Of a stretch of DNA of 64,000 nucleotides, positions 1 to 64,000 are shown piece after piece. The notes beneath the pieces were generated by a model, which did no database searches, was not told the DNA's origin, and saw only the letters and a program-made list of their open reading frames with translations. A program made the translations under genes and the position numbers. The stretch covers positions 35,950-99,949 of IMG/VR virus record IMGVR_UViG_3300020735_000006, one strand, 5' to 3'. This DNA is from a virus. Its lineage: Duplodnaviria; Heunggongvirae; Uroviricota; Caudoviricetes. How positions within the stretch are numbered: position 1 is the stretch's first letter; every line of letters begins with the position of its first letter.

Positions 1-1
1 A

Positions 2-184
2 GAGAACAATTTTTATAAAGCATGGCAAGCCGGGTTAACATACCTAGAGAATAAAATTGATACTAAGTATTTCCGGTACGAGTGGAATAAAGCCACCGGA
101 TTTTTAGCATTTATTAGCCCAATGTACTATATTGGTGATGCTAGTTATGTAGATTCAGGCAATAACACCTACCTTAAATTTTAA
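2..184 (+). CDS. 3' end (C-terminal ~60 aa) of an upstream ORF, partial
   Basis: Frame 2 is open from the window edge to the TAA at 182-184; no stops in 61 codons. Confidence 0.4.
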   Translation, partial: ENNFYKAWQAGLTYLENKIDTKYFRYEWNKATGFLAFISPMYYIGDASYVDSGNNTYLKF

Positions 185-194
185 TCGAGCACAT

Positions 195-1139
195 ATGAAA
201 AAACTATTAGCAGTATTAGCCGCAGTATTTGCATTAACAGTTAACGCACAATCCAATAAAGAAGTTGTTATTATTACCAGCTTTCCTGTAGGATCTGGCC
301 CGGACAGTTTATTGCGAGAAATACAACCAGATTTACAAAAGATTTACAATGCACCAGTTATCATTGACAACAAACCCGGTGGAAACGGTGCAGTAGCATT
401 TGAAGCATGTAACAGATCAATTGAGTCACAAAAGACTACACTATGTTATACAGAGGCCGCCGTGTTTTGGGCTATTCCTAAAATATATGGCAATGATCGC
501 GTAACAAAGAATCTTAAATTTTTTACAGTTAGCCACTTTGCTCCGTTAGTATTAGTAACGTCGGAAAATGTAAACAATCGCCAAGAGCTCATTGAACATA
601 TTAAGCAGAACCCAAACTTTGGTAGCTGGGCAGTAGGGTCAGTGGGACAGATTACTGGACAAGAACTATCTAACTACTTAAAGATAGATGCCCAACATGT
701 TCCATACAAAGATTATGGTCAGTGGTTAATGGATGTGGCTAATAACAATCTAGGATTTAGTTTTCCTACTATCGGATCAGCTACTCCATTGTATCGTGGC
801 AATAAGATTAAGTTTATAGCAGTAGCAACAAAGCATCGCGACCCTGTGTTTTCGGATGTACCGACTATGGAAGAATACTTCCCGGGGTTAAAGAACTTTG
901 TGCCACTAGGCGCATACGGTGCGTTTTATGTAAACAAAGACATGCCCGCTGCAACTGAAAAAACTTTGTTAGCAGGAATGAAACAAGCATTGGCTAATCC
1001 CAATCTAAGAAGCAGTTTAATTATTCGCGGATATAGACCATGGACAAAGACGGATGCAGAAACAAGAAAAGTATTAGAAGCAGAACAAGAGCATTATTAT
1101 CAAGCTCTTAAGCAGTTTAATATTAATTTACGACAGTGA
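195..1139 (+). CDS. Secreted periplasmic solute-binding protein, TctC/Bug-family-like
   Basis: N-terminal signal peptide MKKLLAVLAAVFALTVNAQ. Segment NKPGGNGAVAFEA resembles the Bug/TctC 'KPGAGG' core. Size ~310 aa, typical of the family. Confidence 0.45.
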   Translation: MKKLLAVLAAVFALTVNAQSNKEVVIITSFPVGSGPDSLLREIQPDLQKIYNAPVIIDNKPGGNGAVAFEACNRSIESQKTTLCYTEAAVFWAIPKIYGNDRVTKNLKFFTVSHFAPLVLVTSENVNNRQELIEHIKQNPNFGSWAVGSVGQITGQELSNYLKIDAQHVPYKDYGQWLMDVANNNLGFSFPTIGSATPLYRGNKIKFIAVATKHRDPVFSDVPTMEEYFPGLKNFVPLGAYGAFYVNKDMPAATEKTLLAGMKQALANPNLRSSLIIRGYRPWTKTDAETRKVLEAEQEHYYQALKQFNINLRQ

Positions 1140-1175
1140 TGCAGGAGGCAACTCCTGACTAATCAAAGAAAGGAG

Positions 1176-1628
1176 TTGGTAATGGAATTATTTGTACAAT
1201 ATGAATCAATCTGCACTGAATACTATCATGAGGATAAAGAGTACGGTGATTGGTCAGAAACAATAGACTACGAAGTTAAGGGTGTAAGCATATCTAGCCG
1301 CGGACGTTGGTCGGGATTAGCCCACGACGAAGAAAAGATAAATGTTGGCTTTGAAGCAGAAGCCGGCACACCACTATACATCCTATGGATGACTTATGGA
1401 TCTGGTGATAGCTTTGGACACGGCGATGGTTACGGAGAAATCTTGTGGGTATTTAAAAACGCAGATGTTGCCAAAACAGCATTAGAAATTTTCCAGGCAA
1501 ATTCTGAACAATATTCAATTCCGATTAAGGACGATGCAGGTAATGTTGTTACATTGCATAACCCAGGTTCGGGTTATTTTGAATGTGTTAATTCATTGCA
1601 AGTAGATACATTTTTATTAAGCATTTAA
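1176..1628 (+). CDS. Hypothetical protein
   Basis: 150-aa ORF with RBS AAAGGAG 8 nt upstream of ATG. Confidence 0.5.
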   Translation: MVMELFVQYESICTEYYHEDKEYGDWSETIDYEVKGVSISSRGRWSGLAHDEEKINVGFEAEAGTPLYILWMTYGSGDSFGHGDGYGEILWVFKNADVAKTALEIFQANSEQYSIPIKDDAGNVVTLHNPGSGYFECVNSLQVDTFLLSI

Positions 1629-1643
1629 AGAAAGGAGCATAAC

Positions 1644-2213
1644 ATGCCAGCAGTATTTTTAGTAAGCGACACGCACTTTGGCCACGCCGGCATGTGCCGC
1701 TTCACACAAGCAGATGGAGTCACAAAACTCCGCCCGTGGACTGATCCAGACGAAATGGATGAGTTTATGATTAAAGCGTGGAACGAACGGGTAGGACCAA
1801 AGGACAAAGTATATCACCTTGGTGATGTAGTCATTAACCGTAGAAGTCTGACTACACTTAGTAGACTTAACGGCGACAAAGTTCTTATCCGCGGTAACCA
1901 CGATATCTTTAAGGATGATGATTACAGACAATATTTCCGTGAACTACGTGCATACCATATTATGAACGGACTTATCCTTAGTCACATTCCGCTACACCCA
2001 GAAAGTCTCGGCCGCTTTGGAACGAACATACATGGCCACCTCCATTCTAATAGAGTGTTATTGCCAAATGGAGATATTGATGTTAGGTATCACTGTGTTT
2101 GTGTTGAGCAGACACCAGACTTCGCCCCGATCCTCTTCGAAGATGTATTAAAGAGGATCAAAGATGAGGGAGGAACGGTTGGTTTCCGTAATGGAAATGG
2201 CCCTACAATGTAA
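1644..2213 (+). CDS. Calcineurin-like metallophosphoesterase
   Basis: Motifs DTHFGH, HLGDVV, GNHD and HGHLH match the phosphoesterase signature D-x-H / GD / GNH[DE] / GH. RBS AAAGGAG upstream. Confidence 0.8.
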   Translation: MPAVFLVSDTHFGHAGMCRFTQADGVTKLRPWTDPDEMDEFMIKAWNERVGPKDKVYHLGDVVINRRSLTTLSRLNGDKVLIRGNHDIFKDDDYRQYFRELRAYHIMNGLILSHIPLHPESLGRFGTNIHGHLHSNRVLLPNGDIDVRYHCVCVEQTPDFAPILFEDVLKRIKDEGGTVGFRNGNGPTM

Positions 2214-2218
2214 AAGTT

Positions 2219-3316
2219 GTGGGGCTTTTTTTTGAACTAAATAGTTGCATGGCAAACGAATATTGCAGGTATCTATCAAATGGTTTTAGATTTCTAGGAG
2301 CCGACTTAACATATCAACCCTGTTGTTGGGTCCCGGCATCTAACCCGATATATTCAGCCGACCAACTCAATCAAGTTAGAATAGACACCACAAAAAAAGT
2401 TTTAGCAAATAAAGAACAATACTGCCACGATTGTATTAACCGAGAATCACGCGGGTTTAACACTAGTATAAGAAATCATAGTTTTAAGTGCATTCCAGAG
2501 GATGCCGAAGATGGCGAAATAATTGATTTATCTATTCAAATTGATACAACGTGCAATGCAGCCTGTGTGATGTGTGGTCCGCATTTTAGTAGCTTATGGC
2601 AAAAGGAAGCAAATCCGAAGGCTATATTATTTGACGCTAGTGACAAATATAAAAATCTAATAGATATATTAGATCTGAGTAAGGTAAAATATCTTAGATT
2701 TTTTGGTGGAGAGCCATTAGTCAACGATAATCATTTAATTATGTTAAATGCAATTCAACACCCCGAACAAGTAAATCTTTTATACTTTACAAACGGTAGT
2801 ATTTTTCCAAACCAAGAAACTATACAAGCATGGAACAAATTTAATAAAGTTTTTATTAAAATTAGTATTGATGCTATTGATGATAGATTTCATTATATAC
2901 GCTGGCCATTAAAATGGAATAAAGTTGAAAATAATGTATATGAAATATGCAAATTGGACTGTGTTGCTTCTGTTATTATTACTAGCACAATAAATCCAAT
3001 GAATATTTTATACTTCGACGAACTAGAATCTTGGTTTACTAATTTAAAAACTAAATTTTTAAAAGTAAATACATTGGATACCAGTATATGCTATGGTACA
3101 TGGGGGTTAGATGCTATTCCTCAACAACTTCGGGAACAAGTAATTAAAAAATACGGAAATGATCATAGAATAGCAAAAATGTTAGATAGTATTCTAACTG
3201 TTGATTCCACAAAATGGAATAAGTTAGTTGCAGAAATGTTACGGCTAGATTTACAAAGGAATCTATCATATACAGAAATTTTCCCAGAAGTAATCTCGAT
3301 CGTAAACAACATATAA
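2219..3316 (+). CDS. Radical SAM domain protein (paralog A), N-terminal Cys-rich extension
   Basis: CNAACVMC is a CxxxCxxC radical-SAM motif. Downstream FFGGEPL is a glycine-rich SAM-binding motif. N-terminal extra cysteines (C..PCC..CHDC). Paralogous to the next ORF, including the shared block IRWPLKWNKVE. Confidence 0.6.
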   Translation: MGLFFELNSCMANEYCRYLSNGFRFLGADLTYQPCCWVPASNPIYSADQLNQVRIDTTKKVLANKEQYCHDCINRESRGFNTSIRNHSFKCIPEDAEDGEIIDLSIQIDTTCNAACVMCGPHFSSLWQKEANPKAILFDASDKYKNLIDILDLSKVKYLRFFGGEPLVNDNHLIMLNAIQHPEQVNLLYFTNGSIFPNQETIQAWNKFNKVFIKISIDAIDDRFHYIRWPLKWNKVENNVYEICKLDCVASVIITSTINPMNILYFDELESWFTNLKTKFLKVNTLDTSICYGTWGLDAIPQQLREQVIKKYGNDHRIAKMLDSILTVDSTKWNKLVAEMLRLDLQRNLSYTEIFPEVISIVNNI

Positions 3317-3322
3317 AATACA

Positions 3323-4504
3323 ATGGCTAATAAACATTGCAGAAACTTGAGTAATCAATATGCTCTTAGTACTACCAAATTTGGAGTAATTGAATATCGA
3401 CCATGTTGCCAATATACTGGCGAGAGAATCGCTATTGACGATCGAGAGAATTTTATCAAAGCCAAGGAATTTTTTAATAACACTAGTGGATGGATTCCTG
3501 GGTGTAACTCTTGCAAACACATGGAACAATCAAATGTACATAGTGTATCGTATAGAACTCAATCATTTACTAGAACAGCATCCGATTATGATCACAACGA
3601 GTGTGTATCGCTTGACATTACATTAGATTTAGAATGTAATGCCGCTTGTATTGTGTGTGGTCCTCATACCAGTAGTACCTGGGCTAAACTCGAAGGTAAG
3701 GATATGCGAAATAATCATGTTGCGTATTCTATGACTAAATTTAATCCGCAGAAAGATTTAGAAAAATATAATAACCAATTTCAAATACAGTTGGATTCTA
3801 GTGATACCGCAGGATCTGATGTGTATTTGCGACAAATTATTAAATACATTCCTGTTGACAAATTAGAGATATTATTGCTAAAAGGTGGCGAGCCGTTTTT
3901 GACCGATTTTCATAAAAAACTTATGACCTATATTATTTCTGTGCATCCCAATCCTAAACAAATTGTTATACGGTACAATACAAATTGTAGCGTATTTCCT
4001 GATGCCGAAGTTTTAGAACTGTGGAAACACTTTAAAGAAATACGGTTAAATTTAAGTTTGGATGCAATAGGTAAGCAGTTTAATTATATCCGTTGGCCAT
4101 TGAAATGGAATAAAGTTGAAAAAATTGTCAAGCGGTTTATCACCGAAACAGATGCTAAGTTTGTAGTACAATGTACAATTAATCCTTTAAATTTACTCTA
4201 TCATGCTGAATTGTGCTTGTGGGCCGAGCAAAACATTCCATTGGACCGAACATATTCTAAATCGGGTGTTATTGCAGTAACCAGGTGTTACGGAAATCTT
4301 GATTTAAGCTATGTTCCACGTGCATTAACAAACGAAAGTATCAACATGTATGGTGAAGATCACGAAATTAATAAAATATTAAAAACATTTACTGTAGAAA
4401 ATCGTAATATAGAATCAATGATTAAATTCCTCGAAAAACATGATAAAATACGTAGCGAAAATTGGCGAGAAACTTTTCCATTAGTTGTTCCGTTTTTAAG
4501 CTAA
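3323..4504 (+). CDS. Radical SAM domain protein (paralog B)
   Basis: CNAACIVC (CxxxCxxC), GGEPFL, and the IRWPLKWNKVE block shared with the previous ORF. N-terminal C..PCC..CNSC. Confidence 0.6.
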   Translation: MANKHCRNLSNQYALSTTKFGVIEYRPCCQYTGERIAIDDRENFIKAKEFFNNTSGWIPGCNSCKHMEQSNVHSVSYRTQSFTRTASDYDHNECVSLDITLDLECNAACIVCGPHTSSTWAKLEGKDMRNNHVAYSMTKFNPQKDLEKYNNQFQIQLDSSDTAGSDVYLRQIIKYIPVDKLEILLLKGGEPFLTDFHKKLMTYIISVHPNPKQIVIRYNTNCSVFPDAEVLELWKHFKEIRLNLSLDAIGKQFNYIRWPLKWNKVEKIVKRFITETDAKFVVQCTINPLNLLYHAELCLWAEQNIPLDRTYSKSGVIAVTRCYGNLDLSYVPRALTNESINMYGEDHEINKILKTFTVENRNIESMIKFLEKHDKIRSENWRETFPLVVPFLS

Positions 4505-4532
4505 CTATATTATTTCAAAGTAATTACTATAT

Positions 4533-5618
4533 ATGTATTATTCTGTAGATAACCAAAAATTTACTAATAAATTCTTAGCGGCATCGTATGCTGGAAAAAA
4601 TAATCTAACTTTACATTTTAACATGTATGAGTCGGCTTTTGACAATATAGATTGGTTAAAAGAACCTATAGAAAGTTGGGATCAGTTACTTGATATGCGA
4701 GCTACCCAAATTGCTGCAAAAAATAAACCCATTGTATTAAATTTTAGCGGTGGAACAGACAGCCTAACAATATACGAAGTTTTTAAACGTAATAATATAC
4801 ATATAGACATTATCTATACAAGAGCACGAGTGGGTGTCAACGACCGTAGTAGTTATTCTCCTGTGTACGACTTCCTTAATAAAGGCGTATACGATAAAAC
4901 TACTAAGATTGTGATTAGAGAAGATAATGCAGAATTATTTAACGAACTATATCCCAATGAGGACTGGGTATGGGACACGGCCCAAAGATATCAATTTGCT
5001 ATGGCACAAGAGTCACGCGAATATTCTAGCCGTATATTAGGTACAGACGATTTTATTTCTGTTATTGGACTTGAAAAACCTCGTTTGCATTTTACTGATG
5101 ATGGGGTATACTCTTACCAAGATGATGAAAACTATGTAAGGCCAATGAATGATAATACATTAGATTGTTTTTACATAACTCCAGATTTGCCAGCATTACA
5201 TGTTAAACAATCGTATATGTTATTAAACTATATAAGAAGGTTGGCACCTAAATCTTCATTAAACGAGTTGGAAAAATTTAACACTATTCACCAACCGTTG
5301 AAATTTAACTGGATTAATTATAGCATAAGTGGGTGTGGTAGATATGGCGACTTAAATGATAGTGCCACTCAACATGCAGGTAATGCTTGTTCAAAATTTA
5401 TTATTCCAACAACTGGACAATTTAGTGGTCAAGAGTATCAAGGTCGTGGTAGCGATTGGTATTCTAGTTTGGCCGGCACACAAGCATTTAAAAACTATAC
5501 ACAAGGGTTAACGAATGTAGTAAATGATTCTGCTGGTAAATTTTTACAGTGGGATCCTACTAATTTTTATTCTATTAAGCAATTCAGATCTAAATATTAT
5601 CAATTAAGTTTTATTTAA
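4533..5618 (+). CDS. PP-loop ATP pyrophosphatase, AsnB/WbuX-like sugar amidotransferase candidate
   Basis: NFSGGTDS matches the SGGxDS PP-loop motif. Size ~360 aa is compatible with N-acetyl-sugar amidotransferase or asparagine-synthase C-domain proteins. Confidence 0.5.
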   Translation: MYYSVDNQKFTNKFLAASYAGKNNLTLHFNMYESAFDNIDWLKEPIESWDQLLDMRATQIAAKNKPIVLNFSGGTDSLTIYEVFKRNNIHIDIIYTRARVGVNDRSSYSPVYDFLNKGVYDKTTKIVIREDNAELFNELYPNEDWVWDTAQRYQFAMAQESREYSSRILGTDDFISVIGLEKPRLHFTDDGVYSYQDDENYVRPMNDNTLDCFYITPDLPALHVKQSYMLLNYIRRLAPKSSLNELEKFNTIHQPLKFNWINYSISGCGRYGDLNDSATQHAGNACSKFIIPTTGQFSGQEYQGRGSDWYSSLAGTQAFKNYTQGLTNVVNDSAGKFLQWDPTNFYSIKQFRSKYYQLSFI

Positions 5619-6498
5619 GTTTGGCTTTCCAAAAACTTGCTATTTTCTCATTGAGTACCTGTGTTTCTTCCCTATTGTAATTTACAGGCACGCATAAATC
5701 TTTAGCATACAGATTTTTAATATTCGGCGAGTTAGCATTAGCACGGTGTAAAATATCATACAACTCGGTTACTTTATCCTGTGCAAGATTAGATGGAGCA
5801 AATATCTGGTATGTTGAGGTTAATTCATTAAATCCATTGTATCCTTGTTTAGCAAAGGTATTTAGATCTTTAGCAGTTCCGGTGTAGCCAATTATATTAA
5901 TTCGATCTTGCCACTGTGTTACATTAGTCGGAACAGCTACATTGAGATCCAATGACGCATTACCTAATAGGTCTTGCATCCCGGCGCTAGTACTAGGATA
6001 GCCAATGAAATCTAATTGTGTATTGGGAAGAATTTTTTGTAATTCTTTAGCTACAGTTTCGCCAGCAGTACCAAGAATTACACCAATTGTTAAACGTTTT
6101 TGTTTTTTTAATTCAGCAGTGGATTTATATTTTGTGCTAACTACAGCATACGGCGAACCTATACATTCTACTAACAGTGGTGTAAATTGTCTAGTATCGT
6201 AACTTTCGTTGGGATATAGCATAGGTCTAATAAAAAATCCGCTAGAAGAACTCATTAATGTAATTCCGCGATTGTTTAATGTATGCAAAGCTGCAACTGT
6301 ACCGCCAGCCCCTGGTTTGTTCTCAAATACAAAAACATATTTTGATTGTGATTTATTGGCTTGGTTAGCCAATTCTCTAACCCATTCGGCACCATTGGCA
6401 CTTACAGCGAATGGCCAAACTAATTGTACTGTTTCTTGTGCTGTTGCTGTATTTACTTTTACAAATAAAAATAAGATTGCGGCAATAATTTTTTTCAT
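5611..6498 (-). CDS. Secreted periplasmic binding protein, TctC/Bug-family-like
   Basis: Signal peptide MKKIIAAILFLFVKVNTATAQ. NKPGAGGTVAA motif. Second member of the family in the window. Confidence 0.5.
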   Translation of the reverse strand: MKKIIAAILFLFVKVNTATAQETVQLVWPFAVSANGAEWVRELANQANKSQSKYVFVFENKPGAGGTVAALHTLNNRGITLMSSSSGFFIRPMLYPNESYDTRQFTPLLVECIGSPYAVVSTKYKSTAELKKQKRLTIGVILGTAGETVAKELQKILPNTQLDFIGYPSTSAGMQDLLGNASLDLNVAVPTNVTQWQDRINIIGYTGTAKDLNTFAKQGYNGFNELTSTYQIFAPSNLAQDKVTELYDILHRANANSPNIKNLYAKDLCVPVNYNREETQVLNEKIASFWKAKLK

Positions 6499-7146
6499 TT
6501 AATATACTTTCTTTGATAGTAGTTGTGTTGCTTTTATTGACTGCAATGACTTCCAATAATCTAAGAAATCAAGTTGATATCGATTTGGGCTAGGAAAATT
6601 AACAAGGACCGTCGAATTAACAAAATCCTCTAGCTGCGTAATTTGATCGGGGGAAAATTTAGTTATTAAATTTAATAATTCTGGATCAACATCTTTATCA
6701 TAATATGATTTACTCCCACTTAAAATTTGTTTTAAATATTGTTTAGTATCATTGGGTGCATTAAAGTGGCGGCGACTCACAGCCGTAAACCAATATGCTT
6801 GTTTTTCGTAGGCCATTCTTACTTGCAAATGTATGTTAGTATATAATAAAATCTTGTAAGTATTACTACTAATTGATTGGTTTGTTTCGTATACATCTGG
6901 ATTAAATAATGGATTGCATATTAAAAATAATTTTGAACCATTTGCTTTTTTGAGTTCTAAATTGTTGGGCCAAAATTCTGTATCTTTCCATGTATATGGA
7001 TTAATTGATAACTCGGCGGGAAATTGTTGAGTAATCATGGATTGTACTGTTTCTATATTATACTGGTATTTCCCAGATAACAGTAGATAGTAGTAAAGAG
7101 CAAATCCTCCCGATCCACCTTGATATAATATAGTAACATCTTTCAT
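6499..7146 (-). CDS. Hypothetical protein (possible P-loop/sulfotransferase-like fold)
   Basis: 215-aa ORF abutting the previous gene. N-terminal LYQGGSGGF glycine-rich loop. Confidence 0.4.
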   Translation of the reverse strand: MKDVTILYQGGSGGFALYYYLLLSGKYQYNIETVQSMITQQFPAELSINPYTWKDTEFWPNNLELKKANGSKLFLICNPLFNPDVYETNQSISSNTYKILLYTNIHLQVRMAYEKQAYWFTAVSRRHFNAPNDTKQYLKQILSGSKSYYDKDVDPELLNLITKFSPDQITQLEDFVNSTVLVNFPSPNRYQLDFLDYWKSLQSIKATQLLSKKVY

Positions 7147-7189
7147 TATGATATTTATTGCCCTGTATTTTACATTATAAATATTCTAT

Positions 7190-8341
7190 ATGACAACATC
7201 AACACTTTATGTCCTTTCCAGAGCCCCGAATGATAAATTTACATACAAGTTATATACTGATTTGTTATCTACACTAACCTGCGACTTTGAGGCATACTAT
7301 ATTTGGTCGGATCCTCCTGCTATACTTAAAAGATTTATGAATTATAAGGTTTTTACAAAACCCAATGTTATTATCGGCGTAAAAGATATGTTGGATTTGT
7401 GGTTAGATCATAATTTTTGGGATGGTAAACCTAGTGCCGGGGTAGAACTAATAGATAATATGGCCGCCCGTTTTCCTGAAACAAATTTTATTATTTTCAC
7501 TAGTCTAGAAAATATTAATCTCGAAGTAATAAAATCTACAAACATACAATTCGTACAATGGGGCGGCGACATAGTAAATCAAGCAGACTCATATCGATAT
7601 GTTATGCCTGTATTGGATAAAAATTTTAATTCCGATAAATCATTTATTAGTTTAAACCGGAATCGTCGACAGCACCGGGTAGTAACGTTAAGTTATCTAT
7701 TTGGTAAAGGGTATAACGAGTACGGCGAAATTACATACCTTGGTCAGTATATAGATGCACAGATTAATAATTTACTCGATTATCTACCTTGGAGATTTGA
7801 AGAACATCAAGATGACGCCCGTACTGCTATGTTGTCTGGATATCCAAAATTTTACAATAATAAATCGTTGGCAGCCGATGATTATAATATCTACGACGAA
7901 ATTAACGATAATGTTACAAACTTTAATCAAAATTTAAGAGAAAGATATCAAAATAGTTTTGTTGAGATTGTATCCGAATCGTCTTTTAGTGCCCCAAGTT
8001 ACTTAATAACAGAGAAATGGTTGAATAGTGTATATGGGTGTAATTTTCCTATCTTACTAAGTGGATGTAGTGCAATCGCCCACTTAAGAGAAGTGGGATT
8101 TGATGTGTTTGATGATATTATTGATCATACGTACGATACTATAGCCAATCCGTTCGATCGTATTATCTCGGCAATTGACAACAACAAAAGATTATTAATA
8201 GATGTAGACTATGCCAAGCAGTTATGGGAAGCTAATACACACAGATTTGAAAAGAACATCGAAGTGGCAAAAACTACAATGTATGATTGGTATAAACATC
8301 GTGCTACTGAACAATTTGCCCAATTGACGTGGAATAATTGA
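7190..8341 (+). CDS. Hypothetical protein (possible glycosyltransferase)
   Basis: 383-aa ORF within the sugar-modification region. No motif recognised. Confidence 0.4.
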   Translation: MTTSTLYVLSRAPNDKFTYKLYTDLLSTLTCDFEAYYIWSDPPAILKRFMNYKVFTKPNVIIGVKDMLDLWLDHNFWDGKPSAGVELIDNMAARFPETNFIIFTSLENINLEVIKSTNIQFVQWGGDIVNQADSYRYVMPVLDKNFNSDKSFISLNRNRRQHRVVTLSYLFGKGYNEYGEITYLGQYIDAQINNLLDYLPWRFEEHQDDARTAMLSGYPKFYNNKSLAADDYNIYDEINDNVTNFNQNLRERYQNSFVEIVSESSFSAPSYLITEKWLNSVYGCNFPILLSGCSAIAHLREVGFDVFDDIIDHTYDTIANPFDRIISAIDNNKRLLIDVDYAKQLWEANTHRFEKNIEVAKTTMYDWYKHRATEQFAQLTWNN

Positions 8342-8396
8342 CATATATAGCAATCTGTGTTAAACTTAGTTTTTACAAATCAACCTTAGGAATAAC

Positions 8397-8627
8397 ATGT
8401 CATCAAAATACCATAGTCGTCACGAACAGTTAGACGTAGAGAAATGCGTAAAAAATGCAGGTGGCAATAAGTTTGAATTAATTATTATGGCTGCACAACG
8501 CGGTCGCGAAATCCGTAGTCAAAATCAACACAGTATCCATATGGAACATCATCATGGTGTTGTTACAGCATTATTGGAAATCCAAGGCGGCAAAGTAGAT
8601 CAAGAGTATTTTAAAAAGATTAAGTAA
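8397..8627 (+). CDS. RNA polymerase omega subunit (RpoZ)-like protein
   Basis: NKFELIIMAAQRGREI aligns with the omega core NRFDLVLVAARRARQM. Downstream VTALLEIQGG resembles VIALREIEEG. Length 76 aa. Confidence 0.5.
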   Translation: MSSKYHSRHEQLDVEKCVKNAGGNKFELIIMAAQRGREIRSQNQHSIHMEHHHGVVTALLEIQGGKVDQEYFKKIK

Positions 8628-8690
8628 CATGTACAAGTATCAATTGTTGGTAACGTATTAAACTATACAAGAATTACTGAGTAGTATACA

Positions 8691-8783
8691 GGAGAGCTGG
8701 CCGAGCGGTCGAAGGCACCCGCCTACTAAGCGGGCATGGATCTTAACAATCCATCTGGGGTTCGAATCCCTAGCTCTCCGCCA
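8691..8783 (+). tRNA. Type II tRNA (Ser-like, long variable arm), apparent anticodon ACU
   Basis: Cloverleaf: acceptor GGAGAGC/GCTCTCC; 3-bp D stem; anticodon stem CCCGC/GCGGG with loop CTACTAA; 21-nt variable arm; T loop TTCGAAT; encoded CCA. Confidence 0.8.
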
Positions 8784-8785
8784 AG

Positions 8786-8805
8786 TACTAATAAGTTTGG
8801 GCATA
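8786..8805. repeat. Left arm of perfect 20-bp inverted repeat (TACTAATAAGTTTGGGCATA)
   Basis: Exact reverse complement of 9025-9044. Confidence 0.9.
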
Positions 8806-9024
8806 TGGCGTGGCGGCCATCTGATACATGTGGGAGTTTGAGTAACAGTCGTAGTACCGGCCCTGTGGCATGAGAATGTAATATCGGGTACTCCCGAGGG
8901 TACAATAAATTTTAAAACTGTGAAAGAGTTGCTAGATTCCATGAAAGAGCCTGTGAAGGCGAGCCTTAATGACTGGGTAGCTCCTGGTTGGCATTGTGGT
9001 CCACTGTCGAAAAGCAGATTTTAG

Positions 9025-9044
9025 TATGCCCAAACTTATTAGTA
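9025..9044. repeat. Right arm of 20-bp inverted repeat
   Basis: TATGCCCAAACTTATTAGTA is the reverse complement of 8786-8805. Confidence 0.9.
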
Positions 9045-9058
9045 ATAAATAGAGATAC

Positions 9059-9132
9059 GCCCCTTTAGTTAAATGGTATAACACTTGATTTGTAATCATG
9101 GATTAGCAGTTCGATTCTGTTAAGGGGCACCA
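9059..9132 (+). tRNA. tRNA-Thr (anticodon UGU)
   Basis: Acceptor GCCCCTT/AAGGGGC; D stem GTTA/TAAC; anticodon loop TTTGTAA; T loop TTCGATT; encoded CCA. Confidence 0.8.
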
Positions 9133-9138
9133 AATTTA

Positions 9139-9438
9139 ATGTCAAAGAAAAAACCCGAACCTATTAAACCAAGAACTACTTGGGGTCAGATGCTAACTAA
9201 AGAAGAATTGTTAGCACTACTAGATAGGATAGAGAAAAAACAACTAGCGAAAAAAGAAATGTCCGAAGAAGCCAAGAAGTCTAAGAATCCTTTTATCAAC
9301 GCCGCCAACGCCGCCAAGGCAGTAGCCGCAAATCCAAAAGTGCCCGGCACTACTACGGCACAAGTGCAAAAAGCTAAATCTACAGCTAAAGTCACTACAA
9401 ACAAACCAGCAAAAAAATCAGCAGGACGTGGTCGTTGA
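9139..9438 (+). CDS. Lys/Ala-rich histone H1-like basic protein
   Basis: 99 aa. C-terminal AKAVAANPKVPGTTTAQVQKAKSTAKVTTNKPAKKSAGRGR is low-complexity KA-rich, as in H1/AlgP-like nucleoid proteins. Confidence 0.5.
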   Translation: MSKKKPEPIKPRTTWGQMLTKEELLALLDRIEKKQLAKKEMSEEAKKSKNPFINAANAAKAVAANPKVPGTTTAQVQKAKSTAKVTTNKPAKKSAGRGR

Positions 9439-9866
9439 AGCCAAAGTTAGCACAAGCCTATATGGACACAGCAAAGATATTTGCTGAACTTAGCCATGCT
9501 AAAAGACTCCATGTGGGTGCTATTATAGTCAAAGATGATCGCATTATATCAATTGGCTACAATGGTATGCCCACGGGTTGGGATAACAACTGCGAAGATG
9601 TTATCCAACATTCCGACGATACAACCACACTAAAAACTAAACCAGAGGTATTGCATGCCGAAACCAACGCCATTGCGAAACTGGCAAAATCAAACGAAAG
9701 TGGGCTTGATGCTAGTTTATTTGTCACTCACGCTCCTTGTATGGATTGTGCCAAACTTATATATCAAAGTGGCATTTCTACTGTTTACTATCGTAATAGT
9801 TATCGTGAGTCTACAGGACTTGATTTCCTTACCAAATCTGGAGTAGAAGTAATTAATTTAGGCTAA
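9435..9866 (+). CDS. cd: dCMP deaminase
   Basis: HAETNAI and PCMDCAKLI are the zinc-binding HAE / PCxxC motifs of the CMP/dCMP deaminase family. ATGA overlap with the previous ORF. Confidence 0.8.
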   Translation: MKPKLAQAYMDTAKIFAELSHAKRLHVGAIIVKDDRIISIGYNGMPTGWDNNCEDVIQHSDDTTTLKTKPEVLHAETNAIAKLAKSNESGLDASLFVTHAPCMDCAKLIYQSGISTVYYRNSYRESTGLDFLTKSGVEVINLG

Positions 9867-9887
9867 TTTCTTGGACTAAATAAACTT

Positions 9888-9925
9888 GACTTACGCTTCC
9901 GGCGTATGTTATTATCAACCTAATA
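9888..9925 (+). promoter_or_regulatory. Putative sigma70-type promoter for the porin gene
   Basis: TTGACT followed ~17 bp later by TATGTTATTAT. Confidence 0.3.
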
Positions 9926-9971
9926 GTAATAAACTATTATCGTAGTACAATAATCAAAAAGGAGAAGTAAC

Positions 9972-11141
9972 ATGAAAAAGCTAATTTTAGCTATATTAGC
10001 AGTAACTGGATTTGGTGTAGCACAAGCCCAATCGAGCGTGACCGTATACGGCATCTTGGATGTTGGATACATTGGAAGTAACTACAAGGGAACTGGTACT
10101 TCGGCTACGTCGAAACAAACTACTAGTGCAATTGGCAATAACGGTGAATCTACTTCACGTTTAGGTTTCAAAGGCCAAGAAGATTTAGGTGGCGGAACTT
10201 CTGCTCTCTTTACCTTTGAAACTGGAATCAATCCGGCAGATAGTACATTATCTACATTTAATACACGTCAAGCATTTGTCGGTATTAAACAATCTGGATT
10301 AGGTCAAGTATTAGTAGGTACACAAAATACACCAATCTTTAATGCTGTTCAAATTACCGATCCGGGTAATGCAAACAACATGCTTGGTAATGCTATCTAT
10401 TCCACAAGCCCACAAGCCAACGGCAACGCTGGTACTGCACCGTATGCTGGTACTAGTTCAAGTGCTGGCGCAAGTGATGCATTTACATTGCGTACTTCGA
10501 ACGCAGTTAGTGTAACTTCGGAAAAGTTTGCTGGATTTAGCGGCACAGGTTTGTTAACTCAAAATAATCAAAATAATACACAAACAAGTCCTACCGAAGG
10601 TGGTCAAAATAACCACAGTGGTTGGGGCCTTGGCGTAAATTACGAGTGGCAAAAATTGTATTTGACAGCTAACTATCAAGCTCTTAAGAGTTTACAGTCG
10701 GCGGCTACTTTAACTAGTCCAACTCCAGCTATCTGGAATACAACTAGTGGTGGTACAAATACACAAGACAATCAAACATACGTTGCTGCAACATATGACT
10801 TTGGTATCTTGAAAGCCTATGCTCAATATGTAAACCGCAAGGCTACTGATACATTGAACACAGGTTACTATGCTCAACGTAAAGCTGAACAAATTGGTGT
10901 ACGTGGTTTTATTACTCCAACTATTGAAGCTTGGGTATCTGGCGGTTTAGGTAAAGTAACAGCGTTTGGCCAAGGTCAACCGTCTGCTAATTTCACCGCA
11001 TATCAGTTAGGAAGCAATTACTATCTAAGCAAGCGTACAAACTTGTATGCAATCTTTGGTTCAACACAAACTGCAAGTACATCAACTAATAGTGGTGTAT
11101 CTGGTAACAGTTATGGTTTAGGTGTACGTCATACGTTCTAA
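9972..11141 (+). CDS. Outer-membrane porin (Gram-negative general porin family)
   Basis: Signal peptide MKKLILAILAVTGFGVAQAQ. N-terminal SVTVYGILDVGY. Gly/Thr/Ser/Asn-rich beta-strand composition. C-terminal Phe (…GVRHTF). Confidence 0.7.
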   Translation: MKKLILAILAVTGFGVAQAQSSVTVYGILDVGYIGSNYKGTGTSATSKQTTSAIGNNGESTSRLGFKGQEDLGGGTSALFTFETGINPADSTLSTFNTRQAFVGIKQSGLGQVLVGTQNTPIFNAVQITDPGNANNMLGNAIYSTSPQANGNAGTAPYAGTSSSAGASDAFTLRTSNAVSVTSEKFAGFSGTGLLTQNNQNNTQTSPTEGGQNNHSGWGLGVNYEWQKLYLTANYQALKSLQSAATLTSPTPAIWNTTSGGTNTQDNQTYVAATYDFGILKAYAQYVNRKATDTLNTGYYAQRKAEQIGVRGFITPTIEAWVSGGLGKVTAFGQGQPSANFTAYQLGSNYYLSKRTNLYAIFGSTQTASTSTNSGVSGNSYGLGVRHTF

Positions 11142-11161
11142 TTAATTAATTAGAGTTCAAC

Positions 11162-11190
11162 AAAGGGGCTTAGGCCCTTTTGTTTTTTTA
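11162..11190 (+). terminator. Rho-independent terminator
   Basis: AAAGGG-GCTTAGG-CCCTTT hairpin followed by TGTTTTTTT. Confidence 0.7.
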
Positions 11191-11201
11191 AAGGATAAGA
11201 A

Positions 11202-11750
11202 ATGAAGAAATTATTATTAGTATTAGCATTAGTAGCATCATCTGCATTTGCGTCAGACAACTGGCAAAATGGTGATGGTACTTTAAATTGGAAAAACGGT
11301 GACGGCAAATTATGCTGGCGTGATAATTCATGGACTCCGGCCACAGCCGCACCAGGATGCGATGGATGGATTGCCCCTAAGGTAAACACAGTGACTTCCA
11401 CTAAGGTCACACTACAAGCCGACACATTGTTTAACTTTGATAAGTCAGTATTAAAGCCAGAAGGTTTTGCTGTTTTGGATAACCTGGTCGGGCAAGTAAG
11501 TGGCGTTAAAGTAGAAGTAATCGTTGCAGTTGGTAATACTGACAGTATTGGTACCGATGCTTATAACCAAGCACTTGGTCAACGTCGGGCTAATGCGGTG
11601 AAGGTATACTTAGTTAGCGAAGGTTTACCTGCTGACAAGATCTACACCGAATCAAAAGGCAAATCTAATCCTGTAGCAAGTAACGCTACAGCAGAAGGTC
11701 GTAGCCAAAACCGCCGTGTTGATATTGAAGTAGTTGGTACACAAAAGTAA
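11202..11750 (+). CDS. OmpA-family protein (C-terminal peptidoglycan-binding OmpA domain)
   Basis: Signal peptide. N-terminal NWQNGDG/NWKNGDG repeat. C-terminal NFDKSVLKPEG…GNTDSIGTDAYNQALGQRRANAVKVYL…NRRVDIEV is an OmpA_C-like signature. Confidence 0.8.
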   Translation: MKKLLLVLALVASSAFASDNWQNGDGTLNWKNGDGKLCWRDNSWTPATAAPGCDGWIAPKVNTVTSTKVTLQADTLFNFDKSVLKPEGFAVLDNLVGQVSGVKVEVIVAVGNTDSIGTDAYNQALGQRRANAVKVYLVSEGLPADKIYTESKGKSNPVASNATAEGRSQNRRVDIEVVGTQK

Positions 11751-11756
11751 CCAAAA

Positions 11757-11786
11757 TAAAAGCCCACTTAAAGTGGGCTTTTTGTT
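11757..11786 (+). terminator. Rho-independent terminator
   Basis: AGCCCACT-TAA-AGTGGGCT stem-loop plus TTTT. Confidence 0.7.
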
Positions 11787-11813
11787 GACTTTAATTTCTT
11801 GATATGTTATACT
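11785..11813 (+). promoter_or_regulatory. Sigma70-type promoter TTGACT-N17-TATACT
   Basis: Same architecture as the early-promoter family. Drives the small ORF at 11847. Confidence 0.5.
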
Positions 11814-11846
11814 AGCTACTAGTTAAACCCTAATTGGAGTAGTATA

Positions 11847-12008
11847 ATGTTTGAATCACTTGAAGTCCGTAAAGCGGCAAATGGTTTTATTTTAGTAGTA
11901 ACAACAGAAGAAGACGCTAAAGAGTTTGTTTATGATACTGAACGCAAATTGCTTCGTGTTATTAAAGCACACTTAGGCGAAAAGATTACAGCACAAGACG
12001 CTGATTAA
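11847..12008 (+). CDS. Small hypothetical protein (53 aa), not in the supplied ORF track
   Basis: ATG with RBS GGAG upstream and the promoter above. Translates MFESLEVRKAANGFILVVTTEEDAKEF… to TAA at 12006-12008. Confidence 0.4.
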   Translation: MFESLEVRKAANGFILVVTTEEDAKEFVYDTERKLLRVIKAHLGEKITAQDAD

Positions 12009-12808
12009 TATAATGCAAGCCCGGCATTCAATCCTTTAAGCGTTAAGTTTAATGATTGAATACGGGTTGTATCACCTGTAAAGTTGTTCGGACTTACAGC
12101 ATCAACAATAACCTCAGTAGTTAATCCGTGACTGTCTAAAAAGTTACGTGCTAATTCACTGAGCTTATACTTCTCGGGATATGCAATATTAATATCATCC
12201 CATTCAATTCCTTGAATTACCGCATCCATAACAGTAGGAATATCCTCTAGGTTAATGTAGTCAAAATAATGATCTTGAAAAATATGTATTGGCTTTTCTG
12301 CAAGATATAGTCTACGGAAGAAGCGTACAGGTTTTTCAGTATGATGGAATACACCAAAGAATCGTAAGTTAGTAAAGTTTTTGGTAGTCTTGCAAGTACG
12401 GGCCACAATGTTCTTAGCGTATGCGTAACTAGCCATGGGCATACGATCAAACAATAGTTCTTCTGATGCACAATCGATGTTCTGCGTAGTATCAAACTCG
12501 TTACCTGTACCAGCATTAATAAACTGACCAAACTTGTGTCTATTGCGCCATATATTCATGAACATGGCAAGGTTTTGTTGTTCTTCTTCGTGGTTTATGC
12601 CGTATATATTGTCTCTACCGGCTAGGGCAGTATGTATAACAATATCAATTTTATATGTGTCGAAAAAGCGACTAACACGATCTAAATTAGTCAATTCTAA
12701 TTCACTGTGACTAGGCGCTAATACGTTATAGTCTCGAGAGTAATATTCTTTAAGGTAGCTACCTACAAAGCCGTTGCCACCTGTGATGAAGATTGTCTGT
12801 TTACTCAT
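12005..12808 (-). CDS. NAD(P)-dependent sugar epimerase/reductase (short-chain dehydrogenase family)
   Basis: N-terminal IFITGGNGFVGSYL Rossmann GxxGxxG motif. Sits in the sugar cluster. Confidence 0.6.
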   Translation of the reverse strand: MSKQTIFITGGNGFVGSYLKEYYSRDYNVLAPSHSELELTNLDRVSRFFDTYKIDIVIHTALAGRDNIYGINHEEEQQNLAMFMNIWRNRHKFGQFINAGTGNEFDTTQNIDCASEELLFDRMPMASYAYAKNIVARTCKTTKNFTNLRFFGVFHHTEKPVRFFRRLYLAEKPIHIFQDHYFDYINLEDIPTVMDAVIQGIEWDDINIAYPEKYKLSELARNFLDSHGLTTEVIVDAVSPNNFTGDTTRIQSLNLTLKGLNAGLALY

Positions 12809-13470
12809 ATGCGATTTTTAGCCATTTCTTTTGCACGTGGAATACGTACATGATCATATAAGCCGGGCCAGTGTATAATCCAATCGCCTGGTTCCCATGT
12901 ACCGCGATTACCAAACATATCTTTACTAGTATCACAATAGTCGTATACAGCAGTTTCGTAACTGTTTAATTGATTCTGTGGTACAATCTTAACTATATCT
13001 AAGTTATCTTCGATGGTGTTAATCATAACCCATTGTTCAGTCCACGGATGATCTCGATAAAATGGTTCATCCTTGTGGCTTAAAATCATTTCAAAGTATG
13101 CACGGCCTTCTGGGCTATTACGTACTAGGAAGTTTCCTGCATTTAAGTTTAACCGGTCACTAGCAATAATAAAGTGATAATCATTATCAATGCGATCTTC
13201 AATTTTAATATTACTGTTAGTAATCATTGCATCGCACTCGCTAAACAATAGCCATTCAATTTCTGGATGCTTTTTAAAAATATCTAATACTACATACATC
13301 TTATTAAAGTTCATATAAGGACTATATGGTTCTGTCTTTAATGTAAATGAATCTTCCTTGCACGGGAAGAATAAGTATCCGTGTTTATCACAATACTCTT
13401 GCTTACTTGCATCTGTTAAGTCTGCAAACTCTTTAATGTTTTCGGTGCTCATACTAGCAACTGCGTACAT
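12805..13470 (-). CDS. Hypothetical protein, possible nucleotide-diphospho-sugar transferase
   Basis: 221 aa. Overlaps neighbouring genes by 4 nt. No firm motif. Confidence 0.35.
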   Translation of the reverse strand: MYAVASMSTENIKEFADLTDASKQEYCDKHGYLFFPCKEDSFTLKTEPYSPYMNFNKMYVVLDIFKKHPEIEWLLFSECDAMITNSNIKIEDRIDNDYHFIIASDRLNLNAGNFLVRNSPEGRAYFEMILSHKDEPFYRDHPWTEQWVMINTIEDNLDIVKIVPQNQLNSYETAVYDYCDTSKDMFGNRGTWEPGDWIIHWPGLYDHVRIPRAKEMAKNRI

Positions 13471-13471
13471 A

Positions 13472-14374
13472 TTAAATAATCTTTCTAAAGTATTCTATAG
13501 TATTTTGTAGACCTTGATTGAGATCTACTTGTGGTTCCCAACCAGTTGCTTGTTTAATTAAAGATAAGTTTGGAACAGGCTGTGTAGGTTCAACTACATT
13601 AGTACCAGTAAATGTAACAGAACTTGCAGAATTTGTCAATGATACTATACGGGTAGCTAACTCTTTAATAGTAAGTGTTTCTGGGTTACCCACATCAACT
13701 GGAGTTGTAAAATCATCCTCTGTGGCCATTAACCCTATTAGGGCATCTACTGTATCTGTAGCATAGCAAAAGTTTCTATACTGTTCGCCGTTACCATTAA
13801 TTGATATAGGTTCGTTACGTAAAGCCTGTACAATAAAGTTTACAATAGCACGGCCATCATTGACTTGTAAGTTTGGCCCATAGGTATTAAACAGTCTGGC
13901 TACCTTAGTGCGTACACCGTGTTGGGCATTATAAGAATAGAATAGAGTTTCTACTGCTTGCTTGCCACCTAAATAACAATGTCTAGGATTGAATACATTC
14001 TTGTTTGGCTCAAAAGTAACCGAACCATATACTTCTGCGGTACTAGTTTGTAGTATACGAGCATTGTATCGTTTTGCCAACTCTAATAAGTTTATTGCAC
14101 CCAATATGTTACTGCGAATAGTGTCTGTAGGTTCAAGTTGATAACGTTTTGGACTTGCAGGACTTGCTAAGTTATAAATTTCGTCTACTTCTAAATCCAA
14201 TGGTTCTTGTATATTATGGGTGATGAGTTTAAGTTGTTCACTTTTGTGTACATTACTTTGACTACCTGTGGAAAAGTTATCAAGACAATATACCATATTA
14301 CCTTGCGATAATAGTTTTTGAATTAAATGACTACCTAGGAATCCAGCACCACCAGTTATTAGAATTTTTTTCAT
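13472..14374 (-). CDS. UDP-glucuronate decarboxylase (UXS)-like NAD-dependent dehydratase
   Basis: KILITGGAGFLGSHLIQKLL…VYCLDNFSTGSQSNV closely resembles the UXS / dTDP-glucose dehydratase N-terminus. Confidence 0.65.
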   Translation of the reverse strand: MKKILITGGAGFLGSHLIQKLLSQGNMVYCLDNFSTGSQSNVHKSEQLKLITHNIQEPLDLEVDEIYNLASPASPKRYQLEPTDTIRSNILGAINLLELAKRYNARILQTSTAEVYGSVTFEPNKNVFNPRHCYLGGKQAVETLFYSYNAQHGVRTKVARLFNTYGPNLQVNDGRAIVNFIVQALRNEPISINGNGEQYRNFCYATDTVDALIGLMATEDDFTTPVDVGNPETLTIKELATRIVSLTNSASSVTFTGTNVVEPTQPVPNLSLIKQATGWEPQVDLNQGLQNTIEYFRKII

Positions 14375-14423
14375 TGATATATAAAATTTGACAGCTAGGT
14401 ATTTATGTGCTTAAATACGATAT

Positions 14424-15287
14424 ATGAAAATTTATGACTGTTTCACATTCTATAACGAGCTAGACCTACTTGAACTAAGATTAACAGAATTATACGACGT
14501 TGTCGACCACTTTGTTTTAGTAGAAGCTGACACTACATATACTAGTAAACCAAAGCCATTTTATTACGAAGATAATCAAGCTCGTTACGCTAAATGGGCT
14601 GACAAGATTATCCATATTAAAGTCGAAGATATGCCACATGATCTAGATGCATGGGTCAATGATATATACCAACGCAACCAAATTGCTCGTGGCATTGCAG
14701 ACGCAGATGACAATGACTTAATTATGGTTTGTGACTTAGATGAGATTGTACGCAGAGAAGCAGTAGAGTGTATGCGTAACAGTTCACAAGACTTATTTGC
14801 TATACGTATGGCCTTGTTTAACTTTAAGTTTAATTATATGCGTACAGCACCAGATCCATATCAAATTTGGGGCATGGCCGGACGTCGGCATTTGTTTAAT
14901 GATATCCAGCCCGATCCATTTAGACAACTACGTTTTCAGTTTATGGCAGCACCGTATAAGTTTAGTAACGACGGTTGCGAAGTTATCGAACACGGTGGCT
15001 GGCATTTTGGTTACATGGGCGATAATGAGTGGTTAAAGAATAAAGCTCAAAGTTTTGCACACACAGAAAGCGATACTCCAGAGTTCTTAGCACACATTGA
15101 CATTGATAAGTCCATAGCCGAACGTAAAGAGTGGAACCGTGCTAGTCCAAATGAGTATAAGATTGTCGAAATCAATGATTATTTCCCTCGGTCCTTGTTA
15201 GCTAACTTGGACAAGTATCAAAAGAACATACTTGACAATGCCGAAGCAAACATATATAATCTATTACCACCGTATCCATATCAATGA
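14424..15287 (+). CDS. Glycosyltransferase, GT17-like
   Basis: N-terminus MKIYDCFTFYNELDLLELRL is characteristic of bacterial GT17-family proteins. Confidence 0.45.
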   Translation: MKIYDCFTFYNELDLLELRLTELYDVVDHFVLVEADTTYTSKPKPFYYEDNQARYAKWADKIIHIKVEDMPHDLDAWVNDIYQRNQIARGIADADDNDLIMVCDLDEIVRREAVECMRNSSQDLFAIRMALFNFKFNYMRTAPDPYQIWGMAGRRHLFNDIQPDPFRQLRFQFMAAPYKFSNDGCEVIEHGGWHFGYMGDNEWLKNKAQSFAHTESDTPEFLAHIDIDKSIAERKEWNRASPNEYKIVEINDYFPRSLLANLDKYQKNILDNAEANIYNLLPPYPYQ

Positions 15288-16006
15288 ACATAATTATTCC
15301 AATGGCAGGGCGAGGTAGTCGCTTTGCTGAAAAACAAATCCTGACGCCCAAGCCATTACTTGATGTAAACGGACGTACTATGATTGAACGTGCCATTGAA
15401 AGTTTAGATTTGTATGGTACTTGGCACTTTGTTATACGTGATGATGAACATCGTGAACGTGTACAAGCAATGATTGAAACAATCAAACCTGGTAGTAAGT
15501 TTATTGCAATTGATTATGTTACCGAAGGTCCTGCTAGTAGCGGATTGTTATTTAAAGATCAGATTAATAACGATGAAGAACTTGTTATTGCTAACTGTGA
15601 TCAAATCATGGAATGGACTAGCAGTAGATTCCTGGACTATGTCCGCCACTATGATGGTGCAGTAGTTACATACCATGCACATACAGATAAAAACAGTTAT
15701 GCTCGAGTAAACAAAGAAGGCCTTGTACAAGAAATCCGTGAGAAGCAAGTAATAAGCAACATCAGTCTTAACGGTATTCACTATTGGCGAGAAGGCCGCA
15801 TGTTTGTTGATAGTGCAGAAGCAATGATAGCCACCAATGATCGTGCACCTAATGGAGAGTTCTACATTGGACCTAGTTATAATCATATGATCGCAACAGG
15901 ATTAACTGTGGGCATTTACCACATACCTAACCAGTTTCATCATCCAGTTGGTGTTCCCGACGACTTAGACAAATTTATAAGATATGAAAACAGCAAAACT
16001 TTCTGA
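15284..16006 (+). CDS. Sugar-phosphate nucleotidyltransferase
   Basis: IIPMAGRGSRF matches the G-x-G-[ST]-R signature of the NTP_transferase family. 4-nt overlap with the upstream gene. Confidence 0.7.
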   Translation: MNIIIPMAGRGSRFAEKQILTPKPLLDVNGRTMIERAIESLDLYGTWHFVIRDDEHRERVQAMIETIKPGSKFIAIDYVTEGPASSGLLFKDQINNDEELVIANCDQIMEWTSSRFLDYVRHYDGAVVTYHAHTDKNSYARVNKEGLVQEIREKQVISNISLNGIHYWREGRMFVDSAEAMIATNDRAPNGEFYIGPSYNHMIATGLTVGIYHIPNQFHHPVGVPDDLDKFIRYENSKTF

Positions 16007-16310
16007 CATGACACGTGGATGGTTCATCGGCGACTTTGAACCTAGTGTAATGCGTACTCCTTTGTTTGAAGTGGGCGTACTTACACACTTAAAGGGCGAA
16101 GTTTGGCCCGCACACTATCACAAACATGCTACAGAATACAATGTATTATTATCAGGAAGTATGCGTATTGCCGGAGAAGTTATTAGCGTAGGCGATATCT
16201 TTTGGTTTGAGCCCGAGGATGTTGCTGATCCAGAATTTTTAGAAGATTGTAAAGTCTTGTGCGTTAAACGCCCGAGTATAATTGGAGACAAGTATGAAGT
16301 TTTACCGTAA
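15984..16310 (+). CDS. Cupin-domain protein (possible NDP-sugar isomerase/epimerase)
   Basis: HYHKHATEYNVLLSG fits cupin motif 1, G(x)5HxH(x)3-4E(x)6G. Confidence 0.5.
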   Translation: MKTAKLSDMTRGWFIGDFEPSVMRTPLFEVGVLTHLKGEVWPAHYHKHATEYNVLLSGSMRIAGEVISVGDIFWFEPEDVADPEFLEDCKVLCVKRPSIIGDKYEVLP

Positions 16311-17487
16311 CCGTAGTGAAATAGATCCGAACAAATATCTTGTTGCTACTTATGCAATGACGAGTAGCACAAGTCTTGACGATGCTGCTTGGAACTTAGC
16401 TATCGGACAAAGTGTAGGTAATCCTAATGTACGCAACGAGTGGGAAACAGATGAACTGTTTGAAAATCACAGTTGTATTATACTTGCAGACAAAGCAGAG
16501 TTAGCACAAACAAAAGCAGGTACAGTTGAAATTGCGTTCCCTGTGGCAAACACAGATTGGGAATCAGATGGTATTAATCATTTAATTTGTCAGTTAATGG
16601 GTGGACATGTAGACATTGATTGTGTAACAGGATGTAGACTAATTAAACTAGAACTTCCGGAAACTGTAACTAAGCACTTCCTAGGTCCTAAGTTCGGTCT
16701 TACAGGAATTCGAGAATTTACAGGTCAATACAACAAGCCCCTGTTTGGTAGCATTGTTAAACCTAAAATTGGCATTACACCAGAAGTAATGTTAGAGATG
16801 GTTAAACAAATGGTTGACGGTGGTGCCGACTTTATCAAAGAAGATGAGATTATGTCAAACCCTGCGTGTGCTCCATTAGAACGCAGAGTAGAATTAGTTG
16901 CCAACTACCTAGCTAAACAAAGCCGTAAGGTTGTGTTTTGCCATACTATTAACTGTGATCCACATGTATTAGTTGAACGTGTTAAGCGTGTAGCAGAACT
17001 AGGTGGTAATGGAGTACATACAAACGTATTTTCAGGATTAGGTACTTACAACTCTATTCGTAAATTAGACTTGCCACTGTTCTTACACTTCCAGAAGTCT
17101 GGCGACAAACTAATGACTGATGCCAAACATCGTTTTAGTATTGCTTGGCCTGTTGTATGCCAACTTGCTACCTTAATGGGTGTTGACACAATCCAAACAG
17201 GTATGATGGGCGGATATAGTAATGACGATCCTGCAGAGTTAGCAGAAAGCATTAAGGTGTTACGTGAAGGTAATACATTGCCTGTATTAAGCTGTGGATT
17301 CCATCCTGGACTGGTAGAAAAGATTACAGCATTAGCTGGCAATGATTATATGGCCAATGTAGGCGGAGCAGTACACGGGCATCCAGGCGGTACAGTTGCA
17401 GGTGCACGTGCTATGCGTCAAGCAATTGACAAGACTTATGGTCCAGAATATGATGAAGCAATCGCAAAATGGGGATTAGTAAAATGA
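16282..17487 (+). CDS. RuBisCO large-subunit-like protein (form IV RLP)
   Basis: VKPKIGIT aligns with KPKLGLS. GGADFIKEDE aligns with GGLDFTKDDE. LPVLSCGFH…GGAVHGHPGG aligns with LPVASGGIH…GGGTLGHPWG. The HIHRA motif is replaced by HFQKS. Confidence 0.75.
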   Translation: METSMKFYRNRSEIDPNKYLVATYAMTSSTSLDDAAWNLAIGQSVGNPNVRNEWETDELFENHSCIILADKAELAQTKAGTVEIAFPVANTDWESDGINHLICQLMGGHVDIDCVTGCRLIKLELPETVTKHFLGPKFGLTGIREFTGQYNKPLFGSIVKPKIGITPEVMLEMVKQMVDGGADFIKEDEIMSNPACAPLERRVELVANYLAKQSRKVVFCHTINCDPHVLVERVKRVAELGGNGVHTNVFSGLGTYNSIRKLDLPLFLHFQKSGDKLMTDAKHRFSIAWPVVCQLATLMGVDTIQTGMMGGYSNDDPAELAESIKVLREGNTLPVLSCGFHPGLVEKITALAGNDYMANVGGAVHGHPGGTVAGARAMRQAIDKTYGPEYDEAIAKWGLVK

Positions 17488-18077
17488 GATGGGAACAAGA
17501 TTTAGTAACAGATATTAGAACAGGCGATGCGGAATTAGATGACCAAGACGGTCCGTTTAGTTTAGAAGGACGTAACTGGAGTGATATCAATGAACTTGCA
17601 GGTGTTGCACTTGCTAAAGAAAAGTTTTTAACTATTTGTGCCAATACAAAATCGATTCTTGAGATCGGAGTGAATCAATTTGGATTTACTAAGACTTGGC
17701 TAGATAATAAAAATAAAGATACAACCTATGTTGGTATCGATGTTGGCGATCGTAGTCATTTAAACAATCCCGATAATCTAGTTTGGACTATTCACGACAC
17801 TAGCAGTAACTATGATAGCAACGTTGCTAAGTTTAATAGCTTTGGCATTACACAATTTGATTTTATCTACATTGATGGATGGCATAGTATTAATCAAGTA
17901 CTAGCAGACTGGGAATATACTAATTTATTAGCACCTGGTGGATTAGTAGGATTCCACGATACTAACTATCATCCTGGTCCTAAGTTATTTACGCTGGCAC
18001 TAGATAGAACTAATTGGGAAGTAGAAGATATTAGCCCTAAAAATGATTGGGGTGTAGTGTTCGCAAGGAAACTATGA
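17469..18077 (+). CDS. Class I SAM-dependent methyltransferase (Methyltransf_24/CmcI-like O-methyltransferase)
   Basis: ILEIGVNQFG is motif I. DFIYIDGWHS resembles the DxxFIDGDH block of this family. Confidence 0.5.
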   Translation: MGISKMRWEQDLVTDIRTGDAELDDQDGPFSLEGRNWSDINELAGVALAKEKFLTICANTKSILEIGVNQFGFTKTWLDNKNKDTTYVGIDVGDRSHLNNPDNLVWTIHDTSSNYDSNVAKFNSFGITQFDFIYIDGWHSINQVLADWEYTNLLAPGGLVGFHDTNYHPGPKLFTLALDRTNWEVEDISPKNDWGVVFARKL

Positions 18078-18766
18078 AGATAGCATTATGCCTAAGTGGC
18101 GGACCGCGTTTTGAATATCGTGGGCTATTTCGATTAGTTGATGCACTTAAAGGTTACAATGAAGCTGACTTTTTTATTCGTACGTGGAAAAGTGAACAGT
18201 ACGGAGTAACTGCTGAACAGTTTGAAAACTACTTACGTGAAAATAGTCATGGTACATTAGATAAGTGTACATTCAGAGTAACACAAGTATTAGATGATAT
18301 TCCTGCGTATGCACCACCACCGAAGCGTCCACTCAATATAGCCGACTGGGCACCTAACTTTTTAGTCATGTGGTGGGGTATATTACAAAGTCATAAACTA
18401 ATGACAGACTATGTTGAACAAACAGGTACAGAGTATGATATGGTATTCCGTATGCGTACAGATATGGTACCACGCGGCGAAGTTGACTTATGTGACTATG
18501 CAGAAAAAGTAAAAACTAAAATGATCAATGCTGAGAATTTTGCTGATAACTTTTTATTCGGTAGTCCTGAGATGTACGCACGATTCCTAAGGTACTGGAA
18601 TTACCTAGATCATTTATCAACTACAGGTGAGTTTATACATCCGGAAGAAAGTTTAGAAAAATACTTTAAAGAAGTAGGTATAGACTACGAGTGCTTGCCG
18701 TTTATAGTAGAACCACAGTGGAACAAAGGCGAATACCGCGGACGCTGGAGAATGGACCATCAATGA
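18074..18766 (+). CDS. Hypothetical protein
   Basis: Start moved to the ATG at 18074: RBS AAGGA upstream and an ATGA overlap with the previous gene. The track ORF starts at 18047. Confidence 0.45.
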   Translation: MKIALCLSGGPRFEYRGLFRLVDALKGYNEADFFIRTWKSEQYGVTAEQFENYLRENSHGTLDKCTFRVTQVLDDIPAYAPPPKRPLNIADWAPNFLVMWWGILQSHKLMTDYVEQTGTEYDMVFRMRTDMVPRGEVDLCDYAEKVKTKMINAENFADNFLFGSPEMYARFLRYWNYLDHLSTTGEFIHPEESLEKYFKEVGIDYECLPFIVEPQWNKGEYRGRWRMDHQ

Positions 18767-19230
18767 TATACATAGCACACAGGGGGTTGTTTAATGGCCC
18801 AGACGATGGAATAGAAAATGACCCAGAGCAGATTAAGTTTGCTCTTAGTAAAGGATATGATTGCGAAGTAGACGTATGGTACAAAGCCGAAGACGAGTGG
18901 TTTCTAGGGCACGATGAACCTACGTATAATGTTAGCTACGATTTTATTGCACAAGGCGGATTATGGTTACATGCTAAGAATTTAGCCGCCTTGTATTACT
19001 TAACTGGCACGCCGCTTAATTACTTTTGGCACGAATCAGATTCACGTACATTAACAAGTCATCAATATATCTGGACCTATCCTGGGCACAAGTTGTCTAA
19101 GCATAGCATTATGGTTATGCCAGAAACAGTTGATCCCGAATTACTATCAACTAACGATGCTAACTGTTATGGAATATGTAGTGATTATATTGAAAAAATC
19201 ATTGACATACGGTCCGGCAAAGTTTTATAA
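18691..19230 (+). CDS. Glycerophosphodiester phosphodiesterase (GDPD)-like protein
   Basis: HRGLFNG…ENDPEQIKFALSKGYDCEVDVW…LGHDEP follows the HR-x-ENT-x-E-x-D-x-HD pattern of GDPD enzymes. Confidence 0.45.
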   Translation: MLAVYSRTTVEQRRIPRTLENGPSMIYIAHRGLFNGPDDGIENDPEQIKFALSKGYDCEVDVWYKAEDEWFLGHDEPTYNVSYDFIAQGGLWLHAKNLAALYYLTGTPLNYFWHESDSRTLTSHQYIWTYPGHKLSKHSIMVMPETVDPELLSTNDANCYGICSDYIEKIIDIRSGKVL

Positions 19231-19283
19231 TAAGCAATATCATAGTAAAATAAATACTAGCATCAATTAATAATGGAAGAAAC

Positions 19284-20324
19284 ATGTCAAAAAATGTACT
19301 AATAACAGGTGGTGCTGGATTTATCGCGCATCACGTCATCGATAAAATGCTTAAAGAAACAGACTACAATATTGTATGTTTAGATCGTTTAGACATTAGT
19401 GGTAACTTAAATCGTTTATATGATATGCTACAGGATCACGACCCTAAGATGGTTGCAGAGCGTATGCGTATTGTGTTCCACGATCTTAAAGCAGAATTAA
19501 ATGAAATGATTATCAAGGACATTGGCCCCATTGATATTATTTTACACTTAGCCGCAGGTAGTCACGTAGATCGCAGTATTGAATATCCACTGGAGTTCCT
19601 ACAAGATAACGTAGTGGGCACAGTTAACATGCTCGACTATGCACGTAAGCATTTGCCTAATTTGGAACGTTTTGTTTACTTCTCCACAGATGAAATCTTT
19701 GGTGTTGCTCCCCCAGGCGTAAGTTACAAAGAATATGATCGTTACAACTCAACTAATCCATATTCTGCTAGTAAAGCCGCAGGCGAAGAGTTCTGTGTTG
19801 CGTATGAAAACACTTACAAAATGCCTATTATTGTCACCCATACAATGAACGTATTTGGCGAACGTCAACATCCAGAGAAGTTTATTCCTATGTGTATTCA
19901 ACGTGCTCGTGATGGTGAGAAAGTATATATTCACGCTAACGCAGATTGTACAGAAGCAGGTACACGTATGTATATCCACGCACGTGATGTAGCAGATGGC
20001 TTGATGTTTATTCTAAATACATTACCTGCAGACTACAAACACACAGGCGATTATGGTTGGGCACATTGTCCTAAGTTTAACTTAGTAGGCACAGAAGAAG
20101 TTGATAACTTAACTTTAGCTAAAATGATTGCTGCTGCCCAGGGTAAAGAGTTAAATTACGAAATGGTTGACTTCCATGGATCACGTCCGGGGCATGATTT
20201 ACGTTATGCACTAGATGGTAGCCTGCTTAAAGAGCTAGGGTGGGAGCCGAAGATTAAACTTAGTGAACGTATTAAAGATATGACATTGTGGACATTAGAC
20301 AACAAACGTTGGTTGAGCAAATAA
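19284..20324 (+). CDS. dTDP-glucose 4,6-dehydratase-like NAD-dependent dehydratase
   Basis: VLITGGAGFIAHHV…IVCLDRLDISGN. Catalytic YSASKAAGE (YxxxK). Confidence 0.7.
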   Translation: MSKNVLITGGAGFIAHHVIDKMLKETDYNIVCLDRLDISGNLNRLYDMLQDHDPKMVAERMRIVFHDLKAELNEMIIKDIGPIDIILHLAAGSHVDRSIEYPLEFLQDNVVGTVNMLDYARKHLPNLERFVYFSTDEIFGVAPPGVSYKEYDRYNSTNPYSASKAAGEEFCVAYENTYKMPIIVTHTMNVFGERQHPEKFIPMCIQRARDGEKVYIHANADCTEAGTRMYIHARDVADGLMFILNTLPADYKHTGDYGWAHCPKFNLVGTEEVDNLTLAKMIAAAQGKELNYEMVDFHGSRPGHDLRYALDGSLLKELGWEPKIKLSERIKDMTLWTLDNKRWLSK

Positions 20325-20325
20325 T

Positions 20326-21042
20326 ATGACTAGACATGCATTTATCGTTACCTCTGCTATTAATAGTAAGTTTGGTGTGTTTACCCCAACACAACGATTA
20401 CAACAAACAATTGAAACTATTACTAGCATTAAAGCTAAAGTTCCTGATGCAATTATTGTTGTTATGGAATGTTGTGGCGAACCGATTAAAAAACTACAAG
20501 AAGATATTCTACGTGCCCATTGTCACGTATTTGTAGACTACAGTCGGGATGCCGAGGTACAAGCATTGTACGACAATGATAACTGGGACGTTGTAAAAAA
20601 TGGAACAGAGATTATGTGCTTTGGTCGTGCGTTAGCAGTATTGGCACACGAAGGATTGTTTACAAATGTTGATCGTATACATAAAATGTCTGGACGTTAT
20701 ATCCTAAATGATATGTTTGATCCTGCTACATACGATCAAACAGATGTCATTGATAAGATTGTTATTGGCCCTAAGTGTACAAGCCAATTCCCTCCAGAAG
20801 TAACACAAGTACCATTCCAGTATATGGCTCGTTTGTGGTCATGGCCAACTAGTCGAGTAGACGAAGTAGTTAAGGTATACAGCGATTCGTTTATTTTCTT
20901 TGCTGAACGTTTAAGCCAAGGCGGATATGTGGATATTGAGCATGTATTAGCTAAGTTCTTAAATCCAGCAGTAGTACATGAAATTCAAAATCTTGGTGTC
21001 GAAGGACAAATTGCACCTAACGGAACCCCAATTAAAAACTAA
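20326..21042 (+). CDS. Hypothetical protein
   Basis: 238-aa ORF, translationally coupled within the operon. Confidence 0.45.
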   Translation: MTRHAFIVTSAINSKFGVFTPTQRLQQTIETITSIKAKVPDAIIVVMECCGEPIKKLQEDILRAHCHVFVDYSRDAEVQALYDNDNWDVVKNGTEIMCFGRALAVLAHEGLFTNVDRIHKMSGRYILNDMFDPATYDQTDVIDKIVIGPKCTSQFPPEVTQVPFQYMARLWSWPTSRVDEVVKVYSDSFIFFAERLSQGGYVDIEHVLAKFLNPAVVHEIQNLGVEGQIAPNGTPIKN

Positions 21043-22265
21043 TGGAAGATTGCAAACAAATCACTGAATGTCTTGCCTGTGGCGGTCACGATCTGGTATT
21101 AACTTTAGATCTTAAAGATCAGCCATTGGCAAATAATTTTCAAAAGCATGGTGGAGTTAAAGATACCGACTTGTGGTTCCCTTTAGCTATTAACCGTTGT
21201 ACTAATTGTAATCACTTACAACTAACACACGCAGTTAATCCAGAAATTATTTATACACATTATCTTTATGTAAGTGGCACTAGCCAGACTAACAGAGATT
21301 TTATGAAATGGTTTGCAGGATTTGCCAAAGAACAGTTCGATCGTCCTGTGCTTAGTGTATTAGATATCGGGTGTAATGATGGTACACAATTAAACTTCTT
21401 AAAAGAACAACAATTTTTAACATACGGTGTAGATCCAGCAGAAAACTTATACCCTATTAGCAGTAAAGATCATAATATTGTTTGTGGATTCTGGGATGCG
21501 GAAAGTGCCAGTGGCCTAGGGCGTGACTTTGATGCAATCATAGCACAAAACAGTTTTGCACATAATCCTGATCCATTGCCATGGTTAAAGTTAGCCAAAG
21601 CATACTTAAAGAATGATGGAAAGATCTTTATTCAAACAAGTCAAGCAGATATGATTGTTAATGGTGAATTTGATACAATCTATCATGAGCACATTAGTTT
21701 CTACAATGCGTACAGTATGAAGTTGCTTGCCGAACGTGCCGGATTATATTTAATTGATGTTGTTAAACCCACTATCCACGGTACTAGTTATATCTTTATC
21801 TTAGCTAAACAACCAGCTAACGAATATCGTGTGGCAAATATTCTTGCGGTAGAGGAAGCTCTCGGATTACAGAACCCCGAAACTTACACTAAGTGGGCTG
21901 CAGGCGTTCGGGATCTAATTACAAAACTTAAAGATCAACTCGAATTATATCGCCATAATGGGTATGCTATTGTTGGGTATGGCGCTGCTGCTAAAGGAAT
22001 GACCTTACTTAATGCAAGTGATATTCACTTAGACGCAGTTGTAGATGACAATCCGTTAAAACAAGGATTGTTCTGCCCGGGCACAGCTATTCCCGTAGTC
22101 AGCCCAGATTATATTAAAGGTTTCACAGACCGAGACAGCATTGTATTTGTTCCGCTTGCTTGGAATTTTTACGATGAGATTGTAAAAAATATTCGCAAGG
22201 TACGTGATAACAAAAACGATATGTTTATTAAGTATTTTCCTGAAATAACACACGAATTTTTTTAA
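21042..22265 (+). CDS. NDP-hexose C-methyltransferase (TylCIII-like)
   Basis: N-terminal zinc-ribbon CLACGG…CTNCNHLQL followed by a class I methyltransferase core (VLDIGCNDG). Architecture typical of sugar C-3 methyltransferases. Confidence 0.6.
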   Translation: MEDCKQITECLACGGHDLVLTLDLKDQPLANNFQKHGGVKDTDLWFPLAINRCTNCNHLQLTHAVNPEIIYTHYLYVSGTSQTNRDFMKWFAGFAKEQFDRPVLSVLDIGCNDGTQLNFLKEQQFLTYGVDPAENLYPISSKDHNIVCGFWDAESASGLGRDFDAIIAQNSFAHNPDPLPWLKLAKAYLKNDGKIFIQTSQADMIVNGEFDTIYHEHISFYNAYSMKLLAERAGLYLIDVVKPTIHGTSYIFILAKQPANEYRVANILAVEEALGLQNPETYTKWAAGVRDLITKLKDQLELYRHNGYAIVGYGAAAKGMTLLNASDIHLDAVVDDNPLKQGLFCPGTAIPVVSPDYIKGFTDRDSIVFVPLAWNFYDEIVKNIRKVRDNKNDMFIKYFPEITHEFF

Positions 22266-22633
22266 TGAGTACCTTCCATTTTCCTATAATTGAATTAGTT
22301 GACAGATACACTATTGCTCGTGTAAAATACGAAAAGACCAATGGTGCTAATAGTGCTGAATTATCCTTTTATCAACTTGAAATCAATAAACTCGATATTA
22401 ATTTAATTAAAGATGATCTGCTGGCACTAGAAGATATACATCGCCGTATTTGGGCAATGGAAGATGATTTTAAAAAGTGTCGAATTGATGGTGCACCACT
22501 TAGCGATATCGGGCAACGTGCTTTAGACATACGAGATTTAAACAATCATAGAGTAGCATACAAAAATTCTATAGCAGAGAAGTTAAATGATCCTGTTAGA
22601 GAAATTAAACAAGACCACACAAGTGAAAATTGA
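22265..22633 (+). CDS. Hypothetical protein
   Basis: 122-aa ORF, operon-coupled. Confidence 0.45.
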   Translation: MSTFHFPIIELVDRYTIARVKYEKTNGANSAELSFYQLEINKLDINLIKDDLLALEDIHRRIWAMEDDFKKCRIDGAPLSDIGQRALDIRDLNNHRVAYKNSIAEKLNDPVREIKQDHTSEN

Positions 22634-23516
22634 AACACCCGTAACCATACTAGTTAAACGCAGAGCCGCCCTGGGCGATGTAGTAATGAGTACCGCAGTT
22701 GTGCGAGAGTTGTACAAGAAGTACGACGGTAAATGCTCTATTACTGTAGAAACAGAATTCCCACTTATATATAAAAACAATCCTTACATTGTTGATTTAC
22801 GCAATTGGGGAGAAGTTAATACTAGTGACTTTGATGTTGTTGTTAACTTAGATGACGCATACGAATTAAATCCAGATAATCATTTTATTGATAGTATGCT
22901 ATTCCGTGCATTTGGTGATAGCATAGGACGGTTAAATCGTGCGCCAGATTTACACGCAGACGATGCCGACAAAAGTATCGTAGACGCAGACATAAAAGAT
23001 ATAGGCCCATTCTTTGCGGTTCATATGCGTAACTGGCATTGGGCATTAAAGAATATCGGTATTGAAATTTGGTGTGATATTTTTGCTAAGGTGTTTGAAC
23101 AGAACGCAGATACTAAAGTTATGGTAATTGGTGGCCCAACAGATTATACGTTAGATCATCCATTGTTTATTGATGCACGTGCTAAGTACACACCACAACA
23201 GTTAGCATACTTGCTCAATTCTGCAGAATGTTTTGTTGGTATAGATTCTGGACCATTTAACATTGCTGCCGCAAGCGATACACATATTATTGGATTGTTA
23301 ACACACAACCCACCTAAAAATATCATGCCCATCCGTAAGTTTGATGCAGGATGGCATACTACAGCAATACAAGCTGACATTGATTGTGTTGGCTGTAACG
23401 TAAATCAAGCTCGTCCCGTAAGAGGAATTAATTGTATACACGGTGATTTCCGTTGTAACAAGTTATGGGACACACAAAAAATTGCCAACGCTATATTAAC
23501 ACAAATAGGAAAATAA
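22587..23516 (+). CDS. Glycosyltransferase family 9 (heptosyltransferase-like)
   Basis: ILVKRRAALGDVVMSTAVVREL matches the GT9 N-terminal motif ILVIRxxxLGDVVxxTPxxRAL. The start may lie downstream; the track ORF overlaps the previous gene by 47 nt. Confidence 0.55.
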   Translation: MILLEKLNKTTQVKIETPVTILVKRRAALGDVVMSTAVVRELYKKYDGKCSITVETEFPLIYKNNPYIVDLRNWGEVNTSDFDVVVNLDDAYELNPDNHFIDSMLFRAFGDSIGRLNRAPDLHADDADKSIVDADIKDIGPFFAVHMRNWHWALKNIGIEIWCDIFAKVFEQNADTKVMVIGGPTDYTLDHPLFIDARAKYTPQQLAYLLNSAECFVGIDSGPFNIAAASDTHIIGLLTHNPPKNIMPIRKFDAGWHTTAIQADIDCVGCNVNQARPVRGINCIHGDFRCNKLWDTQKIANAILTQIGK

Positions 23517-24245
23517 ATGCCAAACATTGTAATTACAGATCAAGTATATCAAGACCATCCGCAAGTTCAAGTTGTTAAAGATTGTTTTGAATTAGCTCAA
23601 CAAGGTATTAGTGCGATTCCGCCTTATGCCTTAACAATCCCCGGAATGAGTGGAATTGTATACCGTAGATTTATTAACAACTATGTACGCACTCTAATAG
23701 CGCCAAAGTACTTAGAAGTTGGTGTATGGACAGGTAGTACATTGTGTGCGGCTATCGGCGGCATTGATAATGTACGTGCAGTGGCCGTAGATAACTATTC
23801 AGAAAGCTATCCGCACTACTCTACAAGTCCAGAAGCAGACTGCCGCCATAATGTGGCTACTGTTAAGATTGACACAGCCAATCTTGAGTTATTATTAAAT
23901 CAAGCATTTGAAACATTTGAACCTGCTCCATATGGTCCATTTAACGTTTACATGTATGATGGTTACCACGATGAAGAAAGTCAATTCCAAGGCATTGACA
24001 AAGTTGCTCCTTGCTTAGAAGAGATTAGTTTAATTGTAGTTGATGATTGGAACGATAACGAATACTTCCCAACTGAATACAAAGGTGTTACATATGGTAG
24101 CCGCGAAAAAGCTGGAACATATCGTGCATTTGATCAAGTTGGTCTAGAGCTACTATACAAGATTGAAGTTGAAACAGGTGAAAACCCAATGTTCCCAAGT
24201 GATTGGCACAACGGATACGGAATCTTCTTAGTTAAAAAGATCTAA
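23517..24245 (+). CDS. Putative class I methyltransferase (O-methyltransferase family 3-like)
   Basis: YLEVGVWTGS motif-I-like and VYMYDGYHDEES (FIDxDH-like) blocks. Confidence 0.4.
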   Translation: MPNIVITDQVYQDHPQVQVVKDCFELAQQGISAIPPYALTIPGMSGIVYRRFINNYVRTLIAPKYLEVGVWTGSTLCAAIGGIDNVRAVAVDNYSESYPHYSTSPEADCRHNVATVKIDTANLELLLNQAFETFEPAPYGPFNVYMYDGYHDEESQFQGIDKVAPCLEEISLIVVDDWNDNEYFPTEYKGVTYGSREKAGTYRAFDQVGLELLYKIEVETGENPMFPSDWHNGYGIFLVKKI

Positions 24246-25006
24246 TGACAACATTTTTACATTCTGGAACTGCCGGTGATACTGTATATAGTTTAGCCGC
24301 AGTTAAAAAAATGGGTGGTGGCGAGTTTCAGATTGGTATTCGCAACCTAGAGCGTATTTTACCTACATACGGCTATCGTGCAGAGGATTGTGATCCAGCA
24401 CACCGAGGTCGTTACACAGAACGAGACTACGAGCTATTAGCACCATTGATTGAGCGTCAAACGTATATAACTAAGGTTACTCCTTGGCACGATGGTGATA
24501 ATAGGCCGGATGTAAACTTAGATCAATATCGTGCAGTACTGTATCGTACATTCGAAGGCAATATTGTTGAAAGCTATTTTAAAACATTCAACTTACCTTT
24601 TATGATGCAAGATTACGATACACCTTGGTTAGAAGCAGACGCAATTACTGAAGCCGCTATTATTGTAAACTCAACACCACGCTATAGAGATCCAGAAGCA
24701 TTTGGTACTTGGTTACAAATGTGTGCAGATGCCGAACTAGACAAAAATGGATTGTTTGTGGGCACTATTGCAGAATACGATGCGTTTGTTACCGCTACTA
24801 AATGTAATATTAAATATCGCCCGGTTAAGGACTTTTTGGAACTAGCCGGACTTATCGAAGGTGCAGACTTATTTTTGGGTAATCAAAGTATGGCACTTAG
24901 TATTGCTATGGGTTTGGGCAAAGCTAGTGTAGTTGAATTGCATAAAATCAAACCGATGCAGTATAGAGAATGTTTCTTCCCTAGAACTAACATTACCTAT
25001 TTCTAA
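24245..25006 (+). CDS. Putative GT9-like glycosyltransferase
   Basis: C-terminal LAGLIEGADLFLGNQSMALSIAMGLGK resembles the GT9 C-terminal GNDSGPMHLAAALG region. Confidence 0.4.
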   Translation: MTTFLHSGTAGDTVYSLAAVKKMGGGEFQIGIRNLERILPTYGYRAEDCDPAHRGRYTERDYELLAPLIERQTYITKVTPWHDGDNRPDVNLDQYRAVLYRTFEGNIVESYFKTFNLPFMMQDYDTPWLEADAITEAAIIVNSTPRYRDPEAFGTWLQMCADAELDKNGLFVGTIAEYDAFVTATKCNIKYRPVKDFLELAGLIEGADLFLGNQSMALSIAMGLGKASVVELHKIKPMQYRECFFPRTNITYF

Positions 25007-25032
25007 ATGATAAATAATTTTGTAAGTAGTTG

Positions 25033-25062
25033 TTGACAATACTTACAATTCTGTAGTACAAT
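25033..25062 (+). promoter_or_regulatory. Sigma70-type promoter TTGACA-N18-TACAAT upstream of groES
   Basis: Consensus -35 hexamer and a good -10. No CIRCE inverted repeat seen. Confidence 0.5.
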
Positions 25063-25100
25063 AAAAAATAAATTTAATTTAATCATTCACAAAGGAGATC

Positions 25101-27031
<1,931 letters not shown>

Positions 27032-27048
27032 GTTAGTAAATGTAAAAG

Positions 27049-27078
27049 AAGAGCCCCTTAATTGGGGCTTTTCCTTTT
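27049..27078 (+). terminator. Rho-independent terminator after groEL
   Basis: AGCCCC-TTAATT-GGGGCT hairpin followed by a T-rich tract. Confidence 0.7.
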
Positions 27079-27110
27079 ATGATAAATACTTTATAGATAA
27101 AGGAAATATC

Positions 27111-27341
27111 ATGACAGTCACAGTACAACAAGTATATAACTATAACCATACACCGGAACAATCTGCGCCGTTTAGTTACAAACTCGCAGAAATGAAAGAA
27201 CTTGGAACATTTGTTGAAACAAACTTCCCCGAAGGTGAACCTGGCCCAATTCTTACATTTACCACAGAGGAAGCGGCTAATGAATATGTTGCATTTATGA
27301 GTAACTTAAATCCAGTAAGTACCACTATTACTCCGGCATAA
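27111..27341 (+). CDS. Hypothetical small protein
   Basis: 76 aa. RBS AAAGGAAA upstream. Confidence 0.5.
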   Translation: MTVTVQQVYNYNHTPEQSAPFSYKLAEMKELGTFVETNFPEGEPGPILTFTTEEAANEYVAFMSNLNPVSTTITPA

Positions 27342-27362
27342 GTTAGCACACACTAACATAAT

Positions 27363-27386
27363 AAACCCGCTAAGGCGGGTTTTTTG
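27363..27386 (+). terminator. Rho-independent terminator
   Basis: ACCCGC-TAAG-GCGGGT hairpin plus TTTTT. Confidence 0.7.
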
Positions 27387-27415
27387 TTGACTAAAAATAC
27401 CCAAAATAGTATAAT
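27387..27415 (+). promoter_or_regulatory. Early-type promoter TTGACT-N17-TATAAT
   Basis: Perfect -10 and near-perfect -35 with 17-bp spacer. Spacer shares CCCAAAAT with the repeated promoter family. Confidence 0.55.
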
Positions 27416-27424
27416 AGAAGTATT

Positions 27425-27748
27425 ATGAAAATTGTAAAGCTATCTAATAGACACAAAGCCCATAAAAAGTGGGGATTTGCCATTGGCTTACGTTTTACTG
27501 AGTATGGCAATGATGCTCGCCAAGTATGTGAGTATCTGGAAAACGCATACAAGACCTATAGTTTCCAAAAGCCAGACTGGCGTTGGTCAAATGCCAAGAT
27601 TGAATGGTATGCGGACTTTGGTAATCGCCCAGCTCGATCAATTCATATTATGAATGACTATCGTCCACGTCCATATTGGATTTATTTGAAAAATGATGCA
27701 GACGTTAGTATGCTTATATTAACTGGGCTACTAGATGAAAATCGTTAA
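27425..27748 (+). CDS. Small protein, tandem paralog 1 of 3
   Basis: Begins MKIVKLSNR, ends LDENR. Overlaps the next paralog's start by 14 nt. Confidence 0.55.
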   Translation: MKIVKLSNRHKAHKKWGFAIGLRFTEYGNDARQVCEYLENAYKTYSFQKPDWRWSNAKIEWYADFGNRPARSIHIMNDYRPRPYWIYLKNDADVSMLILTGLLDENR

Positions 27749-28025
27749 ATTAGATCGTCGCTATACACAATGCCGTCTAAACAACTACTGGATAGCCTTG
27801 CACTTTGATGAGGAATACGATAGTAAGCCTAACTGGGGTCAGCCATTTTGGATAAAGCGTAAACTAGTAGACCATTATGGCCCGGGTGGCTATGCTGTGT
27901 GTAATAATCCTAGTCCGTGGTATAATGAATATGTTGGTAACTATTTAGAAATAATATATCTAAGAGACGAGTCAATGTTGACCTTCTTAGAGTTGAGTGG
28001 AGCATTTTTTGATGAAAATAATTAA
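27735..28025 (+). CDS. Small protein, tandem paralog 2 of 3
   Basis: Begins MKIVKLDRRY, ends FFDENN. Same W/Y-rich pattern. Confidence 0.55.
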   Translation: MKIVKLDRRYTQCRLNNYWIALHFDEEYDSKPNWGQPFWIKRKLVDHYGPGGYAVCNNPSPWYNEYVGNYLEIIYLRDESMLTFLELSGAFFDENN

Positions 28026-28296
28026 ACTAGATGGTAGATACGCAGGTTTCCCTAAGTGGAAATATGCCTTAGACTTTGGTAAGCACAAGTACGGCAAGCT
28101 ACCTAGACTAAAATATGCTGTGGGATTTAAAAAGTTATTCGGCCCAGACCGTTGGCACAATCCTGACCCTACTGTACGAGTGTTTGACCGTAACTGGTAT
28201 TTGTTTAACGAAAACTGGTATAACGACATCAAACACGGCCGTATCTTGTATAACAATGAATCGGACTTGAGTGCAGTACTACTCATGTTAGAATAA
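28012..28296 (+). CDS. Small protein, tandem paralog 3 of 3
   Basis: Start placed at the ATG at 28012 (MKIIKLDGRY), reproducing the 14-nt overlap geometry of paralogs 1 and 2. Confidence 0.5.
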   Translation: MKIIKLDGRYAGFPKWKYALDFGKHKYGKLPRLKYAVGFKKLFGPDRWHNPDPTVRVFDRNWYLFNENWYNDIKHGRILYNNESDLSAVLLMLE

Positions 28297-28297
28297 T

Positions 28298-28570
28298 ATG
28301 ACAACTATTAAAATACCACGTCAACCACAGCGTAATGGAATTAGGCTTAAAGAAGTAATTCCATTCCTTAAGGAAACACTTGGCGAATTTGAAGGACGCA
28401 TGTATGCTGGCCCCGGCTGGCGGTTCCAAATTAAGGATTGGAAGAATATTGGATGTGGCCGAAAACTTGTCCCTAGTATGATCTACGGTGGCGATACTGA
28501 ACCTGCACACTACTTGTTGGATGTACTAGATCCCGAAATGGCGTTGCTTATTAGTTTAAAGTTTGCTTGA
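28298..28570 (+). CDS. Hypothetical small protein
   Basis: 90-aa ORF immediately after the paralog array. Confidence 0.5.
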   Translation: MTTIKIPRQPQRNGIRLKEVIPFLKETLGEFEGRMYAGPGWRFQIKDWKNIGCGRKLVPSMIYGGDTEPAHYLLDVLDPEMALLISLKFA

Positions 28571-28595
28571 CCAATAATTCCCAATATTGTATAAT
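28567..28595 (+). promoter_or_regulatory. Early promoter TTGACC-N17-TATAAT (repeat family member)
   Basis: Spacer AATAATTCCCAATATTG. Confidence 0.55.
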
Positions 28596-28619
28596 GGTTG
28601 TATTAATTAAAGGACATAA

Positions 28620-29090
28620 ATGCTCTACTTCGCTTATGGTATGAATACTAACCGGGCCCAAATGGCCGACCGTTGTCCGATGGCCAAAAGCCTCGGACGG
28701 GCAGTATTAATGAACCATGAATTTCGATTTGCCCGTCACGCAGATATAATCGTAAATCCCGAATATAATACCCAAGGAGTATTATGGGATATTACTCCAG
28801 AATGTGAAAAGAATCTAGATGCATTAGAAGGGTTTCCTAATTATTATCTAAAGAAAACAGTTAGGGTATTACATAATAATAAGGCCGTAGAATGTATGAC
28901 TTATTATATGGCTGGAGAGAATATAGATGAAATGCCGTCGGATGGGTATTTAGAAATGTTATTCGAAGGTTATAAAGCACATAATGTTGATGATTATCAA
29001 ATATATGAAAGTTTAGCATTAATCGATAGTATTAAAGAGCGTCAGAAACAAATACAAAACAAATATTTTAACGAACAATATTGGGAATAA
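28620..29090 (+). CDS. Gamma-glutamyl cyclotransferase (GGCT/AIG2)-like protein
   Basis: N-terminal YFAYGMNTN…M..RCP resembles the YFAYGSNL motif of the GGCT/AIG2 fold. Confidence 0.55.
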   Translation: MLYFAYGMNTNRAQMADRCPMAKSLGRAVLMNHEFRFARHADIIVNPEYNTQGVLWDITPECEKNLDALEGFPNYYLKKTVRVLHNNKAVECMTYYMAGENIDEMPSDGYLEMLFEGYKAHNVDDYQIYESLALIDSIKERQKQIQNKYFNEQYWE

Positions 29091-29091
29091 T

Positions 29092-29298
29092 ATGAAACTA
29101 AAGAATATGATTATCGAATCTGAATATGATAATGCTTTCCCTGAAAATCAAGAATTTATTGATTGGGTTAATTGTATTGATTATGAATATAACGAAGCCG
29201 ATAATGTTCCGGCATTAACAGTAACAGAACGCACTAATATTGTGTTGCATAAAAACAACACCGAAGACTATAGCCCGTATAGCACCGTGAACAGTTGA
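29092..29298 (+). CDS. Hypothetical small acidic protein
   Basis: 68-aa ORF. Confidence 0.45.
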   Translation: MKLKNMIIESEYDNAFPENQEFIDWVNCIDYEYNEADNVPALTVTERTNIVLHKNNTEDYSPYSTVNS

Positions 29299-29304
29299 TT
29301 TTGG

Positions 29305-29333
29305 TAGACCGCTAATTCCCAAAATGTTATACT
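29305..29333 (+). promoter_or_regulatory. Early promoter variant TAGACC-N17-TATACT
   Basis: Same spacer family (CTAATTCCCAAAATGT). Confidence 0.4.
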
Positions 29334-29362
29334 ATTGTTATAGTAATTAATAAGGAGTAGCT

Positions 29363-29602
29363 ATGAAATGTTTTACTTGCCGTACAGAATATAATACTGG
29401 ACCGTGCCCAACGTGTGAAAGAAACAGGTTATTGTCTGAACAAAATAAGATCTTAGAAAGATCGAATACATCTTACCGTTATGATGGGCCACCTGCATCC
29501 GACGATCCTGTAATTATTTTTTGGTCTTGGGTGATTATGATAGTTATATTGGTCCCTCCACTATGTTTTTTCTATTATGTAGTAAGCGGTATGGCAAATT
29601 GA
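29363..29602 (+). CDS. Small zinc-ribbon membrane protein
   Basis: CFTC…CPTC pair of CxxC, plus a C-terminal hydrophobic helix (IIFWSWVIMIVILVPPLCFFYYVV). Confidence 0.5.
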   Translation: MKCFTCRTEYNTGPCPTCERNRLLSEQNKILERSNTSYRYDGPPASDDPVIIFWSWVIMIVILVPPLCFFYYVVSGMAN

Positions 29603-29627
29603 CCATTAATTCCCATAATGCTATAAT
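29599..29627 (+). promoter_or_regulatory. Early promoter TTGACC-N17-TATAAT
   Basis: Spacer ATTAATTCCCATAATGC. Confidence 0.55.
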
Positions 29628-29657
29628 GTATGTATAGTGAAATTAAAGGAGTTATAA

Positions 29658-29876
29658 ATGTCAATGTTTAATACTTGTGTAGATCAGTTAGTTAAAGTAA
29701 CTCTTACAAACGAAAACGTAAAAACTGAGTTTTATAACGGTACCTTGTTTGTTAGCACTATTACAGAAGCTCAAGCTCGTAGCGTATTCCATAGACTGAG
29801 CGAAACTTTGGGATTGGGCAAAGTACTAGTAAGCCCAATTGGCGACACAGGCGAATATGCCTTTGATTTTGTTTGA
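29658..29876 (+). CDS. Hypothetical small protein
   Basis: 72 aa. RBS AAAGGAG. Confidence 0.5.
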   Translation: MSMFNTCVDQLVKVTLTNENVKTEFYNGTLFVSTITEAQARSVFHRLSETLGLGKVLVSPIGDTGEYAFDFV

Positions 29877-29901
29877 CCATTAATTCCCAAAATGCTATAA
29901 T
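29873..29901 (+). promoter_or_regulatory. Early promoter TTGACC-N17-TATAAT
   Basis: Spacer ATTAATTCCCAAAATGC. Confidence 0.55.
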
Positions 29902-29931
29902 ATTAGTATAGTAATTAATAAGGAGCGAGCA

Positions 29932-30120
29932 ATGCCAAAATTTTATGTAACCAAAGCAGTTTATTTGAGTCTAGAAGTTGAAGCCGAACTCGAAGAAGAT
30001 GCGGTTAAAATTGCACAGGATATAGACTATACTGAGTGGGATGTCGACGATGAGGACGAGCCCGTAGCCGAAACTGATGTAGACCCTATTGAAAATCCAG
30101 AGTACTACAGACAAGGTTGA
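29932..30120 (+). CDS. Hypothetical small acidic protein
   Basis: 62 aa, Asp/Glu-rich. RBS AAGGAG. Confidence 0.5.
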   Translation: MPKFYVTKAVYLSLEVEAELEEDAVKIAQDIDYTEWDVDDEDEPVAETDVDPIENPEYYRQG

Positions 30121-30145
30121 TCATTAATTCCCAATATTGTATAAT
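30117..30145 (+). promoter_or_regulatory. Early promoter TTGATC-N17-TATAAT
   Basis: Spacer ATTAATTCCCAATATTG. Confidence 0.55.
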
Positions 30146-30174
30146 AGTTGTATTGTTAATAAGAAGGAGCTAGA

Positions 30175-31218
30175 ATGACCGTATCTTTTATTAAAATTAA
30201 AAACGGTGCATATCGCACTACAGAAGTAAGTGGTCAAGTATTCCAGTTAGTAGAACAATATAAAAACACAGCTAAAGGTGGATATGTGACTGTAAAGAAT
30301 GGTGGTAAGTTTCCTGGATTCCCGGAAGACATCCGTGTCAAAGTAGAAGGTATGAGTGATTACGAGTTTGTAAGTGAACAAGAATTTGTTGAAGCTGGCA
30401 ATACCCCGGTGGCAGAAGCTAAGGCATTAGAAACAGCACAAGAGTCCGACGAAGAAGTTATTGAGCGTATTCGTCAGCGTTTTGAGATCTTAGACGAAAT
30501 GGCTACTGCTGCTACCACAGGTGATATCCGTGCTATGATTGTAAGTGGCCCTCCTGGGGTTGGTAAGTCGTTTGGTGTAGAGCGCATTGTTGAAAAGGCC
30601 TGCTTGTTTGATCAAATCTCAGGTAAGCGACTACGTGCAGAAGTAGTTAAAGGTTCTGCTACAGCAATTGGTTTGTATACTACACTTTATAAGTATTCGG
30701 ATTCAAATTGCGTATTAGTGTTTGATGACTGTGACTCAATCTTGTTAGATGACGTTTGCTTGAACTTGCTTAAAGGTGCTTTAGACTCAGGTAAGAAGCG
30801 TAAGATTAGCTGGTTGTCTGATAGTAACATGTTGCGTCGCGAAGGCGTTCCAGATACATTTAACTTTAATGGTTCAGTAATCTTTATTACTAACTTAAAG
30901 TTCGATCAAATGAAGTCGCAGAAGTTGCGTGATCACTTGGATGCACTACAATCACGTTGTCACTATTTAGACTTAACACTTGACACAATGCGTGATAAAG
31001 TATTACGTATTAAACAGATTGCCAAAGATGGCGAGTTGTTTAGTGAATATGATTTTGATCAAGTGGTACAAGATGAGATCATCGAGTTCTTAGAAGAAAA
31101 CAAGAACAAGATGCGTGAGATGTCGTTGCGTATGGCTATTAAGGTAGCAGACTTACGTAAGAGTTTTCCACTTAAATGGAAGGCTATGGCTCAAGTTACT
31201 TGTATGAAAGCGGCTTAA
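30175..31218 (+). CDS. AAA-type ATPase
   Basis: Walker A GPPGVGKS. Walker B VLVFDDCD. Confidence 0.6.
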   Translation: MTVSFIKIKNGAYRTTEVSGQVFQLVEQYKNTAKGGYVTVKNGGKFPGFPEDIRVKVEGMSDYEFVSEQEFVEAGNTPVAEAKALETAQESDEEVIERIRQRFEILDEMATAATTGDIRAMIVSGPPGVGKSFGVERIVEKACLFDQISGKRLRAEVVKGSATAIGLYTTLYKYSDSNCVLVFDDCDSILLDDVCLNLLKGALDSGKKRKISWLSDSNMLRREGVPDTFNFNGSVIFITNLKFDQMKSQKLRDHLDALQSRCHYLDLTLDTMRDKVLRIKQIAKDGELFSEYDFDQVVQDEIIEFLEENKNKMREMSLRMAIKVADLRKSFPLKWKAMAQVTCMKAA

Positions 31219-31219
31219 T

Positions 31220-31450
31220 ATGTCTTACGAATGGTCAGCCCCGGATATTGAACAATCGGTTATTGAACGTATGGGAGAAATGTATACTCAGTATGCTGGT
31301 ACTCTGAGAGAATTGAATAACTTAAAATTTGGAAACAATGTAGTAGTTCCGGTAAGTGAAGAACACGCAAGATTTATGTTAGCAGTAGCACAGAGTTATT
31401 TAAGTAGACGCCATCAAGAAACCATTGATGTTTTAATGAAAGATTATTAA
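31220..31450 (+). CDS. Hypothetical small protein
   Basis: 76-aa ORF directly after the ATPase. Confidence 0.5.
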   Translation: MSYEWSAPDIEQSVIERMGEMYTQYAGTLRELNNLKFGNNVVVPVSEEHARFMLAVAQSYLSRRHQETIDVLMKDY

Positions 31451-31451
31451 T

Positions 31452-31628
31452 ATGATTAGAATTTGGGTAGGGTTTGCAATACTGTTCGCAGTATTCTATT
31501 TTGGTATTCCAGTTGTACGTCATATGTCTGGCGCAGAGAAATGGGACTTGACAAAAACCTTTTTGTTTAGTATGCTATGCAGTCTATTAGCATTTATTGT
31601 AATGATGTTATTTGTATTTTTATTCTAA
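31452..31628 (+). CDS. Small hydrophobic membrane protein (58 aa), not in ORF track
   Basis: Hand-translated: MIRIWVGFAILFAVFYFGIPVV…LLAFIVMMLFVFLF. Two predicted TM helices. Confidence 0.35.
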   Translation: MIRIWVGFAILFAVFYFGIPVVRHMSGAEKWDLTKTFLFSMLCSLLAFIVMMLFVFLF

Positions 31629-31636
31629 GGAACACA

Positions 31637-32434
31637 ATGAACAAGACTTTTAAATTAGGCGTACTGGTAGCGGCATTAGCGGCTACTACAGCATGTACTC
31701 GTATCGAAACAGGCACAGTAGGTCTGCGTGTTGATATGAGCAAACAGATTGCAGGTAACGAGTTACAGCCGGGTTCGTGGAATCAAACAATGTTTGGCGA
31801 TGTACTTGAGTTTCAAGTTCGCTCAATTCAAGTTGCGTGGGATAACTTAACTCCACAAACAGCAGATAACTCTACACTCAAAGACTTTGACGTAGCAATG
31901 ATTTATGAAATCAACCCAACCGCAGTAAGCGAGTTGTGGATTAATCAATCACGTAGCTTCCATACATATGATCACAGCGAATACTACTTGATGTACAAGT
32001 ATATGTCACAGTTGCTTAACTCTGCTACTGCAAAGGCTGTTCGCAAGTACAAGGCGCTTGATGTAGCTGATAATCGTGCTAACATCGAAGCTGATATCCG
32101 TACTATTGTAGACCAAATGCTTAAAGAAGAAAAACTAGACAAGTCAATTACTGTTAGTCAGATTCGTGTAACTAATGCTACTCCAGCAGATGACATTGTA
32201 GCAAGTGCAAATGCCGCAGTTAAAGCTACAAACGATTTGAAAACTAAACAAGTTGAAGTACAGATTGCTCAACAAGAAGCTATCCGTATCCAAACATTGA
32301 ATAGTAATTCACAGGCTATTCCATACATGAACGCAATGGCTACAATGGAAATTGCCAAAGCAGTACGTGAAGGCAAAGTCCAGACTATTGTTGTGCCAGC
32401 AGACTTCAAAGGTATGCTGAACGTAGGCAAATAA
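31637..32434 (+). CDS. Putative lipoprotein (possible SPFH/band-7-like)
   Basis: Start placed at MNKTFKLGVLVAALAATTAC (signal peptide plus Cys) with RBS AAGGAA. The track ORF starts 60 nt upstream without an RBS. Confidence 0.5.
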   Translation: MNKTFKLGVLVAALAATTACTRIETGTVGLRVDMSKQIAGNELQPGSWNQTMFGDVLEFQVRSIQVAWDNLTPQTADNSTLKDFDVAMIYEINPTAVSELWINQSRSFHTYDHSEYYLMYKYMSQLLNSATAKAVRKYKALDVADNRANIEADIRTIVDQMLKEEKLDKSITVSQIRVTNATPADDIVASANAAVKATNDLKTKQVEVQIAQQEAIRIQTLNSNSQAIPYMNAMATMEIAKAVREGKVQTIVVPADFKGMLNVGK

Positions 32435-32444
32435 GTTTTGTAGT

Positions 32445-32512
32445 ACCCGTAGCTCGTTTTAGCTCCTGAGTTACGGTTTTTATACCCCGGGTTTAACCAC
32501 TCGGGGTTTTTT
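32445..32512 (+). terminator. Tandem hairpins with T-tract (terminator)
   Basis: CCGTAGCTC…GAGTTACGG, then CCCCG…CGGGG followed by TTTTTT. Confidence 0.5.
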
Positions 32513-32550
32513 AATTTGCACTACTAAGAAAAATATGTTACACTAATGCT

Positions 32551-33735
32551 ATGGCACAATTTACATATTCCCACGTTGAAGACTACATTGAAATCATTGC
32601 CGGACATAGACATCCTGGCGGAAAAAGCAAACACAGTATATTCCAACTTCCCGAAAGTCCTATTAATTTAGCACGATACGATGTTAAAGTTATGGAAAGT
32701 TTTGCTGAGCAATGCCATAATGGAGTTGCATTTACAGATCGCCAGGCTAAGTTAGCTACAGATTTAGTTGTTAAATATGAGCGCCAATTATTTAAACTAG
32801 GTGTAGATATTACTCCAGTTAAAACAAACGCAGAATTTAGGATACCATTGCGCGAAATAGATCGTACTAGCCGAGTGTGGGTAGAAAATGACTCTATAAA
32901 TTTGAAATTTCCATACTTAGCAGATATAATTGAAACAGTTAGAGCAGAATCAAAATCTAGTAAAGGCAAAATACAATGGCAACACGAAAAAAAATATTGG
33001 TCTGCTGATTTAACTGAACACAATGTAAATTGGGTTTATACATTTGCTCGTCAACACAACTTTGACATTGACTCTAGTCTTACTAAAGCAATGGACTTGT
33101 TGCTAGACGCAGAAAAAGAACCATACGCAATCGAATTACGTGCCGATGCTGATGTATTAAGTATTACTAATGCACATGATACATTAACAGAATATGTTAA
33201 TGAACAATTAGGTGGACTTAGTACAGATAATTTACTCACATTAGTTGACAATGCTCCTATACTTGGATATACAGTTGATAAAGTTATTGAGGAAGTAGTT
33301 ATTGACGCATACGGTACACGATTCTGGAGTTTATGTGCTAACAGAGAACTTAAAGTTGATACAACAACTAGTAGTAACTTAGTTAAAGATATTGCCGAGT
33401 ATGCTTGCGCTACTAATAGATTTCCTATATATGTGTACGAACCTGATTTAAGTAATCGATTAAAAACAGAATTTAATAAATTCTTCCCGGGTGCAATGAT
33501 GACTCTTGATAATAAAGTAATGGATAAAGGAATTACCGAAGATATTAAGGTCGTATATACTACCAAAATTCCACGTGCGGCCATTGCACGTATACCGTTG
33601 ATGGTTAGTAGTGCTGGTATGTTATTTGGCGGTGACCGCCAAATGTGGATTCAAACAGCAGAAAAGGTTGTATACTTTACTAAAGATGTGTACAATAAAA
33701 ACTCCAAAGGACCAGACGTGTGCAAGCTAAACTAA
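32551..33735 (+). CDS. Hypothetical protein
   Basis: 394-aa ORF. Possible promoter TTGCAC-N17-TACACT upstream. Confidence 0.5.
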   Translation: MAQFTYSHVEDYIEIIAGHRHPGGKSKHSIFQLPESPINLARYDVKVMESFAEQCHNGVAFTDRQAKLATDLVVKYERQLFKLGVDITPVKTNAEFRIPLREIDRTSRVWVENDSINLKFPYLADIIETVRAESKSSKGKIQWQHEKKYWSADLTEHNVNWVYTFARQHNFDIDSSLTKAMDLLLDAEKEPYAIELRADADVLSITNAHDTLTEYVNEQLGGLSTDNLLTLVDNAPILGYTVDKVIEEVVIDAYGTRFWSLCANRELKVDTTTSSNLVKDIAEYACATNRFPIYVYEPDLSNRLKTEFNKFFPGAMMTLDNKVMDKGITEDIKVVYTTKIPRAAIARIPLMVSSAGMLFGGDRQMWIQTAEKVVYFTKDVYNKNSKGPDVCKLN

Positions 33736-35207
33736 TAATCAAAGACGAAGTTAATCTAAAAATTGAAGGACTTGAACTAGCAGATAGAACTGCATTAGTT
33801 AAGAAATTTAAATACGAAGTACCAGGCGCTAGATATCAGCCCGCTGTCAGACTAGGCAGGTGGGATGGTAAGGTTGCGTTCTTCCAACTTGGTGGTAGCA
33901 GTTATATCAACTTGCTTGCAGATATACTTCCTATCTTAGAACAGCGCAACTATGATGTTGAGATTGAAGATTTACGTGACTATAGAACTAGTTTTACATT
34001 TGATCAAGTAACTGAAGATACCTTTGCACATATACTGTGGCCAAAAGGACATCCGCAAGAAGGTAAGCCTATCGTTCTGCGTGATTATCAAATACAGATT
34101 TTAAACAACTTCCTAGCTAATCCACAAAGCATACAAGAAGTGGCAACGGGCGCAGGCAAAACTATTATGACTGCGGCGTTAAGTAAAAGCATTGAAGCTT
34201 ATGGTCGTAGTATTATTATTGTTCCAAACAAAAGCCTAGTAACACAAACAGAAGCAGACTATATTAACATGGGGCTTGATGTTGGCGTGTACTTTGGTGA
34301 TCGTAAAGAGTGGGGCAAAACACACACTATCTGTACTTGGCAAAGTCTAAACGTATTGCTAAAAGCAACACAAGCAGGCACAGCAGAAGTAACTATTGGT
34401 GAGTTTATTGAAGATGTTGTCTGCGTTATGGTAGATGAAGTACACATGGCCAAAGCAGATGCATTAAAGACTTTACTCACAGGTGTGTTTGCCAAGGTAC
34501 CTATTCGTTGGGGATTAACTGGGACTATTCCGCAAGAAGAATACGAACGTGTTAGTTTGTTATGCAGTCTTGGTCCAGTCATTGGTAAACTAACTGCCAG
34601 TGAACTTCAAGAAGCAGGCCACTTGGCTAATTGTCATGTAAATATAGTACAACTTCAGGATAGTGTAGAGTATACAGATTATCAAAGCGAATTAAAATAC
34701 CTGGTAACAAATACAGCACGTCTAGCATTTTTGGCCAGATTAATTGATGGTATTAAAGAAGGTGGCAATACACTTATTCTTGTTGATCGAATTGAAACAG
34801 GCAAGCTATTACAAGTAGAACTAAGCACGTTGTTTAGTTTACTCAGTAGCAAGCCTGACGTAGTCTTTGTTAGCGGAGCAACTAAGTCCGCAGAAAGAAA
34901 AGAAGAATATGATGAAATTGCAACAAGTACTAATAAGATTATTATTGCTACCTATGGTGTTGCTGCTGTGGGCATTAATATCCCTAGGATTTTTAATCTT
35001 GTGCTTATTGAGCCCGGTAAGTCCTTTGTTAGAGTTATCCAGTCCATTGGGCGTGGGATCCGCAAAGCGGAAGACAAAGATTTTGTCCAAATCTGGGACA
35101 TAACAAGTACCTGCAAGTTTGCTAAACGACACCTTACTAAGCGTAAGCAGTTTTATAAAGAAGCAAACTATCCATTTACAATAGAAAAAACACCATGGCA
35201 AAATTAG
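33720..35207 (+). CDS. SF2 DEAD/DEAH-box helicase, UvsW-like
   Basis: Walker A VATGAGKT. DEVH box. TGT motif III. QSIGRGIR motif VI. N-terminal extra domain, as in T4 UvsW. Confidence 0.7.
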   Translation: MQAKLIIKDEVNLKIEGLELADRTALVKKFKYEVPGARYQPAVRLGRWDGKVAFFQLGGSSYINLLADILPILEQRNYDVEIEDLRDYRTSFTFDQVTEDTFAHILWPKGHPQEGKPIVLRDYQIQILNNFLANPQSIQEVATGAGKTIMTAALSKSIEAYGRSIIIVPNKSLVTQTEADYINMGLDVGVYFGDRKEWGKTHTICTWQSLNVLLKATQAGTAEVTIGEFIEDVVCVMVDEVHMAKADALKTLLTGVFAKVPIRWGLTGTIPQEEYERVSLLCSLGPVIGKLTASELQEAGHLANCHVNIVQLQDSVEYTDYQSELKYLVTNTARLAFLARLIDGIKEGGNTLILVDRIETGKLLQVELSTLFSLLSSKPDVVFVSGATKSAERKEEYDEIATSTNKIIIATYGVAAVGINIPRIFNLVLIEPGKSFVRVIQSIGRGIRKAEDKDFVQIWDITSTCKFAKRHLTKRKQFYKEANYPFTIEKTPWQN

Positions 35208-35977
35208 TAGTATGCGGAGATTCGAATGCGGCTGCAAGTGTACATACTCCGGGAAAACACTTCAGTGAATTGCTTGCTGACCAATTAGACTATGAGTTAA
35301 TTAGTTTGGCTCGCGGTGGCATGAGTAATGCTGGTATTTGTTTGCAAATTGAATATGCTATTAATAAGATCAATCCACGCCCAGATTTTATTTTTATATC
35401 ATTAACTGATAGTTCACGCACAGAAATACCATACACCCCAACTAACTCTGCTTTTTTTGATAACAGTACAGATCTATGGAATAAACTGCGCCGCGGATAT
35501 GACATTACTCGCGGATTGGAAAACGTAGTATATGACCATGATAATTATCTAAGTTCTAGAAACTCTTTCTTAAACAAAAACCCAACTATACGATCTGATA
35601 ATGTAGGATCAATGACGTGGGAGGGATTTTATAAAGTGCCAGCGCAACAAAAGGTTGCAATGCAGTATTATATTACAGAATTGTTTGACATGAACTGGAA
35701 AGAACAGCTCGATATTTGGTGTATTAAAAATTGCCTCAGAGATTTAGTCGATTCCGGAATTCCATTTTTAGTTAGACAAGAACACTTTTTAAGAAATTGT
35801 GCTTGGTTGCCCGAGATTAATTGTATTGATAGTAATCTATTAAATTATGGCATCTATTCGCAAGCGAGCTTTAAAGATCCAGCATTTGTAGACCCAGGAT
35901 ATCATACCAAAGAGGAACACCAAGTTGAAATAGCCAACTTATTGTATCCGTATATAGAAAAAATACTACAACAATGA
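35195..35977 (+). CDS. SGNH/GDSL-hydrolase-like protein (paralog 1 of 4)
   Basis: N-terminal VVCGDSNAA (GDS block). ARGGMSN (Gly block). C-terminal DPGYHTKEEH (DxxH-like). Confidence 0.5.
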   Translation: MAKLVVCGDSNAAASVHTPGKHFSELLADQLDYELISLARGGMSNAGICLQIEYAINKINPRPDFIFISLTDSSRTEIPYTPTNSAFFDNSTDLWNKLRRGYDITRGLENVVYDHDNYLSSRNSFLNKNPTIRSDNVGSMTWEGFYKVPAQQKVAMQYYITELFDMNWKEQLDIWCIKNCLRDLVDSGIPFLVRQEHFLRNCAWLPEINCIDSNLLNYGIYSQASFKDPAFVDPGYHTKEEHQVEIANLLYPYIEKILQQ

Positions 35978-36771
35978 ATAAATTAATAGTGTGCGGATGT
36001 AGCTTTAGTGCACCAGCAAAAGATTTACCAGGTACTGCCTATGGAGAAGTATTAGCTAACAAGCTAGGATGGGAAGTAGAGATACTAGCTCGACAAGGAT
36101 GCAGTAATGGTGGCATTCGTATACAGATAGATGAAGTATTACGTCAACGCCCTACGTTTGCTATTATTGCCCCTACATTCCATGACCGTATGGAAATCCC
36201 TGCAAGTGCTGCACCATATGTACCACCGCCAGAAGAAAACAAAGGATGGAATTCGGATTTACAAAAACATTTACAACATAGTCATTTAAATGGATACAGC
36301 AAAGATGTTGGCATAGACAATGTAAATTATGGCAACAATCCGTATCGTATGATCTGCGAAACTATTTTTAGTCTAGTGGAGAATTATGATCATCCATATC
36401 GTAGTGCTAAAATAGATAAGAATACCCAGTTAGCAATGAAGCAATATGTTAACTTTTTGTATGATAGTGAATGGAAACGTCAACAAGACGAATGGATAAT
36501 TCGTGATGGTATTATGCAGTTATATTATGCCGATATCCCATTCTTACTAGTAGCAAATAACCTATGGAATAGCAATACCGTACGTGCGGCAATACCTAAT
36601 GTAGTTGATGACAAATATATGACCCTTGCCTATGAAGAAACTCCTGCTTATGCAACAAATACCTGGCCGTTTACCACAAAAATAGATCCCGGTTATCATG
36701 GTGATCCTAAGAGCCAAGAGTATCTAGCAGATACGTATTACAATATTATTAAAAATACTTGGAAATTATAA
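35974..36771 (+). CDS. SGNH-hydrolase-like protein (paralog 2)
   Basis: LIVCGCSFSAP, ARQGCSNGG and DPGYHGDP blocks parallel paralog 1. Confidence 0.5.
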   Translation: MNKLIVCGCSFSAPAKDLPGTAYGEVLANKLGWEVEILARQGCSNGGIRIQIDEVLRQRPTFAIIAPTFHDRMEIPASAAPYVPPPEENKGWNSDLQKHLQHSHLNGYSKDVGIDNVNYGNNPYRMICETIFSLVENYDHPYRSAKIDKNTQLAMKQYVNFLYDSEWKRQQDEWIIRDGIMQLYYADIPFLLVANNLWNSNTVRAAIPNVVDDKYMTLAYEETPAYATNTWPFTTKIDPGYHGDPKSQEYLADTYYNIIKNTWKL

Positions 36772-37712
36772 TGACAAATAATGCAATAACAACAACAGAA
36801 GCAGAGTTTAATTGGTTTAGTAATAATGGTGTGTTTATGCCAATGATCAATGATACTGGACGTAATATATTTTATAAAGCTGCAATCGAAAGTGCTGTAA
36901 AAGATAAGGTAGTATGTGATATTGGCACAGGTACTGGATTTCTAAGTGTTCTGGCCGCAAAAGCAGGCGCTAAAAAAGTATATGCAGTAGAAATGGATCC
37001 GGGTCGTGCCGAATTTGCCCGTAATGTAATTGCCAAGGTTGGACTCGGGGATGTCATTGAAGTTATCAATGATAATTTTTTAAATACAGATATTTCTGCA
37101 GACATTTATGTAAGCGAAACTATTGGCACACAGATATTCAATGAAAACATTATTGCCATTGCTAATCACGCTATCAGAAATGGCGGAGTGTTTATTCCTA
37201 GTCAATTTGAAATTGTAGCTCGTGTATATAAAAATCATCCAATATTCCCCATGGTGCAATCGAATAGTGATGCATTTGAGTTTCAACCAGACATCGAAAT
37301 TGATCCAGAGTTTGAAAATATTATCAATACTGGATTCCAACAACAACATGGATTAGATAATACATTATATCGTGCTAACTGTATTCACAATTTATTTTCA
37401 CAGTTACACAAGTTCGACGATCTACGTTTAACAACATTATACGAAACAGAACCTTTAATAGTAGACTTAAACAAACCCAACGATATTAATAATATACGTA
37501 TTACAATTCCAAATTCTGCCGTTGATACATCTACGCAAGATATATGTGTAGTATTATTTTGGAAAGCACGGTATCAAGATCTAACTATGAATGTAACAGA
37601 TACTATCTGGGGAAATCCTAGTAAAATTATTTTGCCTCGTTGCCGTAAAGTAGGGACTGATATTGTAACATGGTATGATCCTGCTATCAATGATTGGAGA
37701 TTTAGTTTTTGA
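36759..37712 (+). CDS. Class I SAM-dependent methyltransferase (PrmA/PRMT-like)
   Basis: VVCDIGTGTGFLSVLAAKAGAKKVYAVEMDP matches motif I / post-I of PrmA and PRMT-type methyltransferases. Confidence 0.55.
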   Translation: MEIIMTNNAITTTEAEFNWFSNNGVFMPMINDTGRNIFYKAAIESAVKDKVVCDIGTGTGFLSVLAAKAGAKKVYAVEMDPGRAEFARNVIAKVGLGDVIEVINDNFLNTDISADIYVSETIGTQIFNENIIAIANHAIRNGGVFIPSQFEIVARVYKNHPIFPMVQSNSDAFEFQPDIEIDPEFENIINTGFQQQHGLDNTLYRANCIHNLFSQLHKFDDLRLTTLYETEPLIVDLNKPNDINNIRITIPNSAVDTSTQDICVVLFWKARYQDLTMNVTDTIWGNPSKIILPRCRKVGTDIVTWYDPAINDWRFSF

Positions 37713-38257
37713 GAGCAGTCGCATTAGTAGCTCACCCCGACGATTGTGTTATCTTTGCTTGGCCTTTTATTGAAGCACATCCTGAGTTTGAATGGGTAAT
37801 TGTTTACTTGACCTATCGAGCATCGGACCCACGTGGGCAAGAACTAAAAGCATATTGGGATAAGCGTGGTATAGCGACAGTATTCATGGGTTATATAGAT
37901 GACTACACAGATCAGCAGACTGGAAAATTTAACTTTTGGGATCCGGGATTAGTAGGAGAACATACCGCAACAATGGTTCGTGCTATTAATACAGACTTAA
38001 TACTAACACATTACAAGGATGGCGACTACGGTCATATACATCATATGTTTATGTACCAAATAGCAGATTCATTAGATATACCAAAGGTTTACTTTGCAAG
38101 TACTTTCAATTATAATATAGAGTATGCAGTTGTAGATTCAGTTGCCATAGAAGAATTGCCGTTACACCAAGAAGTCATTGAAGGATTCCAGGATCGCAAC
38201 ATTGGCAGATATATTGTAACACCGGAAGCGGAACTTATACTAAAAGAAAAACAATGA
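37709..38257 (+). CDS. LmbE/PIG-L family N-acetylglucosaminyl deacetylase-like protein
   Basis: N-terminal VALVAHPDDCVIF (AHPDDE-like motif). HxxH later (HIHH). Confidence 0.6.
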   Translation: MRAVALVAHPDDCVIFAWPFIEAHPEFEWVIVYLTYRASDPRGQELKAYWDKRGIATVFMGYIDDYTDQQTGKFNFWDPGLVGEHTATMVRAINTDLILTHYKDGDYGHIHHMFMYQIADSLDIPKVYFASTFNYNIEYAVVDSVAIEELPLHQEVIEGFQDRNIGRYIVTPEAELILKEKQ

Positions 38258-38754
38258 GAATATTAACGTTAGACAACATAGCATATCCAATGGACCAGAT
38301 TCCAGATGAAATTGACGAAGTTAGGTTTTGTGTTTTGGATAATAGCGACCCTAAAGAACCGGATTATTTTTATATTCCCTTAATTTTTTTAGAATCTTTT
38401 AACAGTCCAGCACTAGTACTAAAGATTGGTGAGAATACAATACGTATGCCAGTGGATTGGCAAATTCTTATTGGCGAACCAGACTTTGGCGACTTAGAAG
38501 TTGTTCCACTAACAAGTATTAATGATCGTGGCTTTAATGTATTTTGTTTCAATCCATTAACAAGTTTCCGACCAGAATTTGCTCCTGTGGAAATCATTGA
38601 TATATATCAAGACGTTAAGTGGTATTTTCCTAAACTTAAACCTGGCCAACTATTAGCCATTCCCTTAACCGAAGGTCCAGAACCTATGTGTGCATATTTT
38701 ATTAAAGATATCTCACGTCAAAGCGAGGTCATTAACTACGGTAAGGTTTGGTAA
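38254..38754 (+). CDS. Hypothetical protein
   Basis: 166-aa ORF, ATGA-coupled. Confidence 0.5.
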   Translation: MRILTLDNIAYPMDQIPDEIDEVRFCVLDNSDPKEPDYFYIPLIFLESFNSPALVLKIGENTIRMPVDWQILIGEPDFGDLEVVPLTSINDRGFNVFCFNPLTSFRPEFAPVEIIDIYQDVKWYFPKLKPGQLLAIPLTEGPEPMCAYFIKDISRQSEVINYGKVW

Positions 38755-38755
38755 T

Positions 38756-39022
38756 ATGGGATTACTTAAACCTGGTGCTGCATACGTCTACGAACGAGCT
38801 GATGGTGTAACCTATGCTAGGGAAATAAATGCTCACCCCGGTGATAGAATAGCAATTGGCTGGGATTACGATTATAGACAAAAAACTGAACGTATTAAGT
38901 TATGGGACAGTATCCATAATGCCGCAAAGACTAATCCTGCTTTACAAGATGCTATAGAACGTGTTATAATGTTATATGAATTACAAAAAGGGGAAGATCC
39001 TCCCCAATGGCATCCGGTATGA
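38756..39022 (+). CDS. Hypothetical small protein
   Basis: Start moved to the ATG at 38756, immediately after the upstream stop. The track ORF begins inside the upstream gene. Confidence 0.45.
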   Translation: MGLLKPGAAYVYERADGVTYAREINAHPGDRIAIGWDYDYRQKTERIKLWDSIHNAAKTNPALQDAIERVIMLYELQKGEDPPQWHPV

Positions 39023-39183
39023 AAGAAGATAAATTTGGGCATAACGCTTTAATTGCAGAACTAAAAGAAGCTTCATTATGGGGCAACATAAAGAGACTAG
39101 CAAAGACAGACCCAGAGTTGCAAGAGCAGTTAGATAAAATCATTGTTTACTATAGGTTAAAATATGAGCAAAGAAGAAGATAA
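39019..39183 (+). CDS. Small hypothetical protein (54 aa), not in ORF track
   Basis: ATGA overlap with the previous gene. Hand-translated MKEDKFGHNALIAELKEASLWGNIKRLAKTDPELQEQLDKIIVYYRLKYEQRRR. Confidence 0.3.
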   Translation: MKEDKFGHNALIAELKEASLWGNIKRLAKTDPELQEQLDKIIVYYRLKYEQRRR

Positions 39184-39424
39184 AATCAAACATGGTACAC
39201 GTATTCAACGTGCGTGGAATTCGATCAAACGGCAATTAAAGATTGCACGAGCACACGGCAATCCTGTAGCTGAACCCCATCGCTATGCTAAACATCATGC
39301 AATGGATTGTGGGCAACCACATTGTACCTTGTGCGGTAATCCACGTAATAGTAAAGCAACTAAGGGCAAGGATAAGTTAACTACCCAAGAGAAACGTAAC
39401 AATCAAAAAGCAAAAGATGAGTGA
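39164..39424 (+). CDS. Small basic Cys/His-rich (zinc-finger-like) protein
   Basis: HAMDCGQPHCTLCGNP cluster. Lys/Arg-rich termini. Confidence 0.45.
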   Translation: MSKEEDKIKHGTRIQRAWNSIKRQLKIARAHGNPVAEPHRYAKHHAMDCGQPHCTLCGNPRNSKATKGKDKLTTQEKRNNQKAKDE

Positions 39425-39887
39425 TCCCTTAGATATTAAAAACGAAATGGCACAGTTTGATCGTAAGAATAGAGATTTTTACGATAGTCTTGATGAGCAA
39501 AATAAAAAGAAATTTGCTCCATTCTTGATGATTCGTTGGGGTAGTAGTGTAGGCGGTAGCGTAGACTTACAAGCATACTATCTAATGAGTTGCAATGAAA
39601 ACTTAAACAAGAACTTCTTTGAGATTAGCGCCTCCAAACATAAAAAGCTACAATGGCTATTAGCAACAACTGTAAGTCCAGGTATGGGCAATCAATATCA
39701 TCAATGGATTACTCCGAAGAAAAAAGGCGCAGGCGATAATAAGGCTGTTAAGTTTCTTAAAGAGTTATATCCTGAATTAAAAGAAGATGAGATTAAACTA
39801 TTAGCGCAGATTAACACTAAAGATGATCTTAAAACTCATGCCAAATCGATGGGCTGGGATGATAAGAAGATCAAAGAATTAACATGA
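39417..39887 (+). CDS. Hypothetical protein
   Basis: 156-aa ORF. Confidence 0.5.
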   Translation: MSDPLDIKNEMAQFDRKNRDFYDSLDEQNKKKFAPFLMIRWGSSVGGSVDLQAYYLMSCNENLNKNFFEISASKHKKLQWLLATTVSPGMGNQYHQWITPKKKGAGDNKAVKFLKELYPELKEDEIKLLAQINTKDDLKTHAKSMGWDDKKIKELT

Positions 39888-40624
39888 TTCAAAACCTAGT
39901 TGTCAATGGATGTAGTTACATGGAGGGCTACGCCGCCGGCCTTGGTCACAATGACCTGGCTACCCAATTGGGAATCTCTCATGCAGAAAGTTTAGCAATT
40001 GGTGGTAGTGCTAACAGTAGAATAATTAGAACAACATTAAAGCACAGTTATCAAACTACAGAGCCTACTTTCTATATTATGGGATTAACATTTGTTAGTC
40101 GGTTAGAACTTCCAATCATTGGAATGGGGCTAGAAGAAGAAAAAACATCGTTTGAAGGACGGTGGTGTAACCCACAAAATCAGGAGTTTTCTGATCGTTA
40201 CGATCACTTTTGGAATAGAGCAGAAAGTGAAAAATTTGTAAAACAAAAAATAATGGTAGAAGCATACAGTCTAATAGATCGTACAGAAGATTTAATGTAC
40301 CGCATACTTTCTACTATAGATAATTTACAAGCAAGAGGTCACCAAGTATTAGTTTATCAACAAGCAGATGACAGTTATCAATATTTACTAGGACGTGATA
40401 GATTACATCTATTTCGTAGTAGTGAGAATATCATTGATGGGTTCAACTGGGCTGCAATTAAATACCAACATGAGCAAGGTGTTCCATTCAATGAATCCAC
40501 GGGCCATGGGAACTTTATCGGTCATCAAAATACTCCGGAACATTTACGGCATCGTGCTACAGGTGCCCACCAAGTTCTTAATGAATACCTTGTAAAATAT
40601 ATCAATGATCGAAACCTTATATAA
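39884..40624 (+). CDS. SGNH-hydrolase-like protein (paralog 3, divergent)
   Basis: LVVNGCSYMEG, AIGGSANS and C-terminal STGHGNFIGHQ follow the same block order as paralogs 1 and 2. Confidence 0.4.
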   Translation: MIQNLVVNGCSYMEGYAAGLGHNDLATQLGISHAESLAIGGSANSRIIRTTLKHSYQTTEPTFYIMGLTFVSRLELPIIGMGLEEEKTSFEGRWCNPQNQEFSDRYDHFWNRAESEKFVKQKIMVEAYSLIDRTEDLMYRILSTIDNLQARGHQVLVYQQADDSYQYLLGRDRLHLFRSSENIIDGFNWAAIKYQHEQGVPFNESTGHGNFIGHQNTPEHLRHRATGAHQVLNEYLVKYINDRNLI

Positions 40625-41297
40625 GTGTAAATATTGTGAAAAAGACTTCCGTAAAGAATCAAGTCTTGCGGTACATCTCTGCGAGCAAAAGCGCCGTTGG
40701 CAACAAGAAAAGGAAGTGCCGGTCCAACTTGGGCTTAAGGCATACTTACGTTTTTATGAAATTACGCAGGGAAGTGCAAAGTTAAAAAGTTATATTGACT
40801 TTGCAAAGTCGCCGTATTATAATGCCTTTGTTAAGTGGGGCAGACATATGGTAGCCATTAGGGGTATTAATCCCACACAGTTCTTAGAATGGTTATTAAA
40901 GAATAATAAGAAGCTAGACTTCTGGTGTAAGGATGAGTTTTACGTTACTTACTTACACGAATACTTAAAACGTGAAGCAGTACAAGATGCACTAGAACGT
41001 GCTTTAAAGGAAATGCAGAATTATGCGGAAGATCATTTGGAACTTAGGAATGGGTTTAGCGACTATTTTAGGTATGGTAACGGGAATCGTATTTGTTATC
41101 ATATCAGCACTGGCAGGATTAGTCCTTGGGTTGTATATAACTGCGACAGTGGAGTTGCCTTTTTGGATTCGCTCGGTGAAGAACAAGTTGAAATGATTAT
41201 TCCTTGGATTGACCCCGAACACTGGCAACGCAAATTTAAAGATTACCTAGCCGATACTGAATGGGTTAAAGAAATATTATCGAAAGCAGGATTATGA
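40605..41297 (+). CDS. Hypothetical protein with N-terminal C2H2-like zinc finger
   Basis: CKYCEKDFRKESSLAVHLC. Confidence 0.45.
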   Translation: MIETLYKCKYCEKDFRKESSLAVHLCEQKRRWQQEKEVPVQLGLKAYLRFYEITQGSAKLKSYIDFAKSPYYNAFVKWGRHMVAIRGINPTQFLEWLLKNNKKLDFWCKDEFYVTYLHEYLKREAVQDALERALKEMQNYAEDHLELRNGFSDYFRYGNGNRICYHISTGRISPWVVYNCDSGVAFLDSLGEEQVEMIIPWIDPEHWQRKFKDYLADTEWVKEILSKAGL

Positions 41298-41884
41298 AAT
41301 TTAAATCGGATATTGACATTGATTTCGCAGACCGTACAAAGGCATTAGCATTACTTAAACATAATCCTGCAAGTATCAATCGCGACGGTAATTGGGTTCC
41401 GCACAATACAGGGGTATATGTAACTGATGTACCAATTGATCCATTTACTGGTCGTGCCAGCATCGATCATAAGGTAGCAGAAGATCGCGGTTATATGAAA
41501 TTGGACTTTTTGAATGTATCATTATATACTCAGATAAAAAGTGAGCAACATTTACAAGAACTTATTGCACAAGAACCAGAATGGGATCGACTATATGATC
41601 CAGAATTTTGTAGTCGGTTAATACATATTGGTAATCACTACGAAACACTTATTAAGATGCCAGAAGCAGTTAATAGTATACCTCGCATGGCGATGTTACT
41701 TGCAGTAATAAGACCTGCGAAGAGGCACTTAATAGGCGAAACCTGGGCAAATGTAGCTAAAACCGTATGGGAAAAGCCCCAAGATGATGGGTATTTCTTT
41801 AAACGTAGCCATTCTGTGGCCTATGCACACCTAGTGGTGGTTAATATGAATTTGTTAACTAACTCTACGAACGAGAGTAATTGA
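41294..41884 (+). CDS. Hypothetical protein
   Basis: 196-aa ORF. Confidence 0.5.
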   Translation: MKFKSDIDIDFADRTKALALLKHNPASINRDGNWVPHNTGVYVTDVPIDPFTGRASIDHKVAEDRGYMKLDFLNVSLYTQIKSEQHLQELIAQEPEWDRLYDPEFCSRLIHIGNHYETLIKMPEAVNSIPRMAMLLAVIRPAKRHLIGETWANVAKTVWEKPQDDGYFFKRSHSVAYAHLVVVNMNLLTNSTNESN

Positions 41885-42229
41885 TTTACGTTTACTACGC
41901 TTGGTAGCCATTTCTTTTAAGCTCACGTAAGGGCCCATTTTAATTTCTACATCCTTACTATTCATAGTACGTAGACACGTTTTAAAAATGCCCCAATCTT
42001 GCTTTAAAAACACATTAATAGGCATAAGTCTATTACTTTCCCACCACCATGTTTCCCCTAAAATTAAGAATACCTTCTTAATTTCTGCGTCTTTGAGACT
42101 GCCAAAATCATAAAGTGTTGTTATAACTTCGTCAAAGTTTTGAATGATGCCGATGTAATCGTTGCCGCCATAGGTAATATAGCTAATGAATGGGTACTGA
42201 CTTAAGAGTTGCTTGTAGTGATCTTCCAC
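41855..42229 (-). CDS. Hypothetical protein (convergent, minus strand)
   Basis: 124-aa ORF filling the gap between +strand genes. Confidence 0.4.
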   Translation of the reverse strand: MEDHYKQLLSQYPFISYITYGGNDYIGIIQNFDEVITTLYDFGSLKDAEIKKVFLILGETWWWESNRLMPINVFLKQDWGIFKTCLRTMNSKDVEIKMGPYVSLKEMATKRSKRKSITLVRRVS

Positions 42230-42264
42230 GTTATCCGATAAATATGTTAAAGACGAGCAAATAA

Positions 42265-42759
42265 ATGATTACTGTCAAAACATATTTATATCCGAATACC
42301 ATCGAGGTTCAAGTTTTTGATCCTACGATTTTCACAACAAGGAACCGCCAAGTGTATAGCCGCCCAATTAAAGTTTACCAAGGTGTAGACAATCCCGTTC
42401 AAGTTATCATGCGTAATCAAGACCAGAAATCAGTTAATCTAACTGGTTATGCTGTTCAAGCAGATATACAAGATCCTACTAATCAAGTTACAATTAATAG
42501 TTTTGCTGTGTCATTTGCAGATATTACTAAAGGACTCGGTAACTTCGTAATTGATAAAGATACACTTGATAGTTTAGAACAACGTTTTTATAAACTAACA
42601 TTTAAAACAATTAAACAATCCGATAACACAGAAGCTCCTATGTATATCGATGACAACTACGGTGTACCACTAGATTTAGAAGTATTGCCAGCTTACTGGT
42701 CTAATACAAGTGGTGAACCCGGAGTAGAAGAAACAGTATTTGATGGTGGAACACTATAA
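42265..42759 (+). CDS. Hypothetical virion-associated protein upstream of the tail fibre
   Basis: 164 aa, beta-rich. ATGA-coupled to the tail-fibre gene. Confidence 0.45.
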   Translation: MITVKTYLYPNTIEVQVFDPTIFTTRNRQVYSRPIKVYQGVDNPVQVIMRNQDQKSVNLTGYAVQADIQDPTNQVTINSFAVSFADITKGLGNFVIDKDTLDSLEQRFYKLTFKTIKQSDNTEAPMYIDDNYGVPLDLEVLPAYWSNTSGEPGVEETVFDGGTL

Positions 42760-44573
42760 TGACCGTAGCTAATGTACATATACAACAAGTCCTTTTGCGT
42801 AGAGGCAATACAATACAATCCAGCAGTTACACTGGCCCAATTGGTGAAGTTATTCTTGACACAGATTTGCATACTCTCAGAATACAAGATGGTGTAACTA
42901 CTGGCGGTGTGATGACCCTGGCAACACAAGCACAGATTGATACTTTAACTAATAATATTATTACTATTACTGGAGTTGACAGTAATATAGTTTCTGAAAT
43001 TACAAACATATTAAATGGTAATGTTACATTTGGTAATCTAATTCCAAGCGCAGATAATACATACAATCTAGGTACTCCAACAGAACAGTGGGAAAACTTA
43101 TACCTAAGTGGTAATAGTATTTTTATCGGTGGCTCAGAGTTAAGTGTTATTAATGGAAACTTAACCATTGGCGGCAATGCAGTTACTGGCGGAACACAAT
43201 GGAATATTCCTGTAGATGGTTGTCCAATCTATGCAGAATTAACAGCAGATCATTTTCGGGCATATACACAGAATAGTCATTTAGATTTAGAAAATATTGG
43301 TTACTGGAGTATTGGTAGCAATGCCAATGGGTCTGGTATTTTTGGTACAGACACCGATTCTACATTATACTCCAACTATGGCAATGTTTACATAAGAACC
43401 AATGACAGCCAGAGCTATTTTATATTTGATACCGCAGGAACTATGACAGTACCGGGCATTATTAATCTACCATATGGTTCTATTACTACCGGATTTGGTC
43501 CTGGCATATCGCTATTAGCTAACGTAGATGCAAACCAATACTTTACAGTAATGGCCACTGGCAATGCAACTAATATCGGCCAAACGTTGATTTTTACAGA
43601 ACAAAACAACATTGGATTTGAAATAGTTAACACTGAGAATGATAACAATTATAGTTGGCAATTTGATAGTCTAGGTCGTACAGTATTACCGGGTAACATC
43701 GTATTTTCTGACAGTACAGTACAAACAACCGCGGGTACTGTATGGACAGGAGCATGGGACCCAGAGGGTTACTATACTAGCAATGTTAGCATAGTTACAT
43801 ACAATGGTAATGCGTTCATAAAAATTGGTGGCAATGGCAATTCTGGAAGTAGTCCAGACAACGATAATATTCGTTGGACTCCTTTTTCAACTGGAAGCAC
43901 AGTAACAGGCAATATCGGATTTATCGGCGATGCTATGTATGACCTTGCTGGGATTACAATAGAGAACGCAGATTTGAGTCACGGTGCTACAGCGGCAGTT
44001 ATTATTCCTCCCAATGGATCTAATAATTCAGTACAAGTAAACAATACCAATGGCGCTATCGCAGTACAAGCAGGCACAGGATCGGTCATTACAGCGTCTT
44101 GGACATTTGGCACAGATGGAAATTTAACACTACCGGGTAATCTAAACTTTACAGCAAGTCCGAACGCTATCTCTGGTGTCGGTATCATTAACGCACAATA
44201 CTATTACGGTGATGGTAGCAATCTAACTAACTTACCATTGTCTACTCCTGCATTAATAGAGTTCTTAGCACAGGTTGGTAATGACACTTATGCAGCATCT
44301 ACAACTGATAATATTATCGTTGCAGATAGCAATGGTGGATTTACTGCATTTATTGTATTGCCATCTAATCCCGGAAATGGTAAGCAATATACTATTAAGA
44401 AATCAACAACATTTAGTAGCCATCCGATTACAGTTAGTGCTGCCGGGGGCGCAAATATTGAGGGTAGCAACCAGACTATAAGCTTCAATAATCCGTTTGG
44501 TTATATTACTTTGGTATACGATATTAATGCTGAGGGCTATTGGGTCATTGGTGGCAACTACGCATCAGTTTAA
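42759..44573 (+). CDS. Tail fibre protein
   Basis: N-terminus LLRRGNTIQSSSYTGPIGEVILDTDLHTLRIQDGVTTGG matches the conserved phage tail-fibre N-terminal motif (RGG…GExxxDTD…DGxTxGG). Long Gly/Asn/Thr/Ser-rich beta-rich body. Confidence 0.65.
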   Translation: MTVANVHIQQVLLRRGNTIQSSSYTGPIGEVILDTDLHTLRIQDGVTTGGVMTLATQAQIDTLTNNIITITGVDSNIVSEITNILNGNVTFGNLIPSADNTYNLGTPTEQWENLYLSGNSIFIGGSELSVINGNLTIGGNAVTGGTQWNIPVDGCPIYAELTADHFRAYTQNSHLDLENIGYWSIGSNANGSGIFGTDTDSTLYSNYGNVYIRTNDSQSYFIFDTAGTMTVPGIINLPYGSITTGFGPGISLLANVDANQYFTVMATGNATNIGQTLIFTEQNNIGFEIVNTENDNNYSWQFDSLGRTVLPGNIVFSDSTVQTTAGTVWTGAWDPEGYYTSNVSIVTYNGNAFIKIGGNGNSGSSPDNDNIRWTPFSTGSTVTGNIGFIGDAMYDLAGITIENADLSHGATAAVIIPPNGSNNSVQVNNTNGAIAVQAGTGSVITASWTFGTDGNLTLPGNLNFTASPNAISGVGIINAQYYYGDGSNLTNLPLSTPALIEFLAQVGNDTYAASTTDNIIVADSNGGFTAFIVLPSNPGNGKQYTIKKSTTFSSHPITVSAAGGANIEGSNQTISFNNPFGYITLVYDINAEGYWVIGGNYASV

Positions 44574-44618
44574 TCAATTGATTTGATTTAATTTAGCATT
44601 CCTGCTATAATAGTAGAA

Positions 44619-45650
44619 ATGTTGAACTCTATCCGCGACGCCGTTACACAAATATTACCAGGAAAACGTAAAACTAACTCTACTTCGGGTTGGATAAGTT
44701 TCAATGCACCCTGCTGTCATCATAACGGCGAATCAGCCGATACCAGATCACGTGGCGGTATGGTAATGAACCCAGACGGCGGCGTTAGTTATCATTGTTT
44801 TAACTGCAACTTCAAAGCAAGTTATGTTCCGGGTCGTCATTTAACATATAAATTCCGTAAGTTATTAAGTTGGATGGGAGCAGATGATGGCACAGTCAAA
44901 CGATTAGTTATTGATGCTATCCGTATCCAGGACTTAGTAGCACCAGAACAACTAGCAGAAGTAGTAGAACAAGAAGAAATTAAGTTTAAAGCGCGGCCTC
45001 TACCTAAAGATGCAAGCGACTTGGCGGAGCTTGGTCTAATGTATAAGCTCACAGACTATGTAGATATGCCAATGGAGTATGTGGCAGCAGTGGTATATGT
45101 CAATGATAGAAAAATTGATTTAAATAAATATCATTTCTACTGGACCCTTGATACATTACATAGCATGAACAAGCGTATAATTATTCCATTTACTTGGAAG
45201 AATCGAATTATTGGTTATACAGCAAGAACATTCGTTGAGGATGTAACGCCCAAGTATTATAACAGTCACGAAGGCAACTACGTATTCAACGTAGACAAAC
45301 AATTAAAAGATGCTAAGTTTGTTATTGTAGTTGAAGGGCCATTTGATGCTATGGCAGTAGATGGTGTTGCTATTCTAGGCAATGAGTGCAGCGAAATACA
45401 AGCAGATATTATTGATAGCTTAGGACGTGAAGTTATTGTTGTACCCGATGCAGATCGAGCAGGCGCCAACTTGGTAGACAAGGCAATCGAATATGGGTGG
45501 AGTGTTAGCTTTCCTATATGGCAAGAAGAACACAAAGACGTTGCAAGCGCAGTAGAAGCATATGGTAAACTATTTGTTATTAAAAGTATTATAGATGCAA
45601 AACAATCAAATAAATTAAAAATTGAGTTAAGAAAAAAGAAATTAGTATGA
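44619..45650 (+). CDS. DNA primase (zinc-finger + TOPRIM), gp61-like
   Basis: N-terminal CCHH…HCFNC zinc-binding region. VVEGPFDAMAV and VVPDADRAG acidic TOPRIM motifs. Confidence 0.7.
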   Translation: MLNSIRDAVTQILPGKRKTNSTSGWISFNAPCCHHNGESADTRSRGGMVMNPDGGVSYHCFNCNFKASYVPGRHLTYKFRKLLSWMGADDGTVKRLVIDAIRIQDLVAPEQLAEVVEQEEIKFKARPLPKDASDLAELGLMYKLTDYVDMPMEYVAAVVYVNDRKIDLNKYHFYWTLDTLHSMNKRIIIPFTWKNRIIGYTARTFVEDVTPKYYNSHEGNYVFNVDKQLKDAKFVIVVEGPFDAMAVDGVAILGNECSEIQADIIDSLGREVIVVPDADRAGANLVDKAIEYGWSVSFPIWQEEHKDVASAVEAYGKLFVIKSIIDAKQSNKLKIELRKKKLV

Positions 45651-46531
45651 TTTTAATACCGTTTGTTCCAGGTTCGTTTGCATCAACAGTTGAATACGTT
45701 TTGCGGGCATTTACTAAAGAGTATAAAGAAGATCGGATTAATTCAATAATTTGTAACGATGGGTCAATGCATTCTTTTAAAAAGACAAATCATATTTGTG
45801 AAAATACTGTATTAATGGATCAAATTTTAGAGTCCAATTTTACAAATGATATTGTAACTCCAATATATCCTTTTACAAATCTTCATGCAGATGAAACTAT
45901 TAGGTTAATCAACGAAACGGTGTTAGAATCTACTAGAATTGTTTTTCTTTACATTGCTAATATAGAGTATGCTGAGATTAATATGTTATTTCAGTATTAT
46001 AAAATTGCAATTGGATTAGGATTAGGAATAGATATATTCTGTGGTAAAAATCAAGATAACATAACTAATTGGAATGCTAAGTATACACATTGGTCAGATA
46101 TGCAAGTTTGGGAATTACGAGAATGGCTAAGTATATTTTATCCAATTTGGGTTAACGAATGGATAACTGCTGTAAATTATAACCCCCGGGGAATTAAGAT
46201 TAGCACCGGCGACATACTCAATGATACTAGTAATACCTTTAAAAAAATTATCAATTATTGTAACTTAACTGAAGATATTTTAGTAGACCAGTTTGCAGTA
46301 GAGTGGAGGCAAAAACAACAATATGTATTAGACGAATATGAATTAATAAAAGATATTGTTAACTATTCTATATCGGGCAAAGAATTAACATGGACTAAAT
46401 TAAACATTATATCAGAATCGATAATACAACAAAAATTAAGATTGAATGGGTTTGAAATTAAATGCTATGATCTAAATGAATTTCCAACCGATTCGACAAC
46501 ATTAGGATCTCTACTAGAAAGTAATATATAA
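45647..46531 (+). CDS. Hypothetical protein
   Basis: 294-aa ORF between the primase and helicase genes. Confidence 0.5.
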   Translation: MILIPFVPGSFASTVEYVLRAFTKEYKEDRINSIICNDGSMHSFKKTNHICENTVLMDQILESNFTNDIVTPIYPFTNLHADETIRLINETVLESTRIVFLYIANIEYAEINMLFQYYKIAIGLGLGIDIFCGKNQDNITNWNAKYTHWSDMQVWELREWLSIFYPIWVNEWITAVNYNPRGIKISTGDILNDTSNTFKKIINYCNLTEDILVDQFAVEWRQKQQYVLDEYELIKDIVNYSISGKELTWTKLNIISESIIQQKLRLNGFEIKCYDLNEFPTDSTTLGSLLESNI

Positions 46532-46537
46532 TATACT

Positions 46538-47977
46538 ATGGCAACTGAATACACACCAGAATTACAAAAATTGTTTTTAGAAATGATGATTCAAGACGCA
46601 CAAAGTTTTGTGAGAATACAAAATATTTACAATCCAGAGAACTTTGATCGCAGTTTAAGAGAAGCTGCTAAATTTATTGCTAGCCACTCGGCTGAGTATA
46701 AAACACTTCCCACAGTAGAACAAATTAAAGCACTAACAGGAGTAGAACTTAGACCGATTCCCGATACTGTTGAAGGTCATCAAGAGTGGTTTATGAAAGA
46801 ATTTGAGGGATTCTCACGTAAAGAAGAACTTAGTCGTGCTATTCTTAAAGCAGCAGATCTATTAGAAGAAGGCGACTACGATCCTGTAGAAAAGTTAATT
46901 AAAGATGCAGTACAGATCAGTTTAACTAAAGACTTAGGTACAGATTACTTTGCTGATCCACATGCACGTATTGACAAGTATTTTAATAGTGGTGGACAAG
47001 TAAGTACAGGGTGGCCACAAATGGATAAGATCTTATATGGCGGATTTAGTCGTGGCGAACTTAACATTTTTGCTGGCGGTTCAGGTTCGGGTAAGAGCTT
47101 GGTTATGATGAATATTGCATTAAGTTGGTTGCAAGCAGGACTAAGTGGTGTATATATTAGTTTAGAACTCAGTGAAGAACTAGTCGCACTAAGAACAGAT
47201 GCTATGTTAACTAGCATGGGCACAAAAGACATTCGTAAGGATATTGATACTACAGAACTTAAAGTTAAGATGGTGGGTAAGAAGTCTGGCAAGTATCGTA
47301 TTAAAGCATTACCGGCACAAAGTAACGTAAATGATATTCGTAGTTTCATTAAAGAGTATCAAATACAAACAAACAACAAAGTAGACTTTGTCATGTGCGA
47401 TTATCTAGACTTAGTAATGCCGGTATCGGTTAAAGTAAATCCAAATGATCAGTTTATTAAAGACAAATATGTAGCAGAAGAATTGCGTAACTTATCACAA
47501 GAGCTAGGCGTGTTGTTTGTAACAGCGTCGCAGTTAAATCGTAGTGCAGTTGAAGAAATTGAATTTGACCATAGTCATATTGCAGGTGGTATCTCTAAGA
47601 TTAATACAGCAGATAACGTATTTGGTATCTTTACAAGTCGTGCCATGAAAGAACGTGGCAAATATCAAATTCAATGTATGAAGTCACGTAGTTCAACTGG
47701 CGTAGGGCAAAAGATTGACTTAGAATATAACATTGAAACTATGCGTATTACTGACCCAGGCGAAGAAGTGGGTAGTGCCGGAGGCAATGGTTATAAGCCA
47801 TCTGCAAGTATTATGAATCAAATTAAGACTACATCTACTATTAATCAAACAACTGGATTACCTGTAGCTAAAGAAGGGTGGAAATTAGATGAAAACACAG
47901 CACCGCCGCCAGGCAGTAGTGTAGAAAGCACTAAATTAAAGTCAATGCTCGCTGGCCTAAAAGCCAAGTCTGAATAA
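46538..47977 (+). CDS. Replicative DNA helicase, DnaB/gp41-like
   Basis: Walker A AGGSGSGKS. RecA-fold blocks (DYLDLV Walker B, ASQLNR). Length 479 aa. Confidence 0.8.
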   Translation: MATEYTPELQKLFLEMMIQDAQSFVRIQNIYNPENFDRSLREAAKFIASHSAEYKTLPTVEQIKALTGVELRPIPDTVEGHQEWFMKEFEGFSRKEELSRAILKAADLLEEGDYDPVEKLIKDAVQISLTKDLGTDYFADPHARIDKYFNSGGQVSTGWPQMDKILYGGFSRGELNIFAGGSGSGKSLVMMNIALSWLQAGLSGVYISLELSEELVALRTDAMLTSMGTKDIRKDIDTTELKVKMVGKKSGKYRIKALPAQSNVNDIRSFIKEYQIQTNNKVDFVMCDYLDLVMPVSVKVNPNDQFIKDKYVAEELRNLSQELGVLFVTASQLNRSAVEEIEFDHSHIAGGISKINTADNVFGIFTSRAMKERGKYQIQCMKSRSSTGVGQKIDLEYNIETMRITDPGEEVGSAGGNGYKPSASIMNQIKTTSTINQTTGLPVAKEGWKLDENTAPPPGSSVESTKLKSMLAGLKAKSE

Positions 47978-47982
47978 ATCCA

Positions 47983-47990
47983 TATAAATA
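47983..47990 (+). promoter_or_regulatory. TATAAATA box (T4-late-promoter-like)
   Basis: Exact TATAAATA 21 nt upstream of the TTG-initiated ORF at 48011. Confidence 0.35.
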
Positions 47991-48010
47991 CAACATAACT
48001 GGAGCATACC

Positions 48011-48259
48011 TTGCAAAAGAAGGCCCGTAGCATATTAGACGAACTAGACACGTTGCTAGTACACAAAGATCGTGAGAATCTTGTGGAAAGCCGTGCCTCC
48101 AACGTAATCGCTGGAGCAATCAATCTAATCAATTATATACGTGAAAATTACGATGCCGAACAAGCAGGAGAGCTGGAACGCCGATTAATCAATTCAATCC
48201 GTACCCAAGAGCCAGAGAAATTTAAACGTGGTGTACGGAGAATGAAAAGTGAAGATTAA
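48011..48259 (+). CDS. Hypothetical small protein (TTG start)
   Basis: 82-aa ORF with GGAG RBS 8 nt upstream of TTG. Confidence 0.35.
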   Translation: MQKKARSILDELDTLLVHKDRENLVESRASNVIAGAINLINYIRENYDAEQAGELERRLINSIRTQEPEKFKRGVRRMKSED

Positions 48260-48899
48260 CGAGGTTATTGTAGAAGCATTAAACACAGATACTGGCACAC
48301 CTAATCCATCGGTATTTAAACCAAATCCTGCGCGAACCATACCACACCCAAAACTACAACAAAAGCCAACTTTATGGAATAAAATTAAAGCAGGAGCTAA
48401 AAGTTTTGTACAACCCGATGCCCAAGACACACAAAATACAAAAACAGAAGTTACAGCTCAACGATCTTCGCAACCTTGGATACGTTTATGGAATAGTAAA
48501 ATAGCAAAAAATCCAAGTCTTGCACAAAATCCAACAGAGTTATTAGCTTTCGCTAAAACAATTTTTGGAAATAGAATTCCTGTAGACCAAATTCCTGCAC
48601 CAACTGATATGAGTAGTGCAGGTGTTTCACAGTATATAACAAAATTAACTGATACATTTATGCAAACTCCAATACTTAAACAGACTCAGACACCAGGTGC
48701 ACAAGATCAACCGACAAAAAGTAGTCGTTTACTTGATCCAGAAGTAGATGTTATCAGCGCAAGGAATCCAATTGTTTTAAAATTTAATGGTAAACGATAC
48801 ACTCGACAACCAAATGGTGAATGGTCTAAATTAGGACAAACAAAACCGATTGATCTTCCTATGCAACAGTTTTTAAATAAAGAATTAGCAAAATTATGA
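48249..48899 (+). CDS. Hypothetical Pro/Gln-rich protein
   Basis: 216-aa ORF. Confidence 0.45.
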   Translation: MKINEVIVEALNTDTGTPNPSVFKPNPARTIPHPKLQQKPTLWNKIKAGAKSFVQPDAQDTQNTKTEVTAQRSSQPWIRLWNSKIAKNPSLAQNPTELLAFAKTIFGNRIPVDQIPAPTDMSSAGVSQYITKLTDTFMQTPILKQTQTPGAQDQPTKSSRLLDPEVDVISARNPIVLKFNGKRYTRQPNGEWSKLGQTKPIDLPMQQFLNKELAKL

Positions 48900-49666
48900 T
48901 GTATCTATACGAAGGCGGGAATGTATTCGACAATACTAGCGATGTAGCAAAAGAAAATGTTGCCGCAGTAGTAGATACGATTAAACGAGAATTGCCTAGT
49001 GGATTGCAAAAACAAGTAATGGCAGATATTGGCTCTGCTGGTTATAAAGTATCAAGTGGCGATATTGATTTGTTTTTAGATCAAGCAACTACAGTGAAGA
49101 ACTTTGGCGTAGAAGATGAAAAGCAAGCTAAACAAGCATTAGCACAATACTTTCAAGCTAAAGGTTATGCAGTAGCAGTAAAAGGTCGCAACGTACACGT
49201 TGATGTTCCTTATAAAACAGCAGACGGTAAGACATTATATGCACAAGTTGACTTAATGATCATACCTAATGCAAAAAAAGTTGCCGACTGGCACCAACAT
49301 GGCCCACGTGGCATGTACGATGATCCAGCATTCAAAGGCAATCAATTGTTTATTCTATTAAATAGTGTTGGTAAATTTTTAGGCCTTAAAGTAGATGCAT
49401 TTGGCGGTACAGTGATGCGCCGGGATGACAATTCCGTAGTTGCAGACACCCGTGAAGCAGCAGCAAAAGTACTCTTAAACCCGGGCGCACATGCAACAGA
49501 TTTAAATTCAGTAGCCTCTGTATTAAAAGCATTAGCCAGTGACCCCGACCGCGAAGGTAAGTTAGCGCAAGCCAAACAAGACCAAGCCAAGGGGTTACTA
49601 ACCCTTCCCGAGGATGTTACTCCGGGAAGCGCCGCATGGTTCCGCAAGATGGGACACCAAATATGA
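48896..49666 (+). CDS. Nucleotidyltransferase-fold protein (candidate)
   Basis: GSAGYKVSSGDIDLFLD fits the pol-beta-type NTase motif hG[GS]…[DE]h[DE]h. Confidence 0.4.
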   Translation: MMYLYEGGNVFDNTSDVAKENVAAVVDTIKRELPSGLQKQVMADIGSAGYKVSSGDIDLFLDQATTVKNFGVEDEKQAKQALAQYFQAKGYAVAVKGRNVHVDVPYKTADGKTLYAQVDLMIIPNAKKVADWHQHGPRGMYDDPAFKGNQLFILLNSVGKFLGLKVDAFGGTVMRRDDNSVVADTREAAAKVLLNPGAHATDLNSVASVLKALASDPDREGKLAQAKQDQAKGLLTLPEDVTPGSAAWFRKMGHQI

Positions 49667-50679
49667 AGATAAGAGATATTATTCTTGAAGGTGGGTGGGA
49701 CACAACCTTAACACAAGGTACAGTACTGCATCCTAAGATTGTAGCAGTAGCCTTACAAGTTGTAGATAAATTTGTAGCAGATTTTAATGCATCACTAGGT
49801 CCCAGAGTGGCACCTATACGTCGCGGACGTCCGACAGGATCCAGTGCTCATCATGAAGTAGATACACGTGAAGATCCAACTAAAATTTATGGCGACATTG
49901 ATTTACAAATGATCGCGCCCGAAACAGAAGGACAAAGTTATGCACAGTTTACAGCACAGTGGAATAAGCTAACTGATGACTTTGTTAAACAAGGACATGC
50001 TCCTTATGTGGATACAAGTGAAAGCAAACCCGGACATCCTATCTTTGCATTAGGTAACAACCAATTTGTGCAAGTTGATTTTATGTGGCACCCAGAACGT
50101 TTAGAGCAATGGGGTGCGTCACGTGTTACTCCTGAGCGTGGAGTTAAAGGATTGTTACACGGTAATATGTTTAGCGTATTAGGTGAATTACTTGACCTAA
50201 GTATCCAACATGCCGGTGTGCAATTAAAAGTAATAGATGGACAACATGTACCTTTTAGTAAACAAAAAGGTACAGAGGTAGTTACAGTTACGACTAGCCC
50301 AACAACATTTATATACGATATATTTAAGTATTTGGCTCAAGGTCTTGGTATTAAGAATCCTAAGATTAGCCCACTACTAAAACAAAATCCCGGCAATGAC
50401 GTCAATGACGTTAAGATTAGCAAGTTAGTTGAAGGTATTAAAGGCTTTGCTGAAAGTTGTGAAGCAAATGGTATGTTTGGCCAAGGAGACTTAGCAAACT
50501 TTACTTCTGCACAAGACTTTTTACAAAAGTTCCTACAGCGTTACGATGAAAAAGCACAGATAGATATTGCTGGCAAGAAACGTGATAAAGCAACGACACC
50601 AGAAGCTAAAGCACGTGCTGAGCAAGATAGACAAAAAATACAACAAGGTTTAGACATGGTTAAGGGTTATTTTAAATGA
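49636..50679 (+). CDS. Nucleotidyltransferase-fold protein (candidate, second copy)
   Basis: GSSAHH…KIYGDIDLQMI, an NTase-like motif. Confidence 0.35.
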   Translation: MVPQDGTPNMKIRDIILEGGWDTTLTQGTVLHPKIVAVALQVVDKFVADFNASLGPRVAPIRRGRPTGSSAHHEVDTREDPTKIYGDIDLQMIAPETEGQSYAQFTAQWNKLTDDFVKQGHAPYVDTSESKPGHPIFALGNNQFVQVDFMWHPERLEQWGASRVTPERGVKGLLHGNMFSVLGELLDLSIQHAGVQLKVIDGQHVPFSKQKGTEVVTVTTSPTTFIYDIFKYLAQGLGIKNPKISPLLKQNPGNDVNDVKISKLVEGIKGFAESCEANGMFGQGDLANFTSAQDFLQKFLQRYDEKAQIDIAGKKRDKATTPEAKARAEQDRQKIQQGLDMVKGYFK

Positions 50680-51764
50680 GATTAGATTTTATTAATAATA
50701 TTCTAGTTGAAGAACGCACCGGAGCTCAACCGCATCCAGAGGATGCAATATTTGATGGCGCTGATGTTGCCAAACAAGCGTTACAATCATTGCAATTTGT
50801 TATTAAGAACCCGCAATCAGTTACAATTAAATTTGACGGATTTCCGGCATTAATATTTGGTCGTATGCGTGATGGTAGATTTACAGTACAAGACAAATAT
50901 ATGTTTGATGCTAAGTACTTTGCTGATAGTCCTAAGAAATGGGAAGAATACGATTTACAGAAGAAATCAGGAAAAACACGTCCAGATTTATATGCTAAAT
51001 TAACAAATATCTGGCGCGGCCTAGAAGAAGCAGTAGGATCAAGTACAGGCTTTTTCTGGGGAGATCTATTGTGGTGGAATCAATTAACGCCTGTTAATGG
51101 TGCGTACGTGTTTAAACCAAATGTAGTAGAATACCATATACCTGCTAAGAGTACACTAGGTCAATCAATCGGACGTAGTGTAGGTGGTGTTGTAGTACAC
51201 CAATACTTTACCGACGATAGTGCAAAACCTGCACAGTGGAACGGCCAAGGCCTTAAACAAAATGGTTCAGTTGTTATATTAACTCCTAGTGCAGGTATTA
51301 AATTTAAGTTAGATGATCCTGTGCAGTTGACTAAAGGTGCTAACAATGCAGTTAGTCAATATGGTAATGTAGCAGAACAATTCCTAGCAGGTTTACCTGG
51401 AGTTGTTCGCCAAGCATTGCAAAAGTTTTTAAATAAAAAGATTACAGGACAAACTAACGAAGAGTTAGGACCATGGTTAGAACATAATGTTAGTGCTAAA
51501 CAATACAAGTTTCTAGTAGGGGAAGATGCCGGCGGATATCTATATCAAAACGAAAACGGTTTAAAAGCCCTATTTGCTATATGGAACGCGGTATATGCTT
51601 TAAAAATCAATTTAGCCAACCAGCTAGAAGGGCAAGTGCAAGGAATTCAGCAATTTGTCAACGGAAAACAACAAGGTGAGGGCTTTGTGTTTAATACACC
51701 GCAGGGACTGGTAAAATTAGTCAATCGCGGAACATTCAGTGCAGCTTTATTTGCAAAAGAGTAG
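50676..51764 (+). CDS. Possible nucleotidyl-transferring ligase-like protein
   Basis: TIKFDGFP contains a KxDG motif I, as in covalent nucleotidyltransferases (ligases / capping enzymes). Assignment weak. Confidence 0.3.
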   Translation: MRLDFINNILVEERTGAQPHPEDAIFDGADVAKQALQSLQFVIKNPQSVTIKFDGFPALIFGRMRDGRFTVQDKYMFDAKYFADSPKKWEEYDLQKKSGKTRPDLYAKLTNIWRGLEEAVGSSTGFFWGDLLWWNQLTPVNGAYVFKPNVVEYHIPAKSTLGQSIGRSVGGVVVHQYFTDDSAKPAQWNGQGLKQNGSVVILTPSAGIKFKLDDPVQLTKGANNAVSQYGNVAEQFLAGLPGVVRQALQKFLNKKITGQTNEELGPWLEHNVSAKQYKFLVGEDAGGYLYQNENGLKALFAIWNAVYALKINLANQLEGQVQGIQQFVNGKQQGEGFVFNTPQGLVKLVNRGTFSAALFAKE

Positions 51765-51790
51765 AGAAAATACAGTTTTTTACTAGTTTG

Positions 51791-51798
51791 TATAAATA
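51791..51798 (+). promoter_or_regulatory. TATAAATA box (T4-late-promoter-like)
   Basis: Exact TATAAATA in an AT-rich leader 41 nt upstream of the ORF at 51839. Confidence 0.35.
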
Positions 51799-51838
51799 AA
51801 TGTATGCAGAGATGCACATATATTAAGGAGATTTAAAA

Positions 51839-52249
51839 ATGGCAATCCAAACACGTTATGCAGGTGATGCAAATGGCGTTAACAACGTTGACGCAAAATA
51901 TGATGGTACATTAGCTACTATTATCGCTACAGGGTTAACAAAAAACCCAACAGCAATTAAAGTTTTATTAGGCGCACCTGGTGCAGCACAAACTTTTGTT
52001 GCCGGTGATTCAGCAACTGGTGGTCCTGTTGAAGCAATCCTAAAGCAAATCGCTATTGACTCTACAATCGTTATGTATCAAGTTGATACAGACCGTTTAA
52101 GTGTTTTAGTTGAAGCTACAGGTAACACAACTACAGCTATCGCTACACGTATTGCTTCTTTAGGCAATGCTAGTGTAACTTTAGGTACAGGTAACATTTG
52201 GGCTAACGCTACAACAGTTACAAGTACAACAGGTTTCAAAATCGCTTAA
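51839..52249 (+). CDS. Hypothetical Ala/Thr/Gly-rich protein, likely abundant structural/decoration protein
   Basis: Own promoter-like leader with RBS AAGGAG, and a strong terminator immediately downstream. 136 aa of low-complexity beta-rich sequence. Confidence 0.45.
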   Translation: MAIQTRYAGDANGVNNVDAKYDGTLATIIATGLTKNPTAIKVLLGAPGAAQTFVAGDSATGGPVEAILKQIAIDSTIVMYQVDTDRLSVLVEATGNTTTAIATRIASLGNASVTLGTGNIWANATTVTSTTGFKIA

Positions 52250-52271
52250 TAGCTTTTTTAAACAAATAAAG

Positions 52272-52297
52272 AAAGCACTTTTTAAGTGCTTTTTTTA
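52272..52297 (+). terminator. Rho-independent terminator
   Basis: AAGCACT-TTTTA-AGTGCTT hairpin followed by TTTTTT. Confidence 0.75.
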
Positions 52298-52309
52298 TGG
52301 CCGCTAAAT

Positions 52310-52744
52310 ATGTTTATGTCCAGCAATTTATATTTCTTCCAAGGTTACAGTCTAGTAGATATTACAGCAACTGGAATAACCCGCGGTAGTAACGATAGTA
52401 TGGAACGTAATCAACAACGCAACTGGGAAACAGTCTTACAATGCATTGGTCTACGTACACAGCCACACTATATACACGATCCTATTACTGCTGATCTTGA
52501 TGTAGGTAATTTAGAGTTTGGGGACTTTTATAATGGACAACAAAAGATTTGGATGTGGCAATGGGCAGTTGAAGGATCGGGCATATACGATTTACCAGGA
52601 AAAGAACTAGGTGGAATACATCAAGACTTTGAACAAGTTCCTATAGTAACAGGACTAATAGAAACAGCACGTTTTATGTTACCTATTTTTTATCCATACG
52701 GGTCTATCAAAAACATCTACTTTAAACAGATTATACCTGCATAA
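52310..52744 (+). CDS. Hypothetical protein
   Basis: Start placed at the first ATG after the terminator (52310). The track start at 52286 lies inside the terminator hairpin. Confidence 0.4.
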   Translation: MFMSSNLYFFQGYSLVDITATGITRGSNDSMERNQQRNWETVLQCIGLRTQPHYIHDPITADLDVGNLEFGDFYNGQQKIWMWQWAVEGSGIYDLPGKELGGIHQDFEQVPIVTGLIETARFMLPIFYPYGSIKNIYFKQIIPA

Positions 52745-52837
52745 ATAGTATAGATGCCCCGGCACACATTATGGCTCATTATCAAGGCACAGTACAGGCT
52801 CATTAAAAAGCATTACTTATAAACAGGAACAGCAAGT

Positions 52838-53095
52838 ATGGCCACCACAGAAATTGAAAAGAAGAGTCTAGAGGCGCATGTAGAGCTTTGTGCAGAAAGA
52901 TACTCCAATTTGGAAACTAAATTAGAAAACCTAGATTATCGTATGGACAAAATTGAAGGTCATATAGTTGACATCAAAGACAGCCTTGGTAAAGTAGGCG
53001 GAGAAAGTAACAAAACATTGATCACAATTGGCACGGCAGTATTTGTAGCGATGTTAACTGGAATGATCGGTGTAGTATTACACCTTATTAAATGA
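52838..53095 (+). CDS. Coiled-coil protein with C-terminal transmembrane helix (holin-like topology)
   Basis: 85 aa. N-terminal heptad-like region. C-terminal LITIGTAVFVAMLTGMIGVVLHLI. Confidence 0.4.
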   Translation: MATTEIEKKSLEAHVELCAERYSNLETKLENLDYRMDKIEGHIVDIKDSLGKVGGESNKTLITIGTAVFVAMLTGMIGVVLHLIK

Positions 53096-53301
53096 AAATA
53101 GTAGAATTACTAAACAACGTTCAATTAAGTTTGAACAACGAACAAGCAGATCTGTTGGGCAGGTTCCAACACGAATCTAAAATAGAAAAGAATAAGCTCG
53201 ACGAGCGCGAGCAACTAATAGCTAATCAACTAACGATGCAAGATGTATTATTGCGTCGGAATGAAAATGGTCAAATCATATACACGAAAAAAATTCGTTA
53301 A
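53092..53301 (+). CDS. Hypothetical small protein
   Basis: 69-aa ORF, ATGA-coupled. Confidence 0.4.
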   Translation: MKIVELLNNVQLSLNNEQADLLGRFQHESKIEKNKLDEREQLIANQLTMQDVLLRRNENGQIIYTKKIR

Positions 53302-53812
53302 GAAACAAGCAACAACTAAAATAGATCCTAGAGTAACAACTGAACTAAATTATGCCACTGATTATATTAAACAGTGGACTAAGCGTGAGCTGGGCAAACT
53401 ACAGGAAAATCAAGATACAAGCATTTGTATTCCAACTAACAGTGGATACAGAATTGGCTTGTACAATCTACGAGTGTATCCTAATAAAACCTGTGAATTG
53501 TTTGATCGTAACGATGAACTAGTACATACATTTGAGCACAAAATTAGTGCTATACTTTACACTATATACACCATTAAACGTAGATATCGCGACGCAGATG
53601 ATATTATACGAATAGATACAGATATAAATAAAAACTATACAGACATGCTTACATTGCGTCGGGGTATTACACGTGCTACCCTAGAAAAAGACTATGTAGC
53701 ACTTGATAGCAGACAAAATAGACTTGAAATAGCCGAACGAGAGTTAGAGCTGGCCAGGGCTAAAATGATGCAAATACATCACTATGCAAAGTTAACAAAA
53801 GTTTGGGCATAG
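53243..53812 (+). CDS. Hypothetical protein
   Basis: 189-aa ORF. Start uncertain; overlaps the previous ORF. Confidence 0.4.
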   Translation: MYYCVGMKMVKSYTRKKFVKKQATTKIDPRVTTELNYATDYIKQWTKRELGKLQENQDTSICIPTNSGYRIGLYNLRVYPNKTCELFDRNDELVHTFEHKISAILYTIYTIKRRYRDADDIIRIDTDINKNYTDMLTLRRGITRATLEKDYVALDSRQNRLEIAERELELARAKMMQIHHYAKLTKVWA

Positions 53813-53847
53813 ACATAAATACTACATAAAGTTTAGGAATATAAACA

Positions 53848-54561
53848 ATGAGACTCTCAGAAATGCGTACCGAAGTAACCCCACAGAAGATTAACAAAAT
53901 CGTTGAAAGCCGTTTTGGATTTTCTATTGATTATGATAATTTAACTTATGCTAAAGCTAAACGCTTAACACAAGCATTGGGTGAAAACATCACACAAATT
54001 AAAAAATCTTTTGGCAGCCATACTGCTGAAAAGAATAGCAAGTATATGGAACTTATGCTTGTTAAAGAAGGCCTAGATAAATGGCTATCAAGCGAACAAG
54101 GTTTGTTTGAAAGCGAAATGGGTCGTTCAGAAGCTGTTCTAGCTGCTAAGGATATTGTTGATAGCCTACAAGATATGTTAGAAAAAGTTTCTAAAGTACA
54201 AAACGAACAAATCCCTGCTTTAGTTGACACTATCCGTGATCAAATTGGTAGCGAACAAGCTGAAGCATTTAAAGGTGCTATTACTCCTGTTCTAACTAGT
54301 TTATATCAATCATTAAGTACTGGCCGTGAATCAACAGACACAGCAGTACGTCAATTAGCCGGTGAAGAAGCTCCAGCCGGTGACATGGACTTTGGTGGCG
54401 AAGAAGGCGGATTTGGCGGTGATGAACCGGGCGGCGAAGAAGGCGGATTTGGCGGTGATGAATTAGGAGCCCCTCCTGAATCAGACCTAGACACAGACAG
54501 CTTTAATGCTACTGATGCTGCTGCTGGTGGCGAAGAAGAATTAGGCCGCGAGCGTCGTTAA
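53848..54561 (+). CDS. Acidic Gly-rich repeat protein (scaffold/internal-protein-like)
   Basis: C-terminal GGEEGGFGGDEPGGEEGGFGGDELG repeats. Overall acidic and helical. Confidence 0.45.
   Translation: MRLSEMRTEVTPQKINKIVESRFGFSIDYDNLTYAKAKRLTQALGENITQIKKSFGSHTAEKNSKYMELMLVKEGLDKWLSSEQGLFESEMGRSEAVLAAKDIVDSLQDMLEKVSKVQNEQIPALVDTIRDQIGSEQAEAFKGAITPVLTSLYQSLSTGRESTDTAVRQLAGEEAPAGDMDFGGEEGGFGGDEPGGEEGGFGGDELGAPPESDLDTDSFNATDAAAGGEEELGRERR
54397..54462 (+). repeat. Direct tandem repeat, 2 x 30-nt unit with 36-bp period
   Basis: GGCGAAGAAGGCGGATTTGGCGGTGATGAA occurs at 54397 and 54433. Confidence 0.9.
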
Positions 54562-54562
54562 T

Positions 54563-54985
54563 ATGAAAATACGTGACATTCTAGAGTCGTTTGAATTAGC
54601 CGATGAAGCAATTGAAGATGAAGCAGATAGCCGTGGCGATTCTGCTTTAATCACCGCTCTAGAGTGGCTACGTAATGAAGCACAAAATAGTTCAGCAATA
54701 ACACCACGTGTTAAAGTTGATACTGTAATTGACCGTGTTCGCAATATTCCCGGTAATGAAGCATTTAACTATGCAGCATTAGAAGGTGCAAGAGAGCATA
54801 ATGATATAGTTAAGTCGTTAATTAAAGACATCAAAGATGATGACAAGACTGGTTCCAAGTACGTATACCTGGCACTACCAGAAAACACAATCGATCCAAA
54901 TGATCCCTTGGGCGCTCAAACTGCTGCTCCTGGTGACTCAAGTAAGATTGTTTCTAAAATGGCTAATCGCGCCGCAACCAAGTAA
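54563..54985 (+). CDS. Hypothetical protein
   Basis: 140-aa acidic ORF. Confidence 0.45.
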   Translation: MKIRDILESFELADEAIEDEADSRGDSALITALEWLRNEAQNSSAITPRVKVDTVIDRVRNIPGNEAFNYAALEGAREHNDIVKSLIKDIKDDDKTGSKYVYLALPENTIDPNDPLGAQTAAPGDSSKIVSKMANRAATK

Positions 54986-55001
54986 TTTACCTATTTAAAT
55001 A

Positions 55002-56084
55002 ATGTTAGTTTACAGTGATAGTGATATCATCGATAATGAGTGGTTGCCTAAATTTAATTTAGGTGACTATACTATATCTCATAGTTTTGAAGAATACCGA
55101 GATACCTCTGCGACAGTAAAAATTGCATTTACCATGCATAGATTACATTGCACCCATGATATTAACTGCACAGCATATCAAGGCTTTGAAGACAAAATCA
55201 ATCAATTAAGTTCTATTAGTAATTTAGTGTTTACATTCGAAAGTGAATTGCATAATTACCATTGGCGTATGTGGGAACAATGTCATCACGACAATGTCTA
55301 TTGGGTACTTCCCGGGCAAGTTAACACAAAAATGAATGATCATCTCATATTTTGGGGAGACTGGTTTAAAACAACCACATACATTTATAAAGAGTTGCCA
55401 GCACAATTATCTAATATAACAACATATCAAGTAAAACCAAAGTATTTTGATGCATTGCTTGGTAGTCCTAAACCACACAGAGATTTTGTAGCAACTGCTG
55501 TACAGAAAAATAATTTACAGGATAAGTTTATTATGACCTATGGTGGCAAATGGGATGATAATCAATTCTATGCCAAAGATTATTTTGTCTGGGAACCGGG
55601 GGTTGAGGTAATAGGAGAACAGCAACCTGGCACAGCTGGTCCAGTTAAATATTACGGGGTATATACTGGATTAAGTCGTGTAATACCTATTCAAGTCTTC
55701 AATGATACTGCCTATAGTATTATTACAGAAACAGATCACGACAATACATTAAGTTTCTTTAGTGAGAAAACTGCTAAACCAATGATTGCACGTAGATTGT
55801 TTATTGCGTTTACTGGTTATAAGTTTTTACAAAATCTACATAGACTAGGATTTCAAACATTTAGTAATGTAATTGACGAAAGTTACGATTTTATTGAAAA
55901 CGATAATGATCGTTATGCCGCAGCATTTGAACAAGTAAAACAATTATGTAATAGAGACCAAGCAGAAGTATATCAATTAATTCGTCCCATGCTAGAACAT
56001 AATTACAATCATATTATGACAACAGATTGGACTATGTTTGCTGCAGAACAAATTAATCAGGTACTTGATCAGCAACTAGTTTAG
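55002..56084 (+). CDS. Hypothetical protein
   Basis: 360-aa ORF. Confidence 0.5.
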   Translation: MLVYSDSDIIDNEWLPKFNLGDYTISHSFEEYRDTSATVKIAFTMHRLHCTHDINCTAYQGFEDKINQLSSISNLVFTFESELHNYHWRMWEQCHHDNVYWVLPGQVNTKMNDHLIFWGDWFKTTTYIYKELPAQLSNITTYQVKPKYFDALLGSPKPHRDFVATAVQKNNLQDKFIMTYGGKWDDNQFYAKDYFVWEPGVEVIGEQQPGTAGPVKYYGVYTGLSRVIPIQVFNDTAYSIITETDHDNTLSFFSEKTAKPMIARRLFIAFTGYKFLQNLHRLGFQTFSNVIDESYDFIENDNDRYAAAFEQVKQLCNRDQAEVYQLIRPMLEHNYNHIMTTDWTMFAAEQINQVLDQQLV

Positions 56085-56799
56085 CCCAAGCAACATGAGC
56101 ATCTGGGCCTGGATGAAATCCATCCTCCATGAAGTTATTCATTTCTTTAGCAACATCATAGATACATTGTTTATCATTGCCGGCAAATATCCACTGACTA
56201 AAATCTATTTCGTCTATTAGATATTTTAACTCAGGGAAATCTAATAGACCGAAGTCGCCATTGGGACTTAGATTCTTACCTGTGGTCCAATAGTTTACAT
56301 AACTCATAAACTTAAATGGAATACCTTTAGCTTTTAAATAGTTTTGTAGTTTTATAATTTCCATTAAGTTAATTGTTGCTAAACTTAGTTCACTACTAAC
56401 TTTATACATTTCATAAAACATCTTGTGTGCAACAGGATGTTTAAACCAAGTACCCATCTGTCCACCACTAAAGATCCATCCTAGTTTACCATTGGGTAAT
56501 CTTCGAAAGAATCCATAACTATCAAATAATGCTTCCCATGCACTATCCTCTAAGCTAGTTAAGTAGTCTAATCGACTAACACCAGACCACATAACAAGAA
56601 CTTGGTCGTACTGATCAGTAAGTGTTCCCCTAATTATGCTGTCACAAATATATTGATTTCCAGCCGCAGCTTCTGCAAGTGTTGTAATTTCATATTCGGG
56701 TAGGATCTCTTTAAGATATTTGGGCCAACAAACATTTAGTCCACCCGGATATTCAGGCCATTGCGTAAAGCTACATCCACTTATTAGAATTTTCATCAA
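56053..56799 (-). CDS. SGNH-hydrolase-like protein (paralog 4)
   Basis: N-terminal ILISGCSFTQW (same position as the GDS block of paralogs 1-3). C-terminal EDGFHPGPDAH is a DGxHP block-V signature. Confidence 0.5.
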   Translation of the reverse strand: MMKILISGCSFTQWPEYPGGLNVCWPKYLKEILPEYEITTLAEAAAGNQYICDSIIRGTLTDQYDQVLVMWSGVSRLDYLTSLEDSAWEALFDSYGFFRRLPNGKLGWIFSGGQMGTWFKHPVAHKMFYEMYKVSSELSLATINLMEIIKLQNYLKAKGIPFKFMSYVNYWTTGKNLSPNGDFGLLDFPELKYLIDEIDFSQWIFAGNDKQCIYDVAKEMNNFMEDGFHPGPDAHVAWAKLVADQVPD

Positions 56800-56842
56800 A
56801 ATATTTATTGATTAATGCTGGCACTGATGTTATAATTACAGT

Positions 56843-57553
56843 ATGATTATCCACAAATTTAACTACGCACCTATTAACCGAACTACTGTAGAAGGTAAAA
56901 GACATTATGCTTTACCCACAGGGGATAAAGTACCTAGTGTAACAACTATTTTGGACAAAACTAAAAGCGACGAATCTCGAGCCGCACTAGCACAGTGGCG
57001 TAAAAACGTAGGAGAAGTCAGGGCACAACAAATTACTACAGAAGCCGCTAACCGCGGAACACGTATGCATGCCTACTTAGAACAGTATGCACTTAATGAT
57101 GATTTAAAGCCCTTGCCTAATAATCCCTATGCACACCCCAGTTGGTTCATGGCCGCAGAAGTTATCCTTAAAGGATTGTCTAATGTAAATGAATTTTGGG
57201 GTGTTGAGGTCCCTGTTTATTATAGTGGCTTATATGCTGGCACAACTGATTGTGTTGGTGTGTGGAAAGGTCGTCCTGCAATTATAGACTTTAAACAAAG
57301 TAATAAAGTTAAAAAGCGTGAATACATTAGCGATTACTTTATACAATTAGCCGCATACGCACAGGCTCACAATGTTACACACGGCACTGATATTAATTGT
57401 GGTGTAATTATGATGGCTGTACAGCCAAAAGAGCTAGGTGATGGCACCCTTTCGACACCAGAATACCTAGAATTTGTTGTTGAAGGTGACGAGTTTGCAT
57501 ATTGGACAGAGGAATGGACAAAACGTGTAGAGCTGTATTACTTGACTGCATAA
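56843..57553 (+). CDS. PD-(D/E)xK-fold nuclease-like protein (candidate)
   Basis: …GTTDCVGV…AIIDFKQS… gives a D…(D/E)xK arrangement. Confidence 0.35.
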   Translation: MIIHKFNYAPINRTTVEGKRHYALPTGDKVPSVTTILDKTKSDESRAALAQWRKNVGEVRAQQITTEAANRGTRMHAYLEQYALNDDLKPLPNNPYAHPSWFMAAEVILKGLSNVNEFWGVEVPVYYSGLYAGTTDCVGVWKGRPAIIDFKQSNKVKKREYISDYFIQLAAYAQAHNVTHGTDINCGVIMMAVQPKELGDGTLSTPEYLEFVVEGDEFAYWTEEWTKRVELYYLTA

Positions 57554-57581
57554 ATACATTATATTTCAGGATTAGTATAAA

Positions 57582-58157
57582 ATGGCAATTGTTCAAATCA
57601 GTAAAATTCAACAGCGAAGAGGTCTACAACAAGACTTACCAGCATTAGCAGCCGGCGAAATTGGCTGGACCATTGATTCTCGTAGAGCATATATCGGCAA
57701 TGGTACCATTGAAGAAGGAGCCCCAACTGAGGGTATTACAGAATTATTAACACAATACTCAATTGTTGATTTTACCACCGGATTTGTTAGCAATGTACAA
57801 GCATTAGAAAGCAATGTGGCTACATTACAAGGTAATATTTTAAATATTTCCACGTCAATGGCAGGATTGCAAAGTATCTCAGCTACCTTGGTTGGACCAT
57901 CATCTGGAACTGTTAATTCGATGACTGCCAACAATGTTGTAATTAGTTACACACTAACACAGGGTTCAAAGCAACGCACCGGACAAATTAAATTAAGTCG
58001 CGTGGGTACGGCTGTTAGCTACGACGAAGATTATACTGAAACAGCTACAACAGATATTTCGTTTAGTTTTAATGCTTCGTCTGGTACAAAATCCGACTTT
58101 AACTATTCCACCACTACAACAACATCCTTATTATATAGAGTAGTAACACAGCCTTAA
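57582..58157 (+). CDS. Tail-fibre-N-terminal-motif protein (short fibre/adaptor candidate)
   Basis: QQRRGLQQDLPALAAGEIGWTIDSRRAYIGNGT shares the RRG…GE.G…D…IG.G motif with the tail fibre at 42759. CATAAATA box 26 nt upstream. Confidence 0.5.
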   Translation: MAIVQISKIQQRRGLQQDLPALAAGEIGWTIDSRRAYIGNGTIEEGAPTEGITELLTQYSIVDFTTGFVSNVQALESNVATLQGNILNISTSMAGLQSISATLVGPSSGTVNSMTANNVVISYTLTQGSKQRTGQIKLSRVGTAVSYDEDYTETATTDISFSFNASSGTKSDFNYSTTTTTSLLYRVVTQP

Positions 58158-58167
58158 CCAATTATAC

Positions 58168-58617
58168 ATGTGGAAACTTGATACTGCTGGGCGAATAGCC
58201 CAGTGGCGTGACTTTCGAAAATCGCTAGACGAATTACCATTTGATCAAGCATTAGACCAAGTTGCCAATCTTTGGCAAACGGTACCTTTCTGCCCTTACA
58301 ACTTAGATCCCGACAAACCGGAGAGTTGGCCAGATCCATGGACATTAATTTACGAAAATGTCTATTGCGATATTGCTAAGTGTTTGGGGATAGTGTATAC
58401 TATATTATTAAGCAAGCATGGCACGAATTTAAATGTAGAATTTAGAGTATATCAAGATCCTAAGACAAGATACAACTATAATTTAGCTTGGTTTAACAAA
58501 GGAAAATATATACTTAATATGGTCGACGGAGAAGTGTTAAATAACACACAGTTCAATAAAACATTAAAGTTAATTAAAACGCATACAGCAGTAGAATTAC
58601 AATTAGATAATTTTTAA
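58168..58617 (+). CDS. Hypothetical protein
   Basis: 149-aa ORF. Confidence 0.45.
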   Translation: MWKLDTAGRIAQWRDFRKSLDELPFDQALDQVANLWQTVPFCPYNLDPDKPESWPDPWTLIYENVYCDIAKCLGIVYTILLSKHGTNLNVEFRVYQDPKTRYNYNLAWFNKGKYILNMVDGEVLNNTQFNKTLKLIKTHTAVELQLDNF

Positions 58618-58626
58618 GAGAAATCA

Positions 58627-60948
58627 ATGACGACAATTCAAGTCACAAAAAGAAACGGACAAAAAGAGCCGTTAGCAGTAGAAAAGTGGCAGGCACAAAT
58701 TACAAAGGTGTGCAGTGGCATAGCAGATGTAAGTCAATCCATGATTGAAATCAAAAGTCAGCCGCACTTTTTTGATGGCATTACAACAAAAGAAATAGAT
58801 GAAATTACATTACGAGCGATTGTAGACTTAATCGACGTAGAAGCAAATCCCGATGTCGGACACGTTAACTATCAATACGTAGCAGGCAAACAGCGTTTGT
58901 CAATGTTACGTAAGGATGTTTATGGCAACTACGAGCCTCCTCGCCTGTATGACATTGTTAAAACAAATGTAGCCACAGGTCTTTACACAGATGAATTATT
59001 ATCTTGGTACACTGAAGAAGAGTGGGACAAGATGGATGCTATGTTAGATCATAGCAAAGATGAACTATACAGTTATGCCGCTATTGAACAGCTAATTGAA
59101 AAATACCTAGTACGTAATCGCGCTACAAAGGAAACATATGAAACTCCACAAATTCGTTACATGGTTGCAGCCGCTACTGTGTTCCACAAAGAAGAACCTA
59201 GTAGTGCCCGCTTGCGTTACATTAAAGAGTACTACAATGCAGCAAGCGATGGCTTATTTACTCTTGCTACTCCTGTGCTTGCTGGACTGGGAACCCCTAC
59301 TAAGCAATTTTCAAGTTGTGTGCTTATCCGCAGCGACGATGATTTGGATTCTATATTTGCCTCAGGTGAGATGATGGCCAAGTATGCCAGTAAACGTGCA
59401 GGCATTGGTTTAGAAATTGGTCGGTTACGTCCTTTGGGATCGCCTATCCGTGGCGGCGAAATTATGCACACTGGCATGATTCCATTCTTAAAGAAATGGT
59501 TTGGTGATTTACGTTCATGTTCACAAGGTGGCATTCGTAATGCTAGTGCTACAGTATTTTACCCTATTTGGCATCATCAGTTTGATGACCTAATTGTATT
59601 GAAGAACAATCAAGGTACAGACGAAACACGTGTACGCTTTATGGACTATGGTGTTGTACTAAGTGCATTGTTCTGGCGTCGTTTCAAGAACAAAGAAAAC
59701 ATTACCTTCTTTGATCCAAATGAAGTTCCTGATTTGTATCAAGCGTTCTATAGTAATATTGAACTGTTTGAAGACTTATATGTCAAGTACGAAAAGCGTA
59801 CAGACCTGCGTAAGAAAACAATGTCGGCAGAAGAAGTATTCAAAGGCGGCATACTAAAAGAACGTACAGACACAGGACGTATCTATCTTGTGTTCATTGA
59901 TAATGTACAAAAGCAAGGACCGTTTGATCCAGAGTATCATACTATCTATCAATCGAACTTGTGCTGTGAAATTTTATTACCAACTAAATCCTTTAAACGC
60001 TTAGATGACGAAGAAGGCCGCATTGCATTGTGTACACTAGGCAGTATTAACTGGGGTGCTTTCCGTAACCCAGAAGATATGCGCCGTGCGTGTCGCATCT
60101 TACATCGCAGTCTTAACAATATTTTGGATTATCAAGACTTCTTGTCAATTCAAAGTAAACTAAGCAACGACGAAATTCGTCCGTTGGGTATTGGTATTAC
60201 TAACTTGGCTTATTGGCATGCTAAACGCAGTTATAAGTATGGAGAGAAAGATGCTCTACATGATGTTAAATCATGGATGGAACACCAAGCCTACTACCTA
60301 ACTGAAGCTAGTGTCGAGTTAGCCAAGGAACGTGGCGCTTGTGTAGATTCTGCTCGAACACGTTATGGCCAAGGCGTCTTCCCGTGGGAGTTACGTGCCG
60401 AGGGTGTAAATCAATTAACAGACTTTACTCCTGAGTTAGATTGGGAAACACTAAGAACCAACATGAAACAATATGGTGTGCGTAATGCCACCCAGATGGC
60501 AGTTGCCCCAGTTGAGTCCAGTAGTGTTGTAATTAATTCTACCAACGGTATTGAAATGCCAATGAGTTTAATTAGTACCAAAGAATCAAAAGCAGGTTCA
60601 CTTACACAAGTTGTTCCTGAATATGCTAAACTTAAAAACAAATATCAATTGATGTGGGAACAAAAAGACTGTGCGGCATACTTAAAGACAGCGGCAGTTA
60701 TTGCGGCCTATGTTGATCAGAGCATAAGTACTAATACATTCTATTCGCCGAAGCATTTTCCGAACCGCAAAGTACCTGCGACACTGATTGCTAAGAATTT
60801 AATGCAAGCACAAATGTGGGGGCTTAAGACATTTTACTACTCACTAATTGATAAACAAGGAGCAAAAGCAGAAGCCGAAGAAGCTCCTGTTATGTTAGAA
60901 GAGATTGATTTTGATAATGAAGAAGATTGTATCGCCTGTAAATTATAA
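58627..60948 (+). CDS. nrdA: Ribonucleoside-diphosphate reductase alpha subunit (class Ia), with ATP-cone
   Basis: N-terminal ATP-cone (VTKRNGQKEPLAVEKWQAQI). Active-site region NLCCEI. C-terminal CIACKL cysteine pair. 773 aa. Confidence 0.9.
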   Translation: MTTIQVTKRNGQKEPLAVEKWQAQITKVCSGIADVSQSMIEIKSQPHFFDGITTKEIDEITLRAIVDLIDVEANPDVGHVNYQYVAGKQRLSMLRKDVYGNYEPPRLYDIVKTNVATGLYTDELLSWYTEEEWDKMDAMLDHSKDELYSYAAIEQLIEKYLVRNRATKETYETPQIRYMVAAATVFHKEEPSSARLRYIKEYYNAASDGLFTLATPVLAGLGTPTKQFSSCVLIRSDDDLDSIFASGEMMAKYASKRAGIGLEIGRLRPLGSPIRGGEIMHTGMIPFLKKWFGDLRSCSQGGIRNASATVFYPIWHHQFDDLIVLKNNQGTDETRVRFMDYGVVLSALFWRRFKNKENITFFDPNEVPDLYQAFYSNIELFEDLYVKYEKRTDLRKKTMSAEEVFKGGILKERTDTGRIYLVFIDNVQKQGPFDPEYHTIYQSNLCCEILLPTKSFKRLDDEEGRIALCTLGSINWGAFRNPEDMRRACRILHRSLNNILDYQDFLSIQSKLSNDEIRPLGIGITNLAYWHAKRSYKYGEKDALHDVKSWMEHQAYYLTEASVELAKERGACVDSARTRYGQGVFPWELRAEGVNQLTDFTPELDWETLRTNMKQYGVRNATQMAVAPVESSSVVINSTNGIEMPMSLISTKESKAGSLTQVVPEYAKLKNKYQLMWEQKDCAAYLKTAAVIAAYVDQSISTNTFYSPKHFPNRKVPATLIAKNLMQAQMWGLKTFYYSLIDKQGAKAEAEEAPVMLEEIDFDNEEDCIACKL

Positions 60949-61643
60949 TGAACTATCAACTAATTTATAATAATCTAATAGACCGTGCAATAACACGCAT
61001 AAACGAGGGATATGTTGAAAAACATCATATTGTTCCTCGTTGTTTGGGTGGCACTGATGTTAAAAACAATATTGTAAGTTTATATCCTGAAGAACATTAT
61101 TTGGCCCACTTACTATTATGTAAGATACATAAAGGCAATGCAAAGCTATTATATGCCGCATTAAATATGACGTCAGGGTCAATGATTAACAACGGTAAAC
61201 GTAACAATAAAGCCTATGGATGGTTGCGTAGACAATATTCTGAATCTATGTCCGGTGATAACAATCCTAATAGACGTAATCCAGAAATACAAAAGAAAGC
61301 GGCATTAAAACGTACTGGGCAAAAACGCACAGAAGAAACAAAGGCAAGAATGTCTGCGGCCCAAAAGGGCAGAACATTTTCTGAAGAAACTAAAAAGAAA
61401 ATGTCTGAGGCGGTTAAAAATAGACCCCCTATATCAGATGAAACAAGAAAGAAACTCTCGGAAAGTTCCGCCGGAAGAATCGGCCCGTGGGCAGGAAAAA
61501 CAATGTCAGCAGAGATAAAGGCTAAAATGTCTGCTTCTCGAACAGGCAAAAAGATGTCCGAGGAAGCAAAAGCAAAAATGAGAGTTGCTGCAAAAATTAG
61601 AGAAGAAAATAAACGTAAACAAAGAGAAAACAACCATGAGTAA
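60948..61643 (+). CDS. HNH homing endonuclease with NUMOD3 repeats
   Basis: HHIVPRCLGGTDVKNNIVSLYPEEHYLAH is an HNH motif. Five C-terminal repeats (e.g. SEETKKKMSEAVKNR) match NUMOD3 DNA-binding motifs. Confidence 0.8.
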   Translation: MNYQLIYNNLIDRAITRINEGYVEKHHIVPRCLGGTDVKNNIVSLYPEEHYLAHLLLCKIHKGNAKLLYAALNMTSGSMINNGKRNNKAYGWLRRQYSESMSGDNNPNRRNPEIQKKAALKRTGQKRTEETKARMSAAQKGRTFSEETKKKMSEAVKNRPPISDETRKKLSESSAGRIGPWAGKTMSAEIKAKMSASRTGKKMSEEAKAKMRVAAKIREENKRKQRENNHE

Positions 61644-62739
61644 AGCACAGTACGATCTTTCAAAACCAACCAACTATTTAAAACGAACAATGTTTTTAGA
61701 TCCAGCCGGTCCGGTCACCGTTCAGAGATTTGAAGAATTTAAGTATCCTAAAATTGCTAATTTTGAACAGCAACAAAGAGGATTCTTTTGGGTGCCGGAA
61801 GAGATTAGTTTAACTAAAGATTCAAATGACTTCAAAGACGCAAGTGATGCAGTCAAACATATCTTCACAAGTAACTTACTACGTCAAACGGCATTAGACA
61901 GTTTACAAGGACGTGGTCCTGTGCAAGTGTTTAGTCCGTGTGTAAGTCTTCCGGAATTAGAATCATTGGTGCTAATATGGTCGATGTTTGAAACAAACAT
62001 TCATAGTAAAAGTTACAGTCATATTATTCGTAATATCTATAATGTACCTAAGGATGTGTTCAACACCATCCACGACACTAAAGAAATTGTAGACATGGCG
62101 AGTAGTGTAGGCAACTACTATGATCAACTACATAAAATTAACTGTGCTAAAGAACTAGGGGATACCAATGTCTCCGAAACACATCATATCAAAGCAATCT
62201 GGATGGCATTACATGCCAGCTATGCTTTAGAAGCATTCCGCTTTATGGTATCGTTTGCTACAAGTTTAGCAATGGTTGAGAATCGTATCTTTATGGGTAA
62301 CGGTAATATTATTTCATTAATCCTACAAGATGAGTTACTGCATAAAGGATGGACAGCTTACTTAATCAATCAAGTAATTAAAGATGACAGTCGCTTTGCC
62401 TCTATTAAAGGCGAGTGTGAAGCAGAAGTGTATCAGTTATATATGGATGTTATCCGTGAGGAGAAAGCCTGGGCTGACTACTTGTTTAATAAAGGTCCTG
62501 TGATTGGTTTAAATGCCAATATCCTTAAGGATTTCGTTGATTATACCGCAGTTGGTGCACTAAAAGACATCGGTATTAAGTACCAAGCACCTGCGCCTAA
62601 GACAACGCCTATTCCTTGGTTTAACAAGCATACAGATACGAGTAAGAAACAAACAGCATTACAAGAATCAGAAAGTACGTCCTACGTTATTGGTGTTATG
62701 AGTGACGCAATTGACTATGACGCATTACCGAGTTTATAA
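61636..62739 (+). CDS. nrdB: Ribonucleoside-diphosphate reductase beta subunit
   Basis: Start set to the ATG at 61636 (MSKAQYDL…). Di-iron/tyrosyl ferritin-like fold with EELLH-type helices (LQDELLHKG). Overlaps the end of the HNH gene by 8 nt. Confidence 0.85.
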   Translation: MSKAQYDLSKPTNYLKRTMFLDPAGPVTVQRFEEFKYPKIANFEQQQRGFFWVPEEISLTKDSNDFKDASDAVKHIFTSNLLRQTALDSLQGRGPVQVFSPCVSLPELESLVLIWSMFETNIHSKSYSHIIRNIYNVPKDVFNTIHDTKEIVDMASSVGNYYDQLHKINCAKELGDTNVSETHHIKAIWMALHASYALEAFRFMVSFATSLAMVENRIFMGNGNIISLILQDELLHKGWTAYLINQVIKDDSRFASIKGECEAEVYQLYMDVIREEKAWADYLFNKGPVIGLNANILKDFVDYTAVGALKDIGIKYQAPAPKTTPIPWFNKHTDTSKKQTALQESESTSYVIGVMSDAIDYDALPSL

Positions 62740-62751
62740 GAAGGAAATGAA

Positions 62752-62976
62752 ATGAAAGCCATAGTATGGTCAAAGGATGCCTGTCCTTTTTGTGTTCAGG
62801 CAAAAGCATTATTAGAATCACGAGGCATTGACTACGAAGAACGTAATGTAATGCACGAATGGACTAAAGAGCAATTATTAGAAGCAGTACCAACCGCACG
62901 TACATTACCGCAGATTTTTTTAGATGACGTATATATTGGTGGTTTTACAGAACTTAGAAAACAATTACAAGGATAA
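62752..62976 (+). CDS. Glutaredoxin-like protein (NrdH/T4 NrdC-like redoxin)
   Basis: KDACPFCVQAK CxxC active site within a 74-aa thioredoxin fold. Immediately downstream of nrdB. RBS AAGGAAA. Confidence 0.8.
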   Translation: MKAIVWSKDACPFCVQAKALLESRGIDYEERNVMHEWTKEQLLEAVPTARTLPQIFLDDVYIGGFTELRKQLQG

Positions 62977-62978
62977 TT

Positions 62979-63290
62979 ATGTTAATCAACAAAGGATACT
63001 CCGAAGGAGATATCGTGTGTTTCAAAATGGTAACTGGTGACGAGATTGTTGCTAAAATTGTAAAAACAAACCCAGATGGATATGTGGTAAACCGTCCTTG
63101 CACAGTTATTCCTAGTAATCAGGGATTGGGATTGATGCAAAGCCTGATTTCTGCGGATATAAATACTAATGTAACGTTGAAATATGAGCATATTATTATG
63201 CACGGTCCCGTAATTACAGATATTGAAAATCACTATATCCGTACAACAACTGGAATTCAACCAGCCACTAAAGGCGGAATAATTACTTAA
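62979..63290 (+). CDS. Hypothetical protein
   Basis: 103-aa ORF. Confidence 0.45.
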   Translation: MLINKGYSEGDIVCFKMVTGDEIVAKIVKTNPDGYVVNRPCTVIPSNQGLGLMQSLISADINTNVTLKYEHIIMHGPVITDIENHYIRTTTGIQPATKGGIIT

Positions 63291-63292
63291 AA

Positions 63293-63622
63293 ATGTCAGT
63301 ACCTATTGCAGTCGTTGGGATACCATCATCTATTGCTGGATTTCCACCACCCCCGGGGACTATTGCGGTCGGTGCTGCAACAGTACGGGCCGGTCCGTCG
63401 GGTTTGCCGGTAGCTACAGTTGGATCATTGACTACGATACATGGTAATCCATATGATCCAAAAGCACCTGGATATAATCCAGTGTGTGCAGCAGCCACTA
63501 TCTCACAGGGTATTCCCAATATAATGGTAGAAGGTAGACCAGTTGCAATGCTGGGTGCCGCGTGTACTTGTGGTCAACATTTTGTTACCCAAGGAATTCC
63601 TAATGTATATGTGGGACCTTAA
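63293..63622 (+). CDS. PAAR-repeat-like spike-tip protein (gp5.4-like)
   Basis: 109 aa, Gly/Pro/Ala/Val-rich. Blocks like RPVAMLGAACTCG and GIPNVYV resemble PAAR-domain repeats. Confidence 0.45.
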   Translation: MSVPIAVVGIPSSIAGFPPPPGTIAVGAATVRAGPSGLPVATVGSLTTIHGNPYDPKAPGYNPVCAAATISQGIPNIMVEGRPVAMLGAACTCGQHFVTQGIPNVYVGP

Positions 63623-63625
63623 TCA

Positions 63626-64000
63626 ATGACTACTGCACTATCGTTAAATGCTCAAAGCATAATTAATAATGGCGGCGGTCTGTCGACCTCAGCTAATCTA
63701 TTATCTCAAGTTTCTACATACCAAGCCCACCCGTTATTGGCTACTATGGCCAACACTTATTCTACAGCAACAGCATCTAATGCCAATGTAATACTATTAA
63801 ATTCATTGTCTAGCATTGGCTCGGGAGTTACTAAAGGACAGTGGCTCATTGATGCATACCCTAGTAATATTACCCCAATATGTAGCGGTGCAGTAAACTC
63901 TAAGAGCTTTAGTACAACCTTATACAATCAATTTACATTGCCTTTTGCTAATGGTATGGCTGGATTTGCTAATGTGTTTTTAAATGTTTATTCTAGTATG
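63626..64000 (+). CDS. Hypothetical protein, 5' part (runs off window)
   Basis: Open frame of 125 codons from the ATG at 63626 to the window end. Confidence 0.4.
   Translation, partial: MTTALSLNAQSIINNGGGLSTSANLLSQVSTYQAHPLLATMANTYSTATASNANVILLNSLSSIGSGVTKGQWLIDAYPSNITPICSGAVNSKSFSTTLYNQFTLPFANGMAGFANVFLNVYSSM

Follow-up and report, generated by a model that had tools for sequence, protein, structure and literature searches.

Four ORFs in the window, the 64,000-nt stretch of viral DNA analyzed here, encode envelope proteins, namely, two TctC-type solute-binding proteins, a porin, and an OmpA-family protein, and all were confirmed at the positions given in Table 1. These family assignments, proposed in an earlier note made from the sequence alone, were borne out by Pfam, NCBIfam, profile, and fold matches; in Pfam, all four proteins exceed the curated cut-offs. 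Each has an MKK start, then a hydrophobic core and an A/V-x-A site, in agreement with the predicted Sec signal peptides. A crude signal-peptide screen of six-frame ORFs of at least 70 aa retained 6 of 132, comprising the four envelope genes and two ORFs that look spurious; by this screen, no other protein of the window is clearly exported. They do not form one cluster: the genes occupy three sites with more than 10 other genes interspersed, and TctC-2 lies on the opposite strand.

Table 1. Features of the envelope-gene region (positions in the window)
Feature	Position	Strand	Description	Pfam match (E-value)
TctC-1	195..1139	+	Sec-exported periplasmic solute-binding protein, Bug/TctC (TTT) family, 314 aa	TctC (1.5e-24)
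Variable island	2219..8341	.	Between conserved metallophosphatase (1644-2213) and RNAP-omega-like gene (8397-8627)	
TctC-2	5611..6498	-	Divergent, shorter Bug/TctC-fold binding protein, 295 aa, in variable island	TctC (7e-8)
Candidate porin promoter	9886..9915	+	Sigma-70-like: TTGACT, 18 nt, TG-n-TATTAT	
Porin	9972..11141	+	General porin, betaproteobacterial Porin_4 type, 389 aa	Porin_4 (6e-38)
Intrinsic terminator after porin	11159..11184	+	11-pair stem (5 GC), then TTTTTTT	
OmpA	11202..11750	+	Small exported OmpA-family peptidoglycan-binding protein, 182 aa, without N-terminal beta-barrel	OmpA (1.3e-19)
Bidirectional intrinsic terminator after OmpA	11758..11782	.	11-pair stem on both strands	

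The porin bears the hallmarks noticed previously, with SSVTVYG after the signal peptide and a terminal VRHTF that ends in Phe. Its AF2 model (pLDDT 78) has 16 strands and a long L3, and the best fold matches are BpsOmp38 (8wv0), the anion-selective Omp32 (1e54), and PorB (3a2s). The phage protein shares with these porins the 16-strand barrel with an inward-folded L3, the VT(V/L)YG N-terminal motif, the C-terminal Phe, and the SRLGFKG and NRQ motifs, and it retains the invariant residues of the pore family; it differs from them in sequence (∼21 to 23% identity), in being longer (389 aa), and in its longer, low-confidence loops L1, L3, and L5. The OmpA protein is a full-length match to the Bordetella-type small OmpA equivalog of NCBIfam (NF045787, OmpABordt; 265 bits, where the cut-off is 200) and shares 70% identity with Polynucleobacter OmpA across its whole length. 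The phage versions are 178 to 185 aa long compared with 187 to 195 aa in hosts; the host proteins cluster tightly, and the phage branches are much longer. Unlike OmpA in host loci, the phage gene directly follows the porin gene, an adjacency found in the window and in the related contigs L007 and L173 and in none of 81 host porin loci; OmpA is absent from that site in L005, L006, and L010, which keep the porin.

The family profile of TctC-1 matches Bug27, TBP, BugE, and BugD at 1e-80 to 1e-70, and the protein retains the near-invariant family residues (alignment A3). TctC-2 scores 32.7 bits against the Pfam cut-off of 27, and its AF2 model (pLDDT 96.4) matches the closed form of TphC, BugD, TBP, and MatC in Foldseek (TM 0.80 to 0.83). 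The KPG(A/G)GG core that the earlier note had read in both proteins is present in TctC-2 (KPGAGG) and not in TctC-1, which reads KPGGNG. Both proteins have the two-lobe fold of BugD, Bug27, TphC/TBP, AdpC, and MatC, from which the window copies differ in being phage encoded; TctC-2 is, in addition, shorter, and several conserved family motifs are altered or lost, including the first FPxGxGxD and the HVPYKD motifs. Identity to named cellular proteins is ∼30% for both (for TctC-1, the best is Hylemonella at 31%). Closer relatives of both subfamilies, such as those 43 to 46% identical to TctC-1, lie on phage-like contigs where the context is readable; for TctC-2, 1.84 billion representatives yielded only 896 relatives. 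Altogether, 77 IMG/VR contigs encode TctC relatives. No gene for TctA or TctB was found within the 64-kb window, and orphan status of this kind, without adjacent tctAB, is common among the Bug/TctC proteins of Betaproteobacteria.

TctC-2 lies in a variable island that also holds two radical-SAM genes, a PP-loop ORF (4533-5618), and two further ORFs (6499-7146 and 7190-8341). In L010, the omega gene directly follows the metallophosphatase gene; in L005 and L006, the gap is ∼1.5 kb, and the island genes of the window are absent except for a weak orf361 paralogue. Conversely, a TctC gene in L148 and L170 is accompanied by parts of the module, and TctC genes recur beside radical-SAM, PP-loop, and other island ORFs in other viral contigs. 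Because of these recurrent neighbors and the lost motifs, TctC-2 may serve a role other than transport. One island ORF is glycosyltransferase-like, by motif only.

The envelope genes are carried by the phage. The exact porin was found on 16 contigs from at least six samples in identical gene order, the longest being 296 kb; the longest contigs bearing TctC-1 and the porin are both 296,236 bp and presumably are one and the same. Related IMG/VR contigs reach 344 kb. Conserved phage genes flank the envelope genes on both sides, including in relatives with 62 to 74% porin identity, and the position of the porin after the dCMP deaminase gene is conserved. Colinearity with the Sinorhizobium jumbo phage Phosso extends from the UvsW-like helicase to the primase and DnaB, a stretch that in Phosso adjoins terminase and tail genes; we take the nearest isolates to be virulent jumbo myoviruses. 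Base composition is uniform along the window, and the GC3 of the four envelope genes (0.24 to 0.32) is close to the phage background (0.286 ± 0.041) compared with 0.33 to 0.39 in host porins. The recurrence of the gene order in independent metagenome assemblies, the phage-like GC3, and the colinearity with Phosso mark the DNA as phage rather than a chimeric assembly. The same genome also encodes GroEL, an SPFH/Band 7 protein, and a large sugar-modification cluster. The window is best explained as part of a freshwater jumbo myovirus of ∼300 kb, a reading that, taken as a whole with the function proposed below, has about an even chance of being right.

The porin and OmpA descend from the host lineage. 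In a search covering 185,579 species genomes, 79 of the 80 best porin loci belonged to Polynucleobacter, unnamed Burkholderiaceae, or metagenome-assembled genomes labeled “uncultured beta proteobacterium,” the remaining one being a short contig labeled Alphaproteobacteria. Together with the OmpA match, these relatives uphold the betaproteobacterial host suspected earlier and narrow it to Polynucleobacter (Burkholderiaceae) as the most likely host. Identity of the porin to isolates is at most 58%, and no host porin exceeds ∼60%. Linkage of porin and TctC genes in host genomes (3 of 81 loci) is not above background. The phage porins form one clade in 100 of 100 bootstraps; given this clade, the conserved syntenic position, and a dS of ∼1 or more between its members, a single, old capture of a host porin appears probable, after which the gene would have been retained at a fixed locus as a near-core gene. 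Some members would later have gained a host-type small OmpA directly downstream, and many appear to hold at least one orphan TctC, the diverged subfamilies lying mainly on phage-like contigs. Purifying selection acts on the porin (dN/dS of 0.10 to 0.26; 0.098 at unsaturated dS) and on OmpA (∼0.15 to 0.2).

The promoter attributed to the porin has a sigma-70-like candidate, followed by an AAGGAG ribosome-binding site near position 9960. Promoter-like matches are no more common in the region than expected by chance (49 against 47.9); L010 and L005 retain both hexamers around a diverged spacer, L008 reads TTGACA-17-TAGAAT, and the Shine-Dalgarno sequence is also conserved, which suggests a functional promoter. 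The separate terminators of the porin and OmpA are likewise present, each with 11 pairs and a T-run, and terminator-like sites are twice as frequent as in shuffled sequence.

With moderate confidence, we infer from family membership and gene content that the four proteins sustain organic-acid uptake in the infected cell. Host RNA polymerase would transcribe the porin from its own promoter during infection, and the host Sec machinery would export all four proteins. The BAM complex would then place the porin in the outer membrane by its C-terminal Phe signal, OmpA would bind peptidoglycan, and periplasmic TctC-1 and TctC-2 would capture organic acids and pass them to the TctAB membrane components of the host. 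Polynucleobacter is among the genera supplying TTT-system genes in river water (PMC7597016). The fit of the phage proteins to host membrane subunits must be assumed, since the window is without TctA/TctB and identity to named cellular TctC is low. Two precedents can be named. Cyanophage PstS, like TctC here, is a host-type, Sec-exported periplasmic binder encoded by a virulent (here, presumably virulent) phage without its own membrane partners, and it is believed to work with the transporter of the host so that nutrient uptake continues in the infected cell (PMC6359870). PstS, however, is the phosphate binder of an ABC system, with uptake and expression measured, whereas the phage TctC proteins belong to a family whose known ligands are carboxylates. 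Similarly, a viral OmpL-like porin adjoining glnK-amtB on contigs from marine oxygen-minimum zones comes from an uncultivated virus, is a beta-barrel porin beside solute-uptake genes, and was read as an auxiliary uptake function (PMC8115048). That porin is of another family, of Flavobacteriales origin, and on short contigs (PMC8115048), whereas the window porin is of the Porin_4 type, derives from Polynucleobacter, holds a fixed locus across a jumbo-phage clade, and is paired with OmpA.

OmpA has no obvious role in uptake; given the usual abundance and stability of outer-membrane porins, one more might contribute little flux; and phage-clade extracellular loops that differ strongly from those of host porins also fit a surface-related role. 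These loops are 63% identical among phage-clade porins and 30% identical to those of hosts (L5, 67% and 24%). In the envelope remodeling suggested by the earlier note, the phage porin and OmpA could replace or dilute host surface proteins that serve this phage or its competitors as receptors, blocking secondary adsorption and sparing progeny virions, an explanation that we regard as unlikely but not negligible. The moron-like, host-type promoter and terminator of the porin and the phage-specific porin-OmpA pairing are consistent with such superinfection exclusion, for which the Lc porin of the lambdoid phage PA-2 and other prophage outer-membrane proteins provide precedent. Lc and the related prophage porin NmpC are, like the window porin, phage-encoded general trimeric porins expressed, moron-like, from a promoter of their own; they are OmpC-type enterobacterial porins of temperate phages, act in lysogenic conversion and phage exclusion, and show no detectable similarity to the window porin (tblastn, 50,697 phage records). 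However, such a contrast between loops would arise in any case, since the host porins compared are diverged paralogues, pre-existing host porins are stable and would still be exposed within a single lytic cycle, and the recurrent periplasmic TctC, DctP, and SSF genes are left unexplained. Relatives carry further TctC copies (two in L011), a TRAP DctP binding-protein gene that adjoins TctC in L170, and an SSF permease (solute symporter) gene; because these accessory genes point at least as strongly to uptake, we favor uptake over receptor masking.

It is rather improbable that the phage, with host transcription off during a long infection, resupplies only the porin and the peptidoglycan tether, the two most abundant structural components of the outer membrane, so that the envelope stays intact until lysis, with the TctC proteins as unrelated passengers. 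The porin and OmpA genes are neighbors co-retained in diverged relatives, and the GroEL, SPFH/Band 7, and sugar-modification genes are further cell-maintenance genes of the genome; however, three relatives keep the porin without OmpA at that site, and the recurrent solute-binding genes are disregarded. Finally, misassembled host chromosome or recently transduced, functionless host DNA at this end of the window, which the cellular type of the proteins, the lack of a porin or TctC family in PHROGs, and a collection of isolated phages without porin relatives and essentially without TctC relatives might suggest, is highly improbable and was rejected as far as the analysis allows, given one gene order across 16 contigs (whose names suggest differing assembly pipelines), phage genes on both flanks, uniform composition and phage-like GC3, distant host porins, a fully supported clade, and purifying selection.

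Carriage of host envelope genes by this phage is a fresh case of a known phage habit rather than a new principle. Under the favored reading of organic-acid uptake, its net effect would be that carboxylate carbon and energy sources continue to be imported, at the same or a higher rate, throughout a long infection in nutrient-poor water.

The earlier note had allowed that this part of the window could be host chromosome joined to phage DNA in a chimeric assembly. Among the proteins encoded in the window are GroEL, a UvsW-like helicase, a primase and DnaB; a class I ribonucleotide reductase and a large cluster for sugar modification are also present. With its counterparts in the jumbo myoviruses Phosso, Atu_ph07 and PA5oct and in a Klebsiella jumbo phage, the UvsW-like protein shares 49 to 55% identity, and nine window genes are colinear, at 30 to 55% amino acid identity, with positions 313 to 328 kb of Phosso (L172, an isolated Sinorhizobium phage of 469 kb), where genes for the terminase, the tail tube and head completion lie next to the block. 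These similarities place the window, as judged from the sequence, in the Atu_ph07/Phosso-like group of jumbo myoviruses. The exact porin protein recurs with the same neighbors on 16 contigs from at least 6 samples, the longest of 296 kb; TctC-1 presumably lies on that same contig, given that the longest contigs for the two proteins are equally long. IMG/VR relatives reach 344 kb. GC content is even along the window, and the GC3 of the four genes (0.24 to 0.32) resembles the phage background (0.286 ± 0.041), with host porins at 0.33 to 0.39. Gene content, synteny with Phosso, repeated contigs, even GC and GC3 together exclude a chimeric assembly within the reach of these tools.

Neither a capsid gene nor a terminase gene was found inside the 64-kb window, so the link to structural genes runs through Phosso synteny and the IMG/VR classification. 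One ORF with a weak PHROG match to “virion structural protein” was set aside, as tblastn against the phage collection failed to support it; phage identity thus rests on Phosso synteny, the replication genes and IMG/VR. A megablast search with positions 1 to 12000 yielded no match among sequenced phages. In 50,697 phage records, tblastn found no porin relatives, a single weak match to TctC-1 (20% identity, gut phage contig) and domain-level matches only to OmpA, and neither the porin nor the TctC proteins have a family in PHROGs. By these searches, the phage group appears to have no close isolated relative.

The four ORFs identified earlier are present at their reported positions, and Pfam assigns them to TctC, TctC, Porin_4/Porin_1 and OmpA, each above the curated cutoff. 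The Sec signal peptides also stand: by a simple heuristic, all four proteins have an MKK start, then a hydrophobic core and an A/V-x-A site. In a crude export screen, 6 of the 132 six-frame ORFs passed, namely, the four genes at issue and two that look spurious. The genes do not form a single cluster but occupy three separate sites with more than 10 other genes among them.

Features of the window discussed in the text (window positions)
Feature	Position	Strand	Remarks
TctC-1	195-1139	+	
Variable island	2219-8341		Between conserved metallophosphatase and omega genes; two radical-SAM genes, PP-loop ORF, TctC-2 and the two ORFs that follow it
PP-loop ORF	4533-5618		NFSGGTDS; in island
TctC-2	5611-6498	-	In island
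ORF	6499-7146		In island
ORF	7190-8341		In island; GT10-like “ITEK” motif (seen by eye)
Omega (rpoZ/Rpb6-like)	8397-8627	+	76 aa; Pfam 1.2e-7; TIGR00690 30.5 bits (cutoff 23.6)
tRNA-Thr (TGT) and tRNA-Ser (93 nt)	8691-8783 and 9059-9132		
Candidate porin promoter	9886-9915		TTGACT-18-TGnTATTAT
Porin	9972-11141	+	
Terminator behind porin	11159-11184		Stem-loop and T-run, strong
OmpA	11202-11750	+	
Terminator behind OmpA	11758-11782		Stem-loop and T-run, strong
Sugar-modification cluster	12005-22265		
RuBisCO-large-subunit-like gene	16282-17487	+	In sugar-modification cluster; Pfam RuBisCO_large 3.6e-36
GroEL	25409-27031		Pfam 1.3e-73
SPFH/Band 7 membrane-scaffold-like gene	31577-32434		Pfam 1e-13; PHROG label “lipoprotein”
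Nine genes colinear with Phosso	33720-48259		
ORF set aside as structural	53848-54561		Weak PHROG match

The porin scores 131.8 bits against Porin_4 (cutoff 27) and 56 bits against Porin_1 (cutoff 23.7). Its signal peptide, by the same heuristic, is MKKLILAILAVTGFGVAQA/QS at the N terminus; the VTVYG motif noted earlier follows as SSVTVYG, and the sequence ends in VRHTF, with the terminal F389 invariant across 43 sequences. This C-terminal aromatic residue would act as the BAM insertion signal. The AF2 model (pLDDT 78, pTM 0.79; a predicted, unsolved structure) has 16 barrel strands and an L3 loop of 54 residues with short helices, and its best Foldseek matches, BpsOmp38, Omp32 and PorB, are all betaproteobacterial (E 1e-19 to 1e-15; TM to target 0.72 to 0.81). 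As a putative general trimeric porin, the protein would form trimers and conduct solutes. Within the phage porin clade, identity is 72% in the barrel strands, 63% in the surface loops and 57% in L3, compared with 58%, 30% and 34%, respectively, to host porins. The terminators proposed behind the porin and OmpA genes are both found. The porin's own promoter held up in part: a sigma-70-like site is present, and relatives whose spacer has diverged retain both its hexamers and an AAGGAG ribosome-binding site, but sigma-70-like matches in the region show no excess over the shuffled expectation; what is informative is solely the conservation of the porin site across species.

The origin of the porin was traced by scanning the porin alignment against one genome per species (185,579 species). 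Among the best 80 loci, 79 belong to Polynucleobacter, unnamed Burkholderiaceae or betaproteobacterial metagenome-assembled genomes, and one is a short contig labeled Alphaproteobacteria, in agreement with the betaproteobacterial host hinted at in the earlier note. Isolates reach at most 58% porin identity in this species-genome scan; the best named match to the porin is from P. wuianus (59%). In a neighbor-joining tree of 101 sequences, the 15 porins from phages or phage-size contigs form one group in 100 of 100 bootstraps, nested among many Polynucleobacter paralogues and containing no genome-derived sequences, which points to a phylogenetic origin in the host lineage. Relatives with 62 to 74% porin identity carry the gene at the identical position, in the order ORF148, metallophosphatase, omega, ORF99, dCMP deaminase, porin, ORF53, sugar genes and GroES/EL. 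The porin dN/dS is 0.098 for the single unsaturated pair and 0.09 to 0.26 for the remaining pairs. A single origin for all phage porins was rejected: the porin of the phage-like relative L173, 51% identical to the window porin, groups closer to other Polynucleobacter paralogues, so that at least one further, independent capture is likely.

The gene next to the porin encodes a small OmpA that matches the NCBIfam equivalog NF045787 (small Bordetella-type OmpA) at 265 bits (cutoff 200; profile positions 14 to 194 of 194). The C-terminal peptidoglycan-binding domain described earlier is confirmed by the Pfam OmpA domain at residues 76 to 171 and by the motif NTDSIGTDAYNQALGQRRANAV read from the sequence. 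We take this to be the OmpA_C-like motif TDxxG...N..L..RRA, in which the conserved Asp and Arg would give peptidoglycan binding. Whereas classical E. coli-type OmpA has an N-terminal 8-stranded barrel of ∼170 residues, the window protein has only ∼55 residues before this domain, and PRK10808 matches its C-terminal part only (profile positions 218 to 349; 100.9 bits, cutoff 277). A barrel OmpA is thereby ruled out, and the protein is predicted to be a periplasmic or anchored peptidoglycan binder. Polynucleobacter OmpA proteins are 70% identical to it over the full length; the phage versions are shorter, and their branches exceed in length those of the tightly clustered host proteins; OmpA dN/dS is ∼0.15 to 0.2. 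OmpA lies directly behind the porin in the window, L007 and L173 and in none of the 81 host porin loci; it is absent from the porin site of the phage-like relatives L005, L006 and L010. The porin-OmpA pair of L173 suggests an independent capture that yielded the same arrangement. That pair (L173 positions 8739 to 10549) belongs to a second type of phage-like contig, which reaches 299 kb and also encodes ribosomal protein S21, ClpX, rubrerythrin, rubredoxin and 2OG oxygenases.

Against Pfam TctC (cutoff 27; 274 positions), TctC-1 scores 87.4 bits over positions 2 to 265 and TctC-2 scores 32.7 bits over positions 3 to 255. The TctC-1 family profile matches Bug27, TBP, BugE, BugD, TphC and AdpC at 1e-80 to 1e-65. 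TctC-2 represents a divergent branch of shorter proteins, for which 1.84 billion representatives yielded only 896 relatives; its predicted structure (pLDDT 96.4) superimposes on closed TphC with a TM of 0.83 and an rmsd of 2.4 and on BugD, TBP, AdpC and MatC with TMs of 0.80 to 0.83. The two-lobe Bug fold is thus predicted for TctC-2 from the model and for TctC-1 from the matches of its family profile to the same structures (1e-80 to 1e-47). The KPG(A/G)GG core ascribed to both proteins is found in TctC-2 (ENKPGAGG) but not in TctC-1, which has KPGGNG instead. TctC-1 retains the nearly invariant residues of the family and all four motifs FPxGxGxD, ENxPGxxG, GSxGxG and HVPYKD, which, going by the BugD and BugE structures, would lie around the carboxylate site; TctC-2 keeps ENxPGxxG and has PFAVSANGAEW, IGVILGTAGE and FIGYPS at the other three motif sites.

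At least 77 IMG/VR contigs, several of 260 to 375 kb, encode TctC relatives. Relatives 43 to 46% identical to TctC-1 are on phage-like contigs: one, for example, carries GroEL, porin, rubrerythrin, TctC, a radical-SAM gene and omega, and another carries ribonucleotide reductase, a PAAR protein, a ligase and two TctC genes. Among named cellular proteins, the best match to TctC-1 is from Hylemonella (31% identity), and the relatives of TctC-1 and TctC-2 point to no nameable donor; the phylogenetic check on host origin is borne out for the porin and OmpA. The 64-kb window contains no multi-pass membrane ORF and no TctA- or TctB-like membrane protein, so both binders are orphans, and any partner must be host encoded or elsewhere in the phage genome. 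In L011, a 151-kb phage-like contig, a 482-amino-acid protein lies between two TctC genes (positions 6537 to 7985); it was rejected as a TctA, being soluble and carrying the AMP-binding-like adenylate-forming motif SGGTTGSAK(Q). Proteins of similar size (476 to 477 amino acids) flank the TctC gene on the P0138 contig. That host genomes functionally couple porins with TctC genes, an idea prompted by their adjacency in the host loci L018, L038 and L079, was dropped as evidence because an HMM count gave 5 TctC genes in 3 of the 81 host porin loci (545 kb), a density judged to be near background.

TctC-2 lies in a variable island among putative enzyme genes. Homologs of the PP-loop ORF adjoin TctC genes in ∼20 of ∼79 viral loci, often in multiple copies; the loci compared include L092, L148, L164 and L170, and in L148 the order is PP-loop ORF, ORF215, TctC and ORF383. 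This adjacency may reflect either a functional link or merely a multicopy phage family. At the island position, the phage-like relative L170 has a TRAP DctP binding-protein gene (positions 1082 to 2017) adjoining a TctC-2-like gene, and on one relative contig, that of P0007, an SSF-family solute symporter of 483 amino acids is encoded ∼10 kb upstream of the porin.

Several other genes were noted in the window and its relatives. The RuBisCO-like protein, kept in the close relatives L001 and L002, has its best NCBIfam similarities to type III RuBisCO, MtnW enolase and OiaX, each far under the cutoff, and is probably an enzyme of sugar-phosphate chemistry rather than a CO2 fixer. The omega gene is conserved in L005, L008, L010 and L170 and suggests that the phage modifies the host RNA polymerase. 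The tRNA-Ser has a reported anticodon ACT, which is unusual in bacteria, where AGY codons are normally read by GCT. GroES is encoded just upstream of GroEL in relatives, and an SPFH/Band 7-like protein is encoded farther on. In RtvN7139, a near-identical relative contig, a gene for a peptide-chain release factor (PCRF/RF-1 domains) lies between TctC-1 and the metallophosphatase, where the window has none; it is called as pieces of 35 and 164 amino acids and may contain a frameshift or be truncated.

Under the reading that we favor, the host Sec and BAM machinery would export the four proteins, and the porin and TctC binders would keep the host TctAB supplied with organic acids while a long infection proceeds in nutrient-poor water. 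Taken as a whole, this account of uptake maintenance has, in our judgment, an even chance of being right. It is favored mainly because transport parts recur in the phage group (TctC copies, DctP and the SSF permease), with further support from the TTT systems that Polynucleobacter is known to carry (PMC7597016). Purifying selection and the kept promoter and ribosome-binding site indirectly support expression in infection and a benefit to the phage. Against uptake maintenance stand the lack of any phage TctAB among the genes found, the altered motifs of TctC-2 and its location among enzymes; nor does the account give OmpA an evident role. The earlier note proposed instead that the phage proteins serve superinfection exclusion, which fits the phage-specific surface loops of the porin and the phage-specific porin-OmpA pair but leaves the periplasmic binders unexplained; we consider it unlikely. 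Maintenance of the envelope ranks below both uptake and exclusion, as decidedly improbable, and an artefact, which would sit badly with the repeated contigs and even GC, is improbable in the extreme.

We take Lc of PA-2 to be a precedent for a phage porin, and several PHROGs families include OmpA-domain proteins. For the logic of uptake, precedents are cyanophage PstS, a phage binding protein that sustains uptake (PMC6359870), and a viral OmpL porin beside amtB (PMC8115048). Each component thus has a precedent in other phages, and no new principle is revealed. In the literature searched, only tctA domain matches and viral OmpL came up: Polynucleobacter jumbo phages with porin or TctC are not described and “phage-encoded porin” is unused, and we found neither TTT-family binders as a recurrent phage gene nor a porin as a near-core gene in a jumbo-phage clade, nor the porin-OmpA pairing and the link to a Polynucleobacter host.

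Host-type uptake proteins on phages alter what infected cells draw from the water, and the PstS case in cyanophages has shown the importance of this for nutrient cycles. The locus would extend the idea to organic-acid uptake, to an outer-membrane porin long kept by a jumbo-phage lineage and to Polynucleobacter, which is ubiquitous in lakes and for which few phages have been described. From the porin and OmpA, a host can also be assigned, with strong support from sequence, to a group of uncultivated phages of 300 kb, and the phage-specific TctC subfamilies lend themselves directly to expression and ligand screening. More tentatively, it is possible, if somewhat doubtful, that a freshwater jumbo-phage clade sets up an import route of its own through the host envelope from a viral porin and TTT/TRAP binders. 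A lineage-core viral porin would then act in the outer membrane and virus-specific TTT binders, joined by TRAP binders in relatives, in the periplasm, where they would hijack channels of the host (TctAB and DctQM). Competing phages could also face a cell surface changed by the phage-specific porin-OmpA pair. If this is true, the phage, not the cell, would decide which organic acids enter infected Polynucleobacter, and since these are among the most abundant freshwater bacteria, infected cells would take part in lake carbon cycling with a distinct substrate spectrum.

Follow-up and report, generated by a model that had tools for sequence, protein, structure and literature searches.

In the Burkholderiales, genes for Bug/TctC binding proteins are placed beside genes for metabolic enzymes. 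In a second described system, the nucleotide-sugar 6-dehydrogenase WbpO and the amidotransferase WbpS lead to uronamide sugars, according to the passage of PMC6025236 that cites King et al. (2010). The radical SAM (rSAM) family NF033640 (N_Twi_rSAM, NCBIfam) is already named as a sequence model; our literature search on its function, and on N-terminal twitch rSAMs, found no characterizing paper and nothing specific. The locus analyzed here brings into a single probable operon members of two large enzyme families, both of them common among freshwater phages that are uncultured.

Setting and composition of the locus

The window (the whole stretch of DNA that was analyzed, 64,000 nt) comes from a freshwater jumbo phage of approximately 296 kb, and the genes of interest lie in a variable island. 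A DNA-similarity search against known phages returned no match to the window. Locus L001 and the window share 10,454 nt without a difference, with L001 position 5469 corresponding to window position 1. The features discussed below are as follows.

2 to 184, + strand: C-terminal 60 codons of a second PP-loop gene, a paralog of 395 aa (FSGGADS) that lies mostly upstream of the window and is paired with TctC1
195 to 1139, + strand: TctC1, a TctC/Bug periplasmic binding protein (PF03401, 87.4 bits versus 27) with a signal-peptide-like N-terminus MKKLLAVLAAVFALTVNAQS
1644 to 2213, + strand: metallophosphoesterase (phrog_547, E = 3.7e-47; PF00149), present in 10 related loci
2199 to 2226, + strand: terminator-like hairpin (11-bp stem, then T7) between the phosphoesterase gene and the rSAM-rSAM-PP-loop unit
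2249 to 3316, + strand: rSAM-A, a radical SAM protein with an N-terminal twitch domain (355 aa), whose ORF reaches back to a GTG at 2219
3323 to 4504, + strand: rSAM-B, a paralog of rSAM-A of 393 aa that matches NF033640
4533 to 5618, + strand: stand-alone PP-loop ATP pyrophosphatase of an unnamed family (SGGTDS at 4746-4763)
5611 to 6498, - strand: TctC2, a divergent TctC/Bug binding protein with a signal peptide (PF03401, 32.7 bits versus 27)
6499 to 7146, - strand: p215, conserved, with orthologs in L008, L017, L021, and L023; travels with the PP-loop/TctC pair
7190 to 8341, + strand: p383, conserved, in 8 loci; travels with the PP-loop gene, including in the distant locus L112

Three long, co-directional ORFs on the + strand (2219-3316, 365 aa; 3323-4504, 393 aa; 4533-5618, 361 aa) carry the motifs that an earlier note on this DNA had reported, and all of these were located exactly. 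The true start of the first ORF is almost certainly the ATG at 2249 (355 aa): gene callers used this start on four identical contigs, the resulting N-terminus (MANEYCR) pairs with that of rSAM-B (MANKHCR), and the alternative GTG at 2219 sits within the hairpin. This hairpin has by far the longest stem among the terminator-like sites of the region, the overall number of which is not above chance. Because the gaps between the three genes are 6 nt (rSAM-A/rSAM-B) and 28 nt (rSAM-B/PP-loop), and because the strong hairpin and T7 lie just upstream, rSAM-A, rSAM-B, and the PP-loop gene are probably transcribed together in the window phage. An Rfam search found no riboswitch near the three genes. 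As judged from their sequences, the rSAM and PP-loop ORFs are genuine rather than chance ORFs, because homologs reach E = 1e-140 (rSAM) and E = 1e-204 (PP-loop) and residues are conserved in the alignments.

The radical SAM paralogs and the PP-loop protein

The earlier note could not place the three-gene module in a known family. Both rSAMs nevertheless exceed the 170-bit cutoff of NF033640 (rSAM-A, 179.9 bits, E = 8.4e-53; rSAM-B, 186.0 bits, E = 1.1e-54) with matches that span nearly the full model, and we assign them on this basis to the twitch domain-containing radical SAM protein family. They are tandem paralogs (31% identity over the full length, E = 5e-58), and each carries the superfamily features, CxxxCxxC and the GGE SAM-binding motif: CNAACVMC at 2552-2575 and GGEP at 2705-2716 in rSAM-A, and CNAACIVC at 3635-3658 and GGEP at 3884-3895 in rSAM-B. 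They also share an IRWPLKWNKVE block (2897-2929 and 4088-4120) and a second block that reads TINPMNILY in rSAM-A (2987-3013) and TINPLNLLY in rSAM-B (4175-4201). Between CxxxCxxC and GGEP, rSAM-B has an insertion of approximately 40 residues, which accounts for its low score against PF04055 (Radical_SAM; 21.6 bits against a threshold of 29.5, compared with 36.3 for rSAM-A); it still passes NF033640.

The extra N-terminal Cys set that the earlier note described is likewise borne out, since PCC and CxxC occur near the N-terminus of both proteins and are conserved in homologs. In an alignment of 26 rSAM sequences, C25, C26, C59, C62, C102, C106, C109, and GGEP are invariant, and C6 and C281 are conserved in at least 90%. 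The equivalents of the extra rSAM-A set in rSAM-B are residues 6, 28, 29, 61, 64, and 322. As both proteins pass the NF033640 cutoff, the Cys-rich extension corresponds to the twitch region for which the family is named. Membership in the SPASM-domain families was rejected: that domain requires a C-terminal motif of seven Cys that binds two auxiliary clusters, a single conserved Cys (C281) lies C-terminal to the core, and SPASM-family models match only the core, far under their cutoffs.

The PP-loop protein has the defining features of the PP-loop superfamily (N-type ATP pyrophosphatases), with a conserved SGGxDS where the first strand of a Rossmann-like domain turns into a helix; in an alignment of 30 sequences, each residue of F-S-G-G-T-D-S is invariant or at least 90% conserved. 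It matched nothing in Pfam (no hit at E <= 0.1), NCBIfam, or GenBank phage proteins, and searches against PDB sequences with single sequences and profiles gave nothing usable. The family occurs on phage contigs, comprises about 1,390 clusters at 50% identity, and is apparently phage-borne, large, and unnamed. A pattern-based scan of GTDB species, which is insensitive to distant members, revealed no bacterial origin, only one small contig binned in a metagenome-assembled genome and one marginal archaeal match.

The predicted structure is confident (pLDDT 93.4), and its fold is nearest the synthetase domain of asparagine synthetase B (AsnB) and beta-lactam synthetase, with comparison values of 9.6 for AsnB, 7.3 for GMP synthetase, and 5.0 for QueC. 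This likeness of the modeled structure is one of fold only, and we do not assign the protein to the asparagine synthetase B family: PF00733 is not matched, a class II glutaminase domain is absent from a protein that starts MYYSVDNQ, and hhalign against E. coli AsnB aligned 17 columns, all in the PP-loop. The protein has an N-terminal beta-rich segment of its own, approximately 65 residues long, as well as distinct conserved motifs (EKPR, PxLHxKQS, and GR). None of its three Cys (212, 268, and 286) is invariant, and because conserved Cys are absent an Fe-S dependent thiolase of the TtuA, NcsA, or LarE type is excluded. The sugar amidotransferase profile proposed in the earlier note (TIGR03573, the N-acetyl sugar amidotransferases of the WbuX/PseA/LfnA type) was set aside, with neither an NCBIfam match nor close structural similarity. 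The identity 'PAPS reductase' (phrog_424) was also rejected, as this weak match aligned only approximately 80 residues round the motif.

Gene neighborhoods in related phages

An rSAM gene is found directly upstream of the PP-loop gene, or one to three genes from it, in the window, L008, L016, L017, L021, and L112, and within 6 kb of it in L012, L015, and L019. None was found near the PP-loop gene in L005, L009, L010, L011, L013, L020, L024, or L026. The rSAMs near PP-loop genes belong to two families, either N_Twi or a B12-binding class. The locus L112, which is unrelated to the window, encodes in order a UDP-glucose/GDP-mannose dehydrogenase, an N_Twi rSAM, a PP-loop protein, and then an aspartate decarboxylase (PanD) and a homolog of p383 (L112:15766-16932; 38% identity, E = 3e-80); its rSAM and PP-loop genes share an 8-nt overlap. 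The dehydrogenase and PanD context belongs to this single phage lineage, and the idea of a uronic acid was set aside with the absence of both genes from the window and from the loci other than L112.

When approached from the rSAM side, the association is sparse. At least 139 matches to the N_Twi family were confirmed in IMG/VR, often with several copies per locus; in phages the family has radiated, so that a locus has two to five copies. Among 80 loci sampled in this way, 3 held a PP-loop gene, 77 did not, and none held a TctC gene. A search of GenBank phage proteins gave weak rSAM matches only, in Ralstonia phage RsoM2USA and in Vibrio phages K566, K567, and F86. The Vibrio phage K566 is cultured and encodes four N_Twi rSAMs interleaved with GT8 transferases, a sugar context; it could serve for experimental study of the family.

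In related phages, the PP-loop gene is steadily accompanied by a gene for a secreted TctC/Bug protein with a signal peptide, rather than by the rSAM genes. A TctC gene lies no more than 2.6 kb from 19 PP-loop genes, and in 15 of these 19 it is within 67 bp or overlapping, in every orientation; by our reading, 20 of the 21 TctC genes at non-redundant loci are near a PP-loop gene. The related phages are syntenic, and these counts do not represent independent events. Sampling from the TctC side likewise recovered PP-loop genes, overlapping in L034 and in the same array in L036. In the window, TctC2 is convergent with the PP-loop gene, with 3' ends that share 8 nt, and TctC1 is the partner of the upstream PP-loop paralog (L001:4465-5652), whose product has 26% identity to the PP-loop protein of the window (E = 1e-19). 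Paralogous PP-loop/TctC pairs within one genome occur in the window with L001, and also in L009 and L021. Homologs of TctC2 are proteins of approximately 300 aa, encoded on metagenome contigs as long as 357 kb. An N-terminus resembling a signal peptide is present in every complete TctC partner, hydrophobic in TctC1 and TctC2, and is not seen in the PP-loop proteins. Other uptake-type genes beside PP-loop genes include a DctP binding protein and porin (L034) and TctA (L008), and in L029 PP-loop paralogs flank a gene for a membrane protein that has 10 or more hydrophobic segments.

Where PP-loop genes are orthologous, their TctC partners mostly share only 13-25% identity and are mostly non-orthologous. 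Distance matrices for PP-loop and TctC proteins were uncorrelated in a mirror-tree test (Mantel p = 0.12), and we do not claim co-diversification. The pattern could also arise with no functional coupling, if members of an abundant host gene family were captured repeatedly at a site that varies. A literature search on phage TctC found nothing specific.

Collectively, these neighborhoods show that the three genes are not a fixed module; we read them as a local combination of two separately mobile parts. The three-gene module of the earlier note is thereby replaced by a TctC neighbor that the relatives of the PP-loop gene retain; what survives of that claim is a looser association of rSAM and PP-loop genes across several loci.

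The remaining neighbors place the locus among sugar-related genes. At 12-24 kb are GT34-, GT17-, and GT9-like transferases, epimerases/dehydratases, a nucleotidyltransferase, and a sugar C-methyltransferase. The metallophosphoesterase is a conserved context gene and a candidate only for a role in the pathway. Searches of Pfam, NCBIfam, PHROGs, and PDB (single sequence and profile) returned no match for p215 or p383. At most, a block of p383 ('...ESS...Y(L/M)(I/L/V)TEK...FPI') resembles glycosyltransferases; a candidate identity as a GT10-type fucosyltransferase, which draws on that motif, found no support in searches and is kept as a lead.

Candidate functions and comparison with known systems

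We infer that the three genes most likely combine radical tailoring of a sugar or organic acid with amidation of a carboxylate at the expense of ATP. Each rSAM is predicted to bind a SAM-cleaving [4Fe-4S] cluster on CxxxCxxC and an auxiliary Fe-S cluster on the N-terminal Cys, probably with C281. The 5'-deoxyadenosyl radical would take hydrogen from a small substrate, for which a sugar or nucleotide-linked sugar is the likeliest candidate. The PP-loop enzyme, as its modeled fold suggests, may use ATP to adenylate the carboxylate (or carbonyl) of the substrate and pass it to ammonia or an amine to yield an amide. Because the PP-loop gene is stably partnered over evolution with one for a secreted carboxylate-binding protein of the TctC/Bug type, the acid to be activated, or its precursor, may be imported from outside the cell. 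Taken whole, as two mobile parts joined in one unit that carries out rSAM tailoring, PP-loop amidation, and TctC carboxylate capture, this explanation is tentative, plausible without being probable. A scheme in which the TctC protein binds an external organic or sugar acid by way of the host's tripartite transporter, the PP-loop enzyme adenylates and amidates it, and rSAMs (N_Twi or B12-type) tailor the same molecule is unlikely; if true, it would yield a modified sugar or metabolite not described before, for phage-directed glycans or for takeover of host metabolism, and two large orphan phage enzyme families would gain their first function.

There is an appreciable if minor chance that no pathway is shared, with the rSAMs unrelated to the PP-loop enzyme and the latter acting with TctC to import and activate an external organic acid. 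The far greater constancy of PP-loop/TctC pairing, the 77 rSAM-side loci that are missing a PP-loop gene, and the uptake-type genes in L034, L008, and L029 all favor such a division, yet the tight co-directional spacing behind a terminator in the window, the overlap in the unrelated L112, and the repeated occupation of the position upstream of the PP-loop gene by a second rSAM family argue for a connection.

The rSAMs might also act like MoaA, viperin, or QueE, and the PP-loop enzyme like QueC or GMP synthetase on a base-derived carboxylate or carbonyl, to produce a modified nucleotide or hypermodified DNA. Of the 117 rSAM copies at the 80 rSAM-side loci, 69 lie next to a DnaB-like helicase gene in a replication module, which points toward nucleotides or DNA rather than sugars. 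The window copies, however, reside in a glycan/envelope island approximately 40 kb from the replication genes, and the PP-loop fold is nearer AsnB than GMP synthetase or QueC. Matches to MoaA-, viperin-, and QueE-type models are far under family cutoffs, and partner genes of the QueC, QueD, FolE, and DpdA types were not seen; neither QueE/QueC scores nor partner genes point to queuosine or archaeosine synthesis, the example that the earlier note gave of a characterized pathway whose clear assignment would refute its reading. We regard this alternative as doubtful. Sugar, nucleotide, and DNA targets are not separable computationally, and the locus context leans toward sugar.

Maturation of a peptide or protein is improbable. 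Here, the rSAMs would cross-link, epimerize, or oxidize a phage or host protein, and the AsnB-like enzyme would form a lactam or isopeptide, with the TctC-like partner even a possible substrate. The majority of characterized SPASM/twitch rSAMs act on peptides or proteins, several peptide maturases are among the weak NCBIfam rSAM matches, lasso cyclases are homologs of asparagine synthetase, and one-to-one pairing with a rapidly diverging partner would fit an enzyme and its substrate. Yet we noticed neither a small ORF of precursor type nor a leader peptidase or RRE domain in the neighborhoods, the TctC partners are Sec-type secreted with ordinary family features, and lasso cyclases are far larger than the PP-loop protein.

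The comparison provides leads in the form of a carboxylate-type substrate, a secreted binding-protein partner, and contexts of glycosyltransferases or of replication. A functional TctC pairing would represent an unusual coupling, in a phage, of periplasmic nutrient capture to a dedicated cytoplasmic enzyme.

The window rSAMs resemble other NF033640 members in CxxxCxxC and the conserved N-terminal Cys region and differ in belonging to the multi-copy phage radiation. With BlsE (cytosylglucuronate decarboxylase), MoaA, and viperin, only the core barrel aligns (17-18% identity), scores are far below the family cutoffs (for BlsE, 29 versus 400 bits), and the auxiliary Cys region is N-terminal in the window rSAMs whereas it is C-terminal in that group. 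The PP-loop protein is approximately 9% identical to AsnB, beta-lactam synthetase, carbapenam synthetase, and TsnB9, with profile alignment confined to the PP-loop, and it has the beta-rich segment but no N-terminal glutaminase domain. By analogy with the WbpO/WbpS system as it is outlined in PMC6025236, the row of dehydrogenase, rSAM, and PP-loop genes in L112 may make a sugar acid and then amidate it. The likeness would be one of logic, kinship to WbpS aside. The dehydrogenase is absent from the window and other loci, and the radical SAM step has no counterpart in the WbpO/WbpS pathway. As with the Bug/TctC genes of the Burkholderiales, the window TctC adjoins an enzyme gene, has a signal peptide, and has many paralogs. 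The differences are that both genes are phage-borne, that the PP-loop family is almost absent from bacterial genomes in the pattern scan, and that the TctC partner changes to non-orthologous copies beside a conserved PP-loop enzyme.

Organization and family of the radical-SAM pair

The locus comprises three co-directional ORFs, as follows:

2219-3316, + strand, radical-SAM protein rSAM-A (likely start ATG 2249, giving 355 aa)
3323-4504, + strand, radical-SAM paralogue rSAM-B
4533-5618, + strand, PP-loop (ATP pyrophosphatase-like) protein

Each motif listed in the earlier note was found and exactly placed in the window. CNAACVMC and CNAACIVC are encoded at 2552-2575 and 3635-3658, respectively, and SGGTDS of the third protein at 4746-4763. 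Both radical-SAM proteins have GGEP, IRWPLKWNKVE, and TINP(M/L)N(I/L)LY in common, carry C...PCC...CxxC at the N-terminus, and show 31% identity along their entire length (E = 5e-58). The start of rSAM-A is most likely ATG 2249, since independently made gene calls on identical contigs choose it, since MANEYCR then lines up with MANKHCR of the paralogue, and since the GTG at 2219 falls within a hairpin (2199-2226; 11-bp stem followed by T7). The gaps between the three genes are only 6 and 28 nt which, together with the upstream hairpin, makes them look like one transcription unit in this genome that would start after a terminator.

The three genes had been described as not placeable in a known family from sequence alone. 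Both radical-SAM proteins, however, pass the curated cut-off (170 bits) of NCBIfam NF033640, the twitch domain-containing radical SAM protein family (hereafter, N_Twi), with 179.9 and 186.0 bits, and are new members of a named, uncharacterised family. Their N-terminal Cys-rich extension is real but not unplaced; given family membership, it matches the twitch domain region from which NF033640 takes its name. The key cysteines, whose loss in homologues was to have counted against the original reading, are conserved: 26 homologues (32-61% identity) all have C25, C26, C59, C62, the cysteines of CxxxCxxC, and GGEP, and in the same set conservation of C6 and C281 is 90% or higher.

N_Twi proteins are frequent in phages, often in multiple copies; two copies occur in 34 of 80 IMG/VR loci, and five lie close together in one phage locus (L008). 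A DnaB-like helicase is the usual neighbor (69 of 117 copies in the 80 IMG/VR loci). The cultured 255-kb Vibrio phage K566 (L031; OZ196521.1 157697-170524) encodes four N_Twi paralogues with two interleaved GT8 genes and a GT4-like protein. Three of the four are annotated as radical SAM domain-containing protein; the fourth (L031:9326-10588) and the neighbors are annotated as hypothetical. The GT8 interleaving in K566 and the adjacency to DnaB place the family in glycan as well as replication contexts, and K566 offers a tractable experimental system for its study. Five tandem paralogues on one IMG/VR contig (L084:2847-9092) fall into five distinct sequence clusters. A further phage contig, with an N_Twi gene beside DnaB, codes for NifU-like and IscA-type Fe-S biogenesis proteins (L033:15529-16222), a gene set consistent with a phage supplying clusters to its own Fe-S enzymes.

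Pairing of the PP-loop gene with TctC genes

The three ORFs had also been read as a module, but they are not a fixed one. In a neighborhood comparison of 18 non-redundant loci with a PP-loop homologue, the persistent neighbor of this gene was instead a TctC-family gene. The finding is real and its motif reading accurate; it is the module and the unplaceable status that need correction. The window encodes two TctC/Bug-family binding proteins:

195-1139, + strand, TctC1
5611-6498, - strand, TctC2

A TctC gene lies at most 2.6 kb from 19 PP-loop genes, 15 of which are within 67 bp of it or overlap it, and all four relative orientations were seen. Several phages encode two such pairs. In the window phage, the second pair (L001:4465-6607) comprises TctC1 and, directly upstream of it, a 395-aa PP-loop paralogue (26% identity, E = 1e-19), with its last 60 codons at window positions 2-184 and the rest outside the window. 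A search from TctC2 homologues recovered PP-loop genes in both contexts that were looked up. A signal-peptide-like N-terminus was detected in all complete TctC partners and in none of the PP-loop proteins. No description of a recurrent pairing of PP-loop and secreted TctC genes in phages was found in the literature.

Identity is 40-59% among PP-loop orthologues but in most cases just 13-25% among their TctC neighbors, and no correlation was seen between the two distance matrices (Mantel p = 0.12). The TctC partners of orthologous PP-loop genes are mostly not orthologous. This fits a slot that takes in whichever TctC can dock with the membrane components of the current host; it also fits a site that simply captures copies from an abundant host gene family.

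Phage genome and surrounding genes

The window matched a JGI freshwater metagenome contig (L001) with zero mismatches across 10.4 kb, and the same proteins are also present on a 296 kb contig. It codes for a chaperonin, UvsW- and DnaB-like helicases, ribonucleotide reductase, and two tRNAs, with nearly every gene on one strand. The source is a jumbo phage; to judge by its porin and Bug genes, the host may be a betaproteobacterium. Features outside the three-gene locus include:

8397-8627, small RNA polymerase omega/Rpb6-family protein (PF01192, 32 bits versus 26)
8691-8783, tRNA-Ser, anticodon ACT, 93 nt (ARAGORN; Rfam agrees on a tRNA, 51 bits)
9972-11141, Gram-negative porin (Porin_4, E = 6e-38)
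11202-11750, OmpA-family protein
12005-25006, large glycan-synthesis block with GT34-, GT17-, and GT9-like transferases and three epimerase/dehydratase genes
16282-17487, RuBisCO large-subunit-like protein (PF00016, E = 3.6e-36)

The glycan block also encodes a nucleotidyltransferase, a sugar C-methyltransferase (Methyltransf_13/14), and two Methyltransf_24 proteins; its 12-kb stretch of sugar-nucleotide and glycosyltransferase genes (12-24 kb) contains the RuBisCO-like protein, which is unusual for a phage glycan cluster. Likewise unusual in a phage genome are the host-envelope-type genes, namely the porin, the OmpA-like protein, and the two TctC genes. Among related phages (L008, L009, and L034), genes of this type include a porin, DctP, and TctA. 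The omega/Rpb6-like gene is kept near the PP-loop gene in nine related loci. ACT is an unusual serine anticodon, as AGY codons are usually read by GCT.

The PP-loop protein and its proposed chemistry

Searches of Pfam, NCBIfam, and PDB sequences, with a profile as well, gave no match to the PP-loop protein. A word-indexed search identified 174 homologues (E <= 1e-3), many on 200-360 kb contigs, and an exhaustive profile search yielded about 1,390 clusters (50% identity). Bacteria and archaea, each species represented by one genome, gave almost no match to the family in a pattern scan. In close relatives, the residues of FSGGTDS are either invariant or conserved to 90% or more, and S-x-G-x-D-S is invariant even in members at 15-43% identity. 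In one locus (L029:5450-10083), three PP-loop paralogues (379, 398, and 287 aa) lie around a 451-aa protein that has 10 or more hydrophobic segments and looks like a transporter of no classifiable type; ATP-grasp (GARS-like), Rieske, fatty-acid-desaturase, and Asp/Arg-hydroxylase-like genes are nearby.

An N_Twi gene lies directly beside the PP-loop gene in the window lineage and, independently, in a 115-kb contig (L112). There, a row of UDP-glucose/GDP-mannose dehydrogenase, N_Twi, and PP-loop genes (8-nt overlap) is followed by genes for an aspartate decarboxylase and a nitronate-monooxygenase-like protein, by another, weakly PP-loop-like gene, and by a clear homologue of p383, a conserved window protein. 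In four loci (L008, L016, L017, and L021) a B12-binding class radical-SAM gene, usually accompanied by a small methyltransferase-like gene, holds the place upstream of the PP-loop gene. The recurrence of two radical-SAM families beside this gene lends some support to a shared pathway. In p383 of L008 (L008:12753-14549), a domain of about 210 aa is fused to the N-terminus; it is a separate gene directly upstream in L013, L017, and L021, and the fusion points to joint action of the two.

Fold class and conserved motifs suggest that each radical-SAM paralogue would hold two clusters, the SAM cluster and an auxiliary one, and abstract H from a small substrate, and that the PP-loop enzyme would adenylate a carboxylate with ATP and pass it to ammonia or an amine. 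For this locus, a sugar or sugar-acid is the favored substrate because of the glycan genes around it, the glycosyltransferase genes near the N_Twi genes of K566, the gene row in L112, and the precedent of uronamide sugars, which are made by a dehydrogenase and an amidotransferase (PMC6025236). The acid or a precursor may be imported, as the TctC partner suggests. We hold this combined picture of radical tailoring, amide formation, and import only tentatively, at somewhat less than even chances.

That the radical-SAM and PP-loop genes have no common pathway is a main rival, somewhat less probable than the combined picture. Against a shared pathway, the PP-loop gene is absent from 77 of 80 radical-SAM loci, about half of the PP-loop loci have no radical-SAM gene, and p383 (7190-8341) and a second conserved protein, p215 (6499-7146), are more constant companions of the PP-loop gene than the radical-SAM genes are. 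Modification of a nucleotide or DNA would be in keeping with the replication modules in which most N_Twi members sit; we consider it improbable, and maturation of a protein or peptide more improbable still.

The fold class of the PP-loop protein was taken from the following comparison of its predicted structure.

Fold comparison of the PP-loop model (structure, score)
Asparagine synthetase B, synthetase domain (236 residues aligned), 9.6
Human asparagine synthetase, 9.4
Beta-lactam synthetase, 8.8
Carbapenam synthetase, 8.2
Hydroxyamidotransferase TsnB9, 7.9
GMP synthetase, TtuA, PAPS reductases, NAD synthetase, TilS, about 6-7
QueC, 5.0
N-acetyl sugar amidotransferase 8wex, 4.9

The nearest viral models are uncharacterised proteins from uncultured tailed phages. 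The family of the PP-loop protein has no name and is a new variant in a well-known superfamily. The protein has neither a glutaminase domain nor conserved cysteines, and in profile comparison with E. coli AsnB only the PP-loop aligns; on these grounds it forms a new branch, of stand-alone proteins, within the PP-loop superfamily. The enzymes nearest to it in structure are all ones that activate a carboxylate by adenylation before forming an amide.

Follow-up and report, generated by a model that had tools for sequence, protein, structure and literature searches.

Within a 64-kb stretch of DNA (the window, meaning the whole stretch that was analysed), an open reading frame (ORF) at positions 8397-8627 of the plus strand encodes a homologue of omega (RpoZ), the smallest subunit of bacterial RNA polymerase (RNAP). 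Judging from its sequence and setting, we think it probable that this ORF is a functional, phage-adapted omega, expressed early as a surrogate that would join the host RNAP. What is new is a phage-adapted branch of omega that would be used with another's polymerase and that appears to be unstudied although it has already been detected automatically.

The 76-aa ORF begins with ATG, ends with TAA and has exactly the coordinates assigned in the preliminary description; its translation is MSSKYHSRHEQLDVEKCVKNAGGNKFELIIMAAQRGREIRSQNQHSIHMEHHHGVVTALLEIQGGKVDQEYFKKIK. That description had aligned the product with the conserved core of RpoZ, and both blocks it quoted, NRFDLVLVAARRARQM and VIALREIEEG, are contained in HMMER alignments to Escherichia coli omega. 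The profile search it had proposed, using RNA_pol_Rpb6 (Pfam PF01192), returned 32.0 bits (E 1.2e-7) against a gathering cut-off of 26 bits, and the NCBIfam equivalog for rpoZ, TIGR00690, returned 30.5 bits against a cut-off of 23.6. The protein passes these curated RpoZ/Rpb6 thresholds and its carrier is a phage, as detailed below, which upholds the proposal of a phage-encoded omega-like protein. When PDB sequences were searched with the window protein using phmmer, 23 of the 25 matches were omega chains, led by that of Pseudomonas aeruginosa (E 1e-4) and followed by those of Vibrio and E. coli. Alignment of the phage-family profile to a bacterial-omega profile with hhalign gave a probability of 98.9% (E 2.3e-17).

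The predicted structure leads to the same family. AlphaFold models of the window protein had a pLDDT of 76.5 when built from 32 sequences and of 82.2 when built from 95, and both place helices at residues 14-21, 25-42, 54-63 and 69-75, reproducing the omega fold of a short helix, a long helix, a loop and two more helices. Omega chains ranked first in two structure searches with the predicted fold, and all 50 matches listed by Foldseek against the PDB were omega chains. The similarity of this ORF to omega is far beyond chance. A Pfam HRCT1 match (18.4 bits, under the cut-off of 27) was dismissed because it reflects a His-rich loop. Neither the window protein nor any of 117 diverse relatives matched a PHROG family, and a single weak PHROG endolysin match to the omega proteins was regarded as noise.

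The omega gene is embedded in phage tRNA islands. Of 96 phage loci, 94 have a co-oriented tRNA less than 500 bp from omega (median distance 13 nt), and every one of the 1,237 tRNA genes in the 96 omega loci shares omega's strand. In about ten database omega proteins, the N-terminus is spuriously extended by what looks like a translated tRNA gene. In the window, a tRNA-Ser with anticodon ACT (8691-8783, plus strand) begins 63 nt 3' of omega in the same orientation, with no terminator-like site between the two, and the same tRNA-Ser lies 3' of omega in two related loci, L001 and L008. Downstream of the tRNA-Ser, a hairpin with a T-rich tail at 8888-8913 (plus strand), recognized by consensus match only, may mark the end of an omega-tRNA transcript. 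Further on come a co-oriented tRNA-Thr (TGT; 9059-9132, plus strand) and a dCMP deaminase gene (9435-9866, plus strand). Relatives have the deaminase directly 3' of omega with a 4-nt overlap, whereas two tRNAs and a 99-aa ORF stand between the two genes in the window.

Several features of these islands are recorded here in their own right. Islands in omega-bearing relatives hold up to 38 tRNAs per 20 kb. The tRNA-Ser, which scores 51 bits with the Rfam tRNA model in the window, is called with anticodon ACT rather than the usual GCT, measures 90-93 nt and is conserved in four related phages (window 8691-8783, L001:10485-10574, L004:2575-2667 and L008:11387-11479). A small Lys/Ala-rich protein ending in K-S-A-G-R-G-R and lacking a Pfam match (window 9139-9438) is conserved in close relatives (L001:12517-12813, L004:9812-9985 and L008:13981-14169). 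Its gene comes directly after tRNA-Thr(TGT) in the window and in L001, and one ORF intervenes in L004 and L008; where it lies with respect to omega differs among relatives. Also found near omega in relatives are release-factor-like genes (PCRF/RF-1), ribosomal protein S21, HSP20 and ClpS (L091:14332-14883, L094:6164-6835, L093:786-1016 and L093:1305-2107), the release-factor-like gene of L094 being fragmentary.

Sequence signals upstream of the gene are compatible with early expression. A Shine-Dalgarno-like AGGA lies 5 nt 5' of the ATG (8388-8391, plus strand), and AAGGA or AAGGG occupies the same place in relatives. Farther upstream, at 8338-8366 on the plus strand, is a sigma-70-type promoter-like site, TTGACA, 17 nt and TAAACT with an upstream TG, which matches the consensus at 10 of 12 positions and ends 30 nt 5' of the omega start codon. 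A TTGACA...TATACT/TATAAT arrangement is also found 5' of omega in L001, L002 and L008, and it has been kept although synonymous sites between the omega genes of these loci and the window are saturated. We infer that this conserved site functions as a promoter. A sigma-70-type site within the tRNA island should allow the unmodified host RNAP to transcribe omega early.

The gene content of the window is that of a phage. Encoded there are UvsW-like and DnaB-like helicases, a primase and both subunits of ribonucleotide reductase, and the PHROG matches include DNA polymerase, exonucleases, homing endonucleases and virion structural proteins. Coding density is 96%, one strand carries 80 of the 92 ORFs, and no integrase was found among the Pfam families and PHROG matches listed. 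A megablast search with 25 kb of the window detected no DNA-level match in 50,697 GenBank phage records. At the protein level, the helicase has its closest matches, at 45-46% identity, in Agrobacterium phage Atu_ph07 and the Pseudomonas PA5oct group, the next closest being in XaC1 and Rak2-like jumbo myophages. Synteny also links the window to two metagenomic contigs, 144 kb and 346 kb long, all three sharing the order omega, dCMP deaminase, sugar-modification cluster and RuBisCO-like gene. By these sequence comparisons the carrier is probably a large myovirus resembling PA5oct and Atu_ph07, whose group relies on the host enzyme for transcription.

The window carries many further genes of host-like type. 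Two TctC-family periplasmic receptors and a Gram-negative porin (Porin_4, E 6e-38) are encoded at 195-1139, 5611-6498 (minus strand) and 9972-11141, and an OmpA-family match is also present among the ORFs. The Porin_4 and TctC genes, together with the proteobacterial type of the omega, suggest that the host is a proteobacterium, with no narrower assignment. A RuBisCO large-chain-like gene (16282-17487; Pfam E 3.6e-36) is syntenic in the 346-kb and 144-kb relatives (L004 and L008). GroEL (Cpn60, E 1.3e-73) is encoded at 25409-27031, and the 98-aa ORF 5' of it (25101-25397) is probably Cpn10, completing a chaperonin pair; the co-occurrence of a phage chaperonin with a subunit implicated in RNAP assembly is perhaps meaningful. 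Two adjacent radical-SAM-like genes lie at 2219-3316 and 3323-4504, and radical SAM genes are found again beside omega and the tRNA islands in most relatives (L008, L090, L091, L093, L094 and L095). ORF sets mostly from 30000-64000 gave several homing-endonuclease matches (NUMOD3, HNH) as well as PAAR-motif and Mtd_N-like matches.

In some relatives a second small protein of host RNAP accompanies omega. ORFs of 60-61 aa with the SutA RNAP-binding domain (PF20661) start 11-20 nt 3' of the omega stop codon in three loci (L130:6227-6409, L119:1295-1477 and L145:1353-1535), and SutA-like ORFs also lie about 2 kb 3' of omega in L091 (12188-12373), L096 (3887-4072) and L092; none was found in the window. 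Two copies exceed the Pfam threshold (30.8 and 32.3 against 29.3 bits), and each remaining copy shares 53-55% identity with one of these two. SutA is an RNAP-binding protein of Pseudomonas whose structure on the enzyme is given in PDB 7f0r and related entries, under the title of a transcription activation complex. Like omega, SutA of P. aeruginosa is a small accessory protein of host RNAP with homologues in omega phages, but the two are unrelated in sequence and fold. Because homologues of two small accessory proteins of host RNAP can occur in one operon, a role on host RNAP is the most economical reading.

Phage omegas share the architecture of the proteobacterial subunit and differ from it systematically at the termini. 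The four-helix fold, the motifs N-R/K-F-x-L, A-A-x-R-A/G-R and A-L-x-E-I, and the helix spacing are those of bacterial RpoZ. Across the diverse family, core residues are conserved at N24 (70%), F/Y26 (98%), A32 (83%), R35 (89%), R37 (92%), A58 (90%), L59 (97%) and E61 (80%), and the phage core residues align to N15, R16, F17, A23, R26, R28, L50, E52 and I53, which are invariant in cellular omegas. Within this core, the phage proteins have Leu where the cellular A-L-R-E-I has Arg. All 11 cellular omegas extracted from genome matches contain MARVTVEDC at the evident start, are at least 113 aa long and have acidic tails. The phage proteins, in contrast, are 74-77 aa long without an acidic C-terminal tail. 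The window protein begins MSSKYHSRHEQLDVEKCV, which is not the Met-Ala-Arg of ppGpp-responsive proteobacterial omegas, and a MAR start occurs in only 2 of 117 diverse relatives. The phage pattern is instead M-x(3-6)-S-R-x3-[ILV]-D-x-E-K-C-V; relative to MAR-VTVEDC this amounts to an N-terminal extension of 5-6 residues bearing Ser-Arg, plus a three-residue insertion before [ILV]-D-x-E-K-C-V, with helix spacing otherwise equal to that of cellular omega. Five residues, S7, R8, C17, R35 and L59, do not vary among 95 sequences with identities down to 37%, and S7 and R8 are still conserved in 73% and 77% of representatives at 50% identity. In the close clade, a His-rich loop, M-E-H-H-H-G, is nearly invariant.

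The altered N-terminus may bear on ppGpp site 1 of RNAP. The N-terminal MAR motif of omega has been tied to ppGpp binding (PMC6416229), and in E. coli the terminal 3'-phosphate of ppGpp at site 1 touches the main chain of omega Ala2, Arg3 and Val4 (PMC10191844). Site 1 controls elongation and pausing, not the stringent response at initiation (PMC10191844; PMC7676912). The preliminary description had suggested that a phage omega would tune host RNAP assembly or ppGpp responsiveness, and we retain both as hypotheses: the missing MAR motif fits altered ppGpp responsiveness without proving it, and phage omega may tune assembly of the host enzyme. The invariant Ser-Arg could mean that the ppGpp site has been rebuilt rather than abolished. 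E. coli can do without omega, and deletion of rpoZ causes no more than a modest lag after a nutrient downshift (PMC7676912), so the selective benefit of a phage copy is not obvious.

We propose that a phage omega would act through a short series of steps. The first, for which the evidence is partly in hand, would be early transcription of omega, together with phage tRNAs, by unmodified host RNAP from the sigma-70-type promoter in the tRNA island. The product would then bind host beta-prime at omega's place through the core GGN-K/R-F-x-L, A-A-x-R-x-R-E-I and A-L-L-E-I, either filling new or omega-free polymerase or swapping with host omega. The third and least certain step would be remodelling of the site-1 ppGpp pocket at the interface of beta-prime and omega, as the N-terminal extension of 5-6 residues, the invariant Ser-Arg and the three-residue insertion, so unlike Met-Ala-Arg, lead us to suppose; this may alter ppGpp-dependent slowing, or other omega-dependent regulation, in nutrient-limited hosts. 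Alternatively, the changed omega surface may serve as a docking point for phage factors. A more specific model can be offered tentatively, as possible though short of probable: in large aquatic phages, an early-expressed omega would displace or pre-empt host omega, its N-terminus rewiring site 1 or docking phage factors, and together with adjacent SutA-like proteins it would keep RNAP productive on tRNA islands and long operons of the phage in starved, slow-growing hosts.

A different outcome of the same contact would be inhibition, with phage omega binding RNAP, or a host factor that uses omega as its docking site, and poisoning transcription or blocking an omega-dependent regulator. Such an inhibitor or decoy would account for the invariant features unlike cellular omega, namely the N-terminal K-Y-x-S-R, the M-E-H-H-H-G loop of the close clade and the lack of an acidic tail. 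Omega can also dock regulators of phage-like elements: contact between GafA and omega is reported to control the Rhodobacter gene transfer agent RcGTA, making omega the handle of a phage-derived element on RNAP (PMC9638019). In that case the element supplies the regulator and uses the host's omega, whereas omega phages encode omega themselves. However, the cultured phages nearest to the carrier need host RNAP for the whole of infection (PMC7318152), and a phage of this sort would defeat itself by poisoning the core enzyme. Moreover, the beta-prime-binding core motifs are conserved as in a normal subunit, and the adjacent SutA-like genes resemble an activator, going by the title of 7f0r, and not an inhibitor. 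We therefore regard inhibition as unlikely.

If phage omega acts as a surrogate subunit, the polymerase that it joins should be the host's. The other partner to consider is a phage-encoded multisubunit RNAP, of the phiKZ/AR9 type, lying outside the 64-kb window. The beta-prime catalytic motif DFDGD is absent from every frame of the window and from 0.9 Mb around 95 other phage omega genes, and neither an RNAP nor a sigma factor was found among the Pfam families and PHROG matches listed for the window ORFs. The replication genes point away from the jumbo-phage lineages that encode RNAP, since the nearest helicases are those of Atu_ph07, the PA5oct group, XaC1 and Rak2-like phages. PA5oct has no RNAP-like gene and is rifampicin-sensitive (PMC7318152), and the multisubunit RNAPs known from jumbo phages contain neither alpha nor omega and come from unrelated lineages (PMC7598289). 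The case against a polymerase of the phage's own is strong but not closed, covering the window and the loci, and we hold a subunit of such an enzyme to be very improbable. Carriage of omega without an apparent polymerase of their own suggests that these phages probably insert their subunit into the host enzyme.

Relatives of the window protein form a large and diverse family. A profile search of 1.84 billion representatives at 50% identity recovered 918 proteins at E <= 1e-3, 95 of them at E <= 1e-10, and a word-indexed search recovered 1,132 clusters (90% identity) at E <= 1e-5. Thirty-two clusters, all metagenomic, are 54-95% identical to the window protein, and PF01192 matches 108 of 117 diverse relatives. 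An omega relative occurs on at least 256 viral contigs of IMG/VR, among them one of 281,658 bp; this lower bound was obtained with one peptide pattern from a 14-sequence subset. All eight genomic contexts of relatives that were looked up are phage-like, as is the window, so that neither there nor in the window does the gene have the chromosomal location typical of cellular rpoZ; it sits in a phage tRNA island. Among 50,697 GenBank phage records, tblastn with the window protein and two divergent relatives gave no match, and we found no deposited cultured phage with an omega gene in that set.

The family is also under constraint. Pairwise dN/dS of phage omega genes lies between 0.05 and 0.11 while synonymous sites are saturated or nearly so, indicating strong purifying selection; the conservation in related phages on which the preliminary description had made its claim depend is thus borne out. 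A scan of 185,579 species genomes of bacteria and archaea gave 164 matches, the best of them ordinary omegas at 31-40% identity; its patterns favoured alphaproteobacterial omegas, and the taxonomy of the best matches was accordingly not taken as a guide to host or donor. The low dN/dS, the cellular identity of at most 40%, the presence on at least 256 contigs and the linkage to tRNAs together argue that phage omega is not a stray host copy. Least credible of all is a recently captured passenger rpoZ with no role in infection, or a bacterial window bearing the cell's own gene: the proteobacterial sequence type, the top PDB matches to Pseudomonas, Vibrio and E. coli omegas and the porin, TctC, GroEL/GroES and RuBisCO-like genes aboard would fit it, but the distance from any cellular omega found, the depth of the family, the constraint with its invariant family-specific residues, the phage-like contexts with omega inside tRNA arrays and the phage organization and gene content of the window all speak against it.

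Phages are known to redirect host RNAP with sigma factors, anti-sigma factors, inhibitors and covalent modification, and proteins that bind it include T4 AsiA, MotA, gp55 and gp33, T7 Gp2, Xp10 P7, P23-45 gp39 and phage sigma factors. Phage omega presumably shares their purpose, being by analogy another small early protein that would reprogram the host polymerase. To our knowledge, none of the T4, T7, Xp10 and P23-45 binders is a homologue of a core subunit, and they attach from outside, whereas phage omega would replace a subunit. Virus-encoded members of the same omega/RPB6 superfamily are known from giant eukaryotic viruses (ASFV C147L and Marseillevirus RNA polymerase subunit 6), and these RPB6 homologues are weaker structural matches to phage omega. 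Giant viruses, however, encode a complete polymerase that includes RPB6, whereas no beta or beta-prime was found with the omega phages, whose nearest cultured relatives use the host enzyme. We found no report of a phage without its own polymerase supplying a homologue of a core subunit.

The preliminary description knew of no earlier account of such a protein, and for the literature this holds: an incomplete survey that included papers on huge, jumbo and freshwater phages yielded no mention of a phage-encoded omega. It does not hold for databases, where automatic labels on such metagenomic phage genes already say omega, both in JGI names and in UniProt (A0A6J7WH19 and A0A6J5T9F2, 'uncultured Caudovirales phage').

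The function of omega is itself debated, with roles proposed as an assembly chaperone, in ppGpp site 1, in sigma competition and in the stability of elongation. A large, diverse and constrained set of phage omegas with systematic N-terminal differences offers natural variants for testing these roles. If true, subunit replacement would add a new class to the known forms of RNAP hijacking, and the variants would serve as probes of omega and of site 1. The linkage to tRNA islands, and sometimes to SutA-like genes, suggests a kit that sustains transcription in slow-growing, oligotrophic hosts, and such a kit would bear on viral replication in lakes and seas that are poor in nutrients.

What the first reader, a model, noticed from the sequence alone, without database searches (positions are those of the whole stretch)
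8784..9058. 219-nt element closed by a perfect 20-bp inverted repeat, sandwiched between two tRNA genes
TACTAATAAGTTTGGGCATA (8786-8805) is exactly complementary to 9025-9044. The arms begin 2 nt after the CCA of the upstream tRNA and end 14 nt before the downstream tRNA. The interior has no plausible ORF. The only ORF called there runs antisense across the tRNAs. It contains local hairpins. The arrangement resembles the stable small RNAs co-transcribed in the T4 tRNA cluster, but it could also be a degenerate intron or mobile-element relic.
Basis: seen in the sequence. Interest (0 to 1): 0.65.

Follow-up and report, generated by a model that had tools for sequence, protein, structure and literature searches.

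The report
New structured RNA in jumbo-phage tRNA clusters
The inverted repeat is the closing stem of a roughly 259-nt, 13-helix non-coding RNA gene that is conserved in a clade of uncultured jumbo phages, sits among their tRNA genes, and matches no described RNA family.

Summary
A perfect 20-bp inverted repeat (8786-8805 / 9025-9044) lies between tRNA-Ser(ACU) and tRNA-Thr(UGU).

It is not a mobile-element or intron relic. It is helix P1 of a conserved RNA gene on the + strand. I found 29 distinct homologues, all on metagenomic contigs of large phages distantly related to PA5oct and Atu_ph07.

- **Structure:** they share 13 nested helices (75 base pairs). 54 pairs show compensatory changes. 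96% of cells are paired, against about 41% when partners are slid. G-U outnumbers A-C 234 to 13, which fixes the strand.
- **Not coding:** no reading frame is conserved.
- **Expression signals:** copies not fused to an upstream tRNA carry a sigma-70-like promoter ending 6-9 nt before P1. Many copies abut a tRNA at one or both ends.
- **Known families:** no Rfam family matches at E<=10. T4 rnaC/rnaD do not match the covariance model. No GenBank phage has it.

Best reading: a new class of stable, intricately folded, trans-acting RNA, released from tRNA-cluster transcripts by tRNA-processing nucleases. It belongs with T4 species 1/2, GOLLD and ROOL in kind, but is unrelated in sequence and fold. 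Its molecular function is not established.

The parts
8786..9044 (+). The whole RNA gene (259 nt): a 13-helix structured non-coding RNA
   Evidence: Covariance model R1 scores 307.8 bits on 8779-9052 + and nothing comparable on the - strand. The family alignment A4 has 28 members.
8786..8806 (+). P1, 5' strand (the left arm of the inverted repeat plus one U-G pair)
   Evidence: Pairs with 9024-9044. 15 of 19 modelled pairs show compensatory changes across the family.
9024..9044 (+). P1, 3' strand (the right arm of the inverted repeat)
8807..8818 (+). P2 hairpin, GGC-GUGGCG-GCC
   Evidence: All 3 pairs co-vary (GC to AU, UA to CG). The loop keeps U-G-x-C.
8819..8823 (+). P3, 5' strand AUCUG (pairs with 9015-9019 CAGAU)
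   Evidence: 100% paired in 28 sequences, 2 pairs with compensatory change.
9015..9019 (+). P3, 3' strand CAGAU
8826..8833 (+). P4, 5' strand ACA(U)GUGG with bulged U8829 (pairs with 9001-9007 CCACUGU)
   Evidence: The pair at A8828-U9005 takes 5 standard pair types (UA, AU, CG, UG, GC); the rest is invariant.
9001..9014 (+). P4 3' strand (9001-9007) and the near-invariant 7-nt internal loop CGAAAAG (9008-9014)
   Evidence: GUCC.C.GU.G.AAAGCAG is conserved in all 28 members. This motif retrieved 14 new members from IMG/VR.
8835..8849 (+). P5 (8835-8839), internal-loop strand GAGUA (8840-8844) and P6 (8845-8849), 5' strands
   Evidence: The P5 pair U8838-A8927 takes all four Watson-Crick types. 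All 5 P6 pairs co-vary. AGUA is near-invariant.
8917..8930 (+). P6 3' strand (8917-8921), internal-loop strand GAAA (8922-8925), P5 3' strand (8926-8930)
   Evidence: By sequence, AGUA opposite GAA resembles a sarcin-ricin / loop-E module. This is recalled from memory and not tested.
8860..8901 (+). P7 three-way junction: P7 8860-8863/8898-8901, P7a hairpin 8868-8879 (GAGA loop), P7b hairpin 8884-8897 (UCGGG-UACU-CCCGA)
   Evidence: P7, P7a and P7b all show compensatory changes. The P7b stem is otherwise invariant.
8902..8916 (+). Junction J7/6 with the near-invariant AUUUUAAA
   Evidence: Conservation line of the family alignment. No covarying partner was found.
8939..8999 (+). P10 domain: P10 8939-8944/8994-8999, P8 hairpin 8949-8960 (GNRA-type loop GUGA), P9a 8963-8965/8990-8992, P9 hairpin 8971-8989
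   Evidence: All four helices show compensatory changes; all 6 P9 pairs co-vary.
8691..8783 (+). tRNA-Ser(ACU), 2 nt upstream. It is the presumed source of the element's transcription, and its 3' maturation would define the element's 5' end
   Evidence: The same fusion 2-8 nt after a tRNA-Ser occurs in L006, L035, L079, L001, L021, L027 and L057.
9059..9132 (+). tRNA-Thr(UGU), 14 nt downstream. RNase P cleavage at its 5' end would define the element's 3' tail
   Evidence: A tRNA follows P1 within 4-25 nt in 11 other members.
8338..8366 (+). Candidate sigma-70-type promoter (TTGACA-17-TAAACT, TG-extended) for the unit: omega-like gene, tRNA-Ser, element, tRNA-Thr
   Evidence: Consensus scan gives 10 of 12 matches. 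This is a pattern match only.

Best explanation
The element is a stand-alone gene for a roughly 259-nt, highly structured non-coding RNA, and it belongs to a previously undescribed family confined to one clade of uncultured jumbo phages.

Shown:
- It is conserved.
- It is read from the + strand.
- It folds into 13 nested helices. A 21-bp terminal stem P1 is followed by P3 and P4 and opens into a three-way junction. One arm holds P5, P6 and P7; the other holds P10, P8 and P9.
- Junction and internal-loop nucleotides are near-invariant.

Inferred maturation: in this window it is transcribed with the omega-like gene and tRNA-Ser. It is freed when the tRNAs are matured. 3' processing of tRNA-Ser would set its 5' end, and RNase P cleavage of tRNA-Thr would leave a 14-nt tail that exonucleases trim back to P1. 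In relatives that lack the upstream tRNA, a promoter ending 6-9 nt before P1 does the same job. P1 either shields both ends from exonucleases or serves as an RNase III-type excision stem, as in rRNA operons.

Inferred function, with low certainty: the mature RNA acts in trans through its folded core, as a binding platform or decoy for a host or phage protein of the tRNA/translation apparatus. It probably does not act by antisense pairing or as a cis-regulator.
For: - **Conservation:** 29 distinct homologues were found through neighbouring-gene look-ups and two motif scans.
- **Structure from a sequence-only MAFFT alignment:** 66 predicted pairs, 33 with compensatory changes. For the 75-pair model on that alignment, 95.2% of cells are paired against 36-42% when slid, and 37 pairs have double changes. 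No shuffle of 500 reached the observed value on four of the five measures; on the fifth (further pair types) 6 of 500 did.
- **Structure on the model-fitted 28-sequence alignment:** 96.3% paired against 34-41% slid, 54 of 75 pairs with double changes, 0 of 500 shuffles on every measure.
- **Strand:** 234 G-U/U-G cells against 13 A-C/C-A. Reverse-strand model scores are 17-27 bits against 116-308 forward.
- **Not coding:**
- **Own promoters:** TTGACA-17-TATAAT (12 of 12) ends 11 nt before P1 in L023. TTGACA-17-TATACT (11 of 12) ends 7 nt before P1 in L029. Similar boxes are seen by eye in L040, L043, L044, L051, L033, L046, L076/77/87, L080 and L054/75.
- **tRNA fusion at either end:**
- **Precedent for the kind:** T4 rnaC/rnaD lie in the T4 tRNA cluster. 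GOLLD and ROOL are phage RNAs often near tRNA islands, with unknown function (read; PMC7567579; PMC9241854).
Against: - There are no expression data: every member is a metagenomic contig, so a stable transcript and its ends are not shown.
- The members are related. Most are 75-90% identical, so compensatory 'cells' are not independent events, and the shuffle control ignores phylogeny.
- The 28-sequence alignment was fitted to the model.
- No partner protein was found. Pfam and PHROG scans of 49 window ORFs gave nothing obviously RNA-binding nearby.
- Ten members sit just upstream of a DctP gene, which leaves some room for a cis role.
- The sarcin-ricin and GNRA assignments are sequence resemblances only.
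Confidence: 0.6

Rival explanations
1. It is a purely cis-acting processing or spacer module of the tRNA transcript. The long P1 duplex would be an RNase III-type cleavage site, or an exonuclease barrier, that separates and stabilises neighbouring tRNA precursors. The excised RNA would have no function of its own.
For: It lies between or beside tRNAs in most members. P1 is an uninterrupted duplex of 17-19 modelled pairs in all 28 members. That is about the length RNase III needs, by established knowledge of rRNA processing stems.
Against: A spacer needs only the stem. Here about 215 nt of interior hold 12 further helices with compensatory changes and near-invariant junctions. Several copies are free-standing between protein genes with their own promoter and no adjacent tRNA: L029, L033, L046, L076/77/87.
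Confidence: 0.12
2. It is a ribozyme, either self-processing or acting on tRNA precursors (an RNase P-like or repair-type activity supplied by the phage for its 20-30 tRNAs).
For: It has a complex multi-junction fold with GNRA-type loops and many invariant unpaired nucleotides, which is typical of large ribozymes. It is constantly associated with tRNA arrays.
Against: No match at E<=10 to any of the 4227 families of Rfam 15, a library I take from memory (not checked) to include RNase P, group I/II introns and the self-cleaving ribozymes. No P4-like pseudoknot or any other long-range covarying pair lies outside the nested helices. No cleavage site can be inferred from sequence.
Confidence: 0.1
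3. It is an RNA-polymerase-binding RNA in the manner of 6S RNA, working with the phage-encoded omega subunit next to it.
For: A 76-aa RNA polymerase omega homologue (PF01192, 32 bits) lies 160 nt upstream in the window and close by in L001, L035, L043 and L044. The RNA has a long terminal duplex.
Against: There is no 6S match in Rfam. The interior is a branched junction, not a central bubble between two long helices. In most relatives the omega gene is fused directly to the dCMP deaminase gene and the RNA lies kilobases away: L021, L023, L027, L029, L032.
Confidence: 0.04
4. It is a cis-regulatory leader (riboswitch-like) of the downstream gene.
For: In L001, L021, L027, L029 and L032-34 the element ends 33-100 nt before a DctP (TRAP solute-binding) gene.
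Against: In the window and 11 other members the next gene is a tRNA. P1 closes the whole fold, with no alternative terminator or RBS-sequestering hairpin. At 259 nt with 13 helices it is far beyond usual leaders.
Confidence: 0.03
5. It is a relic of a mobile element (a MITE with 20-bp terminal inverted repeats) or of a degenerate intron.
For: A perfect terminal inverted repeat and no ORF.
Against: It is single-copy in the window and in every locus. There is no flanking direct repeat: the flanks are AG and AT. The arms change in a compensatory way and tolerate G-U but not A-C. The interior is more conserved than the neighbouring coding DNA: 86-89% against 75-84%. There is no intron model match, and the flanking tRNAs are intact.
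Confidence: 0.01

Closest known systems
Phage T4 species 1 and species 2 RNAs (rnaC, rnaD)
   Same: They are small RNAs without an ORF, encoded on the tRNA strand inside a phage tRNA cluster and abutting a tRNA (T4 annotation). By established knowledge they are cut from the tRNA precursor transcripts, and their function is still unknown.
   Different: They are 139 and 119 nt against 259 nt. There is no detectable homology: the family model gives below 4 bits over rnaC/rnaD. T4-like GenBank phages have no blastn match.
GOLLD and ROOL large ornate RNAs
   Same: They are phage or prophage encoded and often next to tRNA islands. They have elaborate covariation-supported folds, no known partner protein and unknown function (read; PMC7567579).
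   Different: They are about 600-800 nt with pseudoknots and assemble into homo-oligomeric cages (read). Here the RNA is 259-290 nt and fully nested, with no pseudoknot detected. There is no Rfam match. The host phage clade is different.
rRNA-operon processing stems (RNase III substrates)
   Same: A duplex of about 20 bp, formed by the sequences flanking a structured RNA, brings its two ends together inside a polycistronic transcript that also carries tRNAs. This rests on established knowledge; P1 is shown.
   Different: Cleavage of P1 by RNase III is not shown. The enclosed RNA is not ribosomal RNA.
6S RNA
   Same: A stable RNA of similar size whose 5' and 3' ends pair in a long closing helix.
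   Different: No Rfam 6S match, and a branched interior instead of a central bubble.

Membership tests
Conserved structured non-coding RNA (generic) | Base pairs kept by compensatory substitutions across homologues, above controls | tested here: met
   54 of 75 pairs have double changes. 96.3% of cells are paired against 34-41% slid, with 0 of 500 shuffles reaching that. The result holds on a sequence-only alignment.
Conserved structured non-coding RNA (generic) | No conserved reading frame | tested here: met
   All six frames are interrupted in some member, and there is no codon periodicity.
Conserved structured non-coding RNA (generic) | A discrete transcript is made | not testable with these tools
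   Only indirect evidence: consensus promoters end 6-11 nt before P1 in free-standing copies.
T4 species 1 / species 2 RNAs | Encoded in a phage tRNA cluster on the tRNA strand, abutting tRNAs | tested here: met
T4 species 1 / species 2 RNAs | Sequence and structure homology to rnaC or rnaD | tested here: not met
   A filter-off search of the T4 region with model R1 gives below 4 bits over rnaC/rnaD.
GOLLD / ROOL | Match to the curated covariance models | tested here: not met
   No Rfam hit at E<=10 on the element. At the gathering score, nothing except tRNA was found in eight related loci.
GOLLD / ROOL | Phage-encoded, near tRNA islands | tested here: met
GOLLD / ROOL | Homo-oligomeric RNA-only assembly | not testable with these tools
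   Needs cryo-EM or native gels. I saw no conserved palindromic loop in the alignment.
Group I / group II intron | Match to intron covariance models | tested here: not met
   No hit at E<=10.
Group I / group II intron | Interrupts a gene whose exons join into a functional product | tested here: not met
   Both flanking tRNAs are complete: 51 and 64 bits against the tRNA model. Other copies stand alone behind a promoter.
MITE / insertion-sequence relic | Multiple dispersed copies | tested here: not met
   One copy in 64 kb and one per related locus.
MITE / insertion-sequence relic | Target-site duplication flanking the terminal repeats | tested here: not met
   The flanks are AG and AT in the window. 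No consistent duplication appears in 28 members.
tmRNA, RNase P RNA, 6S RNA, SRP RNA, Y RNA | Match to ARAGORN tmRNA search or to the Rfam models | tested here: not met
   ARAGORN finds only two tRNAs. Rfam gives no hit at E<=10 on the element alone, where filters are laxest.
Retron msr-msd RNA | Adjacent reverse transcriptase gene | tested here: not met
   There is no RT domain among neighbours in the window or in the gene tables of 20 related loci.

The most novel reading that the evidence does not exclude
The RNA is the core of a new catalytic or self-assembling machine. It could be a phage-encoded ribozyme or RNP that acts on the phage's own tRNA precursors or on the host translation apparatus. 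Alternatively it could be an RNA-only assembly in the manner of ROOL and GOLLD but built from a much smaller unit. Its many invariant junction nucleotides, GNRA-type loops and sarcin-ricin-like internal loop are what one sees in such RNAs, and nothing found here excludes it.
Probability: 0.12. Interest if true: 0.85.

Novelty: new variant of a known kind. Interest (0 to 1): 0.6.

Why it matters
RNAs over 200 nt with this many conserved helices and invariant unpaired nucleotides are rare. In the past they have turned out to be ribozymes, riboswitches or cores of RNPs.

Phage tRNA islands already harbour three unexplained RNA classes: T4 species 1/2, GOLLD and ROOL. A fourth, unrelated and compact class in jumbo phages strengthens the case that tRNA islands carry a recurrent RNA-based function that is not yet understood.

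At about 260 nt it is small enough for chemical probing, crystallography or cryo-EM, and pull-downs. The alignment and model built here make the family directly searchable.

Tried and rejected
- **Rfam:** whole window at gathering score, then 8500-9300, the element alone and the L006 copy at E<=10. Only the two tRNAs and noise were found. Eight related loci gave only tRNAs.
- **GenBank phages:** blastn at E<=1e-5 and E<=10 matched only the flanking tRNAs.
- **First exact-pattern scans:** they found the same two variants, or nothing.
- **Bacterial genome scans:** the first exact 20-mer scan found nothing. The degenerate 3' motif scan gave only chance hits, none of which nhmmer confirmed.
- **Second IMG/VR motif scan:** it added one member.
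- **Pseudoknot search:** covariation among unpaired columns showed nothing beyond G-U artefacts.
- **Single-sequence minimum-energy fold:** its interior and the 3-sequence consensus were superseded by the 15- and 28-sequence consensus.
- **Candidate partner proteins:** Pfam and PHROG scans of 49 window ORFs found nothing RNA-related next to the element.
- **IMG/VR catalogue of 10,006 candidate structured RNAs (PMC10690425):** no supplementary tables are held, so prior listing cannot be excluded.
- **A 2026 preprint on coevolutionary mining of non-coding elements:** it could not be opened.

Full report
**1. The observation**

The repeat finder gives arms 8786-8805 and 9025-9044, 20 nt, 100% complementary and 219 nt apart. 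ARAGORN and the Rfam tRNA model place tRNA-Ser(ACT) at 8691-8783 and tRNA-Thr(TGT) at 9059-9132. The spacings of 2 nt and 14 nt are therefore as stated.

With up to 3 mismatches the 20-mer occurs only at these two places. The expected count is 0.03, and 0 of 100 shuffles reached 2. No other part of the element recurs in the window. The only ORFs over it are a 45-codon frame that begins inside tRNA-Ser and two antisense frames that cross the tRNAs.

**2. Known families**

Rfam 15 (4227 models) finds only the two tRNAs in the window at gathering score. At E<=10 it finds nothing in the element. This held when 8500-9300 was searched, when the element alone was searched, and when a homologue was searched. 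ARAGORN finds no tmRNA. GenBank phages (50,697 records) match only the tRNAs.

**3. Homologues**

The 76-aa ORF upstream (8397-8627) is an RNA polymerase omega homologue (PF01192). Its relatives in IMG/VR gave a first homologous locus, in which the element again follows tRNA-Ser(ACT). A motif scan gave a second variant between tRNA-Ser(GCT) and tRNA-Thr.

The omega family has 32 protein clusters. Looking up their contigs and scanning them with nhmmer gave 12 more variants. Two of these (L023, L040) are divergent.

A degenerate scan for the invariant 3' motif GTCCNCNGTYGNAAAGCAG in IMG/VR added 14. A scan for the 5' motif added one. Of the two bacterial genome scans, the first exact 20-mer scan found nothing.

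All members lie on phage-like contigs of up to 357 kb. The window's DnaB helicase is 45-46% identical to those of the jumbo phages PA5oct and Atu_ph07.

**4. Structure**

RNAalifold on a sequence-only MAFFT alignment of 15 members predicts 66 pairs, 33 with compensatory changes. I added P10 and P9a, which were seen in the 3-sequence consensus. I then built covariance model R1 with 275 positions and 75 pairs. It recovers 28 distinct members at 116-308 bits; reverse strands score 17-27 bits.

| Measure | Model-fitted alignment, 28 sequences | Sequence-only alignment, 15 sequences |
|---|---|---|
| Cells forming a standard pair | 96.3% | 95.2% |
| Same, with partners slid 1-3 columns | 34-41% | 36-42% |
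| Pairs with changes on both sides | 54 of 75 | 37 of 75 |
| Shuffles (of 500) reaching the observed value | 0 on all five measures | 0 on four measures, 6 on further pair types |

G-U/U-G cells outnumber A-C/C-A cells 234 to 13, which fixes the + strand as the RNA. No frame is conserved, and there is no codon periodicity.

A search for covarying pairs among unpaired columns found no pseudoknot.

**5. Anatomy in the window**

| Helix | 5' strand | 3' strand |
|---|---|---|
| P1 | 8786-8806 | 9024-9044 |
| P2 hairpin | 8807-8809 | 8816-8818 |
| P3 | 8819-8823 | 9015-9019 |
| P4 (U8829 bulged) | 8826-8833 | 9001-9007 |
| P5 | 8835-8839 | 8926-8930 |
| P6 | 8845-8849 | 8917-8921 |
| P7 | 8860-8863 | 8898-8901 |
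| P7a hairpin | 8868-8870 | 8877-8879 |
| P7b hairpin | 8884-8888 | 8893-8897 |
| P10 | 8939-8944 | 8994-8999 |
| P8 hairpin | 8949-8952 | 8957-8960 |
| P9a | 8963-8965 | 8990-8992 |
| P9 hairpin | 8971-8976 | 8984-8989 |

P1, P3 and P4 share one continuous 3' strand. They open into a three-way junction formed by P4, P5 and P10.

Near-invariant unpaired stretches are:
- CUGAUAC and GUGG.AG, which run over P3, J3/4 and P4
- AGUA opposite GAA, between P5 and P6
- AUUUUAAA
- AGAU
- GUCC.C.GU.G.AAAGCAG

AGUA opposite GAA is the sequence signature of a sarcin-ricin / loop-E module, and the P8 loop is GNGA. Both are resemblances I recall from memory, not tests.

The covariation-supported fold (-67.9 kcal/mol) is not the single-sequence minimum (-87.2). 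The first-stage 'local hairpins' and one search should therefore not be taken as the structure.

**6. Expression signals and context**

There are three arrangements.

- **(a) 2-8 nt after a tRNA-Ser, with no promoter of its own:** window, L006, L035, L079, L001, L021, L027, L057.
- **(b) Behind a sigma-70-type promoter:** L023 has TTGACA-17-TATAAT (12 of 12), L029 has TTGACA-17-TATACT (11 of 12), and similar boxes are seen by eye in L040, L043, L044, L051, L033, L046, L076/77/87, L080 and L054/75. The -10 box ends 6-9 nt before P1 in most of these and 11 nt in L023.
- **(c) A tRNA follows P1 within 4-25 nt:** tRNA-Thr in window, L006, L035, L043, L044 and L051; tRNA-Met in L023; tRNA-Leu in L040, L054, L060, L075 and L089.

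Some copies have no adjacent tRNA at all (L029, L033, L046, L076/77/87). The RNA is therefore a self-contained gene, and its ends coincide with P1 however it is transcribed.

In the window, a promoter-like site at 8338-8366 precedes the omega gene. The omega gene is not a constant neighbour. In most relatives it is fused to the dCMP deaminase gene and the RNA lies elsewhere.

**7. Mechanism**

Three things are shown: a conserved, strand-specific, non-coding, intricately folded RNA gene.

Three things are inferred from established tRNA-operon biology:
- release by 3' maturation of tRNA-Ser upstream and RNase P cleavage downstream;
- trimming back to P1;
- P1 acting as an end-protecting or RNase III-type stem.

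The function is inferred with low certainty: trans action through the folded core as a protein-binding platform or decoy, linked to tRNA or translation take-over.

Rivals are a pure processing spacer, a ribozyme, a 6S-like RNA, a leader of DctP, and a mobile-element or intron relic. They are weighed in the rival list. The last is effectively excluded.

**8. Comparison with what is known**

In kind, it joins T4 species 1/2 RNAs, GOLLD and ROOL (read; PMC7567579; PMC9241854). It is not a member of any of them. Model R1 does not match T4 rnaC/rnaD, and the Rfam models do not match it.

It may be listed anonymously among the 10,006 IMG/VR candidates of PMC10690425, which I could not check.

**Verdict:** a real feature and a new RNA class of a known general kind. 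Its function is unknown, but the class is tractable.

Noticed in passing
window 8691-8783; also L001, L021, L027, L033, L035, L040, L041, L043, L044, L051, L076, L077, L079: The tRNA-Ser upstream of the element has anticodon ACU. An A at position 34 is unusual for a bacterial-type tRNA-Ser. Sister phages (L006, L029, L046, L054, L057, L060) carry the normal GCU at the equivalent gene.
   Followed up: partly
window 8397-8627 (+): A phage-encoded homologue of the RNA polymerase omega subunit (PF01192, 32 bits against a cut-off of 26). It has 32 related clusters in metagenomes, and tblastn finds none in 50,697 GenBank phage records.
   Followed up: partly
L023 2812-2870, L021 3603-3654, L029 9239-9297, L001 2520-2572, L057 1329-1387, L051 4205-4373 (-): A second conserved non-coding element (AGUCUUGGACACGCAGACUUUAAAGCGAGGUGGGAGUAGGUGGAAGCCCUAC) lies close to a gene end in these loci; in L023 and L021 that gene is the phosphoesterase (phrog_547). 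It is 90-100% identical across phages and has a compensatory change in its first hairpin. It was not found in the window.
   Followed up: partly
window 195-1139, 5611-6498 (-), 9972-11141, 11202-11750, 16294-17487, 25409-27031: There are host-like auxiliary genes: two TctC solute receptors, a porin, an OmpA-family protein, a RuBisCO-large-subunit-like protein and a GroEL chaperonin.
   Followed up: no
window 9139-9438 (+): A basic, low-complexity 99-aa ORF directly follows tRNA-Thr. The same gene follows tRNA-Thr in L043 (79% identity), and an ORF of similar size does so in L044. It has no Pfam or PHROG match.
   Followed up: partly
window 60948-61643 (+): A NUMOD3-motif (homing-endonuclease-type) ORF lies immediately after the ribonucleotide reductase large subunit gene at 58627-60948.
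   Followed up: no
window 47978-48608: A 632-nt stretch without an ORF follows the DnaB helicase gene, in a region of high AT skew. Only two short two-copy direct repeats were found.
   Followed up: partly
L036 10412-10576: One related contig has a scaffold gap (a run of N) inside the element, so that copy is unusable.
   Followed up: yes
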